IMG/VR virus record: IMGVR_UViG_2878918711_000001
Span: 3,170 to 67,169 of that record
Length of the DNA: 64,000 nucleotides
Source: a virus
Taxonomy: Duplodnaviria; Caudoviricetes
Reading direction: 5' to 3' (one strand)
Shown: piece after piece, positions 1-64,000 of the stretch
Numbering within the stretch: the stretch's first letter is position 1
Layout of the letters: each line of letters opens with the position of its first letter
Notes under the pieces: model-generated
Told to the model about the DNA's origin: nothing
What the model saw: the letters and a program-made list of their open reading frames with translations, nothing else
Databases searched by the model: none
Made by a program: the position numbers and the translations under genes

Positions 1-2
1 CG

Positions 3-1157
3 GTGGCGGTGCATCAACTTGATACACCCTGGCGACCCTCAGATTTGGAGCAGCGAAATGGTCGGGCAATTCGTAAAGGTAATATGGTTGCCAAAGAATT
101 TGCTGACAACAAGGTCGATGTGATTATCTATGCCGTGGAGCGGTCGTTGGACAGTTATAAGTTCAACCTACTACATAACAAGCAATTGTTTATCAATCAG
201 TTGAAGACCAACACGCTCGGTAGTCGTACCATTGACGAGGGATCGATGGACGAGGATAGCGGTATGAACTTTTCAGAGTATGTTGCCGTGCTATCTGGTA
301 ATACGGACTTGTTAGAGAAAGCCAAACTCGACAAGAAGATTGCCACGCTGGAATCAGAGCGTAAGAATTTCCTCCGTGAGCGTGATGCCGCAACGGGCAA
401 GTTGGCGGAGATTGACAGCTCCGTGTCTTTCCATTCAGACAAGATCAAGGAAGCCAAGGCAGACTTGGCGTGCTTTGAGAAGCGTGTGGAGCGTGACAAA
501 GAAGGTAATCCTATCAATAAACTTGTCATTAAAGGTGTGGAGGACAGTACCGACATAAAGGTCATCGCCGCCCGTCTGCATGAGATAGAGGAAAAGGCTC
601 GTACCAAGAGCGAGTACAACAAGATTGGCGAGGTTTACGGCTTTTCCATCATGGTCAAGACGGAGAGCAGTTCAAAGGATCTGTTTGATTGCTCGATAAA
701 CCGCTTCTTTGTCAAGGGACAGGAGAGCATCTACTATACTTATAATAACGGTAAGTTAGCGGCAGACCCGAAACTTGCCTGCGAGAACTTCGTAAATGCC
801 TTGGAGCGTATCCCTAAGGTGATAGAGTCGCATGAGAAGGAAATGGCAAAGGTCGTGACCAACAAAGACGTTTACACCAACATTGCCAACAGTTCTTGGA
901 AGAAAGAGGACGAGCTTCGCTCACTCAAAGGTGAGGCAGCAGAACTTGACAGAAAAATTGCACTTACATTGAACGAACCAAATGAAGAAAATGAAAAATC
1001 AAACGAAAATGACCAACCCGAGTATTTAAGACAAAATAGTAGTAATAGCCCAAATACTAAAAAGGAAGAGGAGGGGGTAATTTATTCAAGTTCTATGAAT
1101 AATAGAAACAAACAAGAAGAAAGTAAGGGATATATTGTAAAATCCAGACTGAGATAA
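3..1157 (+). CDS. C-terminal part of a large SNF2-like helicase/N6-DNA methylase of Bacteroidetes ICEs (5' end outside window)
   Basis: Helicase motif VI-like 'PWRPSDLEQRNGRAIRKGN' followed by a coiled-coil tail. Confidence 0.7.
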   Translation: MAVHQLDTPWRPSDLEQRNGRAIRKGNMVAKEFADNKVDVIIYAVERSLDSYKFNLLHNKQLFINQLKTNTLGSRTIDEGSMDEDSGMNFSEYVAVLSGNTDLLEKAKLDKKIATLESERKNFLRERDAATGKLAEIDSSVSFHSDKIKEAKADLACFEKRVERDKEGNPINKLVIKGVEDSTDIKVIAARLHEIEEKARTKSEYNKIGEVYGFSIMVKTESSSKDLFDCSINRFFVKGQESIYYTYNNGKLAADPKLACENFVNALERIPKVIESHEKEMAKVVTNKDVYTNIANSSWKKEDELRSLKGEAAELDRKIALTLNEPNEENEKSNENDQPEYLRQNSSNSPNTKKEEEGVIYSSSMNNRNKQEESKGYIVKSRLR

Positions 1158-1161
1158 ATAG

Positions 1162-1191
1162 CGATGGTGTATCATAATTGATACACCATCG
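1162..1191. terminator. Bidirectional terminator-like hairpin
   Basis: Perfect 13-bp IR cgatggtgtatca-taat-tgatacaccatcg between convergent genes. Confidence 0.7.
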
Positions 1192-1198
1192 TATTATA

Positions 1199-2152
1199 TT
1201 ATTTCCACAAAGAGTATTCTCTCCATTTTTCAGGAAAGCCCATATCTTTCAAAACTACCAATTTGGGAGATTTGTCCAATAGGGTGAGCAAACTCTTTCT
1301 AAATGAGCTATCAGGACTGATTATTTGCTGCAAATACAAAATTACAGATAAGTAGGCAAACAACTTATTGTCCCTTATCGTTGCAGCTTCTTGCTTTGAC
1401 AAGAAAGGATAATTCGTTCTATAAGGAAACTTCAAGGCTATTGTAAAGCGGCGATTCCATACACGACTATGATGGGCACAAGTATTGCGTAAAGACGATA
1501 AACCGTGCATCCAATTCTTCAAAATATCGACATTGTATAGTCCCAAATCTCTGCAGATTGTTTTACTAGAAGGATTATTCTTGTCCAAAGCAAAAAACAA
1601 CTTACTCAATGTTCCCATAGAAACAACCTCTAAGGTCATCCACGCTGGCGGAAAAGCAGGTTCGCTATACTTTTGATAATAATGAGCTATAAATTCCTCA
1701 TTACTTCGCTTGACCTCTTTCATTAAATCCCCTACAACAGGTTTATCATCTATAATCTCGTTGCGTGTCAATGCGATAAACTTATCGTGCTGAAAGTATA
1801 ACTTATGATTGAGAAACCAAAAGGCGTCATTTTCATCAACGGAATAAGTTAAGGCGATTCTTGTTCTTAATGCCACCTCGATTTTTTCAATGGCATTGAA
1901 GATTAAAGAGCGTAAACGCCTATCAAAACAATAAAGGTCTATCACATCTTGAAAAGAAATGTCCTTTCTCAGAAATTCGTGATTAGCACCTTCCCCGTTA
2001 TTTTGAAAAGGGTATGTGTATGCTCGTAATCTATAATAACTTATATTATAAAGATATTGGGACGCAAGTTTTTCGTCTCCAATATTAAGTCCTCGATCGC
2101 ATAACTTTTTAACCTGCTCAGATGTGTCTATGGGCTTCTTTTCGTACCTCAT
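1199..2152 (-). CDS. abiF: Abi_2 (AbiD/AbiF) family HEPN ribonuclease, abortive infection
   Basis: N-terminal 'EQVKKLCDRGL...ISYYRLRAY' and HEPN RxxxxH motif 'RNTCAH'. Confidence 0.85.
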   Translation of the reverse strand: MRYEKKPIDTSEQVKKLCDRGLNIGDEKLASQYLYNISYYRLRAYTYPFQNNGEGANHEFLRKDISFQDVIDLYCFDRRLRSLIFNAIEKIEVALRTRIALTYSVDENDAFWFLNHKLYFQHDKFIALTRNEIIDDKPVVGDLMKEVKRSNEEFIAHYYQKYSEPAFPPAWMTLEVVSMGTLSKLFFALDKNNPSSKTICRDLGLYNVDILKNWMHGLSSLRNTCAHHSRVWNRRFTIALKFPYRTNYPFLSKQEAATIRDNKLFAYLSVILYLQQIISPDSSFRKSLLTLLDKSPKLVVLKDMGFPEKWREYSLWK

Positions 2153-2171
2153 AACCGTATATAAACTCGAA

Positions 2172-2214
2172 GACCTCCCCGGGTGCGCTGTTCTGATGAG
2201 AAGCGTGGGAGGTC
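2172..2214 (-). ncRNA. abiF-type leader RNA hairpin (putative RNA antitoxin)
   Basis: Minus strand gacctccc..gggaggtc outer stem with inner cgct/agcg and ttct/agaa stems, lying between a TAnnTTTG promoter and the abiF start. Confidence 0.6.
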
Positions 2215-2224
2215 ATATTGACTG

Positions 2225-2232
2225 CAAAGTTA
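2225..2232 (-). promoter_or_regulatory. Bacteroidetes -7 promoter element for the abiF transcript
   Basis: TAACTTTG on the minus strand matches TAnnTTTG. Confidence 0.55.
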
Positions 2233-2467
2233 CTACTTTTTTTTGAATGCGCAAGGAAAATGCCGAAAAAATCATTGCAAGCGATGAATTTTCCATTAAA
2301 AGTAGCATCAAATGTAGAAATTACAAATATTTTTTGTCTGCAACCCTATCTTTATCGGTTCAATAGTTTCAAACAATATATGGTAAATTCCTTATCAAAG
2401 AAATAAGCGAGTACTGTTATCTTTATGAGCGGTAAATCCGCAACTAACTTTTTACTTGTAAAGGTAA

Positions 2468-2510
2468 TTATTTTGTTGTGTAAACACTTGCATTTACACA
2501 ACAAAAATAA
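2468..2510. terminator. AT-rich long hairpin / terminator
   Basis: ttattttgttgtgtaaa-cacttgca-tttacacaacaaaaataa, near-perfect 17-bp IR downstream of the 2528-2836 gene. Confidence 0.5.
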
Positions 2511-2527
2511 TCTAATCAGGAAATCAA

Positions 2528-2836
2528 TTACCAGCCATCTCGCTTCCGTACCATTTCATCTATCTCTTCCCGAAGGAAAAGCAATCGACCGTTAGCCTTG
2601 AGAAAGGGGATTTTCCCTGCCCAAACCCAGTTATAGATGGTCTTCTGCTCCACTTTGAGTATCTTGGAAACGTCGATGATGTCCAAGTATTCGGGTTTCA
2701 ATGGAGGGTGAATGGTCGTATCGACAGATTGCTCTTGCAAAAACAGCAGATGGTCAAGTTTACTCTCAACAGTCATCAGCTTGTCAAACAAGCGTTTCTG
2801 CCATGTATCTTCGGTTCTTTGGTCTATGTATGACAT
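2528..2836 (-). CDS. Helix-turn-helix (excisionase-like) protein
   Basis: '[38 protein letters not shown]' typical HTH_17 pattern. Confidence 0.75.
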
Positions 2837-4887
2837 AATTCTCCTTTTTGATAGTTACCACTTGTGTCTTGCGACAAGATACGCTGCTCTTTCATATAGG
2901 CAATGTACTTCTTTGCCGTTCGATCCTTGATTTCCATTTCACGCATCAACACATCGCACAACTCTTGATATGATAGCTTTAGTTTGGCACGGAATGCAGA
3001 CTTTACAACAGCCAACAGTTCATCGGTCTTGCGTTTTTCCTTATCCTCTTTCGACTTTTCTCCACGATAAACGTGCATATCGGCTTCCTTGTCCCATCCA
3101 AAAAGCATTATCGGCACATCTAGCGGGCTTCCATCACGCACTTTCAATGCCTTGACGACCGAGTATTCGGGATTGTCATCTTTCTCGATGGAGAGAATGC
3201 CCGCAGCCTTGCGTTGCAGTTCAGACCCTATATGTCCTCTGAGTTTGATGCCGTTGGGTACAAAATGGAGTACGCAAATGATACAAGTATTGTAAATTCC
3301 TGCCAATCGATAGAGTTCGTCCACGATGGCTATACTCTCTGTTTCGTCGTTGGCGGAGCGTATCAGGTCTGCTATACCGTCAATGACCACAAGATGAATT
3401 CCACTGTGTTTGTGATGAAACAAGTCCATACTCTCACGAATGATTTTCAGTCTGTCCTTGCGTGATAGCGATGCTAGATAGAGGGAATGATAAAACTCTG
3501 GCACGGACTTGATACCAGCCCTGCGAAGTGTCTTCTCCAAGTTCTTATAGAGTTGTGCCTCCGATTGCTCTGTATCGTAGTGAAGTACAGCCAATCCTTT
3601 GGGGTTGGCAGTTACTTCCAATCCCAAGGTTTGCTCTGCCTTTAATCGTTCTCTCCCAAGAGTGCCAGCAAGGATGGCGGCAATGTAGTTGCTTTTGCCT
3701 GTTCCTTCTCCACCTGTGATACAAAACAGATTGTCCTGCGTTCCAAGCGGAACACCATTTACTGCCACCACCGACTTTGAAGCGTCTGGCGGATTATCGT
3801 AGTCTATCTCACAAGATTGCAATATCATCATCGTCTGTGCATACATATTGGTGAACATATCATTAAGAAGCACTTTCAAGTCCTTTGCTTCATTGCCCAA
3901 GGCAAAGAAGTCCGATATATCCTTCTCCGACTTACCCCCTTGCAATGGTAAGGTTAGACTCAATACCTTGTATTGAGCAAATGCATCTGTCTGCCGTTTA
4001 GCTTCCCTTACACCTGTCTCGTCCGTATCGTACAATATAATAATGTGTTGAAAGCGAAGCTGCAATCCTTCGATGATATTCTCAGGAATCTGTGCCGTCT
4101 CACTGTTGAAACAGATGGCGTTGAAACCATGAGCCGAAAGTGAAAGCACGTCTTTCTCCCCACCTGTGATGAAAACAACATCCCCTTTGCTGGGCAGCTG
4201 CTGGAAGCCAAAGACATAGTCGTTCACTTTCTCACCCCCATAAAGAAAGCGCAGCTTACTCTTAGGGCGATAGACTTTTACAAACTTCCCCATGCTATAT
4301 CCAAACATAGGCTCATCATGTGTAGAACCAAGAGTAAACGGCTTTCCCTGATTGGAGACAGACTCATAGCGAGCAAGCGACTTTACATGAAAACGTTGCA
4401 GAGTCTTAGCATCAATGCCGTATTGCTCCCAATAGTCTAGTTCTTTGACATTGAAAGATTGCTCAATTAGCTTGTACCATTTTTTACCTTCCATCTTCTT
4501 GAGCTGGTTAGGTGGTTGTACTAAGGGTGGTTTGCAAGGCTTCATCATCATTGTGTGGGGATTACTATGTTCTTTCCTTTCAATGCAAATATTCAGCTGC
4601 AAGTCCCGATTTATGGTTTCAAGCACCTTAACAAAGTCTTTCCTCACGTCCAGTCCGAGCATTGTGGCTGCAAACCAAAAGCAGTCGCCGGAGTAGGCAT
4701 CGTTGCCAAAGTCCTTCATTCGGTAGCAGCCGGACTTGTTGTCGAGATAGATATTGCACGATGCACGCCTGTCGTCATACATAGGATTTCGGAAATTGCG
4801 CTTTGGCACAAAGTCGATAGGCATATAGAAGCAGAACACATCCAGTCCTTTGTTGGTTCGGCTCAGTATTTCTTCTTTGATGTTCAT
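2824..4887 (-). CDS. Bifunctional primase (Toprim)-helicase (AAA_25-like)
   Basis: Toprim 'ITGGEKD...LYDTD'; Walker A GGEGTGKS; Walker B VVIDG. Confidence 0.8.
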
Positions 4888-5282
4888 AGCTCCTCAAATA
4901 AAGTTTGACCATCACCCATATATCCTTTAAGGACACCATCCTTGTAGGCGTTGAGCCGTTGTAGGGCTTCCACTCGTCTGAAACCCTTGAAGGAGGCACG
5001 TCCGCTCTTGATGGCGACGTAAAGTCCCTTGAACGGATAGGCAACGTGGTTGCATGATATATACCTGAACGGGATTGCGTTGGTGTCCCTCCATCGGGCA
5101 AGGGATGCCCGCGAAATGCCCAAGAGTCTGATGACGTCGGAGGAACTGAGTTCCATCTTATCCTCCAAAACGGAATAATCGCGTCTCATTTCCACGATAA
5201 AGCCGGCTATCCGCTCCATGTCGTTCCTTAGTGAGCGTAACTCTGCAATTACCGTCTTTTGTAAATTGTCTTCTTCTGTCAT
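4884..5282 (-). CDS. HTH-domain protein
   Basis: 'SSDVIRLLGISRASLARWRDTNAIPF'; overlaps the primase start. Confidence 0.55.
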   Translation of the reverse strand: MTEEDNLQKTVIAELRSLRNDMERIAGFIVEMRRDYSVLEDKMELSSSDVIRLLGISRASLARWRDTNAIPFRYISCNHVAYPFKGLYVAIKSGRASFKGFRRVEALQRLNAYKDGVLKGYMGDGQTLFEEL

Positions 5283-5333
5283 ATGCCACTTCTCTTTTCA
5301 GTTTAGGATTGAATAGTTGCTCTCCGTGGATTA

Positions 5334-5750
5334 TCATCCGTCTGGAAATTCAGAGTCCTTCCCCAATTGGTGCAATAACTGCATAAGATGCTGCTTAAAT
5401 CTTCTACTGTCCAGCTTGCACAGCCGATTGAGAATGACGATGAGATCTTCCTGCTCCATTGTGGAGAAGCGAAGGCTTTTATGGGGCGTGGTTGCTATCA
5501 TGGACTCAATCATACCCTTGGGGAGATGTATCAAGAGCACGTCCATATCGAAGGCTGCCGCACATCTTGCATAAGTGTTGATACGAAGGTCGGTCTGCAT
5601 CTTGCAGTGTTTCATAAAGTTGGAATATTCCATATTGGCATAGCCTGCCCTTAGCTTGCAGTTTTTGCTGGCGGAGAGCATGATTTCAAGTGTCGGAAGT
5701 ACAACGTAGAATTTTGCATTACTTCCGGAGTTTTGTTTCTTTGTATTCAT
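5334..5750 (-). CDS. Hypothetical protein (possible XRE-like regulator)
   Basis: 138-aa ORF heading the minus-strand operon; no firm family. Confidence 0.5.
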   Translation of the reverse strand: MNTKKQNSGSNAKFYVVLPTLEIMLSASKNCKLRAGYANMEYSNFMKHCKMQTDLRINTYARCAAAFDMDVLLIHLPKGMIESMIATTPHKSLRFSTMEQEDLIVILNRLCKLDSRRFKQHLMQLLHQLGKDSEFPDG

Positions 5751-6000
5751 ATGTATCCGTCTTTTTGTTAGAAATAATGCTGCAAAGTTCTTAACAAATA
5801 GGGCTTTAGAAAGAATATTAAATTGCCAATATTGGCATTATATTGCCATTTTGCATTTTTAACATTATGCGTTATTTGTTGCCGTGTTGCCCAATACGTA
5901 GGCGAAAATATTGAGCCTGCCATATCAATCACACCTTTGGGACTGTCAGTGCATGGTGCAAGGTCTATCTATATATATAGACTTGCACCATGCACTGAAA

Positions 6001-6160
6001 ATTGTAGCCAAAAGATTTCTAAAACATTTTCCCACAATAATTTGGAGGATGTTCTACTTTTTTGTACTTTTGAACCCAAGAAATGCAAGTGCGCATTTCG
6101 GGTAGCAGTATCTGCGTGTACTCTCAAAATACTCTGTTGTGGCTACAATATGGCTACAAT
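6001..6160. repeat. Integrase arm-type repeats TGGCTACAAT
   Basis: Copies at 6140-6149 and 6151-6160, inverted copy at 6001-6010. Confidence 0.7.
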
Positions 6161-6220
6161 TAAAAAGGATAAAAAAATAAAAGACTATGATACAAGGAGT
6201 TGCAGCGAAATGGTCATTTT

Positions 6221-6233
6221 CCTCTCTCTCCGC
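6221..6233 (+). repeat. att core (left copy) CCTCTCTCTCCGC
   Basis: Exact 13-bp direct repeat with 23899-23911; resembles a tRNA-Ser 3' end and the NBU2 core as recalled (CCTGTCTCTCCGC). Confidence 0.85.
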
Positions 6234-6449
6234 GAACAAGGGTGTAAATCAGCAAGTTATGCGATTTACACCCTTTATTGCACCCAAAAAGTTTCTCGGT
6301 ATTTCTTGTATGGTTTATTGCGGCACGATGTCAGGGATTCTATTCTTACGTATCATTCAGAGCTACTAGAATAAGACTGTCATCAACTACTATACTATTG
6401 CTCTTGGTCGTAACAAAACCTCACACCAACGAGTAGGATTTTCGTGGCC

Positions 6450-6766
6450 ATCCACGAGTTTGAACGCCACGGCTGGCAGGTAGAAGTGGGTCATCTAGGC
6501 AACCCAATGCGTTTCAACGAGCAGCACCAGCTCATCGGTCAAGGGCTTCGCTGGCAAACAACGCCTTATGTCCCTTTCCAACCATAGCAACAATCCCGGC
6601 CTTATTCTTGCCATCCAGTCGGCAGGAGTGTCAAGAGGACGCAACGGATTCCGCAAGGACAAGTCAGGCGAGAAGCTCGCCGAATCAGAAGAAGACCTCT
6701 TAGAGCACCGCACCGACGGCTCCGACGCATTCGACACCCTTCTACATCAGCTGCGAGAAATTCCCC
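6450..6766 (+). pseudogene. Frameshifted relic, probably a phage terminase-like C-terminus
   Basis: Coding-like run 'IHEFERHGWQ..LGNPMR..//FAGKQRLM..KDKSGEKLAESEEDLLEHRTDGSDAFDTL//YISCEKFP' needs two frameshifts; identity from recall only. Confidence 0.4.
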
Positions 6767-6978
6767 GTTCACGACATCGTGAAAGTACCTGTTAGTGGTG
6801 TGATGTAGTCTAAAATCCCTCATAAACGGCAAGAAACTAATCCTTCTTGCCGTTTTTCTTATTATTTTGCCCTCTATTTTATTCAAAAATGCACGTTTAT
6901 GACAAATGGTTATCATAAAATGACCAAAGTATAAAATAAAAGTGATAACTTTGACGCATAGATAAAATCATAAATGAC

Positions 6979-7212
6979 ATGGCAAAGACTACGTGCAGAA
7001 ACCGATTGCGTGTTTTTATGGCTGACAAATGTTTAACCAATAGCGACTTGGCGACAAAGATGAATCTATCTGAGGTTACCATATCACGTTGGCGTTCAAA
7101 CAGAATACAACCATCTGTGTTGCAGTTGGTAGAGTTGGCCGAAATATTAAAGGTCGATATTAAAGACCTTTTGGAGATAAACCATAATGAAGAAAATAGA
7201 TTAGCTTTATGA
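6979..7212 (+). CDS. XRE-family HTH regulator (controller-like, upstream of R-M)
   Basis: 'TNSDLATKMNLSEVTISRWRSNRIQPSVLQLVELAEIL'. Confidence 0.8.
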   Translation: MAKTTCRNRLRVFMADKCLTNSDLATKMNLSEVTISRWRSNRIQPSVLQLVELAEILKVDIKDLLEINHNEENRLAL

Positions 7213-7361
7213 GTGAAGAAAGACAGATGCTGCTTCAAGAGCAAATAAATAAAATTGAGGATGTAATCGCCACACTTAACCAACAATTTCAAGGAGAAGA
7301 TTTGGATGACGAGACGAATTTCTTGACTATTGTTCGTGACAACCTCAAAGAAATTAAATAA
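7209..7361 (+). CDS. 50-aa acidic small protein, not in the ORF track
   Basis: MSEERQMLLQEQINKIEDVIATLNQQFQGEDLDDETNFLTIVRDNLKEIK; ATGA overlap with the HTH stop. Confidence 0.55.
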   Translation: MSEERQMLLQEQINKIEDVIATLNQQFQGEDLDDETNFLTIVRDNLKEIK

Positions 7362-7375
7362 TAAAGAGAAACTGA

Positions 7376-8425
7376 ATGAACAAGAAACATACATTCATTG
7401 ACCTCTTTTCAGGATGTGGCGGTTTGTCGCTTGGATTTGAAATGGCAGGTCTTGAAAGTCTTATTGCCATAGACCATTGGCAAGATGCACTGAAGACCTA
7501 CGCATATAATCGTCCTGGTGCGAAAACCTTGTGTGCAGACCTTTTGGCATTGACACCACAAGAAGTTGAAGAGGCGATACAAACGAATAATATAGATGTC
7601 ATTATCGGTGGGCCTCCTTGTCAGGGCTTTTCTGTTGCAGGAAAAAGAATAATAGAGGACGAGCGAAACCAACTCTATAAAAGGTTTGTTGCAATGGTTG
7701 CTCATTTCCAGCCCAAGGCTTTTGTCATGGAAAATGTGCCTAACATATTGTCAATGGGAGAGGGTGTTATCAAAAAGGCAATCCTTGATGATTTTGAGGC
7801 ATTGGGATACAATGTTCAATGCAAGGTGCTTACTGCCTCGAATTATGGCGTACCTCAAAATAGAAGAAGAGCTGTTTTCGTTGGCTTGAAAAATGGCGAG
7901 TTCGACTTTAATCTGCCTGAGTTAGAACATAAGGTTACAACAGGTGAAGCATTGTCAGACTTGCCTGAATGCTCTATGACAGATGGCGATAAGTATGCGG
8001 TAGAGCCTCAGAGCGATTATCAAAAATTTATCCGTGCAAACAGCAGTGGTGTTTTTAATCATGAGACTACCGAACACAACCAAAAGACAATAGACATTAT
8101 CAACCTTGTTCCTGACGGCGGCAACTACAAAGACCTGCCCGAATCTTTACAGGGTATAAGAAAAGTTCATATCGCATGGACACGCTTAAACAGTAAAGCA
8201 CCAAGTATAACCATTGATACAGGACACAGACATCACTTTCACTACAAATGGAATAGAGTTCCAACAGTTAGAGAGAGTGCAAGAATACAATCATTTCCAG
8301 ACACGTTTGTGTTCACATGTAGTAAAACGAGCCAATACAAACAGGTCGGCAATGCCGTCCCCCCATTGATGGCGAACGCCATTGCTAAACATTTGAAAGA
8401 AACATTATGGCCAAGCAAGAAATAA
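7376..8425 (+). CDS. DNA (cytosine-5) methyltransferase M1
   Basis: Motifs FSGCGG, GPPCQGFS, ENV, QNRRR, QVGNAVP. Confidence 0.95.
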   Translation: MNKKHTFIDLFSGCGGLSLGFEMAGLESLIAIDHWQDALKTYAYNRPGAKTLCADLLALTPQEVEEAIQTNNIDVIIGGPPCQGFSVAGKRIIEDERNQLYKRFVAMVAHFQPKAFVMENVPNILSMGEGVIKKAILDDFEALGYNVQCKVLTASNYGVPQNRRRAVFVGLKNGEFDFNLPELEHKVTTGEALSDLPECSMTDGDKYAVEPQSDYQKFIRANSSGVFNHETTEHNQKTIDIINLVPDGGNYKDLPESLQGIRKVHIAWTRLNSKAPSITIDTGHRHHFHYKWNRVPTVRESARIQSFPDTFVFTCSKTSQYKQVGNAVPPLMANAIAKHLKETLWPSKK

Positions 8426-9894
8426 AATACTATAATCTGCCAGACAAATACTGGCATAGAATCCATTTTGTACGACCACGCTTCAAAAGCAATATTGAGA
8501 ATGTTCTTCTTTATATGGCTGGAGAATGTTGCCGCATCCCAGACTGTAGTTGTGAGGATTATAATAAGAAGTACCTGAATGCCATAAGGATGTTCCCTGG
8601 TAACATTGATATGGCAGAAAAGACTTTACATAATTGGCGAACAGAAATCCCAGCACTCTTTGGCTTCTATGTAGAAGACAAGGAGGCTGACATTACTCGT
8701 ACATCCAAAATGGCAACGTTCTTGTACGAGAACCAAGACCTCACTCAGTTTTTCAGACTTTTCCTTATGTCATTTCAATTCCCTGGTGGGCACATGAAGC
8801 CACAGGACTTGAAGGACATTATCTATTTGAATATACGATTCAAACCAGCCAAGACCATCATTCAGGTATTATTGGCAGGTAATGAGCTGTTGAGTTCCGA
8901 AAACAGCGTAAAGGAGATGTCTTTGTCTGCCGAGGAAGCCACCTACTGCATATTTAACGATGTTCGAGTAACCAGTGGGCAGATTTCTCCTAAGCAAGTT
9001 GCCAAGACCATCCTTGACAACCGTAAGAATCAAATCAAATACTATAACCCAGCCGACCCACATACGAAGTCACTCACTGGTGCTTCACGCACAAAGGGTG
9101 ATATGACAAGGTATGCTGGAGACATTCTTGATTACATGGAGCTTGCCGATTTGCTTACCAAAAATGGCAGCTACTTTTACCTGAAAGGCAATGAGCTCCA
9201 AGCTATTCAGGCCTTTGCCAAGGATAAAACTTGGTTTAAGGGATATGAATCTTTCTATGGTCAGAATGACCTCGACACCGCAAGTCTTTCAACTGTAGAG
9301 CCAAATTGGTTTGCATACGTCAACGACTCCATGAAGCCAGATATGTTCAAGACCGACATCAGAAGTCTGCTGCAACAAGATGATGAAATAGATATTGTAT
9401 TCGGTGAGAGAATACAGGATGTTGTCTCTGGCGATAGAACGACAAAGGACATAGGAAACCTTGGCGAAGCAATTATTTGTGGTCATGAAAAGATGCGTTT
9501 GAAAATCAATGGCTACGGCGAGCAATTCATTAAACTCGTCCAAATTGTTGACAGCCCATCATACCATCCGGGCTTTGACATAGATAGCTTTGAGGGTGAC
9601 GGAACAGAGGACCACCGCTATATTGAAGTAAAGACAACTGTGAGCAAACAGAAAATCCAGATGTACGGCTTCCACATGTCGCCAAACGAGTGGCGAGTTG
9701 CCAATACAATCAAAGAGCATTACTGTGTCTATCGCTTGATGCTTAGTGCGCATAGCAAGGTACTGATTGTTCTCAGGAACCCAGTTGCTTTATACAAGAC
9801 AGATAAGATTGAAGCGATGCCACGTGATGGTATGGAAGTTTCTTTCGACTCAAACATGTTTGAACCAACAGAAATTTTAGCATGGAAAAGATAA
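8407..9894 (+). CDS. Type II(S)-like restriction endonuclease with C-terminal DUF3883-like PD-(D/E)xK domain
   Basis: 'GFDIDS....YIEVKTT' catalytic motif; sits between two C5-MTases; HgaI-like resemblance is from recall. Confidence 0.75.
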   Translation: MAKQEIKYYNLPDKYWHRIHFVRPRFKSNIENVLLYMAGECCRIPDCSCEDYNKKYLNAIRMFPGNIDMAEKTLHNWRTEIPALFGFYVEDKEADITRTSKMATFLYENQDLTQFFRLFLMSFQFPGGHMKPQDLKDIIYLNIRFKPAKTIIQVLLAGNELLSSENSVKEMSLSAEEATYCIFNDVRVTSGQISPKQVAKTILDNRKNQIKYYNPADPHTKSLTGASRTKGDMTRYAGDILDYMELADLLTKNGSYFYLKGNELQAIQAFAKDKTWFKGYESFYGQNDLDTASLSTVEPNWFAYVNDSMKPDMFKTDIRSLLQQDDEIDIVFGERIQDVVSGDRTTKDIGNLGEAIICGHEKMRLKINGYGEQFIKLVQIVDSPSYHPGFDIDSFEGDGTEDHRYIEVKTTVSKQKIQMYGFHMSPNEWRVANTIKEHYCVYRLMLSAHSKVLIVLRNPVALYKTDKIEAMPRDGMEVSFDSNMFEPTEILAWKR

Positions 9895-11264
9895 AAGTAG
9901 TCTCGCTGTTTTGTGGATGTGGTGGCATGGACTTAGGCGTGTTGGGCGGTTTCTCTTATCTTGGAAAAGAGTATAAGAAGAATCCGTTTGAAATTGTCTA
10001 CTCTGTTGACAACGACAATTACTGTACTCAAATATATAATGCCAACTTTGAGCATAAGTGCATCGTTAAAGATGTACGCGATATTGGCATCAACGAGATA
10101 CCAGACTTCGATATGCTTATTGGCGGTTTTCCTTGTCAGTCATTTTCTATTTCTGCACAAAATCCGCCACGCTTGGGATATAAGGACGAAAGGGGAATGC
10201 TCTTCTTTGAGATGGTAAAAATCTTAAAGGAGCGTCAACCTCGTTTCTTTATTGCAGAGAATGTCAAGGGATTACTCTCTGCTAATAAAGGGCAAGCCTT
10301 CCCTATGATTATGAGCGAGTTTAAGGCAGCTGGCTATACCGTTGTACATAAACTGCTCAATGCTTCGGAATATGGCGTTCCTCAAAAACGAGAGCGTGTC
10401 ATCATCATTGGTTTTCGGGATTTTGAAGACTACCATAAATTTTCCTATCCAGCAAAAGTCAAACAGGCAGACAGAAAGGTTTTGCGTGATGTCATTTCGC
10501 AAGAATCCGACACCGACGAATCATTATTCTTCAGTGAAAAGGCTGTTGCTGGCATGATGGCTGTTCGTCAAAAGATGAACAAAGGACGAGCCATGCAACT
10601 TGATGAGCCGTGTAATACGATAAGTGCACACCTTGCAAAAGTAAGCCTAAACAGCACAGACCCCGTCTATATGGTTGGTGAGCGTTACAGAAGATTCTCT
10701 TCTCGTGAGGCGGCACGTATACAGTCGTTCCCCGACACTTTCCTGTTTGATTCTGTGTCACAGATAAGACAATACAAGGCAATCGGTAATGCAGTGCCAC
10801 CAGTTATGATGTGGCACATAGCCCATACTCTTGTTAAATGTGTTTCAAAGCAAGCCCCCTTACCTTTAGTTCACAAATACCAAAGTTTAGAAGAGGAAGA
10901 AACAAATGGAGTATGGATTCAATTGTCCCTCTTTGAGCCGAAAGCTCTATACTTCTCAAAGCATAATCGAGGCACTTTGATTGCATATTGTAGCAAGACC
11001 GAAAACAAAAATATCTTCAGGCACATGCAGTTCAAATATGGAATTAGCGATTCTGACATAGAAGAGCATCCTGAATTGCTCAGTATTAGTCGCTTGGTTT
11101 TGCACGACAAGGAGCGAGTTATCGGCTACTATATTGTAGAGTCTGTTGGACTTGACAAAGCAAAAGGCACAAAGAGCAAGAAACCGTCTTTGGTGTATAT
11201 GTTAGAAGGGACAAATGAGCCTATTCCACATATTAGTAGTACAGACATAAACCTTGTGATATAA
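9882..11264 (+). CDS. DNA (cytosine-5) methyltransferase M2 with ~135-aa C-terminal extension
   Basis: Motifs FCGCGG, GFPCQSFS, ENV, QKRER, IGNAVP. Confidence 0.93.
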   Translation: MEKIKVVSLFCGCGGMDLGVLGGFSYLGKEYKKNPFEIVYSVDNDNYCTQIYNANFEHKCIVKDVRDIGINEIPDFDMLIGGFPCQSFSISAQNPPRLGYKDERGMLFFEMVKILKERQPRFFIAENVKGLLSANKGQAFPMIMSEFKAAGYTVVHKLLNASEYGVPQKRERVIIIGFRDFEDYHKFSYPAKVKQADRKVLRDVISQESDTDESLFFSEKAVAGMMAVRQKMNKGRAMQLDEPCNTISAHLAKVSLNSTDPVYMVGERYRRFSSREAARIQSFPDTFLFDSVSQIRQYKAIGNAVPPVMMWHIAHTLVKCVSKQAPLPLVHKYQSLEEEETNGVWIQLSLFEPKALYFSKHNRGTLIAYCSKTENKNIFRHMQFKYGISDSDIEEHPELLSISRLVLHDKERVIGYYIVESVGLDKAKGTKSKKPSLVYMLEGTNEPIPHISSTDINLVI

Positions 11265-11291
11265 AACAGATAGTACACCCTCTGTAACAAT

Positions 11292-12026
11292 ATGATAATA
11301 GTTACACTCATACCACTGCTAATTTTCTTCGCAATCCTTTACCTTCGTTTCAACAAAGGTAAGATTGCAGAGAAAATGGTGCATCATAAGCTAATGCAAC
11401 TACCTGAAGAGTATCATGTCATAGACAATGTTCTCTTCATGAGCAATGGTAGGTCAACACAAATTGATCATATTGTGGTATCACCCTATGCCGTGTTTGT
11501 AATTGAGACCAAAGGCTATAAAGGTTGGATTTTCGGTGGGGAGAGCACCGAATATTGGACGCAAAGCATATACGGACACAAGTCAACCTTTTACAGCCCA
11601 CTTCTGCAAAATGATGGCCATGTGCGTTTCTTGAAGTTCATGCTGAAAGATTTAGGGAACATTCCATTTATTCCGATTGTGTGCTTCAACAACAAGGCAG
11701 AACTGAAGGTAAATGTTAACACCCATATTGTGGTGAATCGTTGCTGCTTAAAAGATGCAATTTTGCAATATAAAATTCCTGCAATTAGCCAAGAGATTAA
11801 AGAGAAAATTATTAGTATCATTGAGAGCAATAGCAAGACTTTGGAAAAAGGTGCTACATGCGAACACAAGTACAATGCACTTCGCAAGCAATACGATAGC
11901 CAAAATAAAATCCAACACGGTGTATGCCCAAGGTGCGGAGGACGACTTGTAGAAAGGCAAGGTAGATACGGATGTTTCTTTGGGTGTTCTAACTATCCAA
12001 AGTGCAAGTTTACATCTAACCGTTAA
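11292..12026 (+). CDS. Membrane-anchored NERD nuclease-related protein with C4 zinc ribbon
   Basis: N-terminal TM helix; 'TQIDHIVVSPYAVFVIETK'; C-terminal 'CPRCGG..GRYGCFFGCSNYPKC'. Confidence 0.85.
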   Translation: MIIVTLIPLLIFFAILYLRFNKGKIAEKMVHHKLMQLPEEYHVIDNVLFMSNGRSTQIDHIVVSPYAVFVIETKGYKGWIFGGESTEYWTQSIYGHKSTFYSPLLQNDGHVRFLKFMLKDLGNIPFIPIVCFNNKAELKVNVNTHIVVNRCCLKDAILQYKIPAISQEIKEKIISIIESNSKTLEKGATCEHKYNALRKQYDSQNKIQHGVCPRCGGRLVERQGRYGCFFGCSNYPKCKFTSNR

Positions 12027-12036
12027 TAAAAATATT

Positions 12037-13419
12037 ATGGTTGATACAACAGATTTTATTCGATCAAGAATATCTGATCATTATGGAATTCCCTTGTTAC
12101 AAAGCAAGGTAGACTTCGCTATCCCATATATGGACGAAGATATACCTCTATATGTTGACCCATTTCTCTTGTGGAAGTCACCATCACAAATGGATAACGG
12201 ACAACATTTATCGGTGATTACCGCATTCAATGAATTGGGGCGAATGTATTTGGACGATAAGCAAGATAAAGCTATTGAGACCTTAATTTATCTCAGTGAA
12301 TGCGCTGAGGTTGGATTAGGCACATCGAACAAGCGTATGGGGCGGCCTATCTCAACGGCAAAAGCAAAAGAAGTTCTTGACTTGTTTCAGGCAATTACCC
12401 AAGTGTCGCAGTTGGGATTTAAGCATATTGAGCAGATACAGTTACTGGTACAGGACTTTTCTAAAGATAGGATTAGTGATATTGCGTGTTCTCTGATGAA
12501 ATCCTTCCTCATTGACTACACAATACAAGAGTGTAAAAAGTATGGCATACCTCTCAGTTTGTCTAAAATATCGTATTATGACACGAAAAAGAAGAGCATA
12601 GTTGAAGAAACAACAAATTTGCCAATCAACGAAAAAACGGAACAAAGCATTCTGTTTGTACCCAAGCGTTGGCTGAGGTTTTCACCGTGGCTAAACTATG
12701 ACAGCTACTATAAGGACTATATTATTGCTGATATAAATAAGGAATATGACGGCATTAAAAATCGCATCCAAATACTGGAGTATAATAGGCATCATTTCGA
12801 CCAAGTAGAAAAATACATTTCCATTAAGGAACTTGCAAAAGATGATTGCAAGAACGACCCTCTGTTCTCAAAAATAAGCAAAGAATCTGCAAGAAGGAAA
12901 GTCTGTTCTATTACAAAAATAGATACAGGCAAGAAAAACAATGCAGATAAAAAATATGAGGAATTGATGGGGCAGGTCTTGACTTCTTTACTATATCCTC
13001 ATTTGGATTTTGCACAAGAACAGAGTAGAATTGAGTCAGGAACCCAAATCCGTGATTTAATCTTCTACAACAACATCGACACTGACTTCCTCAAAGAACT
13101 GTACGATGTGTATGATTGCCGACAAATTGTTGTGGAATTGAAAAATGTTCACTCGATAGAACGAGAACATATCAATCAGCTCAATCGTTACATGTCTGGA
13201 AATTTTGGACGTTTTGGCATTCTTTTTACAAGGAACAAACCTTCAAAACAAATGCTTCAAAACACAATAGACCTTTGGTCAGGACAACGGCGCTGTATTT
13301 TGATAATGACAGACGATGATTTGAAGTTAATGCAGAATATCAATTCCAATGAGCAAAGGAAGCCAATTGAAGTTATTAAAAAGAAATATGTTGAATTTAC
13401 AAGATTGTGTCCGAATTAA
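12037..13419 (+). CDS. Uncharacterised protein with C-terminal restriction-endonuclease-like domain
   Basis: 'YEE...QIRDLIFYN...VVELKN..EREHINQLNRYM'; start placed at ATG 12037, after the NERD stop. Confidence 0.65.
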   Translation: MVDTTDFIRSRISDHYGIPLLQSKVDFAIPYMDEDIPLYVDPFLLWKSPSQMDNGQHLSVITAFNELGRMYLDDKQDKAIETLIYLSECAEVGLGTSNKRMGRPISTAKAKEVLDLFQAITQVSQLGFKHIEQIQLLVQDFSKDRISDIACSLMKSFLIDYTIQECKKYGIPLSLSKISYYDTKKKSIVEETTNLPINEKTEQSILFVPKRWLRFSPWLNYDSYYKDYIIADINKEYDGIKNRIQILEYNRHHFDQVEKYISIKELAKDDCKNDPLFSKISKESARRKVCSITKIDTGKKNNADKKYEELMGQVLTSLLYPHLDFAQEQSRIESGTQIRDLIFYNNIDTDFLKELYDVYDCRQIVVELKNVHSIEREHINQLNRYMSGNFGRFGILFTRNKPSKQMLQNTIDLWSGQRRCILIMTDDDLKLMQNINSNEQRKPIEVIKKKYVEFTRLCPN

Positions 13420-13431
13420 AATAGTATTAGA

Positions 13432-13812
13432 ATGACAAAAGAAGAAATTTTGAAGTTCGATAAGACTGCAACTCAGTTGCAAGCCTTACATGACGAAGTT
13501 GCCGTACTGGTCAAAAAAGACCCCAGGGCAGAAGTTAATGAGTTCAAACTTAAACTTATCAACAAGGTACTTGTAACAGCAAATGACATCCTTGGAGATA
13601 TGAAACCTTTTGACGGTTTTGAAGTGTTTGATATAGATGCTTTGCCTAACAATGGAGATGTTGCAATGATTATCAGCCAATATATCAATTGCATGGAAGA
13701 ACTGAGAAAAGATAATGTTCATATGTTTTCAGGACGTTGGTATTGGAATGTCGATGGTAATAAAGAAAAGAATGACATCATGACATACATGCCTCTTAAA
13801 TATCAAAAATGA
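13432..13812 (+). CDS. Hypothetical protein, paralog A of tandem pair
   Basis: 126 aa; shares motifs with the next ORF. Confidence 0.75.
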   Translation: MTKEEILKFDKTATQLQALHDEVAVLVKKDPRAEVNEFKLKLINKVLVTANDILGDMKPFDGFEVFDIDALPNNGDVAMIISQYINCMEELRKDNVHMFSGRWYWNVDGNKEKNDIMTYMPLKYQK

Positions 13813-14174
13813 TGAATAAGGTATCTAAAGAAAAAGTTGAACTATATGAGGTCGTTCGTCCTCTCCTACATTCAGCATATTCCGAAGTAAAAGTTATGTC
13901 TGGTAAAAAGCAATCGGAACAGCTCAACCTCAACAAAGTCAAGATTATCAATAAATTGTTAGACAAAGTTTTGATTCTGCTGAAGGACGAACTTACAATC
14001 GAATTCCTTCAAAAACTGGATGAAGATGATTTGCCGACAAACAGCGATGCAGTTTTAATACTATCCCAATCTTTGTCCGCTATGGATCAGTTCCATTCAA
14101 AGTATTTCCATTCTGATGAATGGGAAGCATTCCGCACAGGAAAATGGCAGACAGAAGATGATGAGGAGGAGTAA
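13809..14174 (+). CDS. Hypothetical protein, paralog B of tandem pair
   Basis: 121 aa; ATGA overlap with paralog A. Confidence 0.75.
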   Translation: MMNKVSKEKVELYEVVRPLLHSAYSEVKVMSGKKQSEQLNLNKVKIINKLLDKVLILLKDELTIEFLQKLDEDDLPTNSDAVLILSQSLSAMDQFHSKYFHSDEWEAFRTGKWQTEDDEEE

Positions 14175-14229
14175 ATCTTCACTATATGCACAAATAAATG
14201 TTTTTTCTTGTGCATAGTTCACTATACAA

Positions 14230-14277
14230 GCAGACTTTGGATCCGCCCAGTGCGGCACCAAGGTCTGCTTTCTTTTT
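14230..14277 (+). terminator. Intrinsic terminator ending the cargo operon
   Basis: gcagactttgg..ccaaggtctgc stem with inner ccgc/gcgg, followed by tttcttttt. Confidence 0.65.
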
Positions 14278-14907
14278 ATCGGTAGTCGCTTTGCTTTGGC
14301 GGACACTCTCGCCAGTGGTAGGCTACCGCCCATTTTCTATATGCCAGAGGGAGGAGGGAGTGCGCCACCGTTGGGGCTTGAAGTGGTAGGTGTAATCGAC
14401 CTCGCACGGTGGTTGGCGGTTGCTGGTATTCGTGCTTGCTGTGGGGCTGCGACCGTGTAGCTTGTGCCGTGGTGATGACACGGAACCAAAGTTTGTTCTT
14501 ACGAGGGAGAGTGTTTGCTGGAAGTAAATGAGAGACTGAATTTAGCGAACAGAGGCTTATTTTCCCTTCACAAAGTTAGGTTGCTACCCTTGGTGAAAAA
14601 TTAGACACGATTTCCTCTCAATATTTTTATAGATCTACACCTGTTCAGAATCTAATGTACGTGTAAGAGAAAATCACCAGAACAATCATAATGATTACTT
14701 ATAAACGGTATTTTTCCCGATATTGTTCACTTTATGAGTATGGTTTAAGTGTTTTTGATAGTCTCTGATTTCCCTATTTTCTCTTATATTTCCCACCATA
14801 TCCCTTTCACTTGGTAGAACATTAAAAGCCCTCTACTTTTGTATCGTCAGAGCTGACTGAAAGCCCTATGCGCAAGGGCAAGTTATTCATTTCAAAACGA
14901 TGGAATT

Positions 14908-15213
14908 ATGACAATAAAGGAATTATTGGGCAAGCCTGTGTGGCAGATGACTGGAGAAGAATTACTCTTCCTTGCACAACACGGCAATGTGTCCACGAGT
15001 GGAGAGGCTACAAAGGCTTCCTCCAAAGAAGAGAAGCGATATGTATATGGCTTGGCTGGCATTGCACGCCTCTTTGGGTGTAGTTTGCCTACAGCTAACC
15101 GTATAAAGCAGAGTGGTAAAATCAATCATGCCATTACACAAGTCGGTCGTAAGATTATTGTTGATGCTGACCTTGCACTGGAATTGGCAGGACGAAAGAC
15201 AGGAGGAAGATGA
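14908..15213 (+). CDS. DUF3853-family excisionase-like protein
   Basis: 'KPVWQMTGEE..YVYGLAGIARLFGCSLPTANRIKQSG'. Confidence 0.85.
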   Translation: MTIKELLGKPVWQMTGEELLFLAQHGNVSTSGEATKASSKEEKRYVYGLAGIARLFGCSLPTANRIKQSGKINHAITQVGRKIIVDADLALELAGRKTGGR

Positions 15214-16262
15214 TGAACACGACTGATTATGAAAACATTTGGAAAGCGTCGCTCATTCACGTTACGGACGAGTTCTCGCTTCCTCCTGTTGTACTGCAAG
15301 CAGGTGAAGCCATTATTGGCACACTGGGGAACTTCAGTGTATCGACAGGTAAGGCAAAAGCCAAGAAGACTTTCAATGTGAGTGCCATCGTTGCAGCAGC
15401 CCTTGTCAATGGGCAGGTGCTGGAATATCAGGCATCATTCCCAGAAAGTAAACGCACTATTCTTTACTTTGACACGGAACAAAGTCCTTATCATTGCCAA
15501 CTTGTGATGCAACGTATTTTGAGATTGGCAAAACTGCCAATAGACAAGGAACCGCAGAATTTGAAGTTCAGTCATCTTAGAGCCATTGCTGACCCTAATG
15601 AACGCAGAAAAATTATTCGTTATGCCATTTACAATACACCCAATGTGGGTTTGGTGGTCATTGACGGCATTCGAGATTTGATGCTCGACATCAACAACTC
15701 AACGGAGGCTACCAAGTTGGTGGGCGACCTGATGCAATGGACGAGTGAACAGAATATTCACATTCAGACCGTGCTTCACCTCAACAAAGGAGACGACAAC
15801 GCACGAGGACATATCGGCACGGAACTCAACAACAAGGCAGAGACCGTCCTACAAATCACGAAGGATAGTACGCTACCCGAGCGAAGCATCGTTGCTCCAG
15901 CCATCATTCGCTCCAAGCCTTTCAACAAATTTGCTTTTCGGCTCAAGGAAATGGAAGATGAGGTGTGCATTCCTGAAATAGACCTCTCGTATTCGGATAA
16001 TGAACGGAAGCCACATCGCTTCTCCTATCAAGAGTTAAGCACTAACGAACATCGCAAAGCATTGGCACAAGCCTTTGCTTCAAGCAAAGTCCTGCCCTAT
16101 GGCGGACTTATCGTGGCACTCAAGAAGGTTTATGCAGAGGTTGTGGGACAATCCTATGGGCAAACCAAACTCAAAGAACTCTTGCAGTTTTTGCTCAACA
16201 AAGACATACTGATAAAGGAAGAACGAGGGAAATATCGGCTCAACCGAGATAATCAACCCTAA
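15210..16262 (+). CDS. AAA_25-like ATPase of mobilizable elements
   Basis: Walker A-like GKAKAKKT; FDTEQ; VVIDG. Confidence 0.8.
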   Translation: MMNTTDYENIWKASLIHVTDEFSLPPVVLQAGEAIIGTLGNFSVSTGKAKAKKTFNVSAIVAAALVNGQVLEYQASFPESKRTILYFDTEQSPYHCQLVMQRILRLAKLPIDKEPQNLKFSHLRAIADPNERRKIIRYAIYNTPNVGLVVIDGIRDLMLDINNSTEATKLVGDLMQWTSEQNIHIQTVLHLNKGDDNARGHIGTELNNKAETVLQITKDSTLPERSIVAPAIIRSKPFNKFAFRLKEMEDEVCIPEIDLSYSDNERKPHRFSYQELSTNEHRKALAQAFASSKVLPYGGLIVALKKVYAEVVGQSYGQTKLKELLQFLLNKDILIKEERGKYRLNRDNQP

Positions 16263-16266
16263 AACC

Positions 16267-16374
16267 TTTGGTCGGTCGGACACAGGCTATATATACCTGA
16301 ACCAATCCGACCAAATAGAAATAAGTTTGGTCAGTCACAAATGGATGCCTATAGTGTACGACCGTCCGACCGAA
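16267..16374. repeat. GGTCGG/CCGACC direct and inverted repeats (candidate replication origin)
   Basis: tttggtcggtcgga, tccgaccaaa, ttggtcagtc and cgaccgtccgaccgaa between the ATPase and primase genes. Confidence 0.45.
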
Positions 16375-16442
16375 CAAGAATCAACCAGCCTCCAAAAGAA
16401 AAAGGCTGGGGCTATATCCTTTCAACTTAAAACAAGATCACA

Positions 16443-17324
16443 ATGGAAATACAACATATCAAGCAAATCGCAATTACAGATTATTTGCAACAACAGGGTT
16501 ATGCGCCAGCACGAGTACAAGGCATTCACTATTGGTACTACTCTCCGCTGCGCAATGAGCGCACACCATCCTTCAAAGTCAATACAGAGCGCAACCAGTG
16601 GTACGACTTCGGCTCGGGCGAACATGGAGACATCATCGACCTTGTATGCGCTTTACATCGTTGCACTATCAGCGAAGCCATCAGGCTTTTGAGTGGTGCT
16701 AAACAAGTAGCGCATCAAGAATTTTCTTTTGGCGGTAAGAGAAAATTCTCTGGGCGCAAGTTGGAAATCCTCTCAGCACAACCGCTTTCCAATCCTAATT
16801 TGCTTCGCTATCTCACAGCGCGTGCCATTCCCCTTACCGTAGCCAATTCCTACTGCTCGGAAGTTCTATTCCAAAACATGAAACGGACATACTATGCCAT
16901 TGGATTTGCAAACGATGCTTTGGGATGGGAAATCCGCAATATGTATTTCAAAGGATGTATCGCCCCGAAGGCTATTACAACGATTAAAAGAGGAACCGGC
17001 CGCCTACAAATCTTTGAGGGATTTATGGATTTTCTCTCGTGGCAAGTGCTAAATCCTTCTTCAACCTCCGATGCCATCGTTCTCAACTCTCTGGCTCTTT
17101 TGCCACGCATTAAAGAACAGATTGCGGGCTATCGAGAAGTGGAAAGTTTTCTGGATAATGACGATGCAGGGCGTAAATCTTTTGCCGTTTTGAAGCAAAT
17201 CTTTCCACAAATCGTTGATGGCGCTACACGCTACCCAGAGCACAAAGACCTCAACGAATGGCTCGTTGCCCAATCCAAAGTGAAAGAAAAACTACCGACC
17301 ACGAAGCGTGGTATCAGGAGATAG
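16443..17324 (+). CDS. DNA primase (CHC2-like N-terminus plus Toprim)
   Basis: 'SPLRNERTPSF..WYDFGSGEHGDIID'; 'FEGFMDFLS'; 'LDNDDAG'. Confidence 0.85.
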   Translation: MEIQHIKQIAITDYLQQQGYAPARVQGIHYWYYSPLRNERTPSFKVNTERNQWYDFGSGEHGDIIDLVCALHRCTISEAIRLLSGAKQVAHQEFSFGGKRKFSGRKLEILSAQPLSNPNLLRYLTARAIPLTVANSYCSEVLFQNMKRTYYAIGFANDALGWEIRNMYFKGCIAPKAITTIKRGTGRLQIFEGFMDFLSWQVLNPSSTSDAIVLNSLALLPRIKEQIAGYREVESFLDNDDAGRKSFAVLKQIFPQIVDGATRYPEHKDLNEWLVAQSKVKEKLPTTKRGIRR

Positions 17325-17330
17325 TGTTTA

Positions 17331-17399
17331 GCAGGGAAGCAGGGAAGCAAGTTTGTGTTTTGAGTATCTCAAAACCTACTTGCTCCCACCATTGGGAGG
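17331..17399. promoter_or_regulatory. Probable oriT
   Basis: gcagggaa x2, nested IRs agcaagt/acttgct and gttttgag/ctcaaaac, then ctccc/gggag; directly upstream of mobC-relaxase. Confidence 0.55.
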
Positions 17400-17434
17400 T
17401 AAAAATCCCGTTGGTCTCATCAAAAAATAAGAAT

Positions 17435-17782
17435 ATGGAACAGAAGAATAAAGGTGGGCGACCCACCAAGACTTTATCAGAGAAACGAAGATACCAAGTA
17501 CTTCTACGACTCAACACAATGGAGTACTACACCCTGTTGGGCAAAGCACGAGAAGCCTCTATTACTCGTACCGAGTTTTTGCGACAGCTCATCACAAAAG
17601 CAGAAGTCAAGGCACGCATCAAACCCGAAGAGATGCAACTCATCCGCACAGTCTCGGGTATGGCAAACAATCTCAATCAGATAGCCCATCGACTCAATGC
17701 CTTTGGCATTTATGCACTCAATGAAGACTTGAATGCACTCAAAGTCCTCATCCATGAACTCATCAAACGCTTGAAACCATGA
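17435..17782 (+). CDS. MobC-type relaxosome accessory protein
   Basis: 'KGGRP...ANNLNQIAH' motif; start moved to ATG 17435. Confidence 0.85.
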   Translation: MEQKNKGGRPTKTLSEKRRYQVLLRLNTMEYYTLLGKAREASITRTEFLRQLITKAEVKARIKPEEMQLIRTVSGMANNLNQIAHRLNAFGIYALNEDLNALKVLIHELIKRLKP

Positions 17783-18702
17783 TAGCCAAGATTATCAAAG
17801 GTGCAGACTTCGGAGGAGTTATCAATTATATGCTTAGCAAAGAGAAAGGAAAAGCTAAGGTTTTAGCGAGTAATAACATTGGTTTTATCGACCAAAACCT
17901 ATGCGCCGACGAGTTCACTCTGCAAGCCTCTATGCGCCCGAACGTGCAGAAGCCTGTTTGCCACACGATACTCTCATTCTCAGCCAACGATGCCGATCAA
18001 CTAACAGACGATGTGATGATAAAGATTGCCAATGAGTATTTAGAGAAGATGGGCTATGGCAATACGCAGAGCCTTATCGTAAGGCACAGCGACCGCCAGC
18101 ATCCGCACTTGCACATTTGCATCAATCGCATTGGCAATGATGGCAAGGCTATCAGCGACTGCAACGAGAAATATCGCTCCACGAAGATTTGCCGAGAACT
18201 GACAGAGCGTTACGGTTTGACACTTGGCGAAGGTAAAAAGGCAGTAAATCGCCACCGACTGCGAGGTGAAGACAAGTTGCGCTATGAGATATTCGATGGA
18301 ATCAAAGCAGTTTTGCCCAAATCGAACAATTGGAAAGACTTTGTCACAGACTTAAACAAACAAGGCATTGCCACTCGTTTCAAGACGAAAGGCAATACGG
18401 ATGTTGTGCAAGGTATCATCTTCGAGAAAGACGGTTGCAGTTTCAGTGGCTCAAAGATAGACCGCTCCTGTTCTTTCTCACGCCTCAATGCAGAGATAGA
18501 GCGAAACATTCAGCAGGCGCAACAGCATCTACCGAAAGGGCCAATGGCACATTCGATAGATGAGAGCGGATTTGCAAGCGACTTATCCGATGCACTTGAC
18601 GAAATCTTTACGATGCCGATGCCCAGCGGAGGCGTAGACGTTGATGAACTCCGATTCCAAAAGAAACTTCGCAACAGAGCCAACCGCAAACGTAGAATTT
18701 AA
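17779..18702 (+). CDS. Relaxase (MOB-P type)
   Basis: 'INYM', 'HTILSFS' and HUH motif 'RHSDRQHPHLHI'. Confidence 0.9.
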   Translation: MIAKIIKGADFGGVINYMLSKEKGKAKVLASNNIGFIDQNLCADEFTLQASMRPNVQKPVCHTILSFSANDADQLTDDVMIKIANEYLEKMGYGNTQSLIVRHSDRQHPHLHICINRIGNDGKAISDCNEKYRSTKICRELTERYGLTLGEGKKAVNRHRLRGEDKLRYEIFDGIKAVLPKSNNWKDFVTDLNKQGIATRFKTKGNTDVVQGIIFEKDGCSFSGSKIDRSCSFSRLNAEIERNIQQAQQHLPKGPMAHSIDESGFASDLSDALDEIFTMPMPSGGVDVDELRFQKKLRNRANRKRRI

Positions 18703-18723
18703 TCACCTCAAAATTATAATCGT

Positions 18724-19383
18724 ATGAACAACGAAATAGCACCAGTTCTCGATATTCTCGAAGAACTCAAACAAGAATGCAAAGCCATCAGTAAAGCACA
18801 GGCAGAACTGCACACAGCTCTTGCAGAACAGCCTGCCAACTCAAAATCAGAGCGCACCACAACGCAAGAGACCGTACAAAATCATCTCTCCAAAGAGACG
18901 CAAGCTAAAATCAAAGAACACCAACTTTTTGTTTTGGAGGCACTCTCGCAGTCGAGCAAGAAACTCGACCCGAAGTTTGAATCCTTGCAGCAACTCATTA
19001 CTCAGCAACAAACATCCGTAGAATATAAGAACTACTCGCTATTCGCAGGCGTTCAATTAGCCGAACGCATACTACTTGGATTGGTTTGCGGACTGGTCGT
19101 GGTGAGTTGCTGGTTCTTCGCCATGGGAGCCAACCAACTGCAAACCTCCTCCGATTACGACCTCCGCTACCGCTATTTACGAATGCAAGGCAAAGCTACA
19201 AGCAAAGACTTCGTGCATCTCGACGGCCTTTTTGTCACGCATCGCAATCCCAAAGCCATTCAGCAGGTGCAGCAGAAGGTAGTCGATTATGAGCAAGCCC
19301 TGCAAAGGCAAGCAGAGCTGGTATTACAACAGGATAAAATCAAGCAAGAACAAAGAGAATTAAAGAAGCATTTGAAAAAATAG
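18724..19383 (+). CDS. Mobilization-associated membrane/coiled-coil protein
   Basis: One TM segment and 'DLRYRYLRM' motif, downstream of the relaxase. Confidence 0.6.
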   Translation: MNNEIAPVLDILEELKQECKAISKAQAELHTALAEQPANSKSERTTTQETVQNHLSKETQAKIKEHQLFVLEALSQSSKKLDPKFESLQQLITQQQTSVEYKNYSLFAGVQLAERILLGLVCGLVVVSCWFFAMGANQLQTSSDYDLRYRYLRMQGKATSKDFVHLDGLFVTHRNPKAIQQVQQKVVDYEQALQRQAELVLQQDKIKQEQRELKKHLKK

Positions 19384-19439
19384 CAATTACTCCAAGAAAT
19401 TGTTTTGTACAGCTTCTTGGAGTCTATATTTTGAATTTA

Positions 19440-21140
19440 TTACCCTTGTTGAGTACTTTTTGATTCATCTATCTTATGTAAAACTTCTCCAAATAGAAAT
19501 TCCATTTCTGACGCTTCTGGTATTTTCTTTTTTAGATAATTGTCATACATATATGTGCTAAATGGAGTTAATCTGTTTATTTCTAGTAGATACTCATCAA
19601 GTATATCACTGAGAATTATAGCTCCATCGTGTAATTCTTTTGCACATAAAATCATAGTGTCTAATTCCATAATAATAGGTAAAGAAATAAATACCTTTTT
19701 ATAGATAGGATTATTTTTTATCATATTTGAGAATTCTTGTATCACAAGTGCATTTACTCCTATTGCAGAAAAAGATCTATCTGTCGTCAATATAATGGGG
19801 TATACTTTCGATACGTAACTTACATCTGGATCTAATTCGTTCATTAGTCCTTCTTGAAAGATACGTTTTATATTATAGAGTAATTGCCCCACTCCTTTAT
19901 TTTTTTTACCATACTTACAGAGTCTATTGCAAATACCCTGCCTTATCTCATCAATGTTTGGCGAATATTTAATGGTATCTCCTAATGTTATATCTTTGTA
20001 TTCAAATAGATACAAAGTTTTTCCTACACGCAAATATAAATCTGGTTCTCCAACAATTCCTTTTTCTTTTAACTCTTCACCAGTAAACATTGTGACATCA
20101 TCACTATCTGAGTAAATCTGTTGCATTAATCTATATAAAAGATATGGCTCAGAAAATCTTGTAGCCAATTCAGAGTTAAAATCAGGATATGACTTATATT
20201 TTCCTTGTAGCGATTGATAAAAATCGAACTTCATACCTTGATATAATTTATCTATCAAAAGATTTGCATTGAGAAGGAGATATGTATCGTCTGTAATTTT
20301 AAACAGGAAATGATCTCTGAAGTATTTTAATGCATTGTGTCCATCCCACAAATCCTTACAATCTTGAATATTTACAATATACTGGTCGAAAAAAAGAATA
20401 TCTTTCACTTTGCTTGCATCGACTTTTATATATTGACTTCTTAGGGAAGCTTCAAAAAAACCGAATAATTTCAAAATGTATTCTTGCCAATGTTTAGTTG
20501 CTTTATCTTTGTAAAATAATTCTAAATATTTGGAGTATTCATCGTCACTTTCGCAAAATTCAAAAAAACATATTGCCTTATACATTTGCACCTTAAAGTC
20601 CTTATGTAATTTGAACTCTACAATAGGTAAATCTATTAATAAAGACATAGAAACTACATCTAAATCCTTGTCCTTGATATTCAAATCTCGTGATTGTTCA
20701 TCTGTCCAACGCTGATTACAATAAATTATAGCTTTAAATGTTGCTTCATACTCATCTTGACATAAAGATAGTTCTTTGTCGTCTTCTTTGTGAGGGGTGA
20801 AGTTCTGCAATGCTAATCCCATAAATAGTGTACTACCATAGAACTCTATGTAACTAATTGATTTATATTTACCTATAAAGTGTCGAATTTTATTTCTAAC
20901 CTCTTTAGGGAGATATTTACATGTTTCATATAGCATGCTCCGTTGTAAATTCTGATTTCCAAACGAATATACTATCTTATTTATCTGTTGAGTAATATAA
21001 TGTAATAAAGATAACGTTGGTATATCTTTTAATAATTCGTGTACTTTCACTGTTTTATAATCATCATATATTCCATCATAACCTATGACAGCCCAAACGT
21101 CTGGCACATTTAATTTAGAAAGTATTTTTTTTGTTTTCAT
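19440..21140 (-). CDS. Uncharacterised AT-rich cargo protein with PD-(D/E)xK-like motif
   Basis: 566 aa; 'GEPDLYLRVGKTLYLFEYKD'. Confidence 0.65.
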   Translation of the reverse strand: MKTKKILSKLNVPDVWAVIGYDGIYDDYKTVKVHELLKDIPTLSLLHYITQQINKIVYSFGNQNLQRSMLYETCKYLPKEVRNKIRHFIGKYKSISYIEFYGSTLFMGLALQNFTPHKEDDKELSLCQDEYEATFKAIIYCNQRWTDEQSRDLNIKDKDLDVVSMSLLIDLPIVEFKLHKDFKVQMYKAICFFEFCESDDEYSKYLELFYKDKATKHWQEYILKLFGFFEASLRSQYIKVDASKVKDILFFDQYIVNIQDCKDLWDGHNALKYFRDHFLFKITDDTYLLLNANLLIDKLYQGMKFDFYQSLQGKYKSYPDFNSELATRFSEPYLLYRLMQQIYSDSDDVTMFTGEELKEKGIVGEPDLYLRVGKTLYLFEYKDITLGDTIKYSPNIDEIRQGICNRLCKYGKKNKGVGQLLYNIKRIFQEGLMNELDPDVSYVSKVYPIILTTDRSFSAIGVNALVIQEFSNMIKNNPIYKKVFISLPIIMELDTMILCAKELHDGAIILSDILDEYLLEINRLTPFSTYMYDNYLKKKIPEASEMEFLFGEVLHKIDESKSTQQG

Positions 21141-21159
21141 TTTACTCTTTATTATTATG

Positions 21160-22434
21160 TTAATCTTGTTCTATAATCCTGCTTAGCTCTTCCTCCATTT
21201 CCTCTACTGTAGGCAAAGCAGATTTTAGTTTATCAGGGATTACTTTTGACAGTTGATAATCACTCACACCAATTGGTTGATCATAACCCGAGAGAGCATA
21301 TTGCGCCACTACTTTGTCGCCACCATTGCAGAGGAGCAAGCCGATTGTCTTGTTGTCGTGTTCGCCACGGAGGGTGTCGTCTACAACATTGATGTAGAAG
21401 TTCAGTTGTCCCATGTATTCGGGCTTGAATGGTGTCGCTTTAAGTTCGATAACTACGTATGCGTGTAGTTGGATATTATAGAGGATAAGGTCGGCATAGA
21501 AATCAGAATCGCCTACTTCAAAATGCTTCTGCTGTGCTACAAACGCAAAGCCACTGCCCATCTCCAAAAGATATTTGGTGATATGAGAAACCAATTGCTT
21601 TTCAATGTCTTGTTCTGCCATTTTATCTGTTTGTCCCATCATATCAAAGATGTAAGGGTCTTTCATCAGATAGTTGGCAAGGTCGCTTTGCGGTTTGGGT
21701 AATCGTGCCGAGAAGTTACTCACTTTCTTTGCGGTAATCTGCCGAGCAAAAAGGTTTGTTTCAATCTGCATTTGCAGAACATTACTGCTCCAACCATTGG
21801 CAACTGCCTGTGTAATATACCAAAAGCGTTCACCTAAAGGCAACTTGCTGTTAAGCAGAATTACATGGCTTGCCCAGTTGGTGCGAACAATGGCAGATTG
21901 CTTGAAAATATCCTCTATCTTACTAATGTCGCTGTGATAGATAGCCGACAGCATTTCAGAAATCTCTCCTAATTGCGCAACAGGCTGTTGCGTAATTATA
22001 TTTCCTTGAATATCTGTGGCTTGTATTTGCGCAAGAGGCTCTTGCGTAAATTGATTTAGTTTGCTCGTTAGTTGTAATATATTATCAACCGAAGGACTAT
22101 TAAACCATTCTTCAACCTTACCCATTTCTGTTAGAACCTCCATAGAATAAGCCTTTGCGAACTGGCACATATAGATAAGGTTGCGGGTGGAATACCCTTT
22201 CTTGTCGGGATATTGTGAGCGTATAGCCTTGGATAGATTGTCGATAACTTTGCTTCCCCAGCCTTCTTTCTTTTGGAGGTAGAGAATAAAATGCCCCACC
22301 TTCCAATAATGGAAGAGCATATCAGCATTAGCCGAAGCAATCACGCGCACTTGTGTATGCTCAAGGTCAGTACCAATGGCTCGTACAACGAGAGATAACT
22401 CTTGGTTCTCAGTTTTATTTATTTCTTGTCTCAT
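21160..22434 (-). CDS. DUF1016/YhcG-family PDDEXK nuclease
   Basis: 'YWKVG..WGSKVIDNLS', 'KDPYIFD', 'YADLILYN..VVIELK..GQLNFY'. Confidence 0.9.
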   Translation of the reverse strand: MRQEINKTENQELSLVVRAIGTDLEHTQVRVIASANADMLFHYWKVGHFILYLQKKEGWGSKVIDNLSKAIRSQYPDKKGYSTRNLIYMCQFAKAYSMEVLTEMGKVEEWFNSPSVDNILQLTSKLNQFTQEPLAQIQATDIQGNIITQQPVAQLGEISEMLSAIYHSDISKIEDIFKQSAIVRTNWASHVILLNSKLPLGERFWYITQAVANGWSSNVLQMQIETNLFARQITAKKVSNFSARLPKPQSDLANYLMKDPYIFDMMGQTDKMAEQDIEKQLVSHITKYLLEMGSGFAFVAQQKHFEVGDSDFYADLILYNIQLHAYVVIELKATPFKPEYMGQLNFYINVVDDTLRGEHDNKTIGLLLCNGGDKVVAQYALSGYDQPIGVSDYQLSKVIPDKLKSALPTVEEMEEELSRIIEQD

Positions 22435-22446
22435 ATCGTCTTGGAT

Positions 22447-23739
22447 TTATAATTGATTGAATTTACTCATGGCATTTGCCTTGATGTCGTCCGCAATATC
22501 AATGTAGGGCTTCATCGCCTTGTAATCACTGTGTCCTGTCCACTTCATCACAACTTGAGGAGGAATACCCAATGCAAGCGCATTGCAGATAAAAGTGCGG
22601 CGACCTGCATGTGTGCCAAGCAGGGCATATTTAGGTGTAACTTCGTCAATACGCTCATTACCTTTGTAATACGTTTGGCGAATAGGCTCGTCAATTCCAG
22701 CCATTTCTGCCAATTCTTTAAGATAATCGTTCATCTTCTGATTGGTAATCACAGGCAAGACCTTGTCATCTTCAAACGCCACATCCTTGTACTTGTCAAG
22801 AATCGCTTTGCTGTGGTTGTTCAGCTCGATAATCAGGCTATCGGAAGTCTTGACCGTTGTAACCTCAATATGATCGTCTTTAATATCACTTCTGCGGAGG
22901 TTGAATACATCCGAATAGCGCAAACCAGTGAAGCATTGGAAGAGGAAAACATCACGCACACGTTCGAGAGCCTGCTTGTTGAAAGGGATTTTGAACTTTC
23001 GGAGACGGTTGAGTTCGTCCCAAGTGAGAAAGATGATTTTCTTTTGGGTACTCTTGAGTTTAGGCTTATAACTATCGTAGGCGTTGTTTTGATGCACACC
23101 TTTCTTGAAAGCCCAGCGCAAAAACCATTTCAAGAAACTCAATTGCTTGCCAATGGTTGTGTTGCGCATCTCCTTTATATCACGCAGATAACCCACATAG
23201 TCATTCAAGCCTCGCTCATCAAAGAACTCAAAGGTAAGTCTTTCACGAAAGTTGGTCAAATGATTTTTCACGGCTGCAAATTTCTCAAACGTGGAGTCCG
23301 TCCAATTGTTCTGACGTCCACAATCCTCGACAAAATCATCAAACACCTGAAAGAAATCACAAGGCAACGCTTCTTTCTTTGGCTTAGGTTCTTCGCTCAC
23401 AGGTTTGCGCAAAGCATTGAAAACCTCCTTTATCTGTTCGGGCGTTGGCATTACGTCCTCTACCTCAAACCTCTTAAAGATTGACTGTATTTCCGTGTAA
23501 TACTCCAAGAGCGAAGCATTGATTTCAGAAGCCGATTGTTTTAACTTGTTGCTACAACCATTCTTCACACGCTGCTTATCTACATCCCATTTGGCAGCAT
23601 CAATGCGATAGCCAGTGGTGAACTCAATCCGCTTGGACGCAAAATTAACGCGCATACGAATAGGCACGTTCTCTGTGATAAGAACTCCGTCCTTCTTCCT
23701 GCTCTCCAACGTGAAGATGATGTTCCGTTTGATATTCAT
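22447..23739 (-). CDS. Tyrosine integrase, IntN2-like
   Basis: N-terminal 'MNIKRNIIFTLESRKKDG..VPIRMRV'; catalytic R(GLRYSD), H-x-x-R (HAGRR), WTGH, Y. Confidence 0.92.
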   Translation of the reverse strand: MNIKRNIIFTLESRKKDGVLITENVPIRMRVNFASKRIEFTTGYRIDAAKWDVDKQRVKNGCSNKLKQSASEINASLLEYYTEIQSIFKRFEVEDVMPTPEQIKEVFNALRKPVSEEPKPKKEALPCDFFQVFDDFVEDCGRQNNWTDSTFEKFAAVKNHLTNFRERLTFEFFDERGLNDYVGYLRDIKEMRNTTIGKQLSFLKWFLRWAFKKGVHQNNAYDSYKPKLKSTQKKIIFLTWDELNRLRKFKIPFNKQALERVRDVFLFQCFTGLRYSDVFNLRRSDIKDDHIEVTTVKTSDSLIIELNNHSKAILDKYKDVAFEDDKVLPVITNQKMNDYLKELAEMAGIDEPIRQTYYKGNERIDEVTPKYALLGTHAGRRTFICNALALGIPPQVVMKWTGHSDYKAMKPYIDIADDIKANAMSKFNQL

Positions 23740-23898
23740 ACCTTCGGGTGTATTGTTTTATGCACCCAAAGTTACACCCTAAAAATGATATTACCAAAGA
23801 TTTTCCGTGAAATCTCATTTTATTAACATTTTGCGTAAACTGCTATATTACAATAGATTGATACGATTTGATAATTTGTGATAGTTCGAGAGAAAGAG

Positions 23899-23911
23899 CC
23901 TCTCTCTCCGC
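23899..23911 (+). repeat. att core (right copy) CCTCTCTCTCCGC
   Basis: Exact repeat of 6221-6233. Confidence 0.85.
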
Positions 23912-24058
23912 TTTAGGTACTCTGAACAGACTAACAGAGAAATCCTAACAAAAACGTAAGTATCATAGCTACAAGTAGTTATGATACTTTTCTTTTATAT
24001 CTATTCTTCTTATCAGAGTACGTACAGAGGAGGTAAATACTCCATAAGTACTCTACAA

Positions 24059-24293
24059 TGGCTACAATCTGGCTACACTTTTTGAGGCAAAATAAAAATT
24101 GTAGCCAAGAGTTCGTACAGAGTATGCATAGAGTACACGCAAATTGCTGTTATTCAAATAAATATGTCGAACTTTGCAGCGTGGTTACAGAAGTTTATCT
24201 CGCTAATAATTCAATCTTTTGGCTACAATTTCTATTAGAAGCTGGTTACAATTATTGAATTTTGGCTACAACATTCCTTGCCATGGCTACAAT
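24059..24293. repeat. Integrase arm-type repeats TGGCTACA(AT)
   Basis: Copies at 24059, 24070, 24220, 24263 and 24284; variant at 24243; inverted copy at 24098-24107. Confidence 0.7.
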
Positions 24294-24311
24294 TAAACAA
24301 CAGCAGCGCAA

Positions 24312-25544
24312 ATGAAAACCATTTTCAGAGCAGTCTTCTATTTAAGAAGCAACTATGTGAACAAGGAGGGTAAAACACCCGTGATGTTGAGAATCTATCT
24401 CAACAACGAACGACTTTCCATTGGCTCAACAGGTATTGCCGTTCAGCAGTCGCAATGGGATAGTGAAAAAGAACGACTGAAGGGAAGGACTACAGAGGTT
24501 CTTTCTACTAATCTCGAGTTGGATAACATCCAAAGCGGATTGCAGACCATCTTCAAAAAGTTGGAAATGACAGATGCCATTTCTTTGGAGCGTATCAAGT
24601 CGGAGTATCTCGGCAAGAAAGAAGAGGTAGAAACGATGATGACACTCTTCGATAAGCACAACAAAGATATTGCTAAGCAAGTGGGCATATCTGTAAGTGC
24701 TGCCACTTTTCAGAAATATAATGTCTGCAAACGACACTTCACAACTTTCTTGCAGGATAAGTACAAACGTTCGGATATACGTTTATCTGAACTCACCTAT
24801 ATCATCATACACGATTTTGATATTTATCTTCGCACAGTAGTTGGTCAGAATCCGAATACAGCCACCAAGACAATGAAGACTTTCAAGACAATTACAATCT
24901 TAGGAAGAAAAATGGGCGTAATCCATCACGATCCTTTTCTTAATCATCGCTTTCACCTTGAGCCGGTCAATCGTGGTTTCTTGACAGATGAAGAGATTTT
25001 GAAGATAGCCAATAAGGATCTGGGCATACAACGTTTGGAATTGGTTCGTGATTTATTCGTATTCTCGTGCTTCACAGGTTTGGCGTACATTGATGTGGCC
25101 AACCTTACTCCCGAGAACATTGTTACCCTTGATGACAAACAATGGATAATGACAAAACGACAAAAGACGAGTGTTGCAACAAATGTTCTTTTATTGGATA
25201 TTCCGAAGAATATCATTGAAAAGTATAGTGTCAAGACCTATCGTGATGGTAAACTCTTCCCAATGCTAACTAATCAGCGAACTAATTCATATCTGAAGGA
25301 AATTGCAGATATTTGTGGCATTAAAAAGGACCTAACCTTTCACATGGCTCGCCACACATTTGCAACAATGTCATTGAGTAAAGGTGTTTCTATGGAATCA
25401 GTTTCTAAGATGTTGGGGCATACCAACATTAAAACGACACAAATTTATGCCCGTATTACCAATAAGAAAATAGAACACGATATGGAACAGTTGGCGGGCA
25501 AGTTAGACAAGTTCAATGTTGCTATGGGCATCAACTCAAAATAA
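24312..25544 (+). CDS. Tyrosine integrase of ICE-B
   Basis: Arm-binding N-terminus; GLAYID variant, 'HMARHTF', 'LGHTNIKTTQIY'. Confidence 0.92.
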   Translation: MKTIFRAVFYLRSNYVNKEGKTPVMLRIYLNNERLSIGSTGIAVQQSQWDSEKERLKGRTTEVLSTNLELDNIQSGLQTIFKKLEMTDAISLERIKSEYLGKKEEVETMMTLFDKHNKDIAKQVGISVSAATFQKYNVCKRHFTTFLQDKYKRSDIRLSELTYIIIHDFDIYLRTVVGQNPNTATKTMKTFKTITILGRKMGVIHHDPFLNHRFHLEPVNRGFLTDEEILKIANKDLGIQRLELVRDLFVFSCFTGLAYIDVANLTPENIVTLDDKQWIMTKRQKTSVATNVLLLDIPKNIIEKYSVKTYRDGKLFPMLTNQRTNSYLKEIADICGIKKDLTFHMARHTFATMSLSKGVSMESVSKMLGHTNIKTTQIYARITNKKIEHDMEQLAGKLDKFNVAMGINSK

Positions 25545-25569
25545 TGTACAACCCTAAACCAAGAAGATT

Positions 25570-26037
25570 ATGACAACAACAAAGAAAGACCTTTCTTACT
25601 TCCGTTTGAAGTTAGAGAACTACCTCAGTGAGCATTTCCCCGAAATGCTGGGTGATAAACCATTCATAACGGCAAGAGCCGATGAAGCCCTTACTGCCTA
25701 CTGTGATGCAGTAGCACAAGGCTTTTCTCATCCAGAGGCAGAGGTAATGGCAAGCGAAGTTCTGTATCAAGGACTGCATTTCTCCAAGTACGACACCCTT
25801 GTTTCTGTCTTAGAGAATGAGTTCGAGAAAGAACTCCCTTCTCCTCTTCCAGAAAGACTAACACCAATGCTTCTGAAGAATAAGGCTGTGCAAAGCGTTT
25901 TCAATAAGTATGAACTGACGGACGATTTTGGTGCAAGTCCAGAGTATGAGAAACTCTACACCGAACTGACAGGGACAATCGTTCTGATCATCGAGGTCAA
26001 TGGCCTGCCAACCGTCGATAGTGAGAACATGACTTGA
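25570..26037 (+). CDS. DUF1896-family protein
   Basis: 'LSYFRLKLENYLSEHFPE..FITARADEA..LHFSKYDTL'. Confidence 0.85.
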   Translation: MTTTKKDLSYFRLKLENYLSEHFPEMLGDKPFITARADEALTAYCDAVAQGFSHPEAEVMASEVLYQGLHFSKYDTLVSVLENEFEKELPSPLPERLTPMLLKNKAVQSVFNKYELTDDFGASPEYEKLYTELTGTIVLIIEVNGLPTVDSENMT

Positions 26038-26046
26038 TGTAACACC

Positions 26047-26202
26047 ATCGGGAGCTTTTGTAGTGTCAAGAGCCAAGATAACTATTCTTCCCCACACACC
26101 AAGAGTTTGGACAAACACTTGGCTTTTTTCGAGCATAGCTCTCAACAACTCGTGTGAGGCAGAATATCTTGTTATTGCTCTTGAACTATTAAAAGCTCCG
26201 AT
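26047..26202 (+). other. Multi-stem structured element (~156 nt) ending at the next start codon
   Basis: Nested IRs atcgggagctttt/aaaagctccgat, tcaagagc/gctcttga, caagata/tatcttg, ccaag/cttgg, gagc/gctc. Confidence 0.6.
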
Positions 26203-26550
26203 ATGAATACAATCATCATGAATCAAGATGTCCACACACCTGCCTTCATCAAGGCAGACGCATCGAACAAAACCGATAATATCAAGCAACAGCCGAATTC
26301 TCCCAAGCAAGTCCGCCACTTCGGTTGGACACGCTTCATCGAACTCACTATCCTGCTTTCTATCGTTATCGGTGTCATTTGGCTTATCTCGAAGATGGTA
26401 ACGCCGCAAGTCGTAACTGTCGTCTCTGTCATCGCAGTTTTTCTGATACTACGTTTTATAGTCAGAGTAATTCTAAAAGTAACATTTACGCTGCTGAGCA
26501 TTCTCTTCTGGTTGGCCATTCTCTGTGCCATCCTGCTATGCATGCTTTGA
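26203..26550 (+). CDS. Small membrane protein
   Basis: 115 aa with about three hydrophobic segments. Confidence 0.65.
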   Translation: MNTIIMNQDVHTPAFIKADASNKTDNIKQQPNSPKQVRHFGWTRFIELTILLSIVIGVIWLISKMVTPQVVTVVSVIAVFLILRFIVRVILKVTFTLLSILFWLAILCAILLCML

Positions 26551-26589
26551 GAAGCACAGCTCTGTAATACCTTTCATTTATCGTTCATT

Positions 26590-26626
26590 AGGTGGTTATC
26601 TCACATTTCGAGATAGCCACCTTTTC
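26590..26626 (+). terminator. Intrinsic terminator
   Basis: aggtggttatctc/gagatagccacct stem followed by T run. Confidence 0.7.
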
Positions 26627-26718
26627 TATTTCCCACTATAGGCGTTGCACTTTCGCTTCCTTTCCAATGCTCCACAATATGCGATGACAAGAAGACGGAT
26701 GCTGTTCCCTTTTTATCC

Positions 26719-26849
26719 GCAAAGGTAGTACGGGGCATGTGGCTTTCAAAAGGTCTGTGCCGCTTGGTTTGTCTGGAAAATCTCCACACCTATGGGTTGT
26801 ATTTTCCGACAAAACCTTGTGTAAGCCTGCCCCGCTACCTCTATTTTGC
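26719..26849. promoter_or_regulatory. Long imperfect hairpin; candidate single-stranded (Frpo-like) leading-region promoter
   Basis: Pairs ggtag/ctacc, cggggca/tgccccg, ggctt/aagcc, aaggt/acctt, ggaaaat/attttcc. Confidence 0.5.
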
Positions 26850-26903
26850 TACAAAAAGGAATCAGCATACTCCGATCTTTGGACGCATAAAAAAAATGTC
26901 GCT

Positions 26904-27335
26904 ATGGATAAGCAAAAAGTAAATACAACATCTTCGATGAACAGCAAAGGATATAGCTCCTCCTCTCATTACCGCATTAACCCTACGGCTGAAAAAAGTG
27001 AGCAAGTGTTGGCAATTAAGTTTGTACAATGGGACGTTCCCCCTTTGGAGAGCCTTTGTAATAGCAAAGTATATCTCCTACGTGTGAAACTCAATCGTGG
27101 TGAGTGTATGAGCCGTGAGGAAAAGAATTGGCTATGTGAGGCGGTGAACTCAAACACCTATTTCCGCACAGCCGTTCCCCTACAAGGCTATCGCTTTGAC
27201 TTCTTTGACGTGCTGAAGAAATATCTTGTCAAGCAGTATGGACAATGGACAGAGTATTACGCACCCGACAGAACAAGCCTAAGAGCCTACCTATATGGAC
27301 GCATCAATCAAATAGTAGAAATTCCCAAGTATTAA
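26904..27335 (+). CDS. ICE hypothetical protein
   Basis: Start placed at MDKQKV, downstream of the hairpin. Confidence 0.65.
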   Translation: MDKQKVNTTSSMNSKGYSSSSHYRINPTAEKSEQVLAIKFVQWDVPPLESLCNSKVYLLRVKLNRGECMSREEKNWLCEAVNSNTYFRTAVPLQGYRFDFFDVLKKYLVKQYGQWTEYYAPDRTSLRAYLYGRINQIVEIPKY

Positions 27336-27357
27336 CAACATCAAAACATATACGACA

Positions 27358-27777
27358 ATGAAAGGAACAGAACATTTCACACGGACAATAGCCGAGTATC
27401 TCAATCAGCGTGCTATGACAGACCCCTTGTTTGCCCCTAACTTGATGAAGCCGAACAAGAATATCGAGGAGTGCATCACCTACATTCTTAATGAAGTGCA
27501 GAAAAGCGGTTGTAATGGCTTTGATGATGATGAAATCTTCTCTATGGCTGTTCACTACTACGATGAGGACGATATAGAAGTAGGTAAGGCTATTTCTTGC
27601 CAAGTTGCCGTTAATCACATTGTAGAACTCACGGAGGAAGAAAAAGCCGAAGCAAGGCAGGAAGCCATTAAGCAATATCAGCGGGAGGAACTTGCCAAGA
27701 TACAGAGCCGTAACGCACGAGTTAAAAAGACCGAGAACATAGCAACCCAAGTACAACCATCACTATTCGATTTTTAA
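27358..27777 (+). CDS. PcfK-like protein
   Basis: 'KNIEECITYILNEVQKSGCNGFDDDEIFSMAVHYYDE'. Confidence 0.85.
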   Translation: MKGTEHFTRTIAEYLNQRAMTDPLFAPNLMKPNKNIEECITYILNEVQKSGCNGFDDDEIFSMAVHYYDEDDIEVGKAISCQVAVNHIVELTEEEKAEARQEAIKQYQREELAKIQSRNARVKKTENIATQVQPSLFDF

Positions 27778-27781
27778 GCCT

Positions 27782-29056
27782 ATGAAACCGAGAAACAAAT
27801 TTGAGAAGGCGGTTTTGGAACAAAGCAAACATCTTTGCCCGATAACCAAGACACAAGACAAGTGGGCATTCCGTGAGTGCATAGACCACTTCGCCTACCG
27901 CTTGCCAAAAGGTCGCACTACTTGTATGGATTGTGGGCATAGTTGGGTAATGAACAAACATAGAGAAACTTGCACTTGCCCTCATTGCAGGGCAAAGTTG
28001 CAGGTCATGGAAACCTACGAACGCAAGTTGCAGCAGAAGCAGTATTTCACCCTACTTACCACATGTGGAGAGTTTCAAGTATTGCGTATGTTCCTCCTCG
28101 TGGCTGAAATGGAGAAAGGCTGCAAGGCTGAACACTATGTGCTTGAAATCGGGCAGTATTGGTGGAACGCACAAGGGCGGAAAGCATTGGTTGCCATACA
28201 ACGTATATTGGGACATTACGTTGATACATTTTCCTTTTGTGCTCCTATGGCAATACGCAACGATAATGAAGCCTATCAATATGCAGCCTATTCGCAGATA
28301 TATCCTAAGTTCAAGGTTACAGACACACTCCGCAGGAATGGTTTCAAGAATGATTTTCACGATATAGCCCCGACAACACTCATTTCGGCATTGCTTTCTG
28401 ACAGCCGTGTAGAAACATTGATGAAAGCAGGACGGATTGAACATTTGCGCTATTTTCTCAATAGCCCTCGAGACTTTGACAGTTACTGGAAGTCCTACAA
28501 GATAGCCAACCGAAGCGGATATGAAATAACCGACATTTCTCTATGGTGCGACTATGTGGACACGCTCCGCAGATTGGACAAAGACACTCACAGCCCGAAA
28601 TACCTTTGTCCTGCCAACCTCAGAGGCGAACACGACTGCAGACACGAGGAACTTCTCAGACTTCGTGAAAGGGAGGAGATAGAACAGAAGCAGCAGAAGG
28701 CAATCGAAGATGAAAAACGTTTCCGAGAACTTAAATCCAAGTTCTTTGGCATCGCTTTCACGGACGGCACAATCCAAGTCCACGTATTGGAGAGCGTGCA
28801 GGAACATTTGGAAGAAGGTGTATCAATGCACCATTGCGTATTTTCTAATGCATACTACCTTAAGGAGGACTCCCTTATCCTTTCGGCTACCATTGAAGGC
28901 AAGCGAATAGAGACTATTGAAGTATCATTACGAACTTTGGAAGTGGTGCAAAGTCGTGGGGTATGCAACAAGAACACAGAATACCATGAGCAGATAGTAA
29001 ACCTTGTTAATGCTAATCGAGGACTTATAAGCCGAAGAATGAAAGCGACTGCATAA
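27782..29056 (+). CDS. PcfJ-domain protein
   Basis: Zn ribbon; 'DYVDTL..LDKD', 'EEGVSMHHCV', 'ETIEV..VVQSRG..N'. Confidence 0.85.
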   Translation: MKPRNKFEKAVLEQSKHLCPITKTQDKWAFRECIDHFAYRLPKGRTTCMDCGHSWVMNKHRETCTCPHCRAKLQVMETYERKLQQKQYFTLLTTCGEFQVLRMFLLVAEMEKGCKAEHYVLEIGQYWWNAQGRKALVAIQRILGHYVDTFSFCAPMAIRNDNEAYQYAAYSQIYPKFKVTDTLRRNGFKNDFHDIAPTTLISALLSDSRVETLMKAGRIEHLRYFLNSPRDFDSYWKSYKIANRSGYEITDISLWCDYVDTLRRLDKDTHSPKYLCPANLRGEHDCRHEELLRLREREEIEQKQQKAIEDEKRFRELKSKFFGIAFTDGTIQVHVLESVQEHLEEGVSMHHCVFSNAYYLKEDSLILSATIEGKRIETIEVSLRTLEVVQSRGVCNKNTEYHEQIVNLVNANRGLISRRMKATA

Positions 29057-29083
29057 AGTATGAACCATTAAATTATCAGAGAT

Positions 29084-29338
29084 ATGAAAACAGAGATTGA
29101 AAACATCATCTACAACTATGCAGATGAGATACCGCATATTCTCATTAGGATTATTAATGCCATAACCCTATCCGACAACAAAGAGGAGTTAAGGTCGGCT
29201 ATCAACAAAATAGCTGAAGAAACAGAACTTGACAAGTTCTTTGCATACGGCTATGGCGCACATCACTTTTGGCTCACACATCGCAAATTATCTAATGGAG
29301 AGCCAAAGGAATACAGATTATTAAAAGTTGAATTTTAA
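29084..29338 (+). CDS. ICE hypothetical protein
   Basis: 84-aa ORF within the operon. Confidence 0.65.
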   Translation: MKTEIENIIYNYADEIPHILIRIINAITLSDNKEELRSAINKIAEETELDKFFAYGYGAHHFWLTHRKLSNGEPKEYRLLKVEF

Positions 29339-29342
29339 GATT

Positions 29343-29558
29343 ATGAAGAAGAAAGTTTACAGAGTACGGACACAATACATCTTCGAAGGAGTGTTTGATT
29401 TGGTTGCGGAGAGTAAGGAAGAAGCACGGCAAAAAGTCCTGCAAGATTGTGGGTTGGTTATGGGTGAAAGCATTCACAGCACTTTGCCCGATGATGAAAT
29501 AAACTGGGCGTTTGACATTCATCCGAATAAAAAGATAGGCAGAATAACGAAAGTGTAG
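29343..29558 (+). CDS. ICE hypothetical protein
   Basis: MKKKVYRVRTQYIFEGVFDLVAES...; directly follows the previous gene. Confidence 0.65.
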   Translation: MKKKVYRVRTQYIFEGVFDLVAESKEEARQKVLQDCGLVMGESIHSTLPDDEINWAFDIHPNKKIGRITKV

Positions 29559-29582
29559 AAATAGCACCTTGAATAAAACCAA

Positions 29583-29620
29583 AAGCCACGCAAACCGAAA
29601 ATTTGCGTGGCTTCTTTTCT
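29583..29620 (+). terminator. Intrinsic terminator
   Basis: aagccacgcaaa/tttgcgtggctt perfect 12-bp IR followed by cttttct. Confidence 0.75.
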
Positions 29621-29702
29621 TTGTCTTTGAACGAGCAGGCGACCAAAGCAAAGAAGCAAAAGAAAGTCGCAGGAAATATATCTGATTTATGCTCAATCTT
29701 TT

Positions 29703-30300
29703 TTATTGTGCCTCGCCTGCTAAAGTTAGAATGGAAATAGATGTTGAGATACCTGCTATCAAGGATGAGGCTAGTTTACCTTCTATATTTATTTGCCCCT
29801 CAGAAGGCTCCGTTCCAAAAGAGAGTCCATCTTCTTCCAATAATTCGTTACAGAAACGAACAAATTCTTTCTGCTTTCTAACTGGAGAGGTTGATAATCG
29901 AATAGCTTGTTCATTGACCAAACGTCCACCATAATATAGATTATCTAGGAGAATGAGCAAATCTGGGGCACAATCTTGGAAGAATTTATCGACATCTGAC
30001 ATTCCGTCATCACTTGACAATGTTCCTAAATCGAAAAAATCTATGGCAACTTCCTTATATTCATCTTCCAACTCCTTCTCCAAAAGCAATAAAAATTCAT
30101 CTATTTCATCCTTGTACTTTGTGAATACTTCAAGGTATTTGCTTAATTCTTCTGGAGTAGCTAATTCATCCATTTGATTAGAGATATCGTAATCTATTTG
30201 TCGTAGAGAATTACACAATTCATCCATACGTTCTCCAAAATGAATGAAATCAACGCGGTATTGACGTCCTTTATTATTCTTTAAATCTTTTCTAATAGGA
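29703..30300 (-). pseudogene. AT-rich gene apparently 5'-truncated by prophage insertion
   Basis: Frame stays open up to the prophage-end repeats; the ORF-track start (TTG at 30314) lies within the phage end. Confidence 0.55.
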
Positions 30301-30312
30301 TATATAATCCGC

Positions 30313-30368
30313 AAAACGAAATGTTGCGAAAGAACAAAACGAAGTGTTTGGTTGCGTAAAACGAAATG
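30313..30368 (+). repeat. Three transposase-binding-site-like repeats AAAACGAARTG
   Basis: Copies at 30313, 30336 and 30358 (spacing 23 and 22 bp), similar in scale to Mu end sites. Confidence 0.7.
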
Positions 30369-30395
30369 TACTTTTTAAAGCTCCCCTCATACATA

Positions 30396-30433
30396 AAAAA
30401 CGCCTCAAAAATCTTTTATTTTGAGGCGTTTTT
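30396..30433. terminator. Bidirectional terminator at the prophage end
   Basis: Perfect 15-bp IR aaaaacgcctcaaaa/ttttgaggcgttttt. Confidence 0.8.
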
Positions 30434-30445
30434 CCATGACAAATA

Positions 30446-30477
30446 TTTGTATATCTCGCAAAAAAGTACTACCTTTG
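30446..30477 (+). promoter_or_regulatory. Full Bacteroidetes promoter firing antisense into the TS-like gene
   Basis: TTTG(30446)-N20-TACCTTTG(30470), followed by hairpin ttgagag/ctctcaa covering the TS stop codon. Confidence 0.6.
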
Positions 30478-30505
30478 TATAGAATAAGTTGAGAGTTTTA
30501 TACTC

Positions 30506-31147
30506 TCAAACATTGAGTCCAAACTTTACGTCCTCATACCCATCAAGCAGTTGTTTGGTGCGGTCTATATTATTCTCATATATATGAACGTTGCCGAGGT
30601 TAAGTGTTATGCTTTTTAAGGGCAGGTCTATCTGTCGCGCCATCAGGTATAGGTGGTATATATCAGCTGGCAAGCCAAGGTTTGCATCACTGCTTCGTTG
30701 GTAGGCTGACAGTACCAGTTCTCCATCATCTATTTGAAATTGTACGAGGCTGAGGCAAGGTGCTTGATTACTCTCTGCACCAGTCTCGCCCAGGAACAGC
30801 ACATAATTCTTACTGCTGCGTTTTTCTCTATTAATCTTAGCGATAAGTGGTAGTAGCTTTTCAAAGTAAGTGGGATAGCTGTTCACTAATACACTTCCGC
30901 AGTAATCCCACCACCTAATACCCACATCGTGGTATCTCTCAACATTCCGCTCACCTTGCATGAATAGTTGTAACTCATTTCTCAGTTTCTTTCTCGCTAT
31001 TCCGTGGCTCTCGAAAATATCAAGCAAATCGCCAGGCGATAAGGACAGTTGTTCATTGAGTAGGTAACGAATGTTGCCTTTAGTATTCTTCTGAGGCTTG
31101 CCCTGCCCCAAAACCTTGCTTAGTATCTGATAGTATTTGTTCATCAT
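30506..31147 (-). CDS. Thymidylate-synthase-fold enzyme, predicted dCMP methylase/hydroxymethylase
   Basis: Catalytic 'PC', 'YQRSSD' and 'HIY'; 'GLPADIY' has Asp where ThyA has Asn177. Confidence 0.8.
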   Translation of the reverse strand: MMNKYYQILSKVLGQGKPQKNTKGNIRYLLNEQLSLSPGDLLDIFESHGIARKKLRNELQLFMQGERNVERYHDVGIRWWDYCGSVLVNSYPTYFEKLLPLIAKINREKRSSKNYVLFLGETGAESNQAPCLSLVQFQIDDGELVLSAYQRSSDANLGLPADIYHLYLMARQIDLPLKSITLNLGNVHIYENNIDRTKQLLDGYEDVKFGLNV

Positions 31148-31169
31148 TCAAATGGTGCTAAAATGGTAT

Positions 31170-32000
31170 TTAAACGGCATCTGTATAAATCATAATATCC
31201 GTATAGGACGCACTGTAATTCATATGTGCATTGAACTCCCGCCGATGACAGTTCTCAAAGGGGTTGCCGATGAGCCTGTTCTTGCCTATCCATTCGCAAA
31301 GCTCTACTATTGACGACTTGTTCGAGGTAAAATAGATGAAACGATGACCAGCGAGGATAGTCAGCACATCGAGGTAATCAGACAGCTTCCAGTACATTCT
31401 ATAAGTTTTACTATCCGTGCTCAGATATGGAGGATCGACAAGGAATACCACGTTTGGCACGTCTTTATACTTATCAAACACCTCTTTATAGTCGCAGGAA
31501 GTTATTGTTAAGCCATCAAGGTAATCGGTGCATAACGGATACTTGATTGATTTTACTCTGTTATACAAGGTTTCTTTCTCCATTTCAGCAAAGCAAGTTG
31601 CATACTTCATAGAAAACAAAAGTGATGCTGATAGCGTGATGTAATCGACATAGCCATACTTTTGTTCATGCTTGCGAATACAATCCAACACACGTTTCCG
31701 TACCTCGCCTAATATAGGCTTGCTTCGTGGAATATCTACTATCGCCCTCAATTCTTCTAACAGCTCATTTGTCTGAGAGATGCGCTCCAAACGTTGCCTA
31801 TAGCCATCAAAGTCATTATACACGACTGTAGAGTTTGGCTTTTGACACTTGGCGATATGCGACAGCAATCCGCTGCCACCGAACAAGTCTACAAATGTTG
31901 TACCATCGGGGAACTGTTGGAGAACCTTTATGTACTCCTTGGCGAACATCCGCTTCTGCCCCTGAAAAGGAAGTGGTGCCGAAAGATATAATTTTTTCAT
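31170..32000 (-). CDS. N6-adenine DNA methyltransferase, Hin1523/Hia5-like (mom replacement)
   Basis: 'APLPFQGQKRMF', 'VDLFGGSGLLSH', 'YNDFDGY', DPPY; at the end of a Mu-like genome. Confidence 0.85.
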   Translation of the reverse strand: MKKLYLSAPLPFQGQKRMFAKEYIKVLQQFPDGTTFVDLFGGSGLLSHIAKCQKPNSTVVYNDFDGYRQRLERISQTNELLEELRAIVDIPRSKPILGEVRKRVLDCIRKHEQKYGYVDYITLSASLLFSMKYATCFAEMEKETLYNRVKSIKYPLCTDYLDGLTITSCDYKEVFDKYKDVPNVVFLVDPPYLSTDSKTYRMYWKLSDYLDVLTILAGHRFIYFTSNKSSIVELCEWIGKNRLIGNPFENCHRREFNAHMNYSASYTDIMIYTDAV

Positions 32001-32070
32001 TGTTTCACAGGTTTGTTATGTATGGCAAAGTTCGCTATATTCAGCGAAGTAAAAGAACTTTTGCTCCAAA

Positions 32071-32319
32071 TCACACTGCAAGAGGTTTGCAGTCGCTTTG
32101 AAAACGTTTGATAAGCGTGTACACCTTGCGTTCGCTCACAGCATACTTTTCAGACAGCCGGGCTACGATATATGACACTTTCTCGCCACGTTCCAGCAGC
32201 GTAGTATAATCGGTGTATAAGTCCACATATTCCGCATCCTCGAGTCTGATACCGGACATTTTGAGTTTATTTATCAATTCCCTGTTAAATTTTAAGACTT
32301 CTATTATCTTCATAATCAC
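32071..32319 (-). CDS. Small protein with C-terminal HTH-like segment
   Basis: 'YIVARLSEKYAVSERKVYTLIKRF'. Confidence 0.65.
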   Translation of the reverse strand: MIMKIIEVLKFNRELINKLKMSGIRLEDAEYVDLYTDYTTLLERGEKVSYIVARLSEKYAVSERKVYTLIKRFQSDCKPLAV

Positions 32320-32340
32320 AAAATTTTGTATCTTTGCATT

Positions 32341-32456
32341 GTCTCACTTATTAATTGCGTATAGCGCAGCCAAAACAAAAACCGCAAAGACGGTCGGTTG
32401 GCATATTGCCCCCGGTCGCGTCTTTGCGGCGTTTTGTGTTATATAGTAAGTGAGAC
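32341..32456. ncRNA. Long hairpin: sRNA (+) and/or attenuator-terminator (-)
   Basis: IRs gtctcactta/taagtgagac, caaaac/gttttg, ccgcaaagac/gtctttgcgg, ggca/tgcc; TATCTTTG at 32329 immediately upstream on +. Confidence 0.6.
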
Positions 32457-32498
32457 GACTTTTAACAGGCCGGGGGCTTTTTTATTCCCCCATAAGGT

Positions 32499-32825
32499 TT
32501 ATTCCAAAATCAAATCGCCTCTTTCAATGGCGAAATATATATCACGCACTCCTTTGTATGCAGCAGATTGCTCCTCGATGTCCGGAATAGAATTCCAATG
32601 CCCATCTGTAAATGTCGAGCCGTTGTGCCCATAATCGGCCGCGCAACTTTCATCGGCAACATCATCATGGGTACATTTGGCTACATGGTCGTGAAATAGC
32701 AACACCTTGGCATTCTTTGGGTCGCTGACATCAGCCTTGTATGTAACTACATGAACAAAGCCATTTATAATGACTATACCGTTCACGTCTGCTTCAATTC
32801 GCTTTTGCATTACTTTTAGTTTCAT
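32499..32825 (-). CDS. Phage hypothetical protein
   Basis: 108-aa ORF after the tail fibre gene. Confidence 0.65.
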   Translation of the reverse strand: MKLKVMQKRIEADVNGIVIINGFVHVVTYKADVSDPKNAKVLLFHDHVAKCTHDDVADESCAADYGHNGSTFTDGHWNSIPDIEEQSAAYKGVRDIYFAIERGDLILE

Positions 32826-32847
32826 AATTCATTCATTTGTTTTAATA

Positions 32848-34527
32848 TTATACTAACATTTTTCCTCTTACCCAATTGGAGTTGTAATAACTTTCTTTTC
32901 CCGTTTCAGAATTAACCGAGATCTTTATTTCAAGGGCGGCAAAGTTATTCGGGTAGACTGTTATAGATGTACCCGATCCCCAAATGTTTATATAGCTCGT
33001 CGATTGGTTGTATATAGCTACAGTTTCCCCTATCAATGATCGTGCAACCTCAAAATCGCCATCACCGTAATGACCTCCACTACCGGGCACCGTTATAAAT
33101 ATAGTACGGTTAAACGAGCCTTTGAACAAAGCAATGGCGGATACTTTTCCGGCAACAAATACGTAACCAATATCGGGATCTATTTTCGCATATTTTGTGA
33201 TATTTTGAGGGGTTATTACAAGCATTTTCTTTCTGAAAGAACCAACTCCTGACATATACCCATTGACTGGGTCAAGAACGATGTCGGGGTTGAAATTTGC
33301 GGCACCGTAGTCCGTGCTTGGATTTCCATTTATGTCCCCGCACTGGGAGAACAGCCGCCCCTTGTCAAACACCCAACCGCCTAATAAGGCTTTTCCCTTG
33401 CTCACGACGAACGGTTTTTCACCATTATGCTTGATTTCAAAATTGGCTGCTTCGACAGATACCGTGCCATTGGTCAGGTCGATACCAGTACGCTCAATGC
33501 TGTCCACGACGTCTGGGTCTTTCCATGCTGTAGCTTTATTGCCCTCCTCCAGCTGTATTTCAGACAGAAAGGCTTCACCATTACGTGTTAGACCTATGAA
33601 TATTTGCAAGTAATTATAACCGTCTTCCATATCAAAGGTATGAGTATATTGCTTCCATTGCCCCCACGTCGATGGTATATTTGGATAACTCGTCTTCGGG
33701 GCTGTCATATCCTTTGAACGGCTTCTCTTGATTTCAATATAAGGCTGGTCGCTGCCATATATGCGTGTAAACATTGACAGTGTGTAGGTGCGCCCACCCA
33801 ACGCCTTTATCACAGGAAACTTACATCCGTTCCACTCATTCTGTGGAGCACCGTGGCGCACAATGGAAATGTAGGGATTGTCAAGATGTGCTACACTCGC
33901 ATAACTTCCAATTGTTACGTATTGAGCTCTTTGGAGTAACAATAAATCCAAAGGACGTAAACTTGCACCCTTGAGCATGTTCACACCGCTGAAAGTCTGC
34001 TTGCTGACCGACAGACGAATATTCTCGGCATCTTGCTCAATGGTAGACATGCGCCTTTCAAGCCCTTGTTTGTCTGCCTTGTTTTGTGCTATGATGCTTT
34101 GAAATTGCTGGTCGTTGGCAAGAAACTTAGCCTCGTTCCATTTCTGAGCACTCACCATGAATTCGGCAATGGCAGTACGTGTCTGCCCCTTGTAGGTGGC
34201 AGTAATCTCCACCTTTCCACTCCACTGGTTAGGACTAATACCGTCGAAGTATAGTGTGTTGTCGCCTACTATTCTTGCGTAGCAATTATAGGGTGTAATC
34301 TCAATGCTGCTGGGCACAACTTCCATCTTGCCAAGGTACATTCGCACCTTACCTTTGTTCTGCGCCAAATTTTCGATGGCACCCTTGTCGTTCGTTTGAA
34401 AAACAAAGGTATTTGGCGTAACTACAAGGGTGAGTGCATCTTCCCCTTTATCGCCGGGGTCTCCGGGCTTCCCATCTTTTGGTGCTCGGCGAACAGTAAA
34501 TGTGCGTTGTGCTATTATTTCTGCCAT
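32848..34527 (-). CDS. Tail fibre / receptor-binding protein
   Basis: Short collagen-like stretch, coiled coil, beta-rich CBM-like domain ending 'QLEEGNKATAW'; position in tail module. Confidence 0.7.
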   Translation of the reverse strand: MAEIIAQRTFTVRRAPKDGKPGDPGDKGEDALTLVVTPNTFVFQTNDKGAIENLAQNKGKVRMYLGKMEVVPSSIEITPYNCYARIVGDNTLYFDGISPNQWSGKVEITATYKGQTRTAIAEFMVSAQKWNEAKFLANDQQFQSIIAQNKADKQGLERRMSTIEQDAENIRLSVSKQTFSGVNMLKGASLRPLDLLLLQRAQYVTIGSYASVAHLDNPYISIVRHGAPQNEWNGCKFPVIKALGGRTYTLSMFTRIYGSDQPYIEIKRSRSKDMTAPKTSYPNIPSTWGQWKQYTHTFDMEDGYNYLQIFIGLTRNGEAFLSEIQLEEGNKATAWKDPDVVDSIERTGIDLTNGTVSVEAANFEIKHNGEKPFVVSKGKALLGGWVFDKGRLFSQCGDINGNPSTDYGAANFNPDIVLDPVNGYMSGVGSFRKKMLVITPQNITKYAKIDPDIGYVFVAGKVSAIALFKGSFNRTIFITVPGSGGHYGDGDFEVARSLIGETVAIYNQSTSYINIWGSGTSITVYPNNFAALEIKISVNSETGKESYYNSNWVRGKMLV

Positions 34528-34593
34528 TATTACTACTACTACTTTTATTTATTAAAGAGGGGGTAAGGGCATAATTCTAACGCCCTTACATTT

Positions 34594-35646
34594 TTAATAC
34601 AACTCTACACAAAATGCTTGGCTTGCGCTCAATAGGTCAGTATAGGCTATATCAAGCGAAAAGCGAGCATTCGGCGCATCTTTCGTGCATGCTTTGTAGC
34701 CACTTGTACCCCATGTCGTGTCGATGGCGTTATTGGCAGCAAAACGCCAAACGCGCATGTTGTGCGCTCCCAGTATGACGGCGTCGGTGATATAGGTAGC
34801 TCCCTGACGAATTTTGAACCAGTGCAGTAGTGTGCCACCTTCGGCAACGTTATCGCCGTTGGGTTGGAATACGTCTATTTCGTAGGGGTCCGAGCCATCG
34901 TACAGCGTGCCGATGGCGAATACCTCCTTATTTGCCGTTGCGCTGGCGGCGTCGGTATCTTTGATGACACATTTGAAAATACCTACATTTACGACAGCGG
35001 AAGCCGGCACTGTTATTTCGTTGGTGTTAATGCCGCTGATGCCGTTGGCATTGGCGGTTTCGAGTTTTACCCACACGCCGTTGCGTAGCTGATACCACAT
35101 GTAAGATACGTTAGATGTGTCGATGTCGCCACCACGCATCAAATCACAATGTATCTTCAACGCTTTTCCCGCGTTGTCGAAAGTATCGCCGTCAGGCATG
35201 TAGAGGCTTGCAAGAATGTTTGCCCCGGCATTCTCCACCTTTGTTACTTCCACCGACGCAACCACTTGTGCAGCTGCCTTTGACACGGGGTCGGTGTAGG
35301 TGGCTTCACACGTGATTTTTAAGCCTGTACAATCGGTAAGGTTGGCTGCTAACTTTTTGGCAAGCCCAGTGCCAGCCGTCAGTGCCTGTGTAGCTGCCGA
35401 GCCATCTTGCTTGAGCACACGCCAATTCAAATTGCTAAGGTACGCTGTCTGGTCTCCGGACTTCCCGCTTACCAACAGCATTGGTGTCAAGGTAAGTGCC
35501 GATGCTGCATAGTCAGGCGCAAATGTTTTGCTATCACGTGAAAAAATTTGTGTAAGTGCCTTGTCCGTCTTGAGGACGAAGGTAAGGGTCTTGCCATTCA
35601 CCAACTTCTTTACTGTAAATGTTTTTTGTGCTAATACGTCTGCCAT
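34594..35646 (-). CDS. Tail-associated beta-sandwich protein
   Basis: Beta-rich sequence; lies between the hub and fibre genes. Confidence 0.55.
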   Translation of the reverse strand: MADVLAQKTFTVKKLVNGKTLTFVLKTDKALTQIFSRDSKTFAPDYAASALTLTPMLLVSGKSGDQTAYLSNLNWRVLKQDGSAATQALTAGTGLAKKLAANLTDCTGLKITCEATYTDPVSKAAAQVVASVEVTKVENAGANILASLYMPDGDTFDNAGKALKIHCDLMRGGDIDTSNVSYMWYQLRNGVWVKLETANANGISGINTNEITVPASAVVNVGIFKCVIKDTDAASATANKEVFAIGTLYDGSDPYEIDVFQPNGDNVAEGGTLLHWFKIRQGATYITDAVILGAHNMRVWRFAANNAIDTTWGTSGYKACTKDAPNARFSLDIAYTDLLSASQAFCVELY

Positions 35647-35658
35647 TGTTCTTTATCT

Positions 35659-38496
35659 TTAAAATGTTATACTTGTTAATACTTTTTTACCTGATGGGGT
35701 TAGGAATTTACATACGAAAGACGTGTCGCCCATCAAGTCGTCATACGTTACATTTATTTTATAGCCATCGTTACTGTGCCTGTCTTTCCACGCAGCATCG
35801 CCTGCTTCGTATTCGCTTACACGCTCCCATACGAAGCGCGTAGAAGGCATCTTGCTTGTTATTTCCACGTCGTTTTCCCACACGTGGACTTCAAAGGTGG
35901 CTTCCCAACTTGTTTGCCCCTCTGTATAGGCTGCGCTGCCAGCAGAAGAAAAGCCCTCGACACGTAACCCTGTGCCGCCATCTTTGCCTTTGGCTGCATA
36001 CTGCTTCCACTTCGACGAATGCCCCGTTGGTTCATCGGCATTATTGTCTATCAATGAAAGCCACGTGCCCCCACTGTGGTACCACGCTTCATATTTCGCT
36101 GCCATTGTGCCCGGTGTCCAGTCGCCGCGGTAAAGGATATTCGGAATACGCTCGCCATCTGCACTTATCCATTCGAAGCGTGCCGAATTGACAAATACCT
36201 TGTCGCTGGACAGGTGAAATATGGCGTTACCTTTATTCAGCGAAAAATCGTGAACGTTGCGGTACACTTCGATAGTACCGCCCATTTCTTTAGATGTGGT
36301 AATCATCGTAACATTCATGCGGTTGCGATACAGCAGCGGGTCTACACCATGGGCAATATCCCACAATGTGTTATGCCCACAAAGCACCACATTGTCGCCT
36401 GCCTTTGGTACGTCATTTTTAACGTTTTTATCGCAATAGGCTTCGTCTGCGGTGATAACGATATACGCTTCTTCGTTTGCCGTCTTTTGTCCAACCTCCG
36501 ACACGCAACGCCAATAATACGTATTGCTGACGTTCTCATAAACACCTGCCCTTATGTTGAAGGTTTGGCACAGCGCTTGGTCGCCCGGCAACCAGTCGTT
36601 GGTGATAGCCTTGTCGCCGTCGTCGGTGTGTAAGTAGCACTTCCAGCCACCATTAACGGGCACAACCTTGTTTATGATGGCATTTGCACCTGAAAGCACG
36701 ATATTGCCGCCGATGTGTTTGTACTCGTCTATCTGAAGGCTACGGAAGATAGCCTTGCCAATCACCTCTAAGTAGTCGATTTGCCCATGGGCGCGCCCGT
36801 TCTCATCAAGCCAAACTCCAAAGCCATTAATGGTTCTTTCAAAGCCCAATGTCTGAATGGCTTTCAATATGGCGTTGCCCGCCCCGTCGATACCTGCACC
36901 GCCATTCAATGCGATGCCCCTCAAGAAGGTTATCAGCTCCTGCGCCGTGTCGGCTGAATTCTTACTCAGGAATTCCTTGTGTGTCCGTCGTGCACTGTAC
37001 AGGTTGGTATCTGTAGGCTTCGTCGTGTCGCCACTTCGGATAATGTCCGGCAATGCCCCAAGTGCCTCCCTTGCATACCTCTTGGCTTCATTGATACTAT
37101 CGGTGATACGTGTCATGGCACCTGTACTTGTAGCATCACTGATTTCAATATCCATCTGACTTGGCAGTGCCACGCTACGGCTTATGCGTGTGATACGGCT
37201 GCTGCGAAAACCAGTTTCAGGAAAATACTGCTCGCTTTCCAAGCGTATTTTTCGACCAACATAGATTTGTACGTTGTTACGTTCCACCCATACATGGTGC
37301 GTAGGGCATTTATATACTGATGTATCAATGCAGTGCTTGGCATTGAATGCTTCGACAGCCTCGAGATACTCCTGCTCGGCCAAGCCGTAATACTCATCGG
37401 GCATACGAATGTTCCAAAGTATATATTTGTCGCCTGCCTTTGGGACGAGGGTTCCGCCAGGCAACTGTATATCATCGCTGTATGGCCATGTCGTGATAAT
37501 CTCGAACTCCTGGCTACCGGCGTGATAGTTCACCTCAAAATCGCGGCCGTTAAGCTCGCCGCTTTGGAACACCACGTGCTTTACAAGCCCACCTATTTCA
37601 TATTCGTTAGGATTGAATGGCAATTCACCATCCTTGAACCAGTATATCTTGAACGGCTTGCCGTCGTTGCCCTTTACCGTAGTTTCTCTCACTTCGCTTA
37701 CCGTACCGACACGCCGTGGATAAATGGCTGAAAAGGCGGCTTCCTCGTAATGGTGGAAGATGCCATATTTATCAACGTTCATATCCACATACTTGCGGCC
37801 GCCAGGAAGCTGGAGACGAACAGAGCCATATTTTGCACGGTCGATATTGCGTGAGCTTCCCATTGGGAAAAGCCGTGTGTAAAATTTCGCACCATCGGCA
37901 GTATCACGTTCCAGTTGTGTAATGCTCTCAGGATAGCGAAGTGTCAGTTCCTCGCCATGCTCGCAACGGCAGACGTTTACCGTCTGCCCCTCCACCCACC
38001 ATTCTGTCTTGGCGGCTTCTGCAACGAGACGCAATCCCTCGTCGCAGTATGTTCCGTTGTAATCAATGGTCAGGTTCTCCGTTGCCATGACAGCTCCCAT
38101 CTTCCAATTCGCCGAGTTGCCCATACCGGCATTGATACTGCCAACGATAAGACGCACGTGGTCTGCAGCAGGAGCGGTAAGCGTGAATACAGCCTCGTTC
38201 TCGCCATCGGGGTTCTTCAACACCAGCAACCGCTTGATGAGGCTTTCAATTCCATAGAGCTTCACGTCGTAGCTCCATTCGCCCTCACTTTTTTGGGTGG
38301 GCAGGTAACGTTCCTGCAGCCAGTAGCGTTCGCCCTCGAATTCGCAGTAATCGTTCACGTCGAGCTGCACGAAGCCATAGTGCACGAATGAAAGGGACAG
38401 CAGGTTGTCGCCACCGAGGGTTTTGTCCTGCTGACTGTTGTTGCCTGGTTCTATTCGGCATTTCAAATTGTTGTCGCGGCCGTATATTTCTATCAT
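35659..38496 (-). CDS. Baseplate hub / tail (Tal-like) protein
   Basis: 945 aa after the Dit-like gene; 'FYTRLFPMGSSRN'. Confidence 0.7.
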   Translation of the reverse strand: MIEIYGRDNNLKCRIEPGNNSQQDKTLGGDNLLSLSFVHYGFVQLDVNDYCEFEGERYWLQERYLPTQKSEGEWSYDVKLYGIESLIKRLLVLKNPDGENEAVFTLTAPAADHVRLIVGSINAGMGNSANWKMGAVMATENLTIDYNGTYCDEGLRLVAEAAKTEWWVEGQTVNVCRCEHGEELTLRYPESITQLERDTADGAKFYTRLFPMGSSRNIDRAKYGSVRLQLPGGRKYVDMNVDKYGIFHHYEEAAFSAIYPRRVGTVSEVRETTVKGNDGKPFKIYWFKDGELPFNPNEYEIGGLVKHVVFQSGELNGRDFEVNYHAGSQEFEIITTWPYSDDIQLPGGTLVPKAGDKYILWNIRMPDEYYGLAEQEYLEAVEAFNAKHCIDTSVYKCPTHHVWVERNNVQIYVGRKIRLESEQYFPETGFRSSRITRISRSVALPSQMDIEISDATSTGAMTRITDSINEAKRYAREALGALPDIIRSGDTTKPTDTNLYSARRTHKEFLSKNSADTAQELITFLRGIALNGGAGIDGAGNAILKAIQTLGFERTINGFGVWLDENGRAHGQIDYLEVIGKAIFRSLQIDEYKHIGGNIVLSGANAIINKVVPVNGGWKCYLHTDDGDKAITNDWLPGDQALCQTFNIRAGVYENVSNTYYWRCVSEVGQKTANEEAYIVITADEAYCDKNVKNDVPKAGDNVVLCGHNTLWDIAHGVDPLLYRNRMNVTMITTSKEMGGTIEVYRNVHDFSLNKGNAIFHLSSDKVFVNSARFEWISADGERIPNILYRGDWTPGTMAAKYEAWYHSGGTWLSLIDNNADEPTGHSSKWKQYAAKGKDGGTGLRVEGFSSAGSAAYTEGQTSWEATFEVHVWENDVEITSKMPSTRFVWERVSEYEAGDAAWKDRHSNDGYKINVTYDDLMGDTSFVCKFLTPSGKKVLTSITF

Positions 38497-38528
38497 TTTC
38501 GTACTATTTAAATGCTAATTGAACACTG

Positions 38529-38999
38529 TTAAAACGAAGCTACCGGCTCGCGGAACTTCACCTTGAACGCTCCGCATTGCTGCCCGTCCGACCATAGGTT
38601 GCTTATTGCTGTGAAGCCGTTAGGAAATTGGTCGGCGAACATGCGCATTTCCAAGTCCAGTGTCGGGAACTTAAAAGTCAGCCAGCCTTTTTCGCCCGAC
38701 TTTAAGAATTTGACGAAGGCGATGTAACGCTGGACGAATTCGGCAGTCGAGGTGGCACTTATGGCAAAGTGCAGCGTTACGTCGCGCCCCTCGCTCCTTG
38801 GCCGAAGGTCGGCACTGTACTCCTCACCGTTCTGCTCCCGAATGTTTACCGCTACATTGCCTTTTGCCTTGGCAGGTGCAAGCAGCGCATTCAAGTTCTC
38901 ATGCCCTCCCTTCTGCTCTTCTCGCAGGAAGGCACTATATACTGTCCAGATGTCAGTACCATTGACGATAACCTGACCTGATAATATGTGTCTTGCCAT
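38529..38999 (-). CDS. Distal tail (Dit-like) protein
   Basis: Position directly after the tape measure gene; 156 aa. Confidence 0.6.
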   Translation of the reverse strand: MARHILSGQVIVNGTDIWTVYSAFLREEQKGGHENLNALLAPAKAKGNVAVNIREQNGEEYSADLRPRSEGRDVTLHFAISATSTAEFVQRYIAFVKFLKSGEKGWLTFKFPTLDLEMRMFADQFPNGFTAISNLWSDGQQCGAFKVKFREPVASF

Positions 39000-39007
39000 A
39001 ATGTTAT

Positions 39008-42000
39008 CTATCTCATTTTAAATCCGTCACGCTTAATCGATTTTATATCTTCAGAAATATCCTTAAGATGTTTACAGTAGCTTGTATTCTCAACCAACTG
39101 GGCTAATTGGTCTGATGCCGCTGCCCATCGTTCAGCTATCTTTGCCAGCAAGGAGTCCATGCTCGCCCAGTGCAGCTGCCCACTGGTAAAGAGTCCCTCC
39201 AGCTTAGTGCCTTGGTCATGTGTCATTGTTTCAAACGCTCCGCTTCGCCCTGCCTGCTGCGTACTGTCCGTAGGGTCAATGCCAGCCGACTTGTAGGCTT
39301 GGTCGCGCTCTTTGTTCATTTCATCGAATATCTTCTTGTACATCTCGCGCAGACTGCTTGCCTCGCCATTGGACAGACCGTCCTCCATGGCTGCGGCAAA
39401 CGCCTTGTACCATTCCTGCAGTTTGTCGCTGTATTTATTGGACATCAGCGAATTCAAGATGGCGTCCTGAAACATCTCGTCCACGCTTTTCAATACCTCG
39501 CGGCTGCCGTTCTTGACGTCCTTCACAAGGCTCTTCAGCGAATCGCGAGCCGAGTCAAAGCTGATACCTGTCATCTTCTCACGGTAGGCGTTCTCTATCT
39601 GCTCCAGCTGTTTCCAATATCCGATGTAATCGTCCATGAACTGCGCAGCATCTTTGTACCCGTCATTTGCAAGGTCTTTCAGGTGGCTGTACTCGCTGGT
39701 CAGTTTCGTGGCCACTTCATACATCTCCTTGCTCGACAGCTTCCAGAAATCGCTGGCACTACGCACTTCTTTTCCGAGCAGCTTGCTGATTGCGTCCCAC
39801 TCACGGCTGCTCATACCCTTGTCTATCTTGTAATTTGAGCTATGCTTGCCGTTAGTCCATGCTTTGTACCAATCACCATTGGTGTACGCCTTTCCACTGC
39901 GTGCCATCTTTTCCTGCGCATTGCGCTCCTGTTCCCTGATGTTCTTCTTCTGCTGTTCGTAAAGACCGCCTGCATCGTTTACCTTCGCCTTGCTCATCTC
40001 ATCGGTAAGGTTCTCCAATGCCTGTTTCAAGTCGGCGTTGCTCTGGGTGAGTTTTTCAAGGTCGCGTTCGAGGTGCTTGTCACTGTCACCATCGCCAAGC
40101 AGGCTGGTCAGCTTGTGAAAGCCACCAAACGTAACGGTATCCAAGATGTTGTTAAGATGCTGCATGGAATTGCTGAGCGGCTTCATGATGATATTGCCGC
40201 TGAATACATCTTCCAGCATCTTCTCCACGGCACCTAAGATGGTGTCCTGAAGACTCGTCACAATACCGCTGATGCCATTTTGCGCAATGGTGTCCAAGAT
40301 ACCAAGCATGGCACTGATGACTTCGCCCATCATGCCTGTGTTTCCGAGAGCTGTCGAAAGTGCCTTGCTGACGCTGCTGTCTTTTCCGAACAAGGTCTGG
40401 ACACCCTTGGCAAAAGCGTTGCCGACAGCCTTTGTAGTCTCACCACCGCCAAAAAGTTTGTCAAGGCGCATCAAGGCGTTACCTATGCCTTTTAGGGTAC
40501 CACTCGTAAGACCGCTTATCGCACCTTCCAAATCCTCGAACATACCCTTTGCCCTATCAGCACTTGCTTTTAGATTTTCGGTAGCCTCGTTGGCTGTCTT
40601 ACCACATGCTGACACAGCTGTACTTGCAGCATTCTGTTCAGCCACCAGACGGTCTACCTCTGCCTGCCATCGCGCCATCTCCTCGGTGTTGCCTTCCGCC
40701 TGTGCCTGCTCTAATTTCTCCCGTGCATCTTTCAGGCTATCGGCCGTTTCCTCATACACATGACGCTCCACCTCCTGTGCGGCTATCAGTTTCTCCATTG
40801 CCGCCTGATAGGCAACCATATCATCGCTGACTTTCTTGAATATCTCACCGTCCCATGCGGCGGCACTCTGCTCAAGGCGATGTATGAGTTCAAAGACAAT
40901 TGACTGGTCTTGAACGCTGCTGTTTTTGAAATCCTTGCTTTCAGTTATCTTGCGCAGCTTACTCAGCAGCGGGTCTAATTCTGACTTGAACAAGGCACCG
41001 AACTCACTGAAGGCACTGCCCCAGTCGATGCTCTGCTTGATAGCTTCTACCTCTATCTTTCCTTGTGCAGAATCGCGCTCAGCTATCAGTTTCTTGCGCT
41101 CGCCTTCAGTTGTAGCCTTCTTGATTTTTTCGGCATATTCTTCTGCGATGGCCAGTTTCTGCTGGTTAAACGTGCCATACTCCTTGAGATAGTCGCGCAT
41201 GGCCTGCCGGTCGGCACTGAATACGTCAGAGCGTTTTTTCAAGAAGTCCTGCCTTGCCGCTTCTTCCTGCGCTTTTTTGTTCTCTTCTTCTGCCTTTGTA
41301 TAAGCAAAACGGCTGTCAGAAGGATTTGCATGAAAAACTTTCTTTTTATTGGCAGGGTTAGCCTCCCACGCCTTCTGTGCCGCTTCAATCTTGCCTTTCT
41401 TTAAATCTTCATATTCGCGATTTATCTTTTCCTTTTCTTTTTCAAAGTCAAGCTGTATCTGTGCGAGGGTTTTCCTGGAACCTTCCCTCATCGCATCTAT
41501 CTGTGCCTGTCGCGTTTCCAATTCCATATCCCGCACCGCACGCTTGCGCGCTTCTTTTTGCTCTTCAACTATTTCTTGGTAACGAGCCTGTTGGCGGGCT
41601 ATCTCTTCTTTAGACAGGCCTTTCTTTTCTTTTTTCTTCTTTTTACTCTTTCTGTTGTTTTCCCGCTGAATAGTTTCAGCGTAGTTGCTTTTATGGCTGG
41701 AGAGCTGAGCTGTCAGCCTGCCGATTTGCTTATTGTAGTCTTTCCAGTTCTTCGAGCCGTAAATTTCCCCATCGCGCTGCTTTTTCAGTTCCTGCAGACG
41801 CTTTTCAAGGTCGGCGTCAGAGCCAACGGTAAGTGCGTTGGGGAGCAGCTTGTTGATGTCAGTAAGGAGCGTTTTCAGTTCCAAGAGACGGGTGTTGTCC
41901 GTTTCAACCCTTATTTCCTTGGAGTTGATGCTGTCTATCTCAGCTTGGACGCTTTGCATCTTCTGAACCAGCTGCTCATAGTTCATTTGACTGATAGCCT

Positions 42001-44287
42001 CGTTGGTCGTGTCTTTCGTCTCGACGACAGCATTGGCAATTCCTTCCAACTGTGCTTTTGTCCGTTCAAGCTCTCCATAGGAGTCACTGAAGCCCATGGC
42101 AGATTTCTCCACGTATTCGTAAAGGTTATCGTGGAAAGCTTCTATTTCCTTATCCGTCACTCCCAATGCCTGCAAGATGCCTTCTATTGCACGAACCTCT
42201 TCCTCAACAGCCTTGGTACCATCTTCCTGTGATTTTGCAAAGGCAGCCGAAATATCTGCTGCATGGTTCATAACTTCGGTGGAAATCATATTCCATGTCG
42301 CAGATGTTACCTGACGCAGTTTCTCACTGGCAACATCCACGGACTTGTTGACCATTACCGTAACACCTTCAGGAGTACTCTCCATGACTTCACGCATCTC
42401 CTTATACGTGGCATCCTTGGCTTTCTCCATCAAGCTGTCCATGGCATCTTTCTCGGCATTCATGGCATCTTCGTTGGCCTTTGCCGCTGCCTCTGCCAGC
42501 GTCCTCTCTGCTGCTTGCTGACGGATAGCCTCCGTCAAATCCTCATATTTCCTTTTTTGTTCGGCCAAGGTATCGTTGAGCGATAGCTCCTGCGTGTTAT
42601 ACTCCCTGGCAGCGGCGTTGATGCCATCAAGGGCAGTCTTGTAGCTTTTAGAGCCTTTCTCGACATTTGCAAGCGTTGCATAATAGGTGTCTAACTGCGA
42701 CTGTTGCTGCAGCACTTTATCACGGAAGCGGTTGGTAACGTCGGCTGCCTTTTCTGTTTCTGAGGAGAACATCGACAGAAGCCCTATCATTGAAGTAATG
42801 GCTACCAGGGCGATTCCAAAAGGGTTTGACATGAAGGCCGCCTTCAGGCTCTGCATGGCCGTCGTAGCCATACGGGTAGCTGCCGCCCAAAGACTCGTAG
42901 CACGAGTGTTGGCGTTCTTCTGCACTGTGTCCACCTGTGTCTGGAAAGTCGACAGCTGCTGTGCTGCAGCCTGCTTGTGCGTGTATGCAGTAGTGGAATT
43001 CTTCGCGGCTGCGTTTCGTATTTCTTCTGCTGTATTGCGCTCCTTAACGGCAGTATTCAATTCCTCCTGTGCGCTTTCGATAGCCTTTGCATCACCGCTT
43101 TTCAAGGTAGCTTGCAAATTCTCCTGGGCAGCAGCGACACCACGAACGGCATCGTCCACCATCTGATTGGCAAACTCATGTTCGGCAAAAGCAGAAGCTG
43201 CCTTTATCTCAGCTGCTGCCAAGTGCGCACGCAGCTCATTTTCCATGGCGACCACCTCTACATCAATGGCCGTCTTGCTTGCCGCCTTTGCTGCGGTGTT
43301 TGCCTGTGTAGCAGCTGTCTCATTGTTAATGGCATCGGTATTCGCATTCTTGTACTTATCGACAAGTTCCTTCAGCTCGTTCACACGGTCAGCTTCTATG
43401 ATGGTCTTCTGCCTGTTCATGACGTTCTGCAATGCCTGAACAGCCATCAACGTACCCTTATATTCACCATAGGCAGCTATGACTGTGAAAATAGCCGCCC
43501 CCAGCTTCTCATAGTTCTTGACTGCTGACGTTGCAAGCTCAATACCCTCCATCAAGAAGCCCTCACTGCTTTCGCCCATGGCATTCATTGCATCCTGCCA
43601 TGCTCCTTCGAGGTTGCTGACAGCACCTTTCATTCCCTTGCTCTGCCTTTCGAGCATACCATGGAACTTGCCACCTTCACCCGTGGCAGAAGCAAAGGCG
43701 TCTGCAACCATCTCGACACTTATCTTGCCATCTGACATTTCCTCCTTCAATGCGCTTATGCTCTTTCCTGTCTTTTCAGCTATGACAACAAGCGGGTTGA
43801 AGCCGGCATTGATCATCTGCAGGAGATCCTGCCCCATAAGTTTGCCCGTAGAGCTCATCTGGGCAAAGGCAAGCACGAGAGAATTGAACTTCTGAGAGTC
43901 TCCCATGGAAATGTCGCCGATCTGATGGAGGATAGGCATCACCCTCTCGGCTTCGATATTGAAACCTAACAGTGTCTGCGCACCCTTGGCAAGGTCATTC
44001 ATCATCATGGGAGTACTGGTGGCAAATTCCTTGATGTCTCCAAACAATTTGTCTCCCTTTGTCTTACCAGCCAAGGTCTCAAAGGAAATCTGAAGGCTTT
44101 CGATTTCTCCACGAACATCAACAATTTTCTTAATGTATTCTGCGCTCTTATCAACAGCGAAGATACCACCAACCGTATTGCGCAGCCCACGCAGGCGGCT
44201 GTCAAGCACATCTGCCTCACCGCCGACTTCCCGCAAGCCTTGCTTCAGGTTGCCTTTCATCAAGAATTCGATTTCCACTGCCTTCAT
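39008..44287 (-). CDS. Tape measure protein
   Basis: 1759 aa, helical; tape-measure domain 'FAQMSSTGKLMGQDLLQMINAGFNP'. Confidence 0.92.
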   Translation of the reverse strand: MKAVEIEFLMKGNLKQGLREVGGEADVLDSRLRGLRNTVGGIFAVDKSAEYIKKIVDVRGEIESLQISFETLAGKTKGDKLFGDIKEFATSTPMMMNDLAKGAQTLLGFNIEAERVMPILHQIGDISMGDSQKFNSLVLAFAQMSSTGKLMGQDLLQMINAGFNPLVVIAEKTGKSISALKEEMSDGKISVEMVADAFASATGEGGKFHGMLERQSKGMKGAVSNLEGAWQDAMNAMGESSEGFLMEGIELATSAVKNYEKLGAAIFTVIAAYGEYKGTLMAVQALQNVMNRQKTIIEADRVNELKELVDKYKNANTDAINNETAATQANTAAKAASKTAIDVEVVAMENELRAHLAAAEIKAASAFAEHEFANQMVDDAVRGVAAAQENLQATLKSGDAKAIESAQEELNTAVKERNTAEEIRNAAAKNSTTAYTHKQAAAQQLSTFQTQVDTVQKNANTRATSLWAAATRMATTAMQSLKAAFMSNPFGIALVAITSMIGLLSMFSSETEKAADVTNRFRDKVLQQQSQLDTYYATLANVEKGSKSYKTALDGINAAAREYNTQELSLNDTLAEQKRKYEDLTEAIRQQAAERTLAEAAAKANEDAMNAEKDAMDSLMEKAKDATYKEMREVMESTPEGVTVMVNKSVDVASEKLRQVTSATWNMISTEVMNHAADISAAFAKSQEDGTKAVEEEVRAIEGILQALGVTDKEIEAFHDNLYEYVEKSAMGFSDSYGELERTKAQLEGIANAVVETKDTTNEAISQMNYEQLVQKMQSVQAEIDSINSKEIRVETDNTRLLELKTLLTDINKLLPNALTVGSDADLEKRLQELKKQRDGEIYGSKNWKDYNKQIGRLTAQLSSHKSNYAETIQRENNRKSKKKKKEKKGLSKEEIARQQARYQEIVEEQKEARKRAVRDMELETRQAQIDAMREGSRKTLAQIQLDFEKEKEKINREYEDLKKGKIEAAQKAWEANPANKKKVFHANPSDSRFAYTKAEEENKKAQEEAARQDFLKKRSDVFSADRQAMRDYLKEYGTFNQQKLAIAEEYAEKIKKATTEGERKKLIAERDSAQGKIEVEAIKQSIDWGSAFSEFGALFKSELDPLLSKLRKITESKDFKNSSVQDQSIVFELIHRLEQSAAAWDGEIFKKVSDDMVAYQAAMEKLIAAQEVERHVYEETADSLKDAREKLEQAQAEGNTEEMARWQAEVDRLVAEQNAASTAVSACGKTANEATENLKASADRAKGMFEDLEGAISGLTSGTLKGIGNALMRLDKLFGGGETTKAVGNAFAKGVQTLFGKDSSVSKALSTALGNTGMMGEVISAMLGILDTIAQNGISGIVTSLQDTILGAVEKMLEDVFSGNIIMKPLSNSMQHLNNILDTVTFGGFHKLTSLLGDGDSDKHLERDLEKLTQSNADLKQALENLTDEMSKAKVNDAGGLYEQQKKNIREQERNAQEKMARSGKAYTNGDWYKAWTNGKHSSNYKIDKGMSSREWDAISKLLGKEVRSASDFWKLSSKEMYEVATKLTSEYSHLKDLANDGYKDAAQFMDDYIGYWKQLEQIENAYREKMTGISFDSARDSLKSLVKDVKNGSREVLKSVDEMFQDAILNSLMSNKYSDKLQEWYKAFAAAMEDGLSNGEASSLREMYKKIFDEMNKERDQAYKSAGIDPTDSTQQAGRSGAFETMTHDQGTKLEGLFTSGQLHWASMDSLLAKIAERWAAASDQLAQLVENTSYCKHLKDISEDIKSIKRDGFKMR

Positions 44288-44300
44288 TTGCCTTTGAATT

Positions 44301-44531
44301 TTATTCTGGTTGGAGATTACTTTGGAAAAAGTCTAAAACGTTGTCTGCTGCTTCTTTTTCTTTTTTGCTCTCTTTCTTCTTGATGTAGCGTGGAGCGTCC
44401 GCCAACATCATGATGAGTGTCTGATAGTTCACGCCGTTCAAGATATACTCCCGGCTCCAGCCCGTTGCATTGGCTATCTGCCATATCAGACCAAAGGGGC
44501 TATGACTTCCCTCGTACTGAGTCGCTAACTC
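44301..44531 (-). CDS. Start-less -1-frame extension of the tail assembly chaperone (gpGT-like), not in the ORF track
   Basis: 'ELATQYEGSHSPFGLIWQIANATGWSREYILNGVNYQTLIMMLADAPRY...QPE*' fills the gap to the tape measure gene. Confidence 0.65.
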   Translation of the reverse strand, partial: ELATQYEGSHSPFGLIWQIANATGWSREYILNGVNYQTLIMMLADAPRYIKKKESKKEKEAADNVLDFFQSNLQPE

Positions 44532-44998
44532 CCCTTCTTCTTTTGGCTCAGTCTCAGCTTCATCGGATTCGTCATCTCGGCTGATCTGATAATATTCGTA
44601 AAACTTTCCGTGCCCAGCAGCAAGACGAACTTCATCATTGCCACCTGCATGTAGAGATTATCAACCCAATGGCGCAGTATCCACGATACGAGCCACACGG
44701 GCTTCCACCACTTGCCACACATCGTCAAGGCTACCATATCTGAAATAGTCTTGCCATGCTCGGCAATAAAACACATCTGCCCATCTTTGTCAAGTGCCTC
44801 CAACTCCGCATAGGTTACACCTAAACTTAAGTAAAGGCGGGCTATCTTTATTTGCGTGCTTAGCCTCGGGCGGCGCATTGTCAGTCTTAACAACAGCCGT
44901 TTCTTGCGGAATGGCAGGCGGATAGGCTTCAGAGGCACCGACACCCCCACATCAAGCAGGGCTTCCGATGCCTCCTGTTGGACTTTTCTTTCATCCAT
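44525..44998 (-). CDS. Tail assembly chaperone (gpG-like)
   Basis: Lies between the tail tube and tape measure genes. Confidence 0.7.
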   Translation of the reverse strand: MDERKVQQEASEALLDVGVSVPLKPIRLPFRKKRLLLRLTMRRPRLSTQIKIARLYLSLGVTYAELEALDKDGQMCFIAEHGKTISDMVALTMCGKWWKPVWLVSWILRHWVDNLYMQVAMMKFVLLLGTESFTNIIRSAEMTNPMKLRLSQKKKGS

Positions 44999-45010
44999 AG
45001 CCTACGCCTT

Positions 45011-45484
45011 TTAGCCCGCACTGATATCACTGATAGAGTAAGGAGCACTGCCGTCGGCAGGCTTCATCACCTTCAGCTGGCACTCTATCTTGGATACTTC
45101 CGTCAATGTCAGCTTGCCTCCGAGGTTGGACAGCAGCACGGCGTTAGGAATCTTGACGCGCTTGCCACTTGGCGTGTCTATGATACATTCGCCGCTGAGC
45201 TGCAGTAATGCTGTTGGTGCTTCCCAGCCTGTGGCTGTAGCCTTACCGCCGAGCATGGCTGCCATATTCTCGTAGTTGAGCTGTATCATGTTGAATTTAG
45301 GCTCGACGGTACCGTTTTTCTGCACCAATGTCAGTACCGGAGCATCGGGCACCTGTTCTGCATCAACATCGACGCTTTCAGGTGCTTTTCCGTTCCACTC
45401 AAAGCTGTCCTTCTCAATATAGCCGACTATCTTACCCGCAAAGGTAATTTTGCTAAGGCCATACAAAAAATCTTTATTTGCCAT
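45011..45484 (-). CDS. Major tail (tube) protein
   Basis: 157 aa beta-rich; upstream of chaperone and tape measure. Confidence 0.65.
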   Translation of the reverse strand: MANKDFLYGLSKITFAGKIVGYIEKDSFEWNGKAPESVDVDAEQVPDAPVLTLVQKNGTVEPKFNMIQLNYENMAAMLGGKATATGWEAPTALLQLSGECIIDTPSGKRVKIPNAVLLSNLGGKLTLTEVSKIECQLKVMKPADGSAPYSISDISAG

Positions 45485-46109
45485 ATAGTTTTCGTTTTAT
45501 AAATGAAATGATCGTTTTTATCTTTGATAGCATCAAGCCTGTCAGGAAGCCTATCAACAGCCATTTGAACGCTGTTTGAACACTATTGAAAGAGGACTTT
45601 TCTTTTACCTCCTCGCGGCTGTTCTCGTTCTTGTACTGCTGACGGGCAAGACGCTTTTTGAGAGCACTGACCGTCTTTGTAAGGCTTGCACAGGCAAGTT
45701 CAAGGCTGTCACAACCGGCTTCGATTATTATCCGTTCGGGGGCGTCAGCCGTCGGTGGACGACGACTCACCTTCACATGTGCCTGTCCCTTCCTCGCAGT
45801 GTAGCCCGCCCCGATGGGTAACAGGCGCAGGGAGTCGAGGTTGATATCCAGGTTTACTGATGACATCGGCACCTTCACTGGCTGAATCCGTGTCTCGCTG
45901 AAGTTCATCACCTCGCTGTCTACCTCCTCTGCCATGCTTTGCTCGACGCGGCTTTCCTGTGTCAGCTTCTTCGACGAGCGACAGCTCGCTGCTGACAGGA
46001 CAAGCAGCCCGATGAGGACACAGCTGGATAGCCTCGATAGCCCTCGACAGGCGAAGGAGTGCACGGCGGGTCTTGCCGTTCTCGTTCTGCAGTTCTTCGA
46101 TTTTTTCAT
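45474..46109 (-). CDS. Lipoprotein with C-terminal TM helix (spanin-like)
   Basis: h-region 'VLIGLLVLSAAS-C'; C-terminal 'FKWLLIGFLTGLML'; start uncertain (46109 or 46142). Confidence 0.55.
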   Translation of the reverse strand: MKKSKNCRTRTARPAVHSFACRGLSRLSSCVLIGLLVLSAASCRSSKKLTQESRVEQSMAEEVDSEVMNFSETRIQPVKVPMSSVNLDINLDSLRLLPIGAGYTARKGQAHVKVSRRPPTADAPERIIIEAGCDSLELACASLTKTVSALKKRLARQQYKNENSREEVKEKSSFNSVQTAFKWLLIGFLTGLMLSKIKTIISFIKRKLYGK

Positions 46110-46302
46110 AATTTGCTTGATTTTGCTGTTGAAGACCGACAAGCTCCTTACTCACCATGTCGTACATCTGCTTGTAAGTGTCCTCTACTTTCTTTTTCTC
46201 CTCCACCGTGCGGAGACGGCGGTTGGCAATCCATGCAATGGCAACACCGATACCGCCTGAGGGAATTGCCCATTGCAGAATCTGTAATATAGTATCTGCC
46301 AT
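45745..46302 (-). CDS. N-terminal-TM coiled-coil protein (holin or i-spanin-like)
   Basis: TM segment then coiled coil and a CxxxxxC motif; directly after the endolysin. Confidence 0.55.
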   Translation of the reverse strand: MADTILQILQWAIPSGGIGVAIAWIANRRLRTVEEKKKVEDTYKQMYDMVSKELVGLQQQNQANYEKIEELQNENGKTRRALLRLSRAIEAIQLCPHRAACPVSSELSLVEEADTGKPRRAKHGRGGRQRGDELQRDTDSASEGADVISKPGYQPRLPAPVTHRGGLHCEEGTGTCEGESSSTDG

Positions 46303-46326
46303 TGTTCTTTGCTTATGATTGGTTAT

Positions 46327-46797
46327 TTAAACTTGCCTGATGCCAATTTGATGCAGCCACGTCGGGACGTCAAAGCTTGGGCATGTCTTGCCCGAATTCA
46401 ACTGATGATGCCCGACTATCCGTATTTGCGGAAAGCGGCGGTGGAATTCCTGGACATAGCGTTTCAGCGACTCGCGTTGGGCGGCAGTACGTGTATCCTT
46501 GGGATTCATTGCCTTGTCGCAACCACCCACATACACTATGTGCCGACTTACGCTGTTATAGCCTGCTGCACCATTGGTGACTTCCCACGGGTCAACGTTT
46601 GCATCTTCATTGTTGGCCACCAGCCGCTCTATGCGGCCGTCCAAATGTATCATGTCCGTGTAACCCACCTGCTTCCAGCCACGGCCACCTTTGCTCTTGG
46701 CGTTGGTGTGCCATGCACGTATTTCGTCAGAGGTCACCTCACGGCCGTCGGGAGTGGCTGTGCAGTGGATTACAAGGAATTTCATTGGGTAGCTCAT
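46327..46797 (-). CDS. N-acetylmuramoyl-L-alanine amidase endolysin
   Basis: 'VIHCTAT', 'HIVYVGG', 'VGHHQL..KTCPSFDV' (T7 lysozyme-like). Confidence 0.92.
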   Translation of the reverse strand: MSYPMKFLVIHCTATPDGREVTSDEIRAWHTNAKSKGGRGWKQVGYTDMIHLDGRIERLVANNEDANVDPWEVTNGAAGYNSVSRHIVYVGGCDKAMNPKDTRTAAQRESLKRYVQEFHRRFPQIRIVGHHQLNSGKTCPSFDVPTWLHQIGIRQV

Positions 46798-46985
46798 TAG
46801 CCTTGTGGCAGTTCAGGTTCTACAAACTCTGCCAGGCCGCGTTTCACGACGTCCTCGGCGCGCTCTGCATCAAACTCCAGCACTGTACCCGTCTCATAGC
46901 GGATAGCATTGTCAAACTTGTCGAGGAAATCTTCTGTTACCTTGATGGTTACCTTTCCCTCTTTTTCTTCTGTCTTCTTTCCCAT
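46797..46985 (-). CDS. Small head-region protein
   Basis: 62 aa after the capsid gene; stop/start overlap with the amidase. Confidence 0.6.
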   Translation of the reverse strand: MGKKTEEKEGKVTIKVTEDFLDKFDNAIRYETGTVLEFDAERAEDVVKRGLAEFVEPELPQG

Positions 46986-47025
46986 TTTTTATCGTTTTAA
47001 ATAGTTATGTAATGTTTGTACTTTT

Positions 47026-47973
47026 TTACCCGCGAGGAAGGAACTTCGGTGATGTACGTTTGTCAAGCGCAACGAATTCTTCACCAAATGCGATATTGGT
47101 GTCAGCCTTCATCAGCATCTTGAAGAAGTACAGCTCGCTCATGTTGCTGACCTTGTCAATCTGAATGACATGTTCGTCATCCTGCAGGTTCACTGCAGCA
47201 AACAGATTGGACGTCATAGCGTCAGGACTACAGAGTGTAGCAACGATGAGGTCATCAGGCCATGCCGAAAGAGTCTCAATCTGGATATCTTTGTAACGCT
47301 TGATGTTACGTGTCGTCTCATCACGATTCTTGTACTCACGAGAGGTCAACTCATCATCATACTTGTCGAAATCGTTTACACTCATCAGGATGCGTAAGTT
47401 CGGATTCTCTCGGATTGCGACAGGAATCGCCTTGCGGACTGCTGCCAGACGCTCGACTTGCTTAGCTGAATCGGTCTTGGCTACGATGACGTCTGTATCC
47501 TTTACTGCCTGTGTCAAAATACCATTGAACAGGTGGTCATCATCAGTGCCAGCCTCTCCGTTTAAATAATGTGAGCCAAGTTCAAACTGAACCTGTTTGG
47601 AAAGAGCATCAAGCAACTGGTTCTGCACGTTTGGTGGCAGCTCTGCAAATACGAGATCACCTTTAGGCTGGAATGGTCTCCAGACATTCTCAAACGTACG
47701 TGGGTTAAACACAGTGAACGCCATGAAGTCTACTGGTTCAAGAGCCTTCTCCGAGTAGTCGAATCCACCCTTGCTGTCGCTCACCTGAGGATTCTCCTTA
47801 TGCTTCTGAAGCATCTTGCTGGTACGCAGACGTGGGATTGAGCTCTTTTTTGACACGTTCGGGATTACGTGGATGAGTCCCTTGTCAACAATCTCATTAT
47901 TGGTTGTCGCCACGGTAAGGAGCTGTTCCAGCACCTCACCATTGTAATTGGAATTTTTGATGTTAATTGCCAT
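47026..47973 (-). CDS. Major capsid protein
   Basis: 315 aa directly after the head protease. Confidence 0.7.
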   Translation of the reverse strand: MAINIKNSNYNGEVLEQLLTVATTNNEIVDKGLIHVIPNVSKKSSIPRLRTSKMLQKHKENPQVSDSKGGFDYSEKALEPVDFMAFTVFNPRTFENVWRPFQPKGDLVFAELPPNVQNQLLDALSKQVQFELGSHYLNGEAGTDDDHLFNGILTQAVKDTDVIVAKTDSAKQVERLAAVRKAIPVAIRENPNLRILMSVNDFDKYDDELTSREYKNRDETTRNIKRYKDIQIETLSAWPDDLIVATLCSPDAMTSNLFAAVNLQDDEHVIQIDKVSNMSELYFFKMLMKADTNIAFGEEFVALDKRTSPKFLPRG

Positions 47974-48011
47974 TGTCGTTTATCTTGTTAATTGTTTATC
48001 TCTCAAGGTGT

Positions 48012-49061
48012 CTACAGCTTTCCGTGAAATTTGTCTCTAATCTCACGCTGACGCTGCTGCCAAGGACTTTCTTCGGATGGCTGACCACCTGGCAGCGTGT
48101 CCTTGACCATTTTCTTGGTAGGTAACGCCGCAAGTGCCTTCTTGCCATCTTCGGGGTGTTCCTTCAGCAGGTTCTCGTAAACAGAGCGTGTCTCGGCATT
48201 GATACGGCCGTCCTGCTCGGCAGCGTCAAGCAGCGTCTTTCGATTGGCTTCCGCTTCTGCTTCGGCAGCCTGCTCGAACGTCTGTACCTTTGCCTTCAGG
48301 GTGGTGTTCTCCTGTTCAAGCGCACTCACCTTGCCTGCCTTTGCCTCCAACTGGCTCAAACGTGCCAGTATCTCGGCATCTGTCGCACAGTCCTTGAACT
48401 GCGGACGTTTTTTCAACTCTTCTAAATTCATGTTAAAACTGTTTTGTGGCTCATTGAGCCTGTTATTGAATATTGCGTAAATTTGCTCGGGGGTGCTTTC
48501 TTCGGGGACAGGCTCTGCATCGTATATACCATCGATAAAGCCGAGAGCTTGGGCTTCTTCTGCTGACAGCCAATGGTCATCACCATCGAAATAAGCAGCC
48601 TTGATGCTCTCCTTGTCCTTGCCCAGTTTATCGGCATACATGTCGCAGAGGGTATCTTCAAGGCTTTCCATCTGCTCCATCATTTCTTTCATATCCTTGG
48701 TGTTGCCATAGCAGGCACCACTGACGCTGTGAAGCATCAGTCGCGCATAACGGCTCATAAACACGGGCTTCCCGCATAACGCTATCACGCTTGCCATGGA
48801 AGCTGCTACGCCATCGACGTATATCGTAATATTCGCCTTGCTTGCCCGCAGGGCATTGAAGATGGCAATGCCTGCATAGACTTCGCCTCCTATACTATTG
48901 ATGCGGACATCTATATTCTTATAGGTCACCTCCGCCTCCATCAGCTCGCGTGTTATCTGACTGCTGGTGATGGTGCTATAGCTATCACCGATGTCGCCAT
49001 ATAAAAGGACACAGCAGGTATCTGAGCCAGGAATGATATTAAAGAATCGTTTCATTTCCAA
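48012..49061 (-). CDS. ClpP-type prohead protease with scaffold C-terminus
   Basis: 'RINSIGGEV', 'AASMASVI', 'LMLH', 'WLSAEEA..GFID'. Confidence 0.88.
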   Translation of the reverse strand: MEMKRFFNIIPGSDTCCVLLYGDIGDSYSTITSSQITRELMEAEVTYKNIDVRINSIGGEVYAGIAIFNALRASKANITIYVDGVAASMASVIALCGKPVFMSRYARLMLHSVSGACYGNTKDMKEMMEQMESLEDTLCDMYADKLGKDKESIKAAYFDGDDHWLSAEEAQALGFIDGIYDAEPVPEESTPEQIYAIFNNRLNEPQNSFNMNLEELKKRPQFKDCATDAEILARLSQLEAKAGKVSALEQENTTLKAKVQTFEQAAEAEAEANRKTLLDAAEQDGRINAETRSVYENLLKEHPEDGKKALAALPTKKMVKDTLPGGQPSEESPWQQRQREIRDKFHGKL

Positions 49062-49083
49062 ATTTCGTTATTTCAATTTTTGA

Positions 49084-49219
49084 TGCAAAGGTGGAAGATT
49101 TTCCGCAATTTTGCAAACCGCCATTTTATCATACACAACTTACAATCAAATAGTTATGGCATAAAGTTGTATCATACGGAATAGATTTGCAAACATCATT
49201 AAAACACCTCACCTTTGCA
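49084..49219. promoter_or_regulatory. Divergent late promoter region
   Basis: CACCTTTGCA on both strands (49084-49093 minus; 49210-49219 plus). Confidence 0.5.
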
Positions 49220-49237
49220 TTATAATTTGGTGAAAAA

Positions 49238-49681
49238 ATGGCAAATTTAAGCAATACACAGAAAAAGGAATGGGCAAAGACGCTCTATCTGAAGGAGAAT
49301 CTCACGCAGCAGGAAATCGCCGACCGCGTCGGAGTATCCCGTGTCAGTGTCAATCGATGGATAGCTGAGGGCAAATGGGAGGAGCAGAAAGTCGGACTCA
49401 CGCTGACACGTGAGGAACAAGTGGCAAACCTCTACCGCCAGGTAGCCGAGATAAACAGGAAGATAGCCGAGAAACCAGAGGGTGAGCGCTTCGCAAGCAA
49501 CGCCGAGGCGGACATACTCGGCAAGCTGTCAGCTGCTATCCGGAAGATGGAAACTGATGTCGGCATTGCCGATGTCATCAGTGTGCAGACCAAGTTCATA
49601 GAGTTCCTACGTCCCATAGACCTTGGTAAAGCGAAAGAGCTTACACAGCTCTCTGACGCTTTTATTAAATCACTTCTATAA
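49238..49681 (+). CDS. Terminase small subunit-like HTH protein (DUF1804-like)
   Basis: 'KTLYLKENLTQQEIADRVGVSRVSVNRW'; upstream of the large terminase. Confidence 0.7.
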   Translation: MANLSNTQKKEWAKTLYLKENLTQQEIADRVGVSRVSVNRWIAEGKWEEQKVGLTLTREEQVANLYRQVAEINRKIAEKPEGERFASNAEADILGKLSAAIRKMETDVGIADVISVQTKFIEFLRPIDLGKAKELTQLSDAFIKSLL

Positions 49682-49683
49682 TT

Positions 49684-51216
49684 ATGAAGCAAACAGACAG
49701 AAACGCCTTACTTGATTGGGAGAAATACCGTCAGGACATTATGCGCTCAACCCCTGTTGACAAGGAGATGAGTGTGGCGGAACGAGAGAAGCATCGTATA
49801 TATCTTGAGGCGCACCCAATAGAATGGATACAATATTTCTTTCCGAACTATGCCAAATATGAATTTGCCGACTTTCAGAAACGGGCTATCCGCCGTCTGA
49901 TAGCGCATGACGAATGGTATGAAGTCATCTCATGGTCGCGCGAGCTGGCGAAGTCTACCATCACGATGTTTGTCGTCATGTATCTCACATTGACAGGAAA
50001 GAAACGCAATGTCATTCTCACCTCCAACAGCAAGGACAATGCTGTCCGCCTGCTTGACCCTTACAGGGGAAACCTTGAGGCCAATGGGCGTATCATTGCC
50101 TATTATGGAAAGCAGCAAACGATTGGGGCGTGGACGGAAGACGAGTTCATTACAAAGGGTGGCGTGGCCTTTCGCGGCATCGGTGCAGGGCAGTCTCCCC
50201 GTGGTTCCCGTAACGAAGCCATACGCCCCGATGTGCTGCTTATTGACGACTTCGACACTGACGAGGATACCAAGAACCCTGACACCATTCAGAAACGGTG
50301 GGAATGGTGGGAGCAAGCACTTTATCCAACCCGCTCCACCTCAGAACCGACATTGGTGATTTTCTGTGGCAACATCATTGCCAAGGATTGTTGCATCACC
50401 CGTGCCGGTGAGATGGCCGACCATTGGGATATAGTCAATATACGCGATAAAAGCGGCAAGAGCACATGGCCGGAGAAAAATACGGAAGAGCACATAGACC
50501 GCACATTGTCTAAGATTTCCACTCTTTCGCAGCAGCACGAGTATTTCAACAACCCTATTTCAGAAGGTGAGATATTCAAGCAGGTGGTCTATGGCAAGGT
50601 GCCGCCGCTCTCCAAGTTCAAGTTCCTCGTCATCTATGGCGACCCTGCGCCGGGAGAGAGCCGTGGCAAGAAGGGCAAGTCCTTCAAGGCGGTTATGCTC
50701 TTGGGGAAAAGAGACGGCAAGCTCTATGTAATAAAGGCGCGCCTTGCACAGGCACTCAATGCTGAATTCATCGACTGGTATGTCCAGTTGCTTGAATACG
50801 TGGCAGGGCGCAGCACCGTCTACTGTTGGATGGAGAACAACAAACTCCAGGATCCGTTTTTCCAGCAGGTGTTCCGGCCGCTCGTCCGTAAGGTTCGCAA
50901 GGAAAAGGACATCACGCTTTACATTCAGGGCGACGAGGAAAAAAAGACAGACAAGGCCACGCGTATCGAGGCGAACCTCGAACCCATGAACCGTGAAGGC
51001 AACCTGATCCTTAACGAGGAGGAACAGGACAACCCTCACATGAAGGAACTTGAAGACCAATTCAAGCTGTTCACGCTCTCCTTGAAATATCCAGCCGACG
51101 GACCTGATGCCGTAGAGGGTGGTAACAGAAAGATTGACCAGACCGCCCAACGGGCAGACCGTCCACTGATACAATCAAGAAAAAGTATAAGAACAAAAAA
51201 CAGACACAGGATATGA
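49684..51216 (+). CDS. Terminase large subunit
   Basis: Walker A variant 'SRELAKST', 'LLIDD', nuclease 'YGDPA' and 'ADGPDAVEG'. Confidence 0.85.
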   Translation: MKQTDRNALLDWEKYRQDIMRSTPVDKEMSVAEREKHRIYLEAHPIEWIQYFFPNYAKYEFADFQKRAIRRLIAHDEWYEVISWSRELAKSTITMFVVMYLTLTGKKRNVILTSNSKDNAVRLLDPYRGNLEANGRIIAYYGKQQTIGAWTEDEFITKGGVAFRGIGAGQSPRGSRNEAIRPDVLLIDDFDTDEDTKNPDTIQKRWEWWEQALYPTRSTSEPTLVIFCGNIIAKDCCITRAGEMADHWDIVNIRDKSGKSTWPEKNTEEHIDRTLSKISTLSQQHEYFNNPISEGEIFKQVVYGKVPPLSKFKFLVIYGDPAPGESRGKKGKSFKAVMLLGKRDGKLYVIKARLAQALNAEFIDWYVQLLEYVAGRSTVYCWMENNKLQDPFFQQVFRPLVRKVRKEKDITLYIQGDEEKKTDKATRIEANLEPMNREGNLILNEEEQDNPHMKELEDQFKLFTLSLKYPADGPDAVEGGNRKIDQTAQRADRPLIQSRKSIRTKNRHRI

Positions 51217-51638
51217 GCCAGTTTATAGACATAAAAGACTACGATGCAAGCGTTCACCGCGAGATACTTGATGCGCTTGTAAGAGATGATGAGACACTCG
51301 TTGAAATTTGCGAAGACAGGGCGATAGCCGAAATGCGAAGCTATCTGTATAAACGCTATGACTGTAACGCCATCTTCGCAGCAACAGGCAATGAGCGCAA
51401 CCAGCTTGTTTTGATGATGGTCATTGATATTGCCGTCTACCACATCTTCTGCATCCACAATCCCATGAAACTTTCGCAGGTGCGTAAAGACCGATATGAA
51501 AGAGCCGTGGAATGGATGAAGGCGGTGTCTAAGGAAGAAATATCCATTGATGGTGTACCGCTCCTGCCTGAAGACGAGAGGGCAGCAAAGGCAGCACTCA
51601 TGTTCAAAAGTAACAGAAAAAGAGAAAACAGATTATAA
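51213..51638 (+). CDS. DUF1320 (Mu gp36-like) head-tail adaptor
   Basis: 'AIAEMRSYLYKRYD..DIAVYHIF..RYERAVEWM'. Confidence 0.8.
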   Translation: MSQFIDIKDYDASVHREILDALVRDDETLVEICEDRAIAEMRSYLYKRYDCNAIFAATGNERNQLVLMMVIDIAVYHIFCIHNPMKLSQVRKDRYERAVEWMKAVSKEEISIDGVPLLPEDERAAKAALMFKSNRKRENRL

Positions 51639-51640
51639 TC

Positions 51641-53092
51641 ATGGCAAAGAAGAAGAATACACGCATAACCATCAGTGGCAATATGCCACGCCCTGGACAA
51701 CGACAGCCAGCCATTATCAGGCTGACACAGCCAAAGCGATTCAACATAGACACTGCTGACTTCATGACGGCTGTCAAGGCTGCAGAGAACGTTGATTACA
51801 CGCAGCGGGCAAAACTCTATGACCTCTACAATGACATTTTGCTCGATGCTCACTTGTCAAGCGTCATTGACAAGCGAAAGAACGCTGTTTTAAGTTCAAG
51901 CATTGAATTCCACCGCAACGGAAAGCCCGACGAGAAAATCAATGAGCAGTTGTTTTCGCCATGGTTCTATCGCTGTGTGGCCGATATACTTGATGCGCGC
52001 TTCTGGGGTTTTTCATTGATGCAGTTCTACAAAAAGGGTGAGTGGGTGGACTACGACCTTGTGCCACGTAAGCACGTAGAGCCTGTCCGCAAGCTCATCC
52101 TCACCAGACAGACGGATATACTGGGAACATCGTGGGAGGAATTTGAAGACTTGCTCTTCATCGGCGGCAGCACTGACCTTGGACTGCTTGCAAGGGCTGC
52201 ACCATGGGTTATCTACAAGCGTAACACGACTGCCGACTGGGCACAGTTCTCGGAGGTGTTCGGTATGCCTATACAGGAATACACTTATGAAACGGATGAC
52301 GAAGATGCGCGTGCACGTGCCCTTCAAGATGCAAATTCCATCGGTTCGCTTGCCACCTTTATCCATGGGAAGGACACGGAACTGCAGCTGCGTGAGGCGG
52401 GAAACAAGACGGGCTCGGCGGAAGTCTATGACCGTTTCATAGAACGCTGCAACAGTGAAATCTCGAAGCTCATTCTTGGCAACACATTGACGACGGAAGC
52501 ATCTGCAAAGGGCACACAAGCACTTGGCACCGTGCACAAGAAGGTGGAAGAAGCCGTAGCAAAGGCGGATAGGGAATTCGTCCTCAAAGTGCTGAACTAT
52601 GACATGGCTGACATCTTTGCGCACATGGGTATTAACACTGCTGGTGGAAAGTTCTGTTTCCCTGAGAAAAAAGATACTGACCAAAACACGAAGATGAATA
52701 TCCTTACACAACTTCGCAACACATTTCTTCTGCCTGTTGATGACGATTATCTTTACGAGGAATTTGGTGTTGAAAAGCCAAGGGACTATGACAAGCAGAA
52801 GCAGTTGCAACTGGATAAAATAATGGCAGAACACTTCCCGAATTGGCAGGAAGAAAAGCGAATCGCTGCATATTTCAGCAAGCTATTTAACAGAGACAGA
52901 AAAGAAGAGCTGATGAGCATCTACTTTGAAGGTTTGGAAAAAGAACTGGAAAAGAAATCTGTTGAGGAAATTGATAGGGAAAGAATTTTGCAGGAATCGT
53001 TAAAAGAAGCATCGAAACGCACTAATCTCAAAGATAGCATTCGCTCTTTTTTTGTGAAAGCCCCGAAGGACGGGGCTCATTTAGACTGGTAG
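51641..53092 (+). CDS. Portal protein (DUF935, Mu gp29-like)
   Basis: 'DAHLSSVIDKRK', 'FSEVFGMP', 'CNSEISKLILGNTLTT'. Confidence 0.9.
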   Translation: MAKKKNTRITISGNMPRPGQRQPAIIRLTQPKRFNIDTADFMTAVKAAENVDYTQRAKLYDLYNDILLDAHLSSVIDKRKNAVLSSSIEFHRNGKPDEKINEQLFSPWFYRCVADILDARFWGFSLMQFYKKGEWVDYDLVPRKHVEPVRKLILTRQTDILGTSWEEFEDLLFIGGSTDLGLLARAAPWVIYKRNTTADWAQFSEVFGMPIQEYTYETDDEDARARALQDANSIGSLATFIHGKDTELQLREAGNKTGSAEVYDRFIERCNSEISKLILGNTLTTEASAKGTQALGTVHKKVEEAVAKADREFVLKVLNYDMADIFAHMGINTAGGKFCFPEKKDTDQNTKMNILTQLRNTFLLPVDDDYLYEEFGVEKPRDYDKQKQLQLDKIMAEHFPNWQEEKRIAAYFSKLFNRDRKEELMSIYFEGLEKELEKKSVEEIDRERILQESLKEASKRTNLKDSIRSFFVKAPKDGAHLDW

Positions 53093-53136
53093 TCAATCGT
53101 ACCTATTTCGATGCTGACGACGCACCTTTTGCTGAT

Positions 53137-54450
53137 ATGGAAATCAGTGAAAGCGTATTAAGGAAGGCACTTGAAAATATCTACAAGAAGAAGTTCAATG
53201 TCGATACTGATATTGAGCCACACCTTTTTGAAGCACTGCGGGATGTGTTCAACAAAGCGACAGATGGGGCTTTCGCTGCCTCTGACCACGACAGGGACTT
53301 CCAACAGCAGCTGCGCCACAGCAACGATGTGTTCTCGGCATTCAAGGTGCATCGCATGCAGAACGACATGGTTGCTCGTTTGATGGATTCAAACGGCAAT
53401 TTAAAGCCGTTCAAACAGTGGTTGAAAGATGTTCTGCCGATAGCGTCGCATCAGTGTGGCGCATGGTTGAAGACAGAATATGACACGGCGGTGCTCCGTG
53501 CGCATCAGGCTGCCGACTGGCAACAGTTCCAGCGCGAGAGCGATGTGCTGCCTAACCTCAAGTGGATGCCATCGACAAGCTTGCACCCTGGCGAAGACCA
53601 CCGCCATTATTGGGGAGTCATTCGACCTGTTAATGATAAATTTTGGAACGAGCATCGACCAGGCGACCGATGGAACTGCAAGTGCAGCCTGTCAAGTACA
53701 GACGAGCCTATTACACCTGTGCCTGACAACGACGAGGTTTCACAACCACAAGCGGGACTGACGGGTAATCCGGGCATGACAGGCGAGACTTTCTCAGACG
53801 ACCACCCGTACTTCCCGAAATCGTGCCAGGATTGCGACTTCTATCGCCCTGACCTAAAGAACAGGTTAAAGAATCTATTCACAAACAGGGTGAAGGACTG
53901 TTATTCCTGTCCGTATATTGATAAATGTATCGACAGGCTTGGCGCAGATGGTTTCAAGCTGGAGCGAAAGTACCCAAACGGAGGAACGCTTTATATCCAT
54001 TCCGATGCAGATAAAGACAAAAATGACTACAAGGCAATATTGACCATAGCAAGAATTTTCGCAAAAGAAGGTAAGACGGTGAGGATAACTCCACGGCTAC
54101 ATCATAAGTCCGAAGAGTATCGAAGTATATACGGTTCGCTCATTGGTACGCGATACGAGAGAAAGTGTCCTGATTTTCAAGTAGACGGAGTTTTCTATGA
54201 GTATGAAGGTTTCATAAAACCATGGAACAAGAAGAAGGTAGGACGCATGCTGTCCCATGGTCTTGACCAGTCTTCTCGTATTATAATTGATAATACCAAA
54301 GGGTGTTCGGAACGTTTTATAAGAAAGCAGATAATGGCGCGGATTCATTTGCCCAAACAGGCCATAGACGAAGTATGGATTTACGAAAAAGGAAACGTGA
54401 GATTATTCTATAAAGATGGTACTTTCTATAAAAACAACGGAGGAAACTGA
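53137..54450 (+). CDS. MuF minor head protein with C-terminal nuclease-like (CdiA-CT/PD-(D/E)xK-like) domain
   Basis: MuF motifs 'TEYDTA', 'PGDRWNCKCS'; ~170-aa extension with 'PDFQVDGVFYEYE'. Confidence 0.8.
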   Translation: MEISESVLRKALENIYKKKFNVDTDIEPHLFEALRDVFNKATDGAFAASDHDRDFQQQLRHSNDVFSAFKVHRMQNDMVARLMDSNGNLKPFKQWLKDVLPIASHQCGAWLKTEYDTAVLRAHQAADWQQFQRESDVLPNLKWMPSTSLHPGEDHRHYWGVIRPVNDKFWNEHRPGDRWNCKCSLSSTDEPITPVPDNDEVSQPQAGLTGNPGMTGETFSDDHPYFPKSCQDCDFYRPDLKNRLKNLFTNRVKDCYSCPYIDKCIDRLGADGFKLERKYPNGGTLYIHSDADKDKNDYKAILTIARIFAKEGKTVRITPRLHHKSEEYRSIYGSLIGTRYERKCPDFQVDGVFYEYEGFIKPWNKKKVGRMLSHGLDQSSRIIIDNTKGCSERFIRKQIMARIHLPKQAIDEVWIYEKGNVRLFYKDGTFYKNNGGN

Positions 54451-54514
54451 GTCCCTCCGCGATGCAACGTGCCGTAGCACATGCTAACTTCTTTATGAAG
54501 CTGTTGCAAATATA
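54438..54514 (-). ncRNA. Candidate antisense sRNA overlapping the muF 3' end
   Basis: TATATTTG (-7) at 54507-54514 on minus; hairpins cttc/gaag, gtgc/gcac, cggagg/cctccg. Confidence 0.4.
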
Positions 54515-54541
54515 CAACTTATTTTTTAAAAAAGCAAGCAA

Positions 54542-55138
54542 ATGGACATAAAAGTTTTCTCAGAGCTCATAAAAAGCCAAAGTAGGGAGATTGAGCAGCT
54601 CATGCGACGGCAGCTCCCAATCAAGGTTGGGCGTATGGCGAAAGACCATTACCAGGATAACTTCCGCAAGGGAGGATTCGTTAATCGTGGCTTGCAGAAG
54701 TGGCCGACAACAAAGCGACAACTGTCTGGTTCTGCTTCGGCAGCGGCTTCCTACAACCCATTGCTTTCCGGGCGCAACCACCTGTTCGGTTCTGTCAAGT
54801 ATGTGCCAGGAGACTACCGTGTAACCGTCTCCAACGATTTGCCTTATGCAGCCGTGCATAACCAAGGAGGAACGGTCAGTCCTACGGTAACGCCAAAGAT
54901 GCGCCGTTTTGCATGGTATATGTATTACAAGTCTTCGAAGGGACAAAAAGGGAAAAAGAAAAGTCCTGCTCAGTCAGTGTCTCCGCAGGCTGAATTTTGG
55001 CGCAATCTTGCACTTACCCGAAAGACAAGACTTTCCGTAAAAATTCCCAAGCGTCAGTTTATCGGTGAGAGTGCCGAATTGAAGCAACGCATAAACGAGA
55101 AAATAGAACATGAGATCATGAACACTTTAGATTTATAG
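54542..55138 (+). CDS. Phage virion morphogenesis (Mu gpG-like) protein
   Basis: 'LLSGRNHLFGSV', 'YAAVHNQGG', 'IPKRQFIGES'. Confidence 0.85.
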   Translation: MDIKVFSELIKSQSREIEQLMRRQLPIKVGRMAKDHYQDNFRKGGFVNRGLQKWPTTKRQLSGSASAAASYNPLLSGRNHLFGSVKYVPGDYRVTVSNDLPYAAVHNQGGTVSPTVTPKMRRFAWYMYYKSSKGQKGKKKSPAQSVSPQAEFWRNLALTRKTRLSVKIPKRQFIGESAELKQRINEKIEHEIMNTLDL

Positions 55139-55141
55139 CAA

Positions 55142-55582
55142 ATGGAAGAAATTTTTATATCTATCCTCAAGCTCATCAATGATGAGATGCCTGAACTTTC
55201 GCTCGTAGACGAGGACTACGGACAACTGGAAACAGCCGAGGACACATACCCTGTAACTTTCCCCTGTGCACTTATTGGCAATATGGAGGCAGACTGGGAG
55301 GAAATCGGCATGGGCACCCAAAAGGGCATGGTTACGCTTACCGCCCGTCTTGCCATCGACTGCTACGATGATACGCACATCGGTTCCGGAACAACCGCAA
55401 AGGTGGCGGAACGGCTGCAGATGGCAAATCGCCTGTATACGACACTTCAGTGCTCCCGCCATAGCGACAATATGGGAGCAATGTTCCGAACGAAAACAAG
55501 ATGTTATTCACTGCCTGGAATGATAAAGGTATATGAATACGTATTTCAATTTGAACTTCACGATGGTTCTGCAGCCTTATAA
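55142..55582 (+). CDS. Tail terminator-like protein
   Basis: 'VDEDYGQLE..TFPCALI'; last gene of the head-completion operon. Confidence 0.55.
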   Translation: MEEIFISILKLINDEMPELSLVDEDYGQLETAEDTYPVTFPCALIGNMEADWEEIGMGTQKGMVTLTARLAIDCYDDTHIGSGTTAKVAERLQMANRLYTTLQCSRHSDNMGAMFRTKTRCYSLPGMIKVYEYVFQFELHDGSAAL

Positions 55583-55608
55583 AAAAGGTAAAAGGCTTCT
55601 GTAGCCTT

Positions 55609-55884
55609 TTACCTTTCCACTTCTGAAAAGAGCTCCAACTGTTTCGCCGTAAGGTGTGGCATTCTGACTTTAGGAACCGGGCGCACTTGAATATCTTTTA
55701 TCTCACTGCACTTGCGACGAATGATACTCATGATGCGTTCTTCACTGATAAAGAACTCCTGTCTCGACAGGATGCGAAGGGCATCGTCAAAACGGAGGCG
55801 TTTCTCCTCCGTCCAATAATAGTAACGACGGCACAAGGCTTCGTCGCGCAGTTCTATCAGTCCTTTATCTCTTCCTTTCCCCAT
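55609..55884 (-). CDS. Mor/C-like HTH transcriptional activator (putative)
   Basis: 'RFDDALRILSRQEFFISEERIMSII'; own TACTTTTG promoter just upstream; start placed at MGKGRD. Confidence 0.55.
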   Translation of the reverse strand: MGKGRDKGLIELRDEALCRRYYYWTEEKRLRFDDALRILSRQEFFISEERIMSIIRRKCSEIKDIQVRPVPKVRMPHLTAKQLELFSEVER

Positions 55885-55960
55885 AGTTGCAAAAGTAGCA
55901 ATTAATCTGCTTATTTGCAAGTAATTACATGTATTTTCATCAATTATCAATAAAAAAAAC

Positions 55961-55992
55961 GCCCAATTGTGTGTTCGCACACACTTGTGGGC
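55961..55992 (-). terminator. Early operon terminator
   Basis: gccca..gtgtg-ttcg-cacac..tgggc with A/T runs on both sides. Confidence 0.6.
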
Positions 55993-56147
55993 ATTTTTTT
56001 AGTTTTCTTCTCTCAAAAAACGATAGGGTATCACAGCCTACAGAAGCTCGGCTCTATGCGTTCATTTTTGGGTTCTTTTTTGAGTAGTAGTAGTTTACGG
56101 TGTTCTTCTACACCACATCGAACTTTGCTTCCAAGTCGCCAGCCTTA

Positions 56148-56711
56148 TCACACTCCTGTATCTTCCTTCTTGGGCTCGACATAGAAGGTTTCATCCTGCG
56201 TAACCTGTATACCACATTCCGTCATAGCCTGCCTTATAGGAACTTCTACAAGTGATGGAGAGTCCGAAACCTCCATTGACACGTTACCATCACGATCAGT
56301 AAGCAGCTTATCCTTGGCAATCTCTTCTGTCTGGCGGATATAGTCTGGTAGGAAACGCTTAACAAGCTGTAATGCGCTTGCCCACGTGAAGCCTTTCAGC
56401 GTCTTCAATTTCGGTGTTCCTGTGCGGAAACCTATAACGCCGTGAGCCATTTCAAGGCTCTTCTTCTTGGAGAACAAATCTGCTTGGTTCTCCGTAGCAA
56501 AGGCCTGCAGGGTATCGAACGCTTTGTCCTTTTCCTCTGAGAGGGTTGCCAGTTTGTCGGCATACTTCTCGCGAAATTTAGCGCACTGCAATTCTATCTC
56601 TGCATTGATTTTCTGTATCTGTGCGTCGCTCTTGGCGTAGGTTGCGAACGCTTCATCGGCGGCTTCTCTGCTAACGCCGGTGATGATTACTTTTTTCTTT
56701 CTTGTTGCCAT
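56148..56711 (-). CDS. gam: Mu Gam-like host-nuclease inhibitor
   Basis: Coiled coil then 'KKKSLEMAHGVIGFRTGTPKLK'. Confidence 0.8.
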   Translation of the reverse strand: MATRKKKVIITGVSREAADEAFATYAKSDAQIQKINAEIELQCAKFREKYADKLATLSEEKDKAFDTLQAFATENQADLFSKKKSLEMAHGVIGFRTGTPKLKTLKGFTWASALQLVKRFLPDYIRQTEEIAKDKLLTDRDGNVSMEVSDSPSLVEVPIRQAMTECGIQVTQDETFYVEPKKEDTGV

Positions 56712-56744
56712 AGTTCTTTTGTTTTTATTGGATTATTACTAATA

Positions 56745-57230
56745 TTAATTTTCAATTGTACTGTCTATTGGAACACAGATGAATGAGGTCTTCTGTTCCA
56801 CTGGTTGCTGTTTCGACTTCAACCCGCCCTTGCGCTTGATTGTTCGAAGCTTCACGGCAAGGCTCTCAAGCTCTTCTATGTCGATTTTCCTGAAAGGCTT
56901 GCCAACAAGGCGGGGATTCATACAAAAATTGTCAACCCGCACCCAGTCTGTGGTGTCGACACCGAGCTGCTGCATCAACTTCAAACATACGCTGCGCCTT
57001 CGTTTGAGTTCCTTATGGATAGCCTCCCTGTGCTTATCAAATCCCGTCACTCGTTCCATATCGTTGCACATCGTATTGTACTCCTGCATGGAAGTATCAC
57101 GCAGATGGGTTGTTCGACCGTGGGTATATTGCTCCACCAGCGTCTCCTTATCTGCACCTGGCATCTTTTTTAGCAAGGTATAAAACCTTGCGTAATTCCT
57201 GTCTTCTCCCATAATTTCTCTTCTTTCCAA
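56745..57230 (-). CDS. Early phage protein (GemA/gp16-like, tentative)
   Basis: Position next to gam; weak resemblance. Confidence 0.45.
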   Translation of the reverse strand: MERREIMGEDRNYARFYTLLKKMPGADKETLVEQYTHGRTTHLRDTSMQEYNTMCNDMERVTGFDKHREAIHKELKRRRSVCLKLMQQLGVDTTDWVRVDNFCMNPRLVGKPFRKIDIEELESLAVKLRTIKRKGGLKSKQQPVEQKTSFICVPIDSTIEN

Positions 57231-57466
57231 TCTTTATAGTTCTGTCTGGCTTTGGCTACTGCCTCGGGCAAGGTACCGTTGATGTCGCCGACACCGAACA
57301 AGGGGACACCATTCACACAGGCATAAAGCTCGCCATTGAATTCCATCACCTGCACGGCTTCGCGTGCCTCTGCGTCGAGTTGTGTCTGACGCTTGTATTC
57401 AATACTTGCAGCACGCTGTTCGTGCCATACCTGCAATCGCTTTTTGATTTCATCTAAGATTTTCAT
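57170..57466 (-). CDS. Phage hypothetical protein
   Basis: Early operon ORF. Confidence 0.6.
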   Translation of the reverse strand: MKILDEIKKRLQVWHEQRAASIEYKRQTQLDAEAREAVQVMEFNGELYACVNGVPLFGVGDINGTLPEAVAKARQNYKDWKEEKLWEKTGITQGFIPC

Positions 57467-57472
57467 ATTTTT

Positions 57473-57763
57473 CTATTTTTTAATGTAATAACTCTGAAGT
57501 AATTTGCCATTTCTCTTGATAAGGAGCTGCGTCTGCCCATCTTCTTTCATAAGATAGGAGGTTATCTCGCTTCTTATTCTTACGTCTTTTCTAACGTAGA
57601 GTTTGTCGATAAAGTCGTCAATGAAGCCCTTCAGCTCTTGCCACTCTTCGGGAGTATCTTCCATACCTCTCAACGCATAGGACTGACTGATTTCCATTTG
57701 CAATCGAAGCAGCCATTCGGGCTTATCGTTCGGAATTATCGACTTGTAACTTAAAACGTCCAT
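57473..57763 (-). CDS. Phage hypothetical protein
   Basis: Early operon ORF. Confidence 0.6.
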   Translation of the reverse strand: MDVLSYKSIIPNDKPEWLLRLQMEISQSYALRGMEDTPEEWQELKGFIDDFIDKLYVRKDVRIRSEITSYLMKEDGQTQLLIKRNGKLLQSYYIKK

Positions 57764-57766
57764 ATA

Positions 57767-57997
57767 TTACTCTTTTGCTTTCCACTCAATAGTTACAACG
57801 GCATTGAGCTTACCGCTGCCCTTGCATATCGGGCATTCCTTTTTATACCGCTCTTGATACTCGTCCTCTTGCCAGTGGTACCCATTTCCTTGGCAATATG
57901 GGCAACTATGGTTATTGCTTTCGATGGATTCTTTCATGCGACAACCAATACTCATCTTTCCAGGAGTGATTTCAATAATATGTCTTTCCTTACTCAT
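57767..57997 (-). CDS. Small Zn-finger protein
   Basis: CPYCQGNG...CPICKGSG (DnaJ-type CxxCxGxG repeats). Confidence 0.75.
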   Translation of the reverse strand: MSKERHIIEITPGKMSIGCRMKESIESNNHSCPYCQGNGYHWQEDEYQERYKKECPICKGSGKLNAVVTIEWKAKE

Positions 57998-57998
57998 A

Positions 57999-58433
57999 CT
58001 AATATCTAAAATCGGTAAAATGAATAATTGCCATTGGCTTTGTCAGGTCATAGAGGCTAAACCATTCTGTCCAATCAATAAGGGACAAACCGTCTCTAAC
58101 AGCTAATTGGTCAGCTTGTAATTCATGCGTTCCGATTATTGGCCGAAACAGACTCTGGTCAAATTCCAATCTTTGAATACCAATGCCGTTGGCTTTTGTA
58201 AATTCTTTCAATAAAACCTGCTTGCTTCTGTATGGTTTCCCACACCATTGCCGAACGGATAAAACGGCATTTCCTGCTTGTACTTCTGCTATTCTCTTTT
58301 TCCATAGAGGATAGTTTGCACGTATAGTATGCAATTTGGTTATACCGAGCTGGCAAGCAAAGCAAGTCGCTTCTCCCGAACGGAGATGTCTCTTTGGGAA
58401 AACTTTTGATAAAATCAGAATATAAGTTTTCAT
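57999..58433 (-). CDS. ASCH/PUA-like protein
   Basis: 'KLHTIR..LSVRQWCGKPYRSKQ..LAVRDGLS..WF'. Confidence 0.65.
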   Translation of the reverse strand: MKTYILILSKVFPKRHLRSGEATCFACQLGITKLHTIRANYPLWKKRIAEVQAGNAVLSVRQWCGKPYRSKQVLLKEFTKANGIGIQRLEFDQSLFRPIIGTHELQADQLAVRDGLSLIDWTEWFSLYDLTKPMAIIHFTDFRY

Positions 58434-58462
58434 TGTCTTATCGTAATTCTAACACTTTAAAA

Positions 58463-59086
58463 TTAAATGTTTCTAAATTTCAAGCCTTTTGTCGTTCCAA
58501 ACCTCAATATGGCCGCACTGATATAGTTCGCAGGAATATTCAACTGGCTGGAAGCTTGCTTGATGGAATCATACCTGATACCAGTAGTTATGCATAAGAT
58601 AGGCTTCTGAACGCCTTTCCCCCATTTGCTGTTCGGGTCGTCTGCCATACGCTTGCTTTGCTCGCTCGATGCCTTTCGCCTTTTCTCTTTCATTTCCTCG
58701 CTCATTCTTGAATTATAAAGCGAAGACCAAGGGTGTCCTTTTTTCAGGGAGCCATCAATATTCCTTCCTATTGTCGGCCGCCACCTGTAATCTCCAAGAG
58801 GAGACCAGTCATCTTCGTACAACAATTTGTGTCCAGCGCACAGCTGTTGTTTTTTTATGGCGTATGATATGGAATGGCGGTCTTTTAATCCTAAATATTT
58901 CTGACATTCAGCTACGCTTTCAAACTCTCGGACGACACTTCCGTCCTGCGCTATCATCAGTACCGCCCGCTTCAAGAACCCCTGTACACCTTTCCGTGTA
59001 TGATGCTTTCGTGAGGATATGTTTGTTCCCTTATTGTACGGCACATTCCCTTTCTTGAAACTGCCATTGTTTGCTGTTCTTTTCAT
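58463..59086 (-). CDS. NUMOD-repeat DNA-binding protein without a recognisable nuclease domain
   Basis: 'FKKGNVPYNKG', two NUMOD1-like HTH units, NUMOD3-like 'SEEMKEKRR'. Confidence 0.65.
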   Translation of the reverse strand: MKRTANNGSFKKGNVPYNKGTNISSRKHHTRKGVQGFLKRAVLMIAQDGSVVREFESVAECQKYLGLKDRHSISYAIKKQQLCAGHKLLYEDDWSPLGDYRWRPTIGRNIDGSLKKGHPWSSLYNSRMSEEMKEKRRKASSEQSKRMADDPNSKWGKGVQKPILCITTGIRYDSIKQASSQLNIPANYISAAILRFGTTKGLKFRNI

Positions 59087-59087
59087 A

Positions 59088-59723
59088 TTATATATTGTTA
59101 CTCGTCTTTAATATCCCTTCTTTCCACACAACATAGTGGGCACCTGCCGAACCGACGCTTCGACCTAAGCAGTAGGCTTTATAACCCATAACCCGAACCT
59201 TCATATCACAGATATATCTCAGGCTCACGGCAGGCTTTCCCATTGGCTCGCTCTTATATTCTTGACTTATGAAGATGAAACACTTGCGACTGAATCGCTT
59301 CATCAGTGTAACGGCAGATGAGTAACTCCAACCAAAATTATTACAGCCCACCTGAAAGGAATCAACGATGATGAATTTTGCGGACTTTGGTTTGGCAAGT
59401 CGCGCTTCAAGCTCCTCTATCGACTCGTCATCTATAACTCGGAAACGCCCCTGCACCTCATTCATGTTCAAATAGTCCATACGACGCTGGAAAGGTTGGG
59501 TTACACCTTCTTCATAGCTCATATAGAGAACAGGACCGTACTTGCACAGTTCCTTGCCCAACTGCATCACGAACGAGCTTTTACCCTGAGCACTGGCACC
59601 GCTGATGAACCAGGAAGCGTTCTCAGCTGGAAAACCGAACGGTTCACTCCATTTCTCACCCCACGGTAGGGTTACCCATTTCTTGGCGGCAATGTCTTTC
59701 GGACTGTATGCTCGTTTGACCAT
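59088..59723 (-). CDS. RecA/RadA-like P-loop ATPase
   Basis: Walker A GASAQGKS; 'YMSYEE'; IIVDS. Confidence 0.8.
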   Translation of the reverse strand: MVKRAYSPKDIAAKKWVTLPWGEKWSEPFGFPAENASWFISGASAQGKSSFVMQLGKELCKYGPVLYMSYEEGVTQPFQRRMDYLNMNEVQGRFRVIDDESIEELEARLAKPKSAKFIIVDSFQVGCNNFGWSYSSAVTLMKRFSRKCFIFISQEYKSEPMGKPAVSLRYICDMKVRVMGYKAYCLGRSVGSAGAHYVVWKEGILKTSNNI

Positions 59724-59971
59724 TACTCCTTGTCTTTTTTCAGATTTTCAATCAGCAGGTCTGCAAGGTCTACTGCAACAGCAACGATGTCTTTCGGTTT
59801 CTCAATAACACCTGTTTTCTTGGCTATCTCAAGTGCTGTCTGATAAACCGTCGGCAGACATTCCTTGGCAATTTCATACCTGCGCTGCTCCCAGTCGATT
59901 TCATGCTGGTCACGCATCTTGCAGTCAATTGATTGTATAGCCTGTAATGTCAGTATCTCTATGTTTGTCAT
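59723..59971 (-). CDS. Phage hypothetical protein
   Basis: 'IDWEQRRYEIAKECL..AVDLADLLI'. Confidence 0.65.
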   Translation of the reverse strand: MTNIEILTLQAIQSIDCKMRDQHEIDWEQRRYEIAKECLPTVYQTALEIAKKTGVIEKPKDIVAVAVDLADLLIENLKKDKE

Positions 59972-59972
59972 A

Positions 59973-60848
59973 TCATGCTCCTTTCTTCAGTTTTTCAATT
60001 TCCGTATATACGCGTCTCAAACCGCCACCAGTCTTGCGTACTATCTTACCGATGTCCGTGCCTTCCGGGGCATTCACCTTAGCTACGATGCGAGCCTGTT
60101 CCTTAAGGAAGTGCTCGCGTTCCCTGCCATCATCAGGTGTTACTTTGCTGTATCTGTCGCCATAGCGTGAGAGCATCTCGGTATAGCCCACTTTCTTGCA
60201 TTCTATCGAGCGGTTGATTTTCTCCTTCAGTCCGTCAGCCCCCATCATATACCATGCGCAGCATCGCTCGGTGGCATTCCAAAGGGCTTTGAGTTCCAAG
60301 AAAGCCTCATATTGCAAGTCGCCGGCTTCATCCAAAATGATGAGAGGTGTGTCTATGCTGCGTAGGTAGTACACAAGGTCATCGTACACGTCCGAATATC
60401 TTCCCTTGCTGTCGACACCAAACTCGGAAGCTACCTTTCTGATGAGCTTCAGCTTCGTCTTCACCTGCGAGCAGTCGATATAGACGGCGTTCCTGTGGTG
60501 TGCCACGTAGTAGCGTGCCGTAAAGGTCTTGCCTATGTTGGGCATGTCGCACATGATACCGCTAAGGCTTGACTGCTGCGAGAACTCCAACTGGGCGGTG
60601 ATATACTCGAAAGTGGCCGTCTTGGCAGGTTTCCACTCTATTTCACCCCTGAGGCTCACCCCAAGACGGCGTGCGATACCTATCCAGTTGGCGTCGCTCA
60701 GGGCTTTGTCTGTCTGGCCGTTCTTGATACTGCTGTAAACCGAGGTACTTATACCAAGGCTTGCCGCATGTTTGGCGTCACTCGGATAGTTGGTGCGGTT
60801 CAGTTTCACCGCGTCCAAGATTTTCTGTTTTTGCACTTCTGTAATCAT
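59973..60848 (-). CDS. MuB-like AAA transposition ATPase
   Basis: N-terminal HTH; 'DMPNIGKT'; IILDEAG; follows the transposase. Confidence 0.88.
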   Translation of the reverse strand: MITEVQKQKILDAVKLNRTNYPSDAKHAASLGISTSVYSSIKNGQTDKALSDANWIGIARRLGVSLRGEIEWKPAKTATFEYITAQLEFSQQSSLSGIMCDMPNIGKTFTARYYVAHHRNAVYIDCSQVKTKLKLIRKVASEFGVDSKGRYSDVYDDLVYYLRSIDTPLIILDEAGDLQYEAFLELKALWNATERCCAWYMMGADGLKEKINRSIECKKVGYTEMLSRYGDRYSKVTPDDGREREHFLKEQARIVAKVNAPEGTDIGKIVRKTGGGLRRVYTEIEKLKKGA

Positions 60849-60942
60849 AGTTCGAATTGCTGTGCAAGTGAGTGCAAATGAACTTGCTCGTTTTGCCGAG
60901 CAAAGCCAGCAATCAGCTTGCTAAGTCATTTATAATGTTGTT

Positions 60943-62940
60943 TTAATATGCTTCTAATCCCATTTTGCTATAATCAGTATCAGGAATATAGCTTAGTTCT
61001 TCTTCCTGCTCTTGCACTTGCGGCAGTTCAAGAGGGTATTCTTCCGCAGACACAGCCTTCTGGACTGTCATCTTGCCCACCTTGGTGATGGCATTGTCGC
61101 GCAGATACTTGTCGAAATGTGCCACATACTTCCGTTGCTCAATGAATGCTTCCTTGTCCGCCTCGGTCTGCTCTGCCATCACGCGGTTGTAGGTAATGAT
61201 GCGGCGCAGCTTGTCTATGTACTTGTCTCCTTGGTAGAGGAATATGTCCGTGGGCTTTCCCTCATCATCAGGCAGGTAGTAAGCTGTTACCTTGTAATTG
61301 TTCGGCGCAAGTCGTTCCAATACCTCGGGACCACTTATCCACCAGTCCTCATGTGCTACCCTTACGGTCGAATTCCTACGGATGCTCGTTTCCACTTTCT
61401 CACCGATGTAGCGGCTCAGTGTCAGCTTGTCCAATGGGCGGAGCGTGGGGTTAAGTCTTGCCACAAGCACGTCCCAGCGGCTCATGCCAGGATACTTCTT
61501 CTGGTTGGGATGTGGCATATTGTTCCATTCGTTGCAGTCCCGACGGTCATCGGCTACGAGTTCCTCGAAAGTGTAGTACTTCTTGTCCTCCCACGTATGG
61601 TTGTCGCTGTCGCTCACTTTCTTCTGGAAAACACGCCGTGCACCCTTATTGTGCCAGCGGCCGATGCCATCATGGTTTTTGTGAGCCACCGTGGTCTTGA
61701 ATGCGCCGTTCAGTGCCTCGGCATATTTTTCCTGTGAGTTCTGTGGTGCACAGAAATAAACGTTCTTGAATACTTCTCCTGCCTTCAGGAAACCCTCCTT
61801 GTACTTGCTCATCAGGTGCTGTTCCACTTCGATGCCTGCCGGCATGCCCCAGCCGTTTCTCTCTATCAGCCGGAACATATCCCTGAAACAGTCCACCACA
61901 AGGGCATCGTCCTTCTTCCGTCCGTAGGCAAGTCCCACCCGACACTGGCTCACCACATCGTATGCGTAATAGGCATGCACATATTCGTTTCCTTTCATGC
62001 GGCGTGGTAAATCCACGTCGTCCATCGTAATCTGAGAGAGGGAGAAGTCGCCGCTGTGGCGGTGCATGTACGGCATGTCCTCATGATAGAATGCGTCCCA
62101 GCTCTTCAAGGCCTTGGCTATCTTAAGTTTGTTGCTTGGCTTATTCAGAATGTTTCTGATGGTGCTCTCGCTCAGTTCCTTGGGTTCTCCATTTTTATCT
62201 GTAAAATCGTCAGGATTGAACAGCTCGCCCGTTTCAAAGTCCCACACATCAATCTCACCGCATAAGAATTCGATATACATCTTGTGTACGTCGCTGCCGT
62301 AAGGCTGGTTAGGAAGTACTTTTATACTTAATACAAGTTGTTCGGTCTTGTAGTCCACCTTACGGCGGTGCTGGTTGCCAAACTTGCCACTGATTAAACT
62401 GATATAGCCCTCACGCTTGTACAGGTTCACTTTCTTCCTGAAGCGCAGCGTGCTCGCAGGGAGTGTGTGACCAAACTTCTCACGCAGAGTCTCGATGTTC
62501 TTTGCCATCATATCCCAGTTGTACTTGTCACCCATCAGACGATGGTAGTCTTTCGCACGCTCATAGAGTTTGATACAAGTGTTCAGCACAGAGGCATTCT
62601 GTACATATTCGCTCACCTTTTCTGGTGGCAGGTCAGTCCCCGTCTTGCTGCGGTCGCTGAAAAAAACTACTGCTGATTGGTCTGTTTCATAGTTCGATAT
62701 GATCCAATGCCGTAGCCTTATCTCGTCGCCACCGGGATAGACTTTCTCCACTTTTTCCTTGTACTTCGTGGGTAAACTGTCTATGGCTATCAGGGCACAA
62801 CAACCACTCGCACCGCCCCCGTGGCGAACAACGTCAATACGTCCGCGTGCTGCCAACTGCTTATAGTTGGAAACACTTACAATACAGCCGTCTATCAGCT
62901 CTCCGTAGGATATGCAAAATCGGTTGTTATAATACTCCAT
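60943..62940 (-). CDS. MuA-like DDE transposase
   Basis: 665 aa; 'ITMDDVD', 'YAYDVVS', 'EKYAEALN'; between the Ner-like and MuB-like genes. Confidence 0.85.
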   Translation of the reverse strand: MEYYNNRFCISYGELIDGCIVSVSNYKQLAARGRIDVVRHGGGASGCCALIAIDSLPTKYKEKVEKVYPGGDEIRLRHWIISNYETDQSAVVFFSDRSKTGTDLPPEKVSEYVQNASVLNTCIKLYERAKDYHRLMGDKYNWDMMAKNIETLREKFGHTLPASTLRFRKKVNLYKREGYISLISGKFGNQHRRKVDYKTEQLVLSIKVLPNQPYGSDVHKMYIEFLCGEIDVWDFETGELFNPDDFTDKNGEPKELSESTIRNILNKPSNKLKIAKALKSWDAFYHEDMPYMHRHSGDFSLSQITMDDVDLPRRMKGNEYVHAYYAYDVVSQCRVGLAYGRKKDDALVVDCFRDMFRLIERNGWGMPAGIEVEQHLMSKYKEGFLKAGEVFKNVYFCAPQNSQEKYAEALNGAFKTTVAHKNHDGIGRWHNKGARRVFQKKVSDSDNHTWEDKKYYTFEELVADDRRDCNEWNNMPHPNQKKYPGMSRWDVLVARLNPTLRPLDKLTLSRYIGEKVETSIRRNSTVRVAHEDWWISGPEVLERLAPNNYKVTAYYLPDDEGKPTDIFLYQGDKYIDKLRRIITYNRVMAEQTEADKEAFIEQRKYVAHFDKYLRDNAITKVGKMTVQKAVSAEEYPLELPQVQEQEEELSYIPDTDYSKMGLEAY

Positions 62941-62952
62941 ACTGCACCCTCC

Positions 62953-63336
62953 TTAGCTCAACCTTTCCGCATATCTCTGAATGCCGTCAAGATCGCTTAT
63001 CATCAAATGCTCGAACCTGCGCATCTTCTTACCATTCTTATATACATCGCACCAATTTCCTTCTTTGAAAATCTCCAGCAGCACACCGCCTTCCTTATAT
63101 TGGCGGATATAACCATCTGCATCGTGCAGTGTCTCCCATTCCGGAGCTTCTATCATAGGGATTCCTCCACGCTCCATTGCCAACTTGCGTATGCGCTTAG
63201 CCAAATCTGTGTTACCACGCTTCGTATCATACCGAATAGCATTGAAAACACTCTGCTCAGACACCTTGAATGTCATCATGATGAATTCACGGTCTTCTTT
63301 TTTGATGTGAATGTACCTTCTCATAATATATCTCAC
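62953..63336 (-). CDS. Ner/Cro-like first early gene
   Basis: N-terminal HTH-like segment; divergent from the repressor. Confidence 0.6.
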   Translation of the reverse strand: MRYIMRRYIHIKKEDREFIMMTFKVSEQSVFNAIRYDTKRGNTDLAKRIRKLAMERGGIPMIEAPEWETLHDADGYIRQYKEGGVLLEIFKEGNWCDVYKNGKKMRRFEHLMISDLDGIQRYAERLS

Positions 63337-63430
63337 TTATTTAATTAATAAATAATTCTTTATTTTCGCCCCTTTTTCGTATCTTTGGGCGGTGTTTAAG
63401 ATTAAACACGCTGCAAAGATAATACGCTTT

Positions 63431-63469
63431 TGCGAATAATCAAAATAAAAATGCGAATATTTTATTCGC
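63431..63469. promoter_or_regulatory. Repressor operator candidates in the immunity region
   Basis: Palindrome tgcgaat-attt-attcgca (63452-63469), half site at 63431; divergent TATCTTTG elements nearby. Confidence 0.55.
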
Positions 63470-63490
63470 AAATGATAATATTTATAAAAT

Positions 63491-64000
63491 ATGAGCATAA
63501 ATGAGAGATTCGAGACAATCATCAAGGTACTATTCAATAATAACAAAAGAGCATTTGCAAAGACAGTAGGAGTAAGCCCCACTGTGGTTGAAAATATTGT
63601 TGGTACACGAAAAGGGAACCCTTCTTATGAAGTCTTGAGGAAGGTTTGCGCAAATGCGAATATATCGGCGGAGTGGATTCTCTTTGGAACAGAGAACCAG
63701 CCAGTAGGTGATTTTATCAATATCCGTAAGGATCTTACAATAGTAGCTCCAAAAGAGGGGGAGCCTGAAGATGGAGAACATACCGTAACTACAGTTTTTA
63801 CTAAAGGCAAAGCAAGGCCCAAACCTATTCCTGTGCAGAAAGCGCAAGACGCAGACCCATTTCTTAAAGAATTACTTGACACTATCAAAGAACAAGCAGA
63901 GGAAATCGGACAACTCAAGGAGCAAGTCCACCAACTAACTATTGAAAAAGAAAGGCTTGCCGCCAATGCCCACTCTTCAACCACTGCGAACGTCGGATAG
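63491..64000 (+). CDS. CI-like repressor
   Basis: N-terminal XRE HTH 'NKRAFAKTVGVSPTVVENIV..NPSY'; C-terminal coiled coil. Confidence 0.8.
   Translation: MSINERFETIIKVLFNNNKRAFAKTVGVSPTVVENIVGTRKGNPSYEVLRKVCANANISAEWILFGTENQPVGDFINIRKDLTIVAPKEGEPEDGEHTVTTVFTKGKARPKPIPVQKAQDADPFLKELLDTIKEQAEEIGQLKEQVHQLTIEKERLAANAHSSTTANVG

Follow-up and report, generated by a model that had tools for sequence, protein, structure and literature searches.

The window, that is, the whole stretch of 64,000 nucleotides that was analysed, belongs to a Prevotella contig and carries a Mu-like, transposable prophage of the Hankyphage type, with genes for MuA-, MuB- and Gam-like proteins, for Portal_Mu and also for MuF; the contig, 67 kb long, breaks off inside the left end of this prophage. 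At the right end, three co-oriented ORFs on the minus strand form a terminal operon encoding a small HTH protein, a DNA methyltransferase (methylase) and a protein of the thymidylate synthase (TS) fold, with intergenic gaps of 70 nt (HTH-methylase) and 22 nt (methylase-TS) (Table 1). A preliminary description of this DNA had recognised the prophage as Mu-like and had placed an operon of an HTH-like gene, a DPPY methylase and a 213-aa TS-fold protein at the right-end position that mom occupies in Mu; the phage genes named above, the presence of all three ORFs as described and the prophage terminus found at 30303 bear out these assignments.

Table 1. Features of the prophage and of its right-end operon (positions in the window).
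Feature	Position	Strand	Remarks
MuA-like transposase	60943-62940		
MuB-like	59973-60848		
Gam-like	56148-56711		
Portal_Mu	51641-53092		
Terminator-like hairpin	32372..32440	-	stem CCGCAAAGACG...CGTCTTTGCGG, then TTTTTGTTTT
Small all-helical HTH protein, 82 aa, first gene of operon	32071..32319	-	phrog_17790 full-length, E 7e-41
Hia5/Hin1523-family D12-class N6-adenine DNA methyltransferase, 276 aa	31170..32000	-	PF02086 at E 6e-11
Short TS-fold enzyme, 213 aa	30506..31147	-	PF00303 at E 1e-19
Terminator-like hairpin and T-run, 3' of TS-like gene	30395..30433	-	read from sequence
Prophage right end	30303..30370	-	terminal sequence TATAATCCGC (plus strand), then three repeats
AAAACGAA(A/G)TGT repeats	30313-30324, 30336-30347, 30358-30369		right end

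The terminus, 203 bp past the stop codon of the TS-like gene, was placed at 30303 because 12 related loci diverge there; in the alignment of these prophages (A4) the common sequence ends at ...TTTCGTTTTGCGGATTATA / GGATTATA, and past that point the sequences are unrelated. A 203-aa ORF (29703-30314) is situated beyond the end of the prophage and was therefore not counted with the cassette. The three right-end repeats are probably binding sites of the transposase, and motifs resembling them (AAACGAnGCGT) are found at both ends of Hankyphage p00. The hairpin that follows the TS-like gene, AAACGCC..GGCGTTTTT, is kept in related loci, while the other one marks the boundary between the upstream tail-fibre genes and the modification operon.

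The HTH protein gives an AF2 model of pLDDT 91 whose structural matches are limited to generic HTH proteins (Z 5-7.7). The Pfam Mor family (PF08765) is matched at E 0.011 and 16 bits (cut-off 24.9) over the HTH only (residues 52-75), and 23 residues are aligned with the Mor structure 1RR7; in phage BKO1-TP1, a relative carries the annotation of a Mor domain protein. The product is possibly a Mor/C-like activator. Regarding the earlier proposal of an HTH-like gene at the position of Com, the small HTH protein is there, with a weak Mor-type match, but it is not a Com homologue.

A direct alignment with Hia5 spans the full-length methylase (35% identity at residues 5-272, E 7e-55) and substantiates the membership in the Hia5/Hin1523 family put forward previously; the methylase also shows 33% identity to gp53 of Haemophilus phage SuMu, a com-linked right-end gene. 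Its motif I (FxGxG) is FGGSG at residue 40 and its motif IV is DPPY at residue 189. Hia5 and Hin1523 leave hardly any adenine unmethylated, and DNA modified by them resists about 30 restriction enzymes that are sensitive to m6A; relaxed specificity is common to all three characterised members of the Hia5/Hin1523/Nme1821 family (PMC3299994); hin1523-type methylases have already been tied to phage persistence in the gut. Independently of how the TS-like gene is read, the methylase could instead be a sequence-specific orphan enzyme, since its identity to Hia5 is modest (35%) and reaches a minimum in residues 80-170, the target-recognition region, which has diverged. The full-length family membership, the same position in Mu-like prophages and the relaxed specificity of three out of three characterised relatives, however, make this alternative doubtful, albeit with an appreciable probability.

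PHROG 160 and PHROG 56 are matched by the TS-like and methylase genes. The TS homologue is modelled by AF2 with a pLDDT of 94.2, and its top Foldseek matches are bacterial thymidylate synthases (ThyA, TM 0.83), which also come first in a PDB profile search, the subclass being discriminated by neither method. In the alignment (ThyA numbering), Cys146, Glu58, Trp80, Arg166, Ser167, Asp169, His207 and Tyr209 are retained, with C131 at Cys146, Q150-R151-S152-x-D154 at Gln165-Arg166-Ser167-x-Asp169 and H188-x-Y190 at His207-x-Tyr209, while D162 occupies the position of Asn177 and L132 that of His147; each residue named in the preliminary description (catalytic Cys, QRS-D, H-x-Y, Asp at Asn177, no His147) was thus confirmed. 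Other positions depart from ThyA as well: Q128 is found at Leu143, C83 at Trp83, K113-N114 at Arg126-Arg127 and Thr22, adjoining Lys23, at Arg21, and the C-terminal tail is missing, with 23 residues after Tyr190 versus about 55 after Tyr209 in ThyA. Lys113/Asn114 and Thr22-Lys23 stand at the sites of phosphate-binding Arg residues, so the phosphate end of the substrate may differ. Within the clade, Asp is present at Asn177 in nearly all members scanned, the few exceptions being truncated or misaligned rows; Gln128 is nearly invariant, Asp154 and all the residues of Cys attack and folate activation are invariant, and the Arg126 position holds Lys or Arg.

An ordinary auxiliary TS, converting dUMP to dTMP and raising the dTTP supply, would agree with the annotation as 'thymidylate synthase' in p00, in the jmh hankyphages and in the BX-TP phages, with bacterial ThyA as the nearest solved structures and with the occurrence of true TS genes in some temperate phages. 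The ThyA signature is nevertheless lacking, since Asn177 is replaced by Asp almost throughout the clade and His147, the Arg-Arg clamp with Arg127, the Leu143/Trp83 seal and the C-terminal tail are lost; moreover, the best NCBIfam ThyA score is 60.8 bits, far from the equivalog cut-offs of 108-576 bits, and this reading appears very improbable.

The replacement Asn177Asp is the known switch from dUMP to dCMP (PMC8670742; PMC13326640), and phage contigs with modified cytosine are told from unmodified ones best at positions 177 and 147 (PMC8670742); the cytosine-type signature claimed at the outset, Asp177 together with the loss of His147, falls on exactly these two positions. The known cytosine-type enzymes can be told apart by further residues. 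The flavin/O2-dependent 5-hydroxy-dCMP synthase, of the RB69 gp48 type, carries Asn at the Asp169 position (PMC13326640), and this reading was ruled out because Asp169 is kept. The CMP hydroxymethylases MilA/BcmA, with their ribose preference, have Ala at Ser167 and Lys at Arg126, and a retained Ser167 goes with deoxyribose substrates in the MilA study (PMC5175136); the homologue has Ser152 at the former position, though Lys113 at the latter as in MilA. Methyl transfer to dCMP is tied to a hydrophobic Leu143 and a closing C-terminal tail (PMC13326640), whereas here Asp177 is accompanied by Gln128 at position 143 and by no tail. In ThyA, water is excluded from the active site by Leu143, Trp83 and the C-terminal tail; this exclusion is lost in the dCMP hydroxymethylase of T4, in which an acidic residue three positions before the Cys activates water and the substitution Asp145Asn abolishes activity (PMC6400193). 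The TS homologue shares with the T4 enzyme the Asp at Asn177, a small residue at Trp83 and the absence of the tail, but not the acidic residue, whose place is taken by Gln128. The N89-S90-Y91-P92-T93-Y94 stretch can be set against the Ser-x-Tyr of T4 (N-S-N-Y, Ser94 and Tyr96) in an alignment register that is uncertain. Between 5m-dCMP and 5hm-dCMP, which the preliminary description had offered as alternatives, the residues of the homologue lean to the hydroxymethyl product.

Judged by its aligned residues, the signature of this clade fits none of the characterised subclasses (ThyA, T4 hydroxymethylase, dCMP methylase, 5-hydroxy-dCMP synthase, MilA), and its combination of Gln143, Cys83, Lys-Asn at 126-127 and no C-terminal tail is newly described here. 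The enzyme might act on another substrate or by another chemistry than any characterised TS member: the substrate could be a ribonucleotide, a diphosphate or a triphosphate, and the nucleophile added could be neither water nor hydride; or the protein might be a non-catalytic remnant. Gln143, Asn127, Lys or Arg at 126 and the short tail, which occur together in no characterised subclass, and the Lys at Arg126, which is the state of the ribonucleotide enzymes MilA/BcmA, point in this direction, but the invariance of the Cys-attack and folate-activation residues and the presence of Ser167, which favours deoxyribose, render it decidedly unlikely. In particular, a remnant is difficult to reconcile with the selection acting on the gene. 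Across 80 loci the TS proteins share 81-91% amino-acid identity, as against no more than 42% identity at third codon positions, codon-position identities being used in place of dN/dS because synonymous sites are saturated and dN/dS is not estimable; this pattern indicates strong purifying selection, which argues against a non-catalytic remnant, and TS is the most conserved of the cassette genes.

The nearest longer relatives (P0245, P0258, P0260, P0268) display a different pattern, in which Asp177 is combined with the hydrophobic Leu143 and the closing tail. Used as queries against viral contigs, P0195, P0135 and P0164, which are distant members of the clade, gave no usable matches, and P0234 (3325 aa, 25 matched stretches) was discarded as an unrelated protein of 122-aa tandem repeats. 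In a non-Mu phage contig that is otherwise unrelated, a clade member with 54% identity forms part of the replication module, a position that fits a role before replication.

The contigs of 185,579 species genomes were scanned with an alignment of 6 sequences as the query for the cassette, which was located in about 500 of them, in Bacteroidales and in two gene orders. Among the loci compared for gene order, methylase-TS was found in 49 and TS-methylase in 22, with TS lacking the methylase in 4, so that the two enzymes need not act together. The preliminary description knew of no characterised example of the pairing of TS and methylase and allowed for a prior one; Hankyphage p00 and its relatives do carry the pair, with annotation, although a literature search retrieved neither a discussion of the function of the cassette nor chemical data on Hankyphage DNA. 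The portion of the MetaGPA list of modified contigs that was consulted contained no match to the Hankyphage TS gene, a negative that is uninformative. As in the same description, no dedicated kinase or polymerase is seen: neither a dNMP kinase, a dCTPase, a glycosyltransferase nor a polymerase was found among the prophage genes scanned, while in the dC-replacing phages known so far good incorporation depends on a kinase that they encode themselves (PMC13326640).

These data can also be accommodated by a role of the TS enzyme in the nucleotide pool, in which it would act on a cytosine nucleotide and leave the methylase as the sole DNA-marking enzyme; dCMP could be drained or rerouted, dTMP could be obtained via 5-methyl-dCMP and a deaminase, or a nucleotide-acting host defence could be countered. 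The lack of an encoded kinase or dCTPase, the 4 loci without methylase together with the member in the non-Mu replication module, and the altered phosphate-binding site (Lys113, Asn114) are in line with such a role. On the other hand, no precedent for it was found, the cytosine-type TS homologues of known phages go with modified DNA (PMC8670742), and the constant company, at the mom position, of a methylase directed against restriction hints at a common purpose, so that a pool role is considered unlikely.

The reading preferred here, tentatively and at a little short of an even chance, is that a folate-dependent enzyme acting on C5 of dCMP, probably a hydroxymethylase, and broad m6A methylation constitute a two-enzyme DNA-marking cassette. 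In the proposed mechanism the small HTH regulator would control the operon, and the TS-fold enzyme would employ Cys131 and methylene-tetrahydrofolate to transfer a one-carbon unit onto C5 of dCMP, giving most probably 5-hydroxymethyl-dCMP, or with lower probability 5-methyl-dCMP, which host kinases would raise to the triphosphate. During lytic growth of the Mu type, almost all the DNA that is made is phage DNA, hence modified dC would enter mainly this DNA. The Hia5-family methylase would then methylate adenine at N6 in the replicated DNA, probably with relaxed specificity, and both marks would blunt restriction at A- and C-containing sites. Several observations agree with this dual marking: the retention of the catalytic and folate-handling residues with Asp177, Leu147, Ser167 and Asp169; the loss of all three water-exclusion elements (Leu143 to Gln, Trp83 to Cys, tail absent) as in T4; the strong purifying selection on TS and the maintenance of the pair in both gene orders; the clade member in a non-Mu replication module; and the full-length alignment of the methylase to Hia5. 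Against it stand the Gln three residues before the Cys, since the equivalent Asp145Asn kills the T4 enzyme, the closer sequence similarity of the clade to bacterial ThyA than to gp42, the failure to find a kinase, the altered phosphate-binding site and the 4 loci without methylase.

A further-reaching proposal, quite unlikely at present, is that the clade with Gln143, Asn127 and a short tail represents a new TS-fold subclass by which very abundant temperate gut phages would replace cytosine wholly or partly without an own kinase or dCTPase, leaving Hankyphage-type virions with a genome modified at both A and C that standard virome methods would have missed. Kinase-less replacement could take place if the enzyme acted at another phosphorylation level, if the C5 adduct were an undescribed one or if Bacteroidales kinases accepted the product.

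Few temperate phages of gut Bacteroidales in humans and animals are as widespread as those of the Hankyphage type, and an inducible Hankyphage strain is already available (PMC12135933). If these phages carried modified C together with dense m6A, this would help to account for their persistence and for the wide range of their hosts, would affect the behaviour of their DNA in restriction, cloning and sequencing, and would add a kinase-less route of temperate phages to the known pathways of cytosine modification. The residue signature itself defines for enzymologists a clade outside the present rules of product prediction.

Among known systems, the com-mom operon of Mu likewise stands last, at the right end of a transposable phage, is terminated separately and serves to modify DNA against restriction, but its proteins are unrelated (neither the Mom acyltransferase nor the Com zinc finger is found here) and its chemistry is different. 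The Hia5/Hin1523/Nme1821 enzymes of FluMu-type prophages show full-length homology, matching motif positions and the mom position (PMC3299994), whereas in the window com is missing upstream and replaced by the small HTH gene, the target-recognition region has diverged and activity is predicted; moreover, the methylase is accompanied by a TS-fold partner that is absent from the Haemophilus, Neisseria, Moraxella and SuMu versions. The dCMP hydroxymethylase of T4, gp42, has in common with the TS homologue the fold, the catalytic Cys, the Asp at Asn177, a Lys for Arg21, a small residue at Trp83 (Val85 in T4, Cys83 here) and the lack of a C-terminal tail (28 residues after the Tyr in T4, 23 here); it differs in sequence (15% identity), in its essential Asp three residues before the Cys, which is Gln here, and in the partner-subunit Arg-Arg, which is Lys-Asn here, and the partner kinase, dCTPase and glucosyltransferases of T4 are missing from the window phage. 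The dCMP methyltransferases are represented by the enzyme of Xanthomonas phage Xp12 and by the N177D mutants of ThyA; Asp177 and the folate-dependent one-carbon transfer to cytosine C5, predicted here, are shared with these enzymes, while the hydrophobic Leu143 and the closing tail are both missing from the window TS. A close system, too, is Bacteroides phage p00 (Hankyphage, BK010646), where the right-end genes are annotated as 'thymidylate synthase' and 'DNA methyltransferase N6'. In p00, as in jmh_hp and the transposable phages BX-TP/BKO1-TP, which share the cassette, the same three genes occupy the right end of a transposable Bacteroidales phage with MuA/MuB; between p00 and the window, the TS proteins share 83% and the methylases 64% amino-acid identity, with a nucleotide identity of only about 67%. 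The window differs in its host, Prevotella, in having no DGR reverse transcriptase upstream and in the gene order, which is HTH-TS-methylase in p00 and HTH-methylase-TS in the window, where TS is the terminal gene.

Three minus-strand ORFs with intergenic gaps of 70 and 22 nt occupy 30506–32319 and form a terminator-bounded unit of their own with a helix-turn-helix (HTH) gene at its head, followed by an adenine methylase gene and a gene for a thymidylate-synthase-fold protein (TS). PHROGs assignments are in line with Pfam for the last two proteins. The tie of the HTH protein to Mor is weak, consisting of a low-scoring Pfam match (E 0.011) and a match to 1RR7 over 23 residues, and its remaining structural matches are to generic HTH proteins.

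Operon genes and flanking hairpins (window coordinates)
Feature	Position	Strand or side	Basis
HTH gene, 82 aa	32071–32319	minus	ORF; full-length match to PHROGs family 17790, function of family unknown
Methylase gene, 276 aa	31170–32000	minus	Pfam D12 class N6-adenine methyltransferases, E 6e-11
TS-fold gene, 213 aa	30506–31147	minus	Pfam Thymidylat_synt, E 1e-19, profile positions 2–223 of 266
Terminator-like hairpin	~32372–32440	before operon	seen in sequence
Terminator-like hairpin	30395–30433	after operon	conserved in related prophages

To the right, the operon is flanked by tail genes and by genes for a lysin, a ClpP-type protease, a Mu-type portal (E 8e-80) and MuF; further on are genes for a Gam-like protein, MuB-like ATPase and MuA-like transposase (phrog_310, E 8e-48), and one resembling a repressor gene. 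This last gene is interrupted at 63491–64000, the left end of the prophage, by the end of the contig, a break of a kind to be expected of a transposable prophage that is present in several copies or was replicating; the assembly is a single 67-kb contig. A 207-aa early-region protein (58463–59086) has weak matches to NUMOD1 and I-HmuI-like sequences, modules through which homing endonucleases bind DNA. To the left of the operon, the PcfJ, PcfK, DUF1896 and tyrosine recombinase genes are of the kind that characterises Bacteroidales conjugative elements, and those at 24312–30314 (a tyrosine recombinase, DUF1896, PcfK and PcfJ) adjoin the prophage end.

To map this end, the DNA 3' of TS was aligned for 12 related prophages with differing insertion sites. 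All 12 have in common the hairpin, three AAAACGAA(A/G)TGT repeats in reverse orientation and the end ...TTTCGTTTTGCGGATTATA, beyond which the sequences are unrelated; in the window the terminus is at 30303 and the repeats are at 30313–30369. Similar motifs are carried by both ends of p00, a transposable phage of the Hankyphage group. Because the shared sequence stops just past the TS gene, the cassette is the terminal operon, in the place of com-mom in Mu. The preliminary description, which had set an HTH-like gene, an adenine methylase and a 213-aa TS-fold protein at the mom position of a Mu-like prophage, is thus borne out by the three ORFs, the MuA, MuB and Mu-portal genes and the mapped terminus. 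A 203-aa ORF at 29703–30314 was rejected as part of the cassette since it lies outside the phage end; its start falls 11 bases within the terminus, so the insertion may have truncated a gene of the host or of an ICE.

The closest annotated relative of the methylase outside Bacteroidales is gp53 of Haemophilus phage SuMu, with which as query Hia5 itself was recovered, while the nearest relatives are from Prevotella (P. intermedia proteins, 92–93% identical). Aligned directly with Hia5, the window enzyme is 35% identical (55% positives) over residues 5–272 (E 7e-55), with the motifs GQKRMF, FGGSGLLSH, YNDFDGY and DPPYL in common and DPPY at residue 189 against 194 in Hia5. This full-length alignment and the shared motifs establish membership of the Hia5/Hin1523/Nme1821 family, and the methylase assignment is solid. 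These three named enzymes methylate almost every adenine, and they shield DNA from those m6A-sensitive restriction enzymes that were tested (PMC3299994). We infer a similarly relaxed specificity for the window enzyme, with due reserve because the target-recognition region (approximately residues 80–170) is the part least conserved with Hia5.

The TS was aligned with E. coli ThyA, T4 gp42 and 26 near-full-length (190–400 aa) database representatives. With window residues in brackets, it retains ThyA Glu58 (E58), Trp80 (W80), Cys146 (C131), Gln165-Arg166-Ser167 (Q150-R151-S152), Asp169 (D154), His207 (H188) and Tyr209 (Y190), and is changed at Asn177 (D162), His147 (L132), Leu143 (Q128), Trp83 (C83), Arg126-Arg127 (K113-N114), Arg21 (T22, adjoining K23) and Asp205 (N186); after the Tyr the chain runs on for only 23 residues (ThyA, 55; T4 gp42, 28). 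Both the catalytic Cys, QRS-D and H-x-Y residues reported as kept and the Asp177 and lost His147 reported as changed are therefore confirmed, as is the proposed Hia5-type methylase. Within a distinct clade, this combination of residue states and tail length is shared by the members that are intact and full-length, down to approximately 31% identity; in the next relatives (database proteins P0245, P0258, P0260 and P0268) Asp177 is accompanied by Leu143, Arg126 and a long tail. The AlphaFold model is confident (pLDDT 94.2), bacterial ThyA superposes on it at TM 0.83 and ranks first in the sequence-profile search, in whose best 60 matches T4 gp42 is absent; against the NCBIfam ThyA equivalogs the window TS scores 25–61 bits, where the cut-offs are 108–576 bits.

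Phage contigs with modified cytosine are best told apart from unmodified ones by positions 177 and 147, and the change Asn177Asp turns ThyA from dUMP to dCMP (PMC8670742). Both positions are in the cytosine state in the window TS, and a cytosine-type reading is well supported by its residues. Deoxyribo- and ribo-preferring enzymes are parted by Ser167 versus Ala and Arg126 versus Lys (MilA study, PMC5175136); Ser167, the main determinant, is retained, and position 126 is Lys or Arg within the clade. The flavin- and O2-dependent 5-hydroxy-dCMP synthases are marked by Asp169Asn (PMC13326640), and this type is ruled out by the kept Asp169. We read the TS as a putative enzyme of folate-dependent C5 one-carbon transfer to dCMP.

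As for the product, methyl products are associated with a bulky Leu at position 143 and hydroxymethyl products with Asp or Glu there (PMC13326640). In T4 gp42, Asp145, Val85 (at Trp83) and the absent C-terminal tail admit water and block hydride transfer, and D145N is inactive (PMC6400193). Like T4 gp42, the window TS is without all three water-excluding elements, but unlike it has Gln, not an acid, at the -3 position, so it fits no characterised subclass and, judged by its residues, its signature is outside every published subclass rule. Hydration, giving 5hm-dCMP, would be more likely than hydride transfer to 5m-dCMP. The earlier proposal that the phage makes one of these nucleotides and also hypermethylates adenine appears reasonable. 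None of the scanned prophage ORFs was identified as a dNMP kinase, dCTPase, glycosyltransferase or DNA polymerase, and a 211-aa 'ATPase' has weak RecA/DnaB-like matches only.

The prophage DNA is approximately 67% identical to transposable phages of Bacteroides in the Hankyphage group (p00, jmh_hp, BX-TP, BKO1-TP), whose counterparts are 83% (TS) and 64% (methylase) identical in protein sequence. A scan with one genome per species found 501 loci, of which the best 80 were analysed (TS 81–91% identical in protein sequence); almost all are from Bacteroidales (Prevotella, Bacteroides, Alistipes, Muribaculaceae and others), with a few on contigs in Clostridia bins (Oscillospiraceae, Oscillibacter, Waltera). 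The gene order is HTH-methylase-TS, as in the window, in 49 of these 80 and HTH-TS-methylase, as in p00, in 22; four have TS without methylase and five are cut by a contig end. A strict terminal motif lies 143–230 bp past the TS stop codon in 26 of the 49 window-type loci. Identity to the window genes at codon positions 1, 2 and 3 is 0.86, 0.90 and 0.42 for TS, 0.79, 0.85 and 0.44 for the methylase and 0.70, 0.78 and 0.42 for the HTH gene, making TS the most constrained of the three.

The two enzymes also occur apart. Some viral contigs carry a TS 67–70% identical without a Hia5-like methylase; in one of them (L097:10862–14776, TS 70% identical) a type III pair (N6_N4 Mod and Res helicase) replaces it and may be defence cargo at the phage right end. 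A 54%-identical TS that shares the signature has small genes on one side and a NinG/Rap-like gene on the other; its contig also carries Erf and a DnaB-like helicase, and the setting is a replication module of a non-Mu phage, without methylase. Conversely, SuMu, Moraxella and Flavobacterium phages have Hia5-family methylases without TS. In p00 a DGR (reverse transcriptase with template and variable repeats) separates the tail-fibre gene from the HTH gene; the ORFs scanned at window 32499–38496 gave no reverse-transcriptase match. In a Bacteroides clarus prophage with TS and no methylase (L063:6828–7460), a serine resolvase/invertase gene directly upstream of the HTH gene recalls gin beside mom in Mu.

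The preliminary description knew of no example of this pairing; the cassette is in fact already annotated in Hankyphage-group phages and is a known feature of a very common phage group. In a PLoS Biology study the methylase gene serves only as a landmark of the right end, and a literature search found no published discussion of the function of the TS gene or of DNA chemistry in Hankyphages. The present analysis adds a fuller TS signature that departs from each published rule for the subclasses, and it excludes the 5-hydroxy type. It also fixes the prophage end exactly, distinguishes two gene orders as well as TS-only loci, places a clade member in a non-Mu replication module and aligns the window methylase directly to Hia5.
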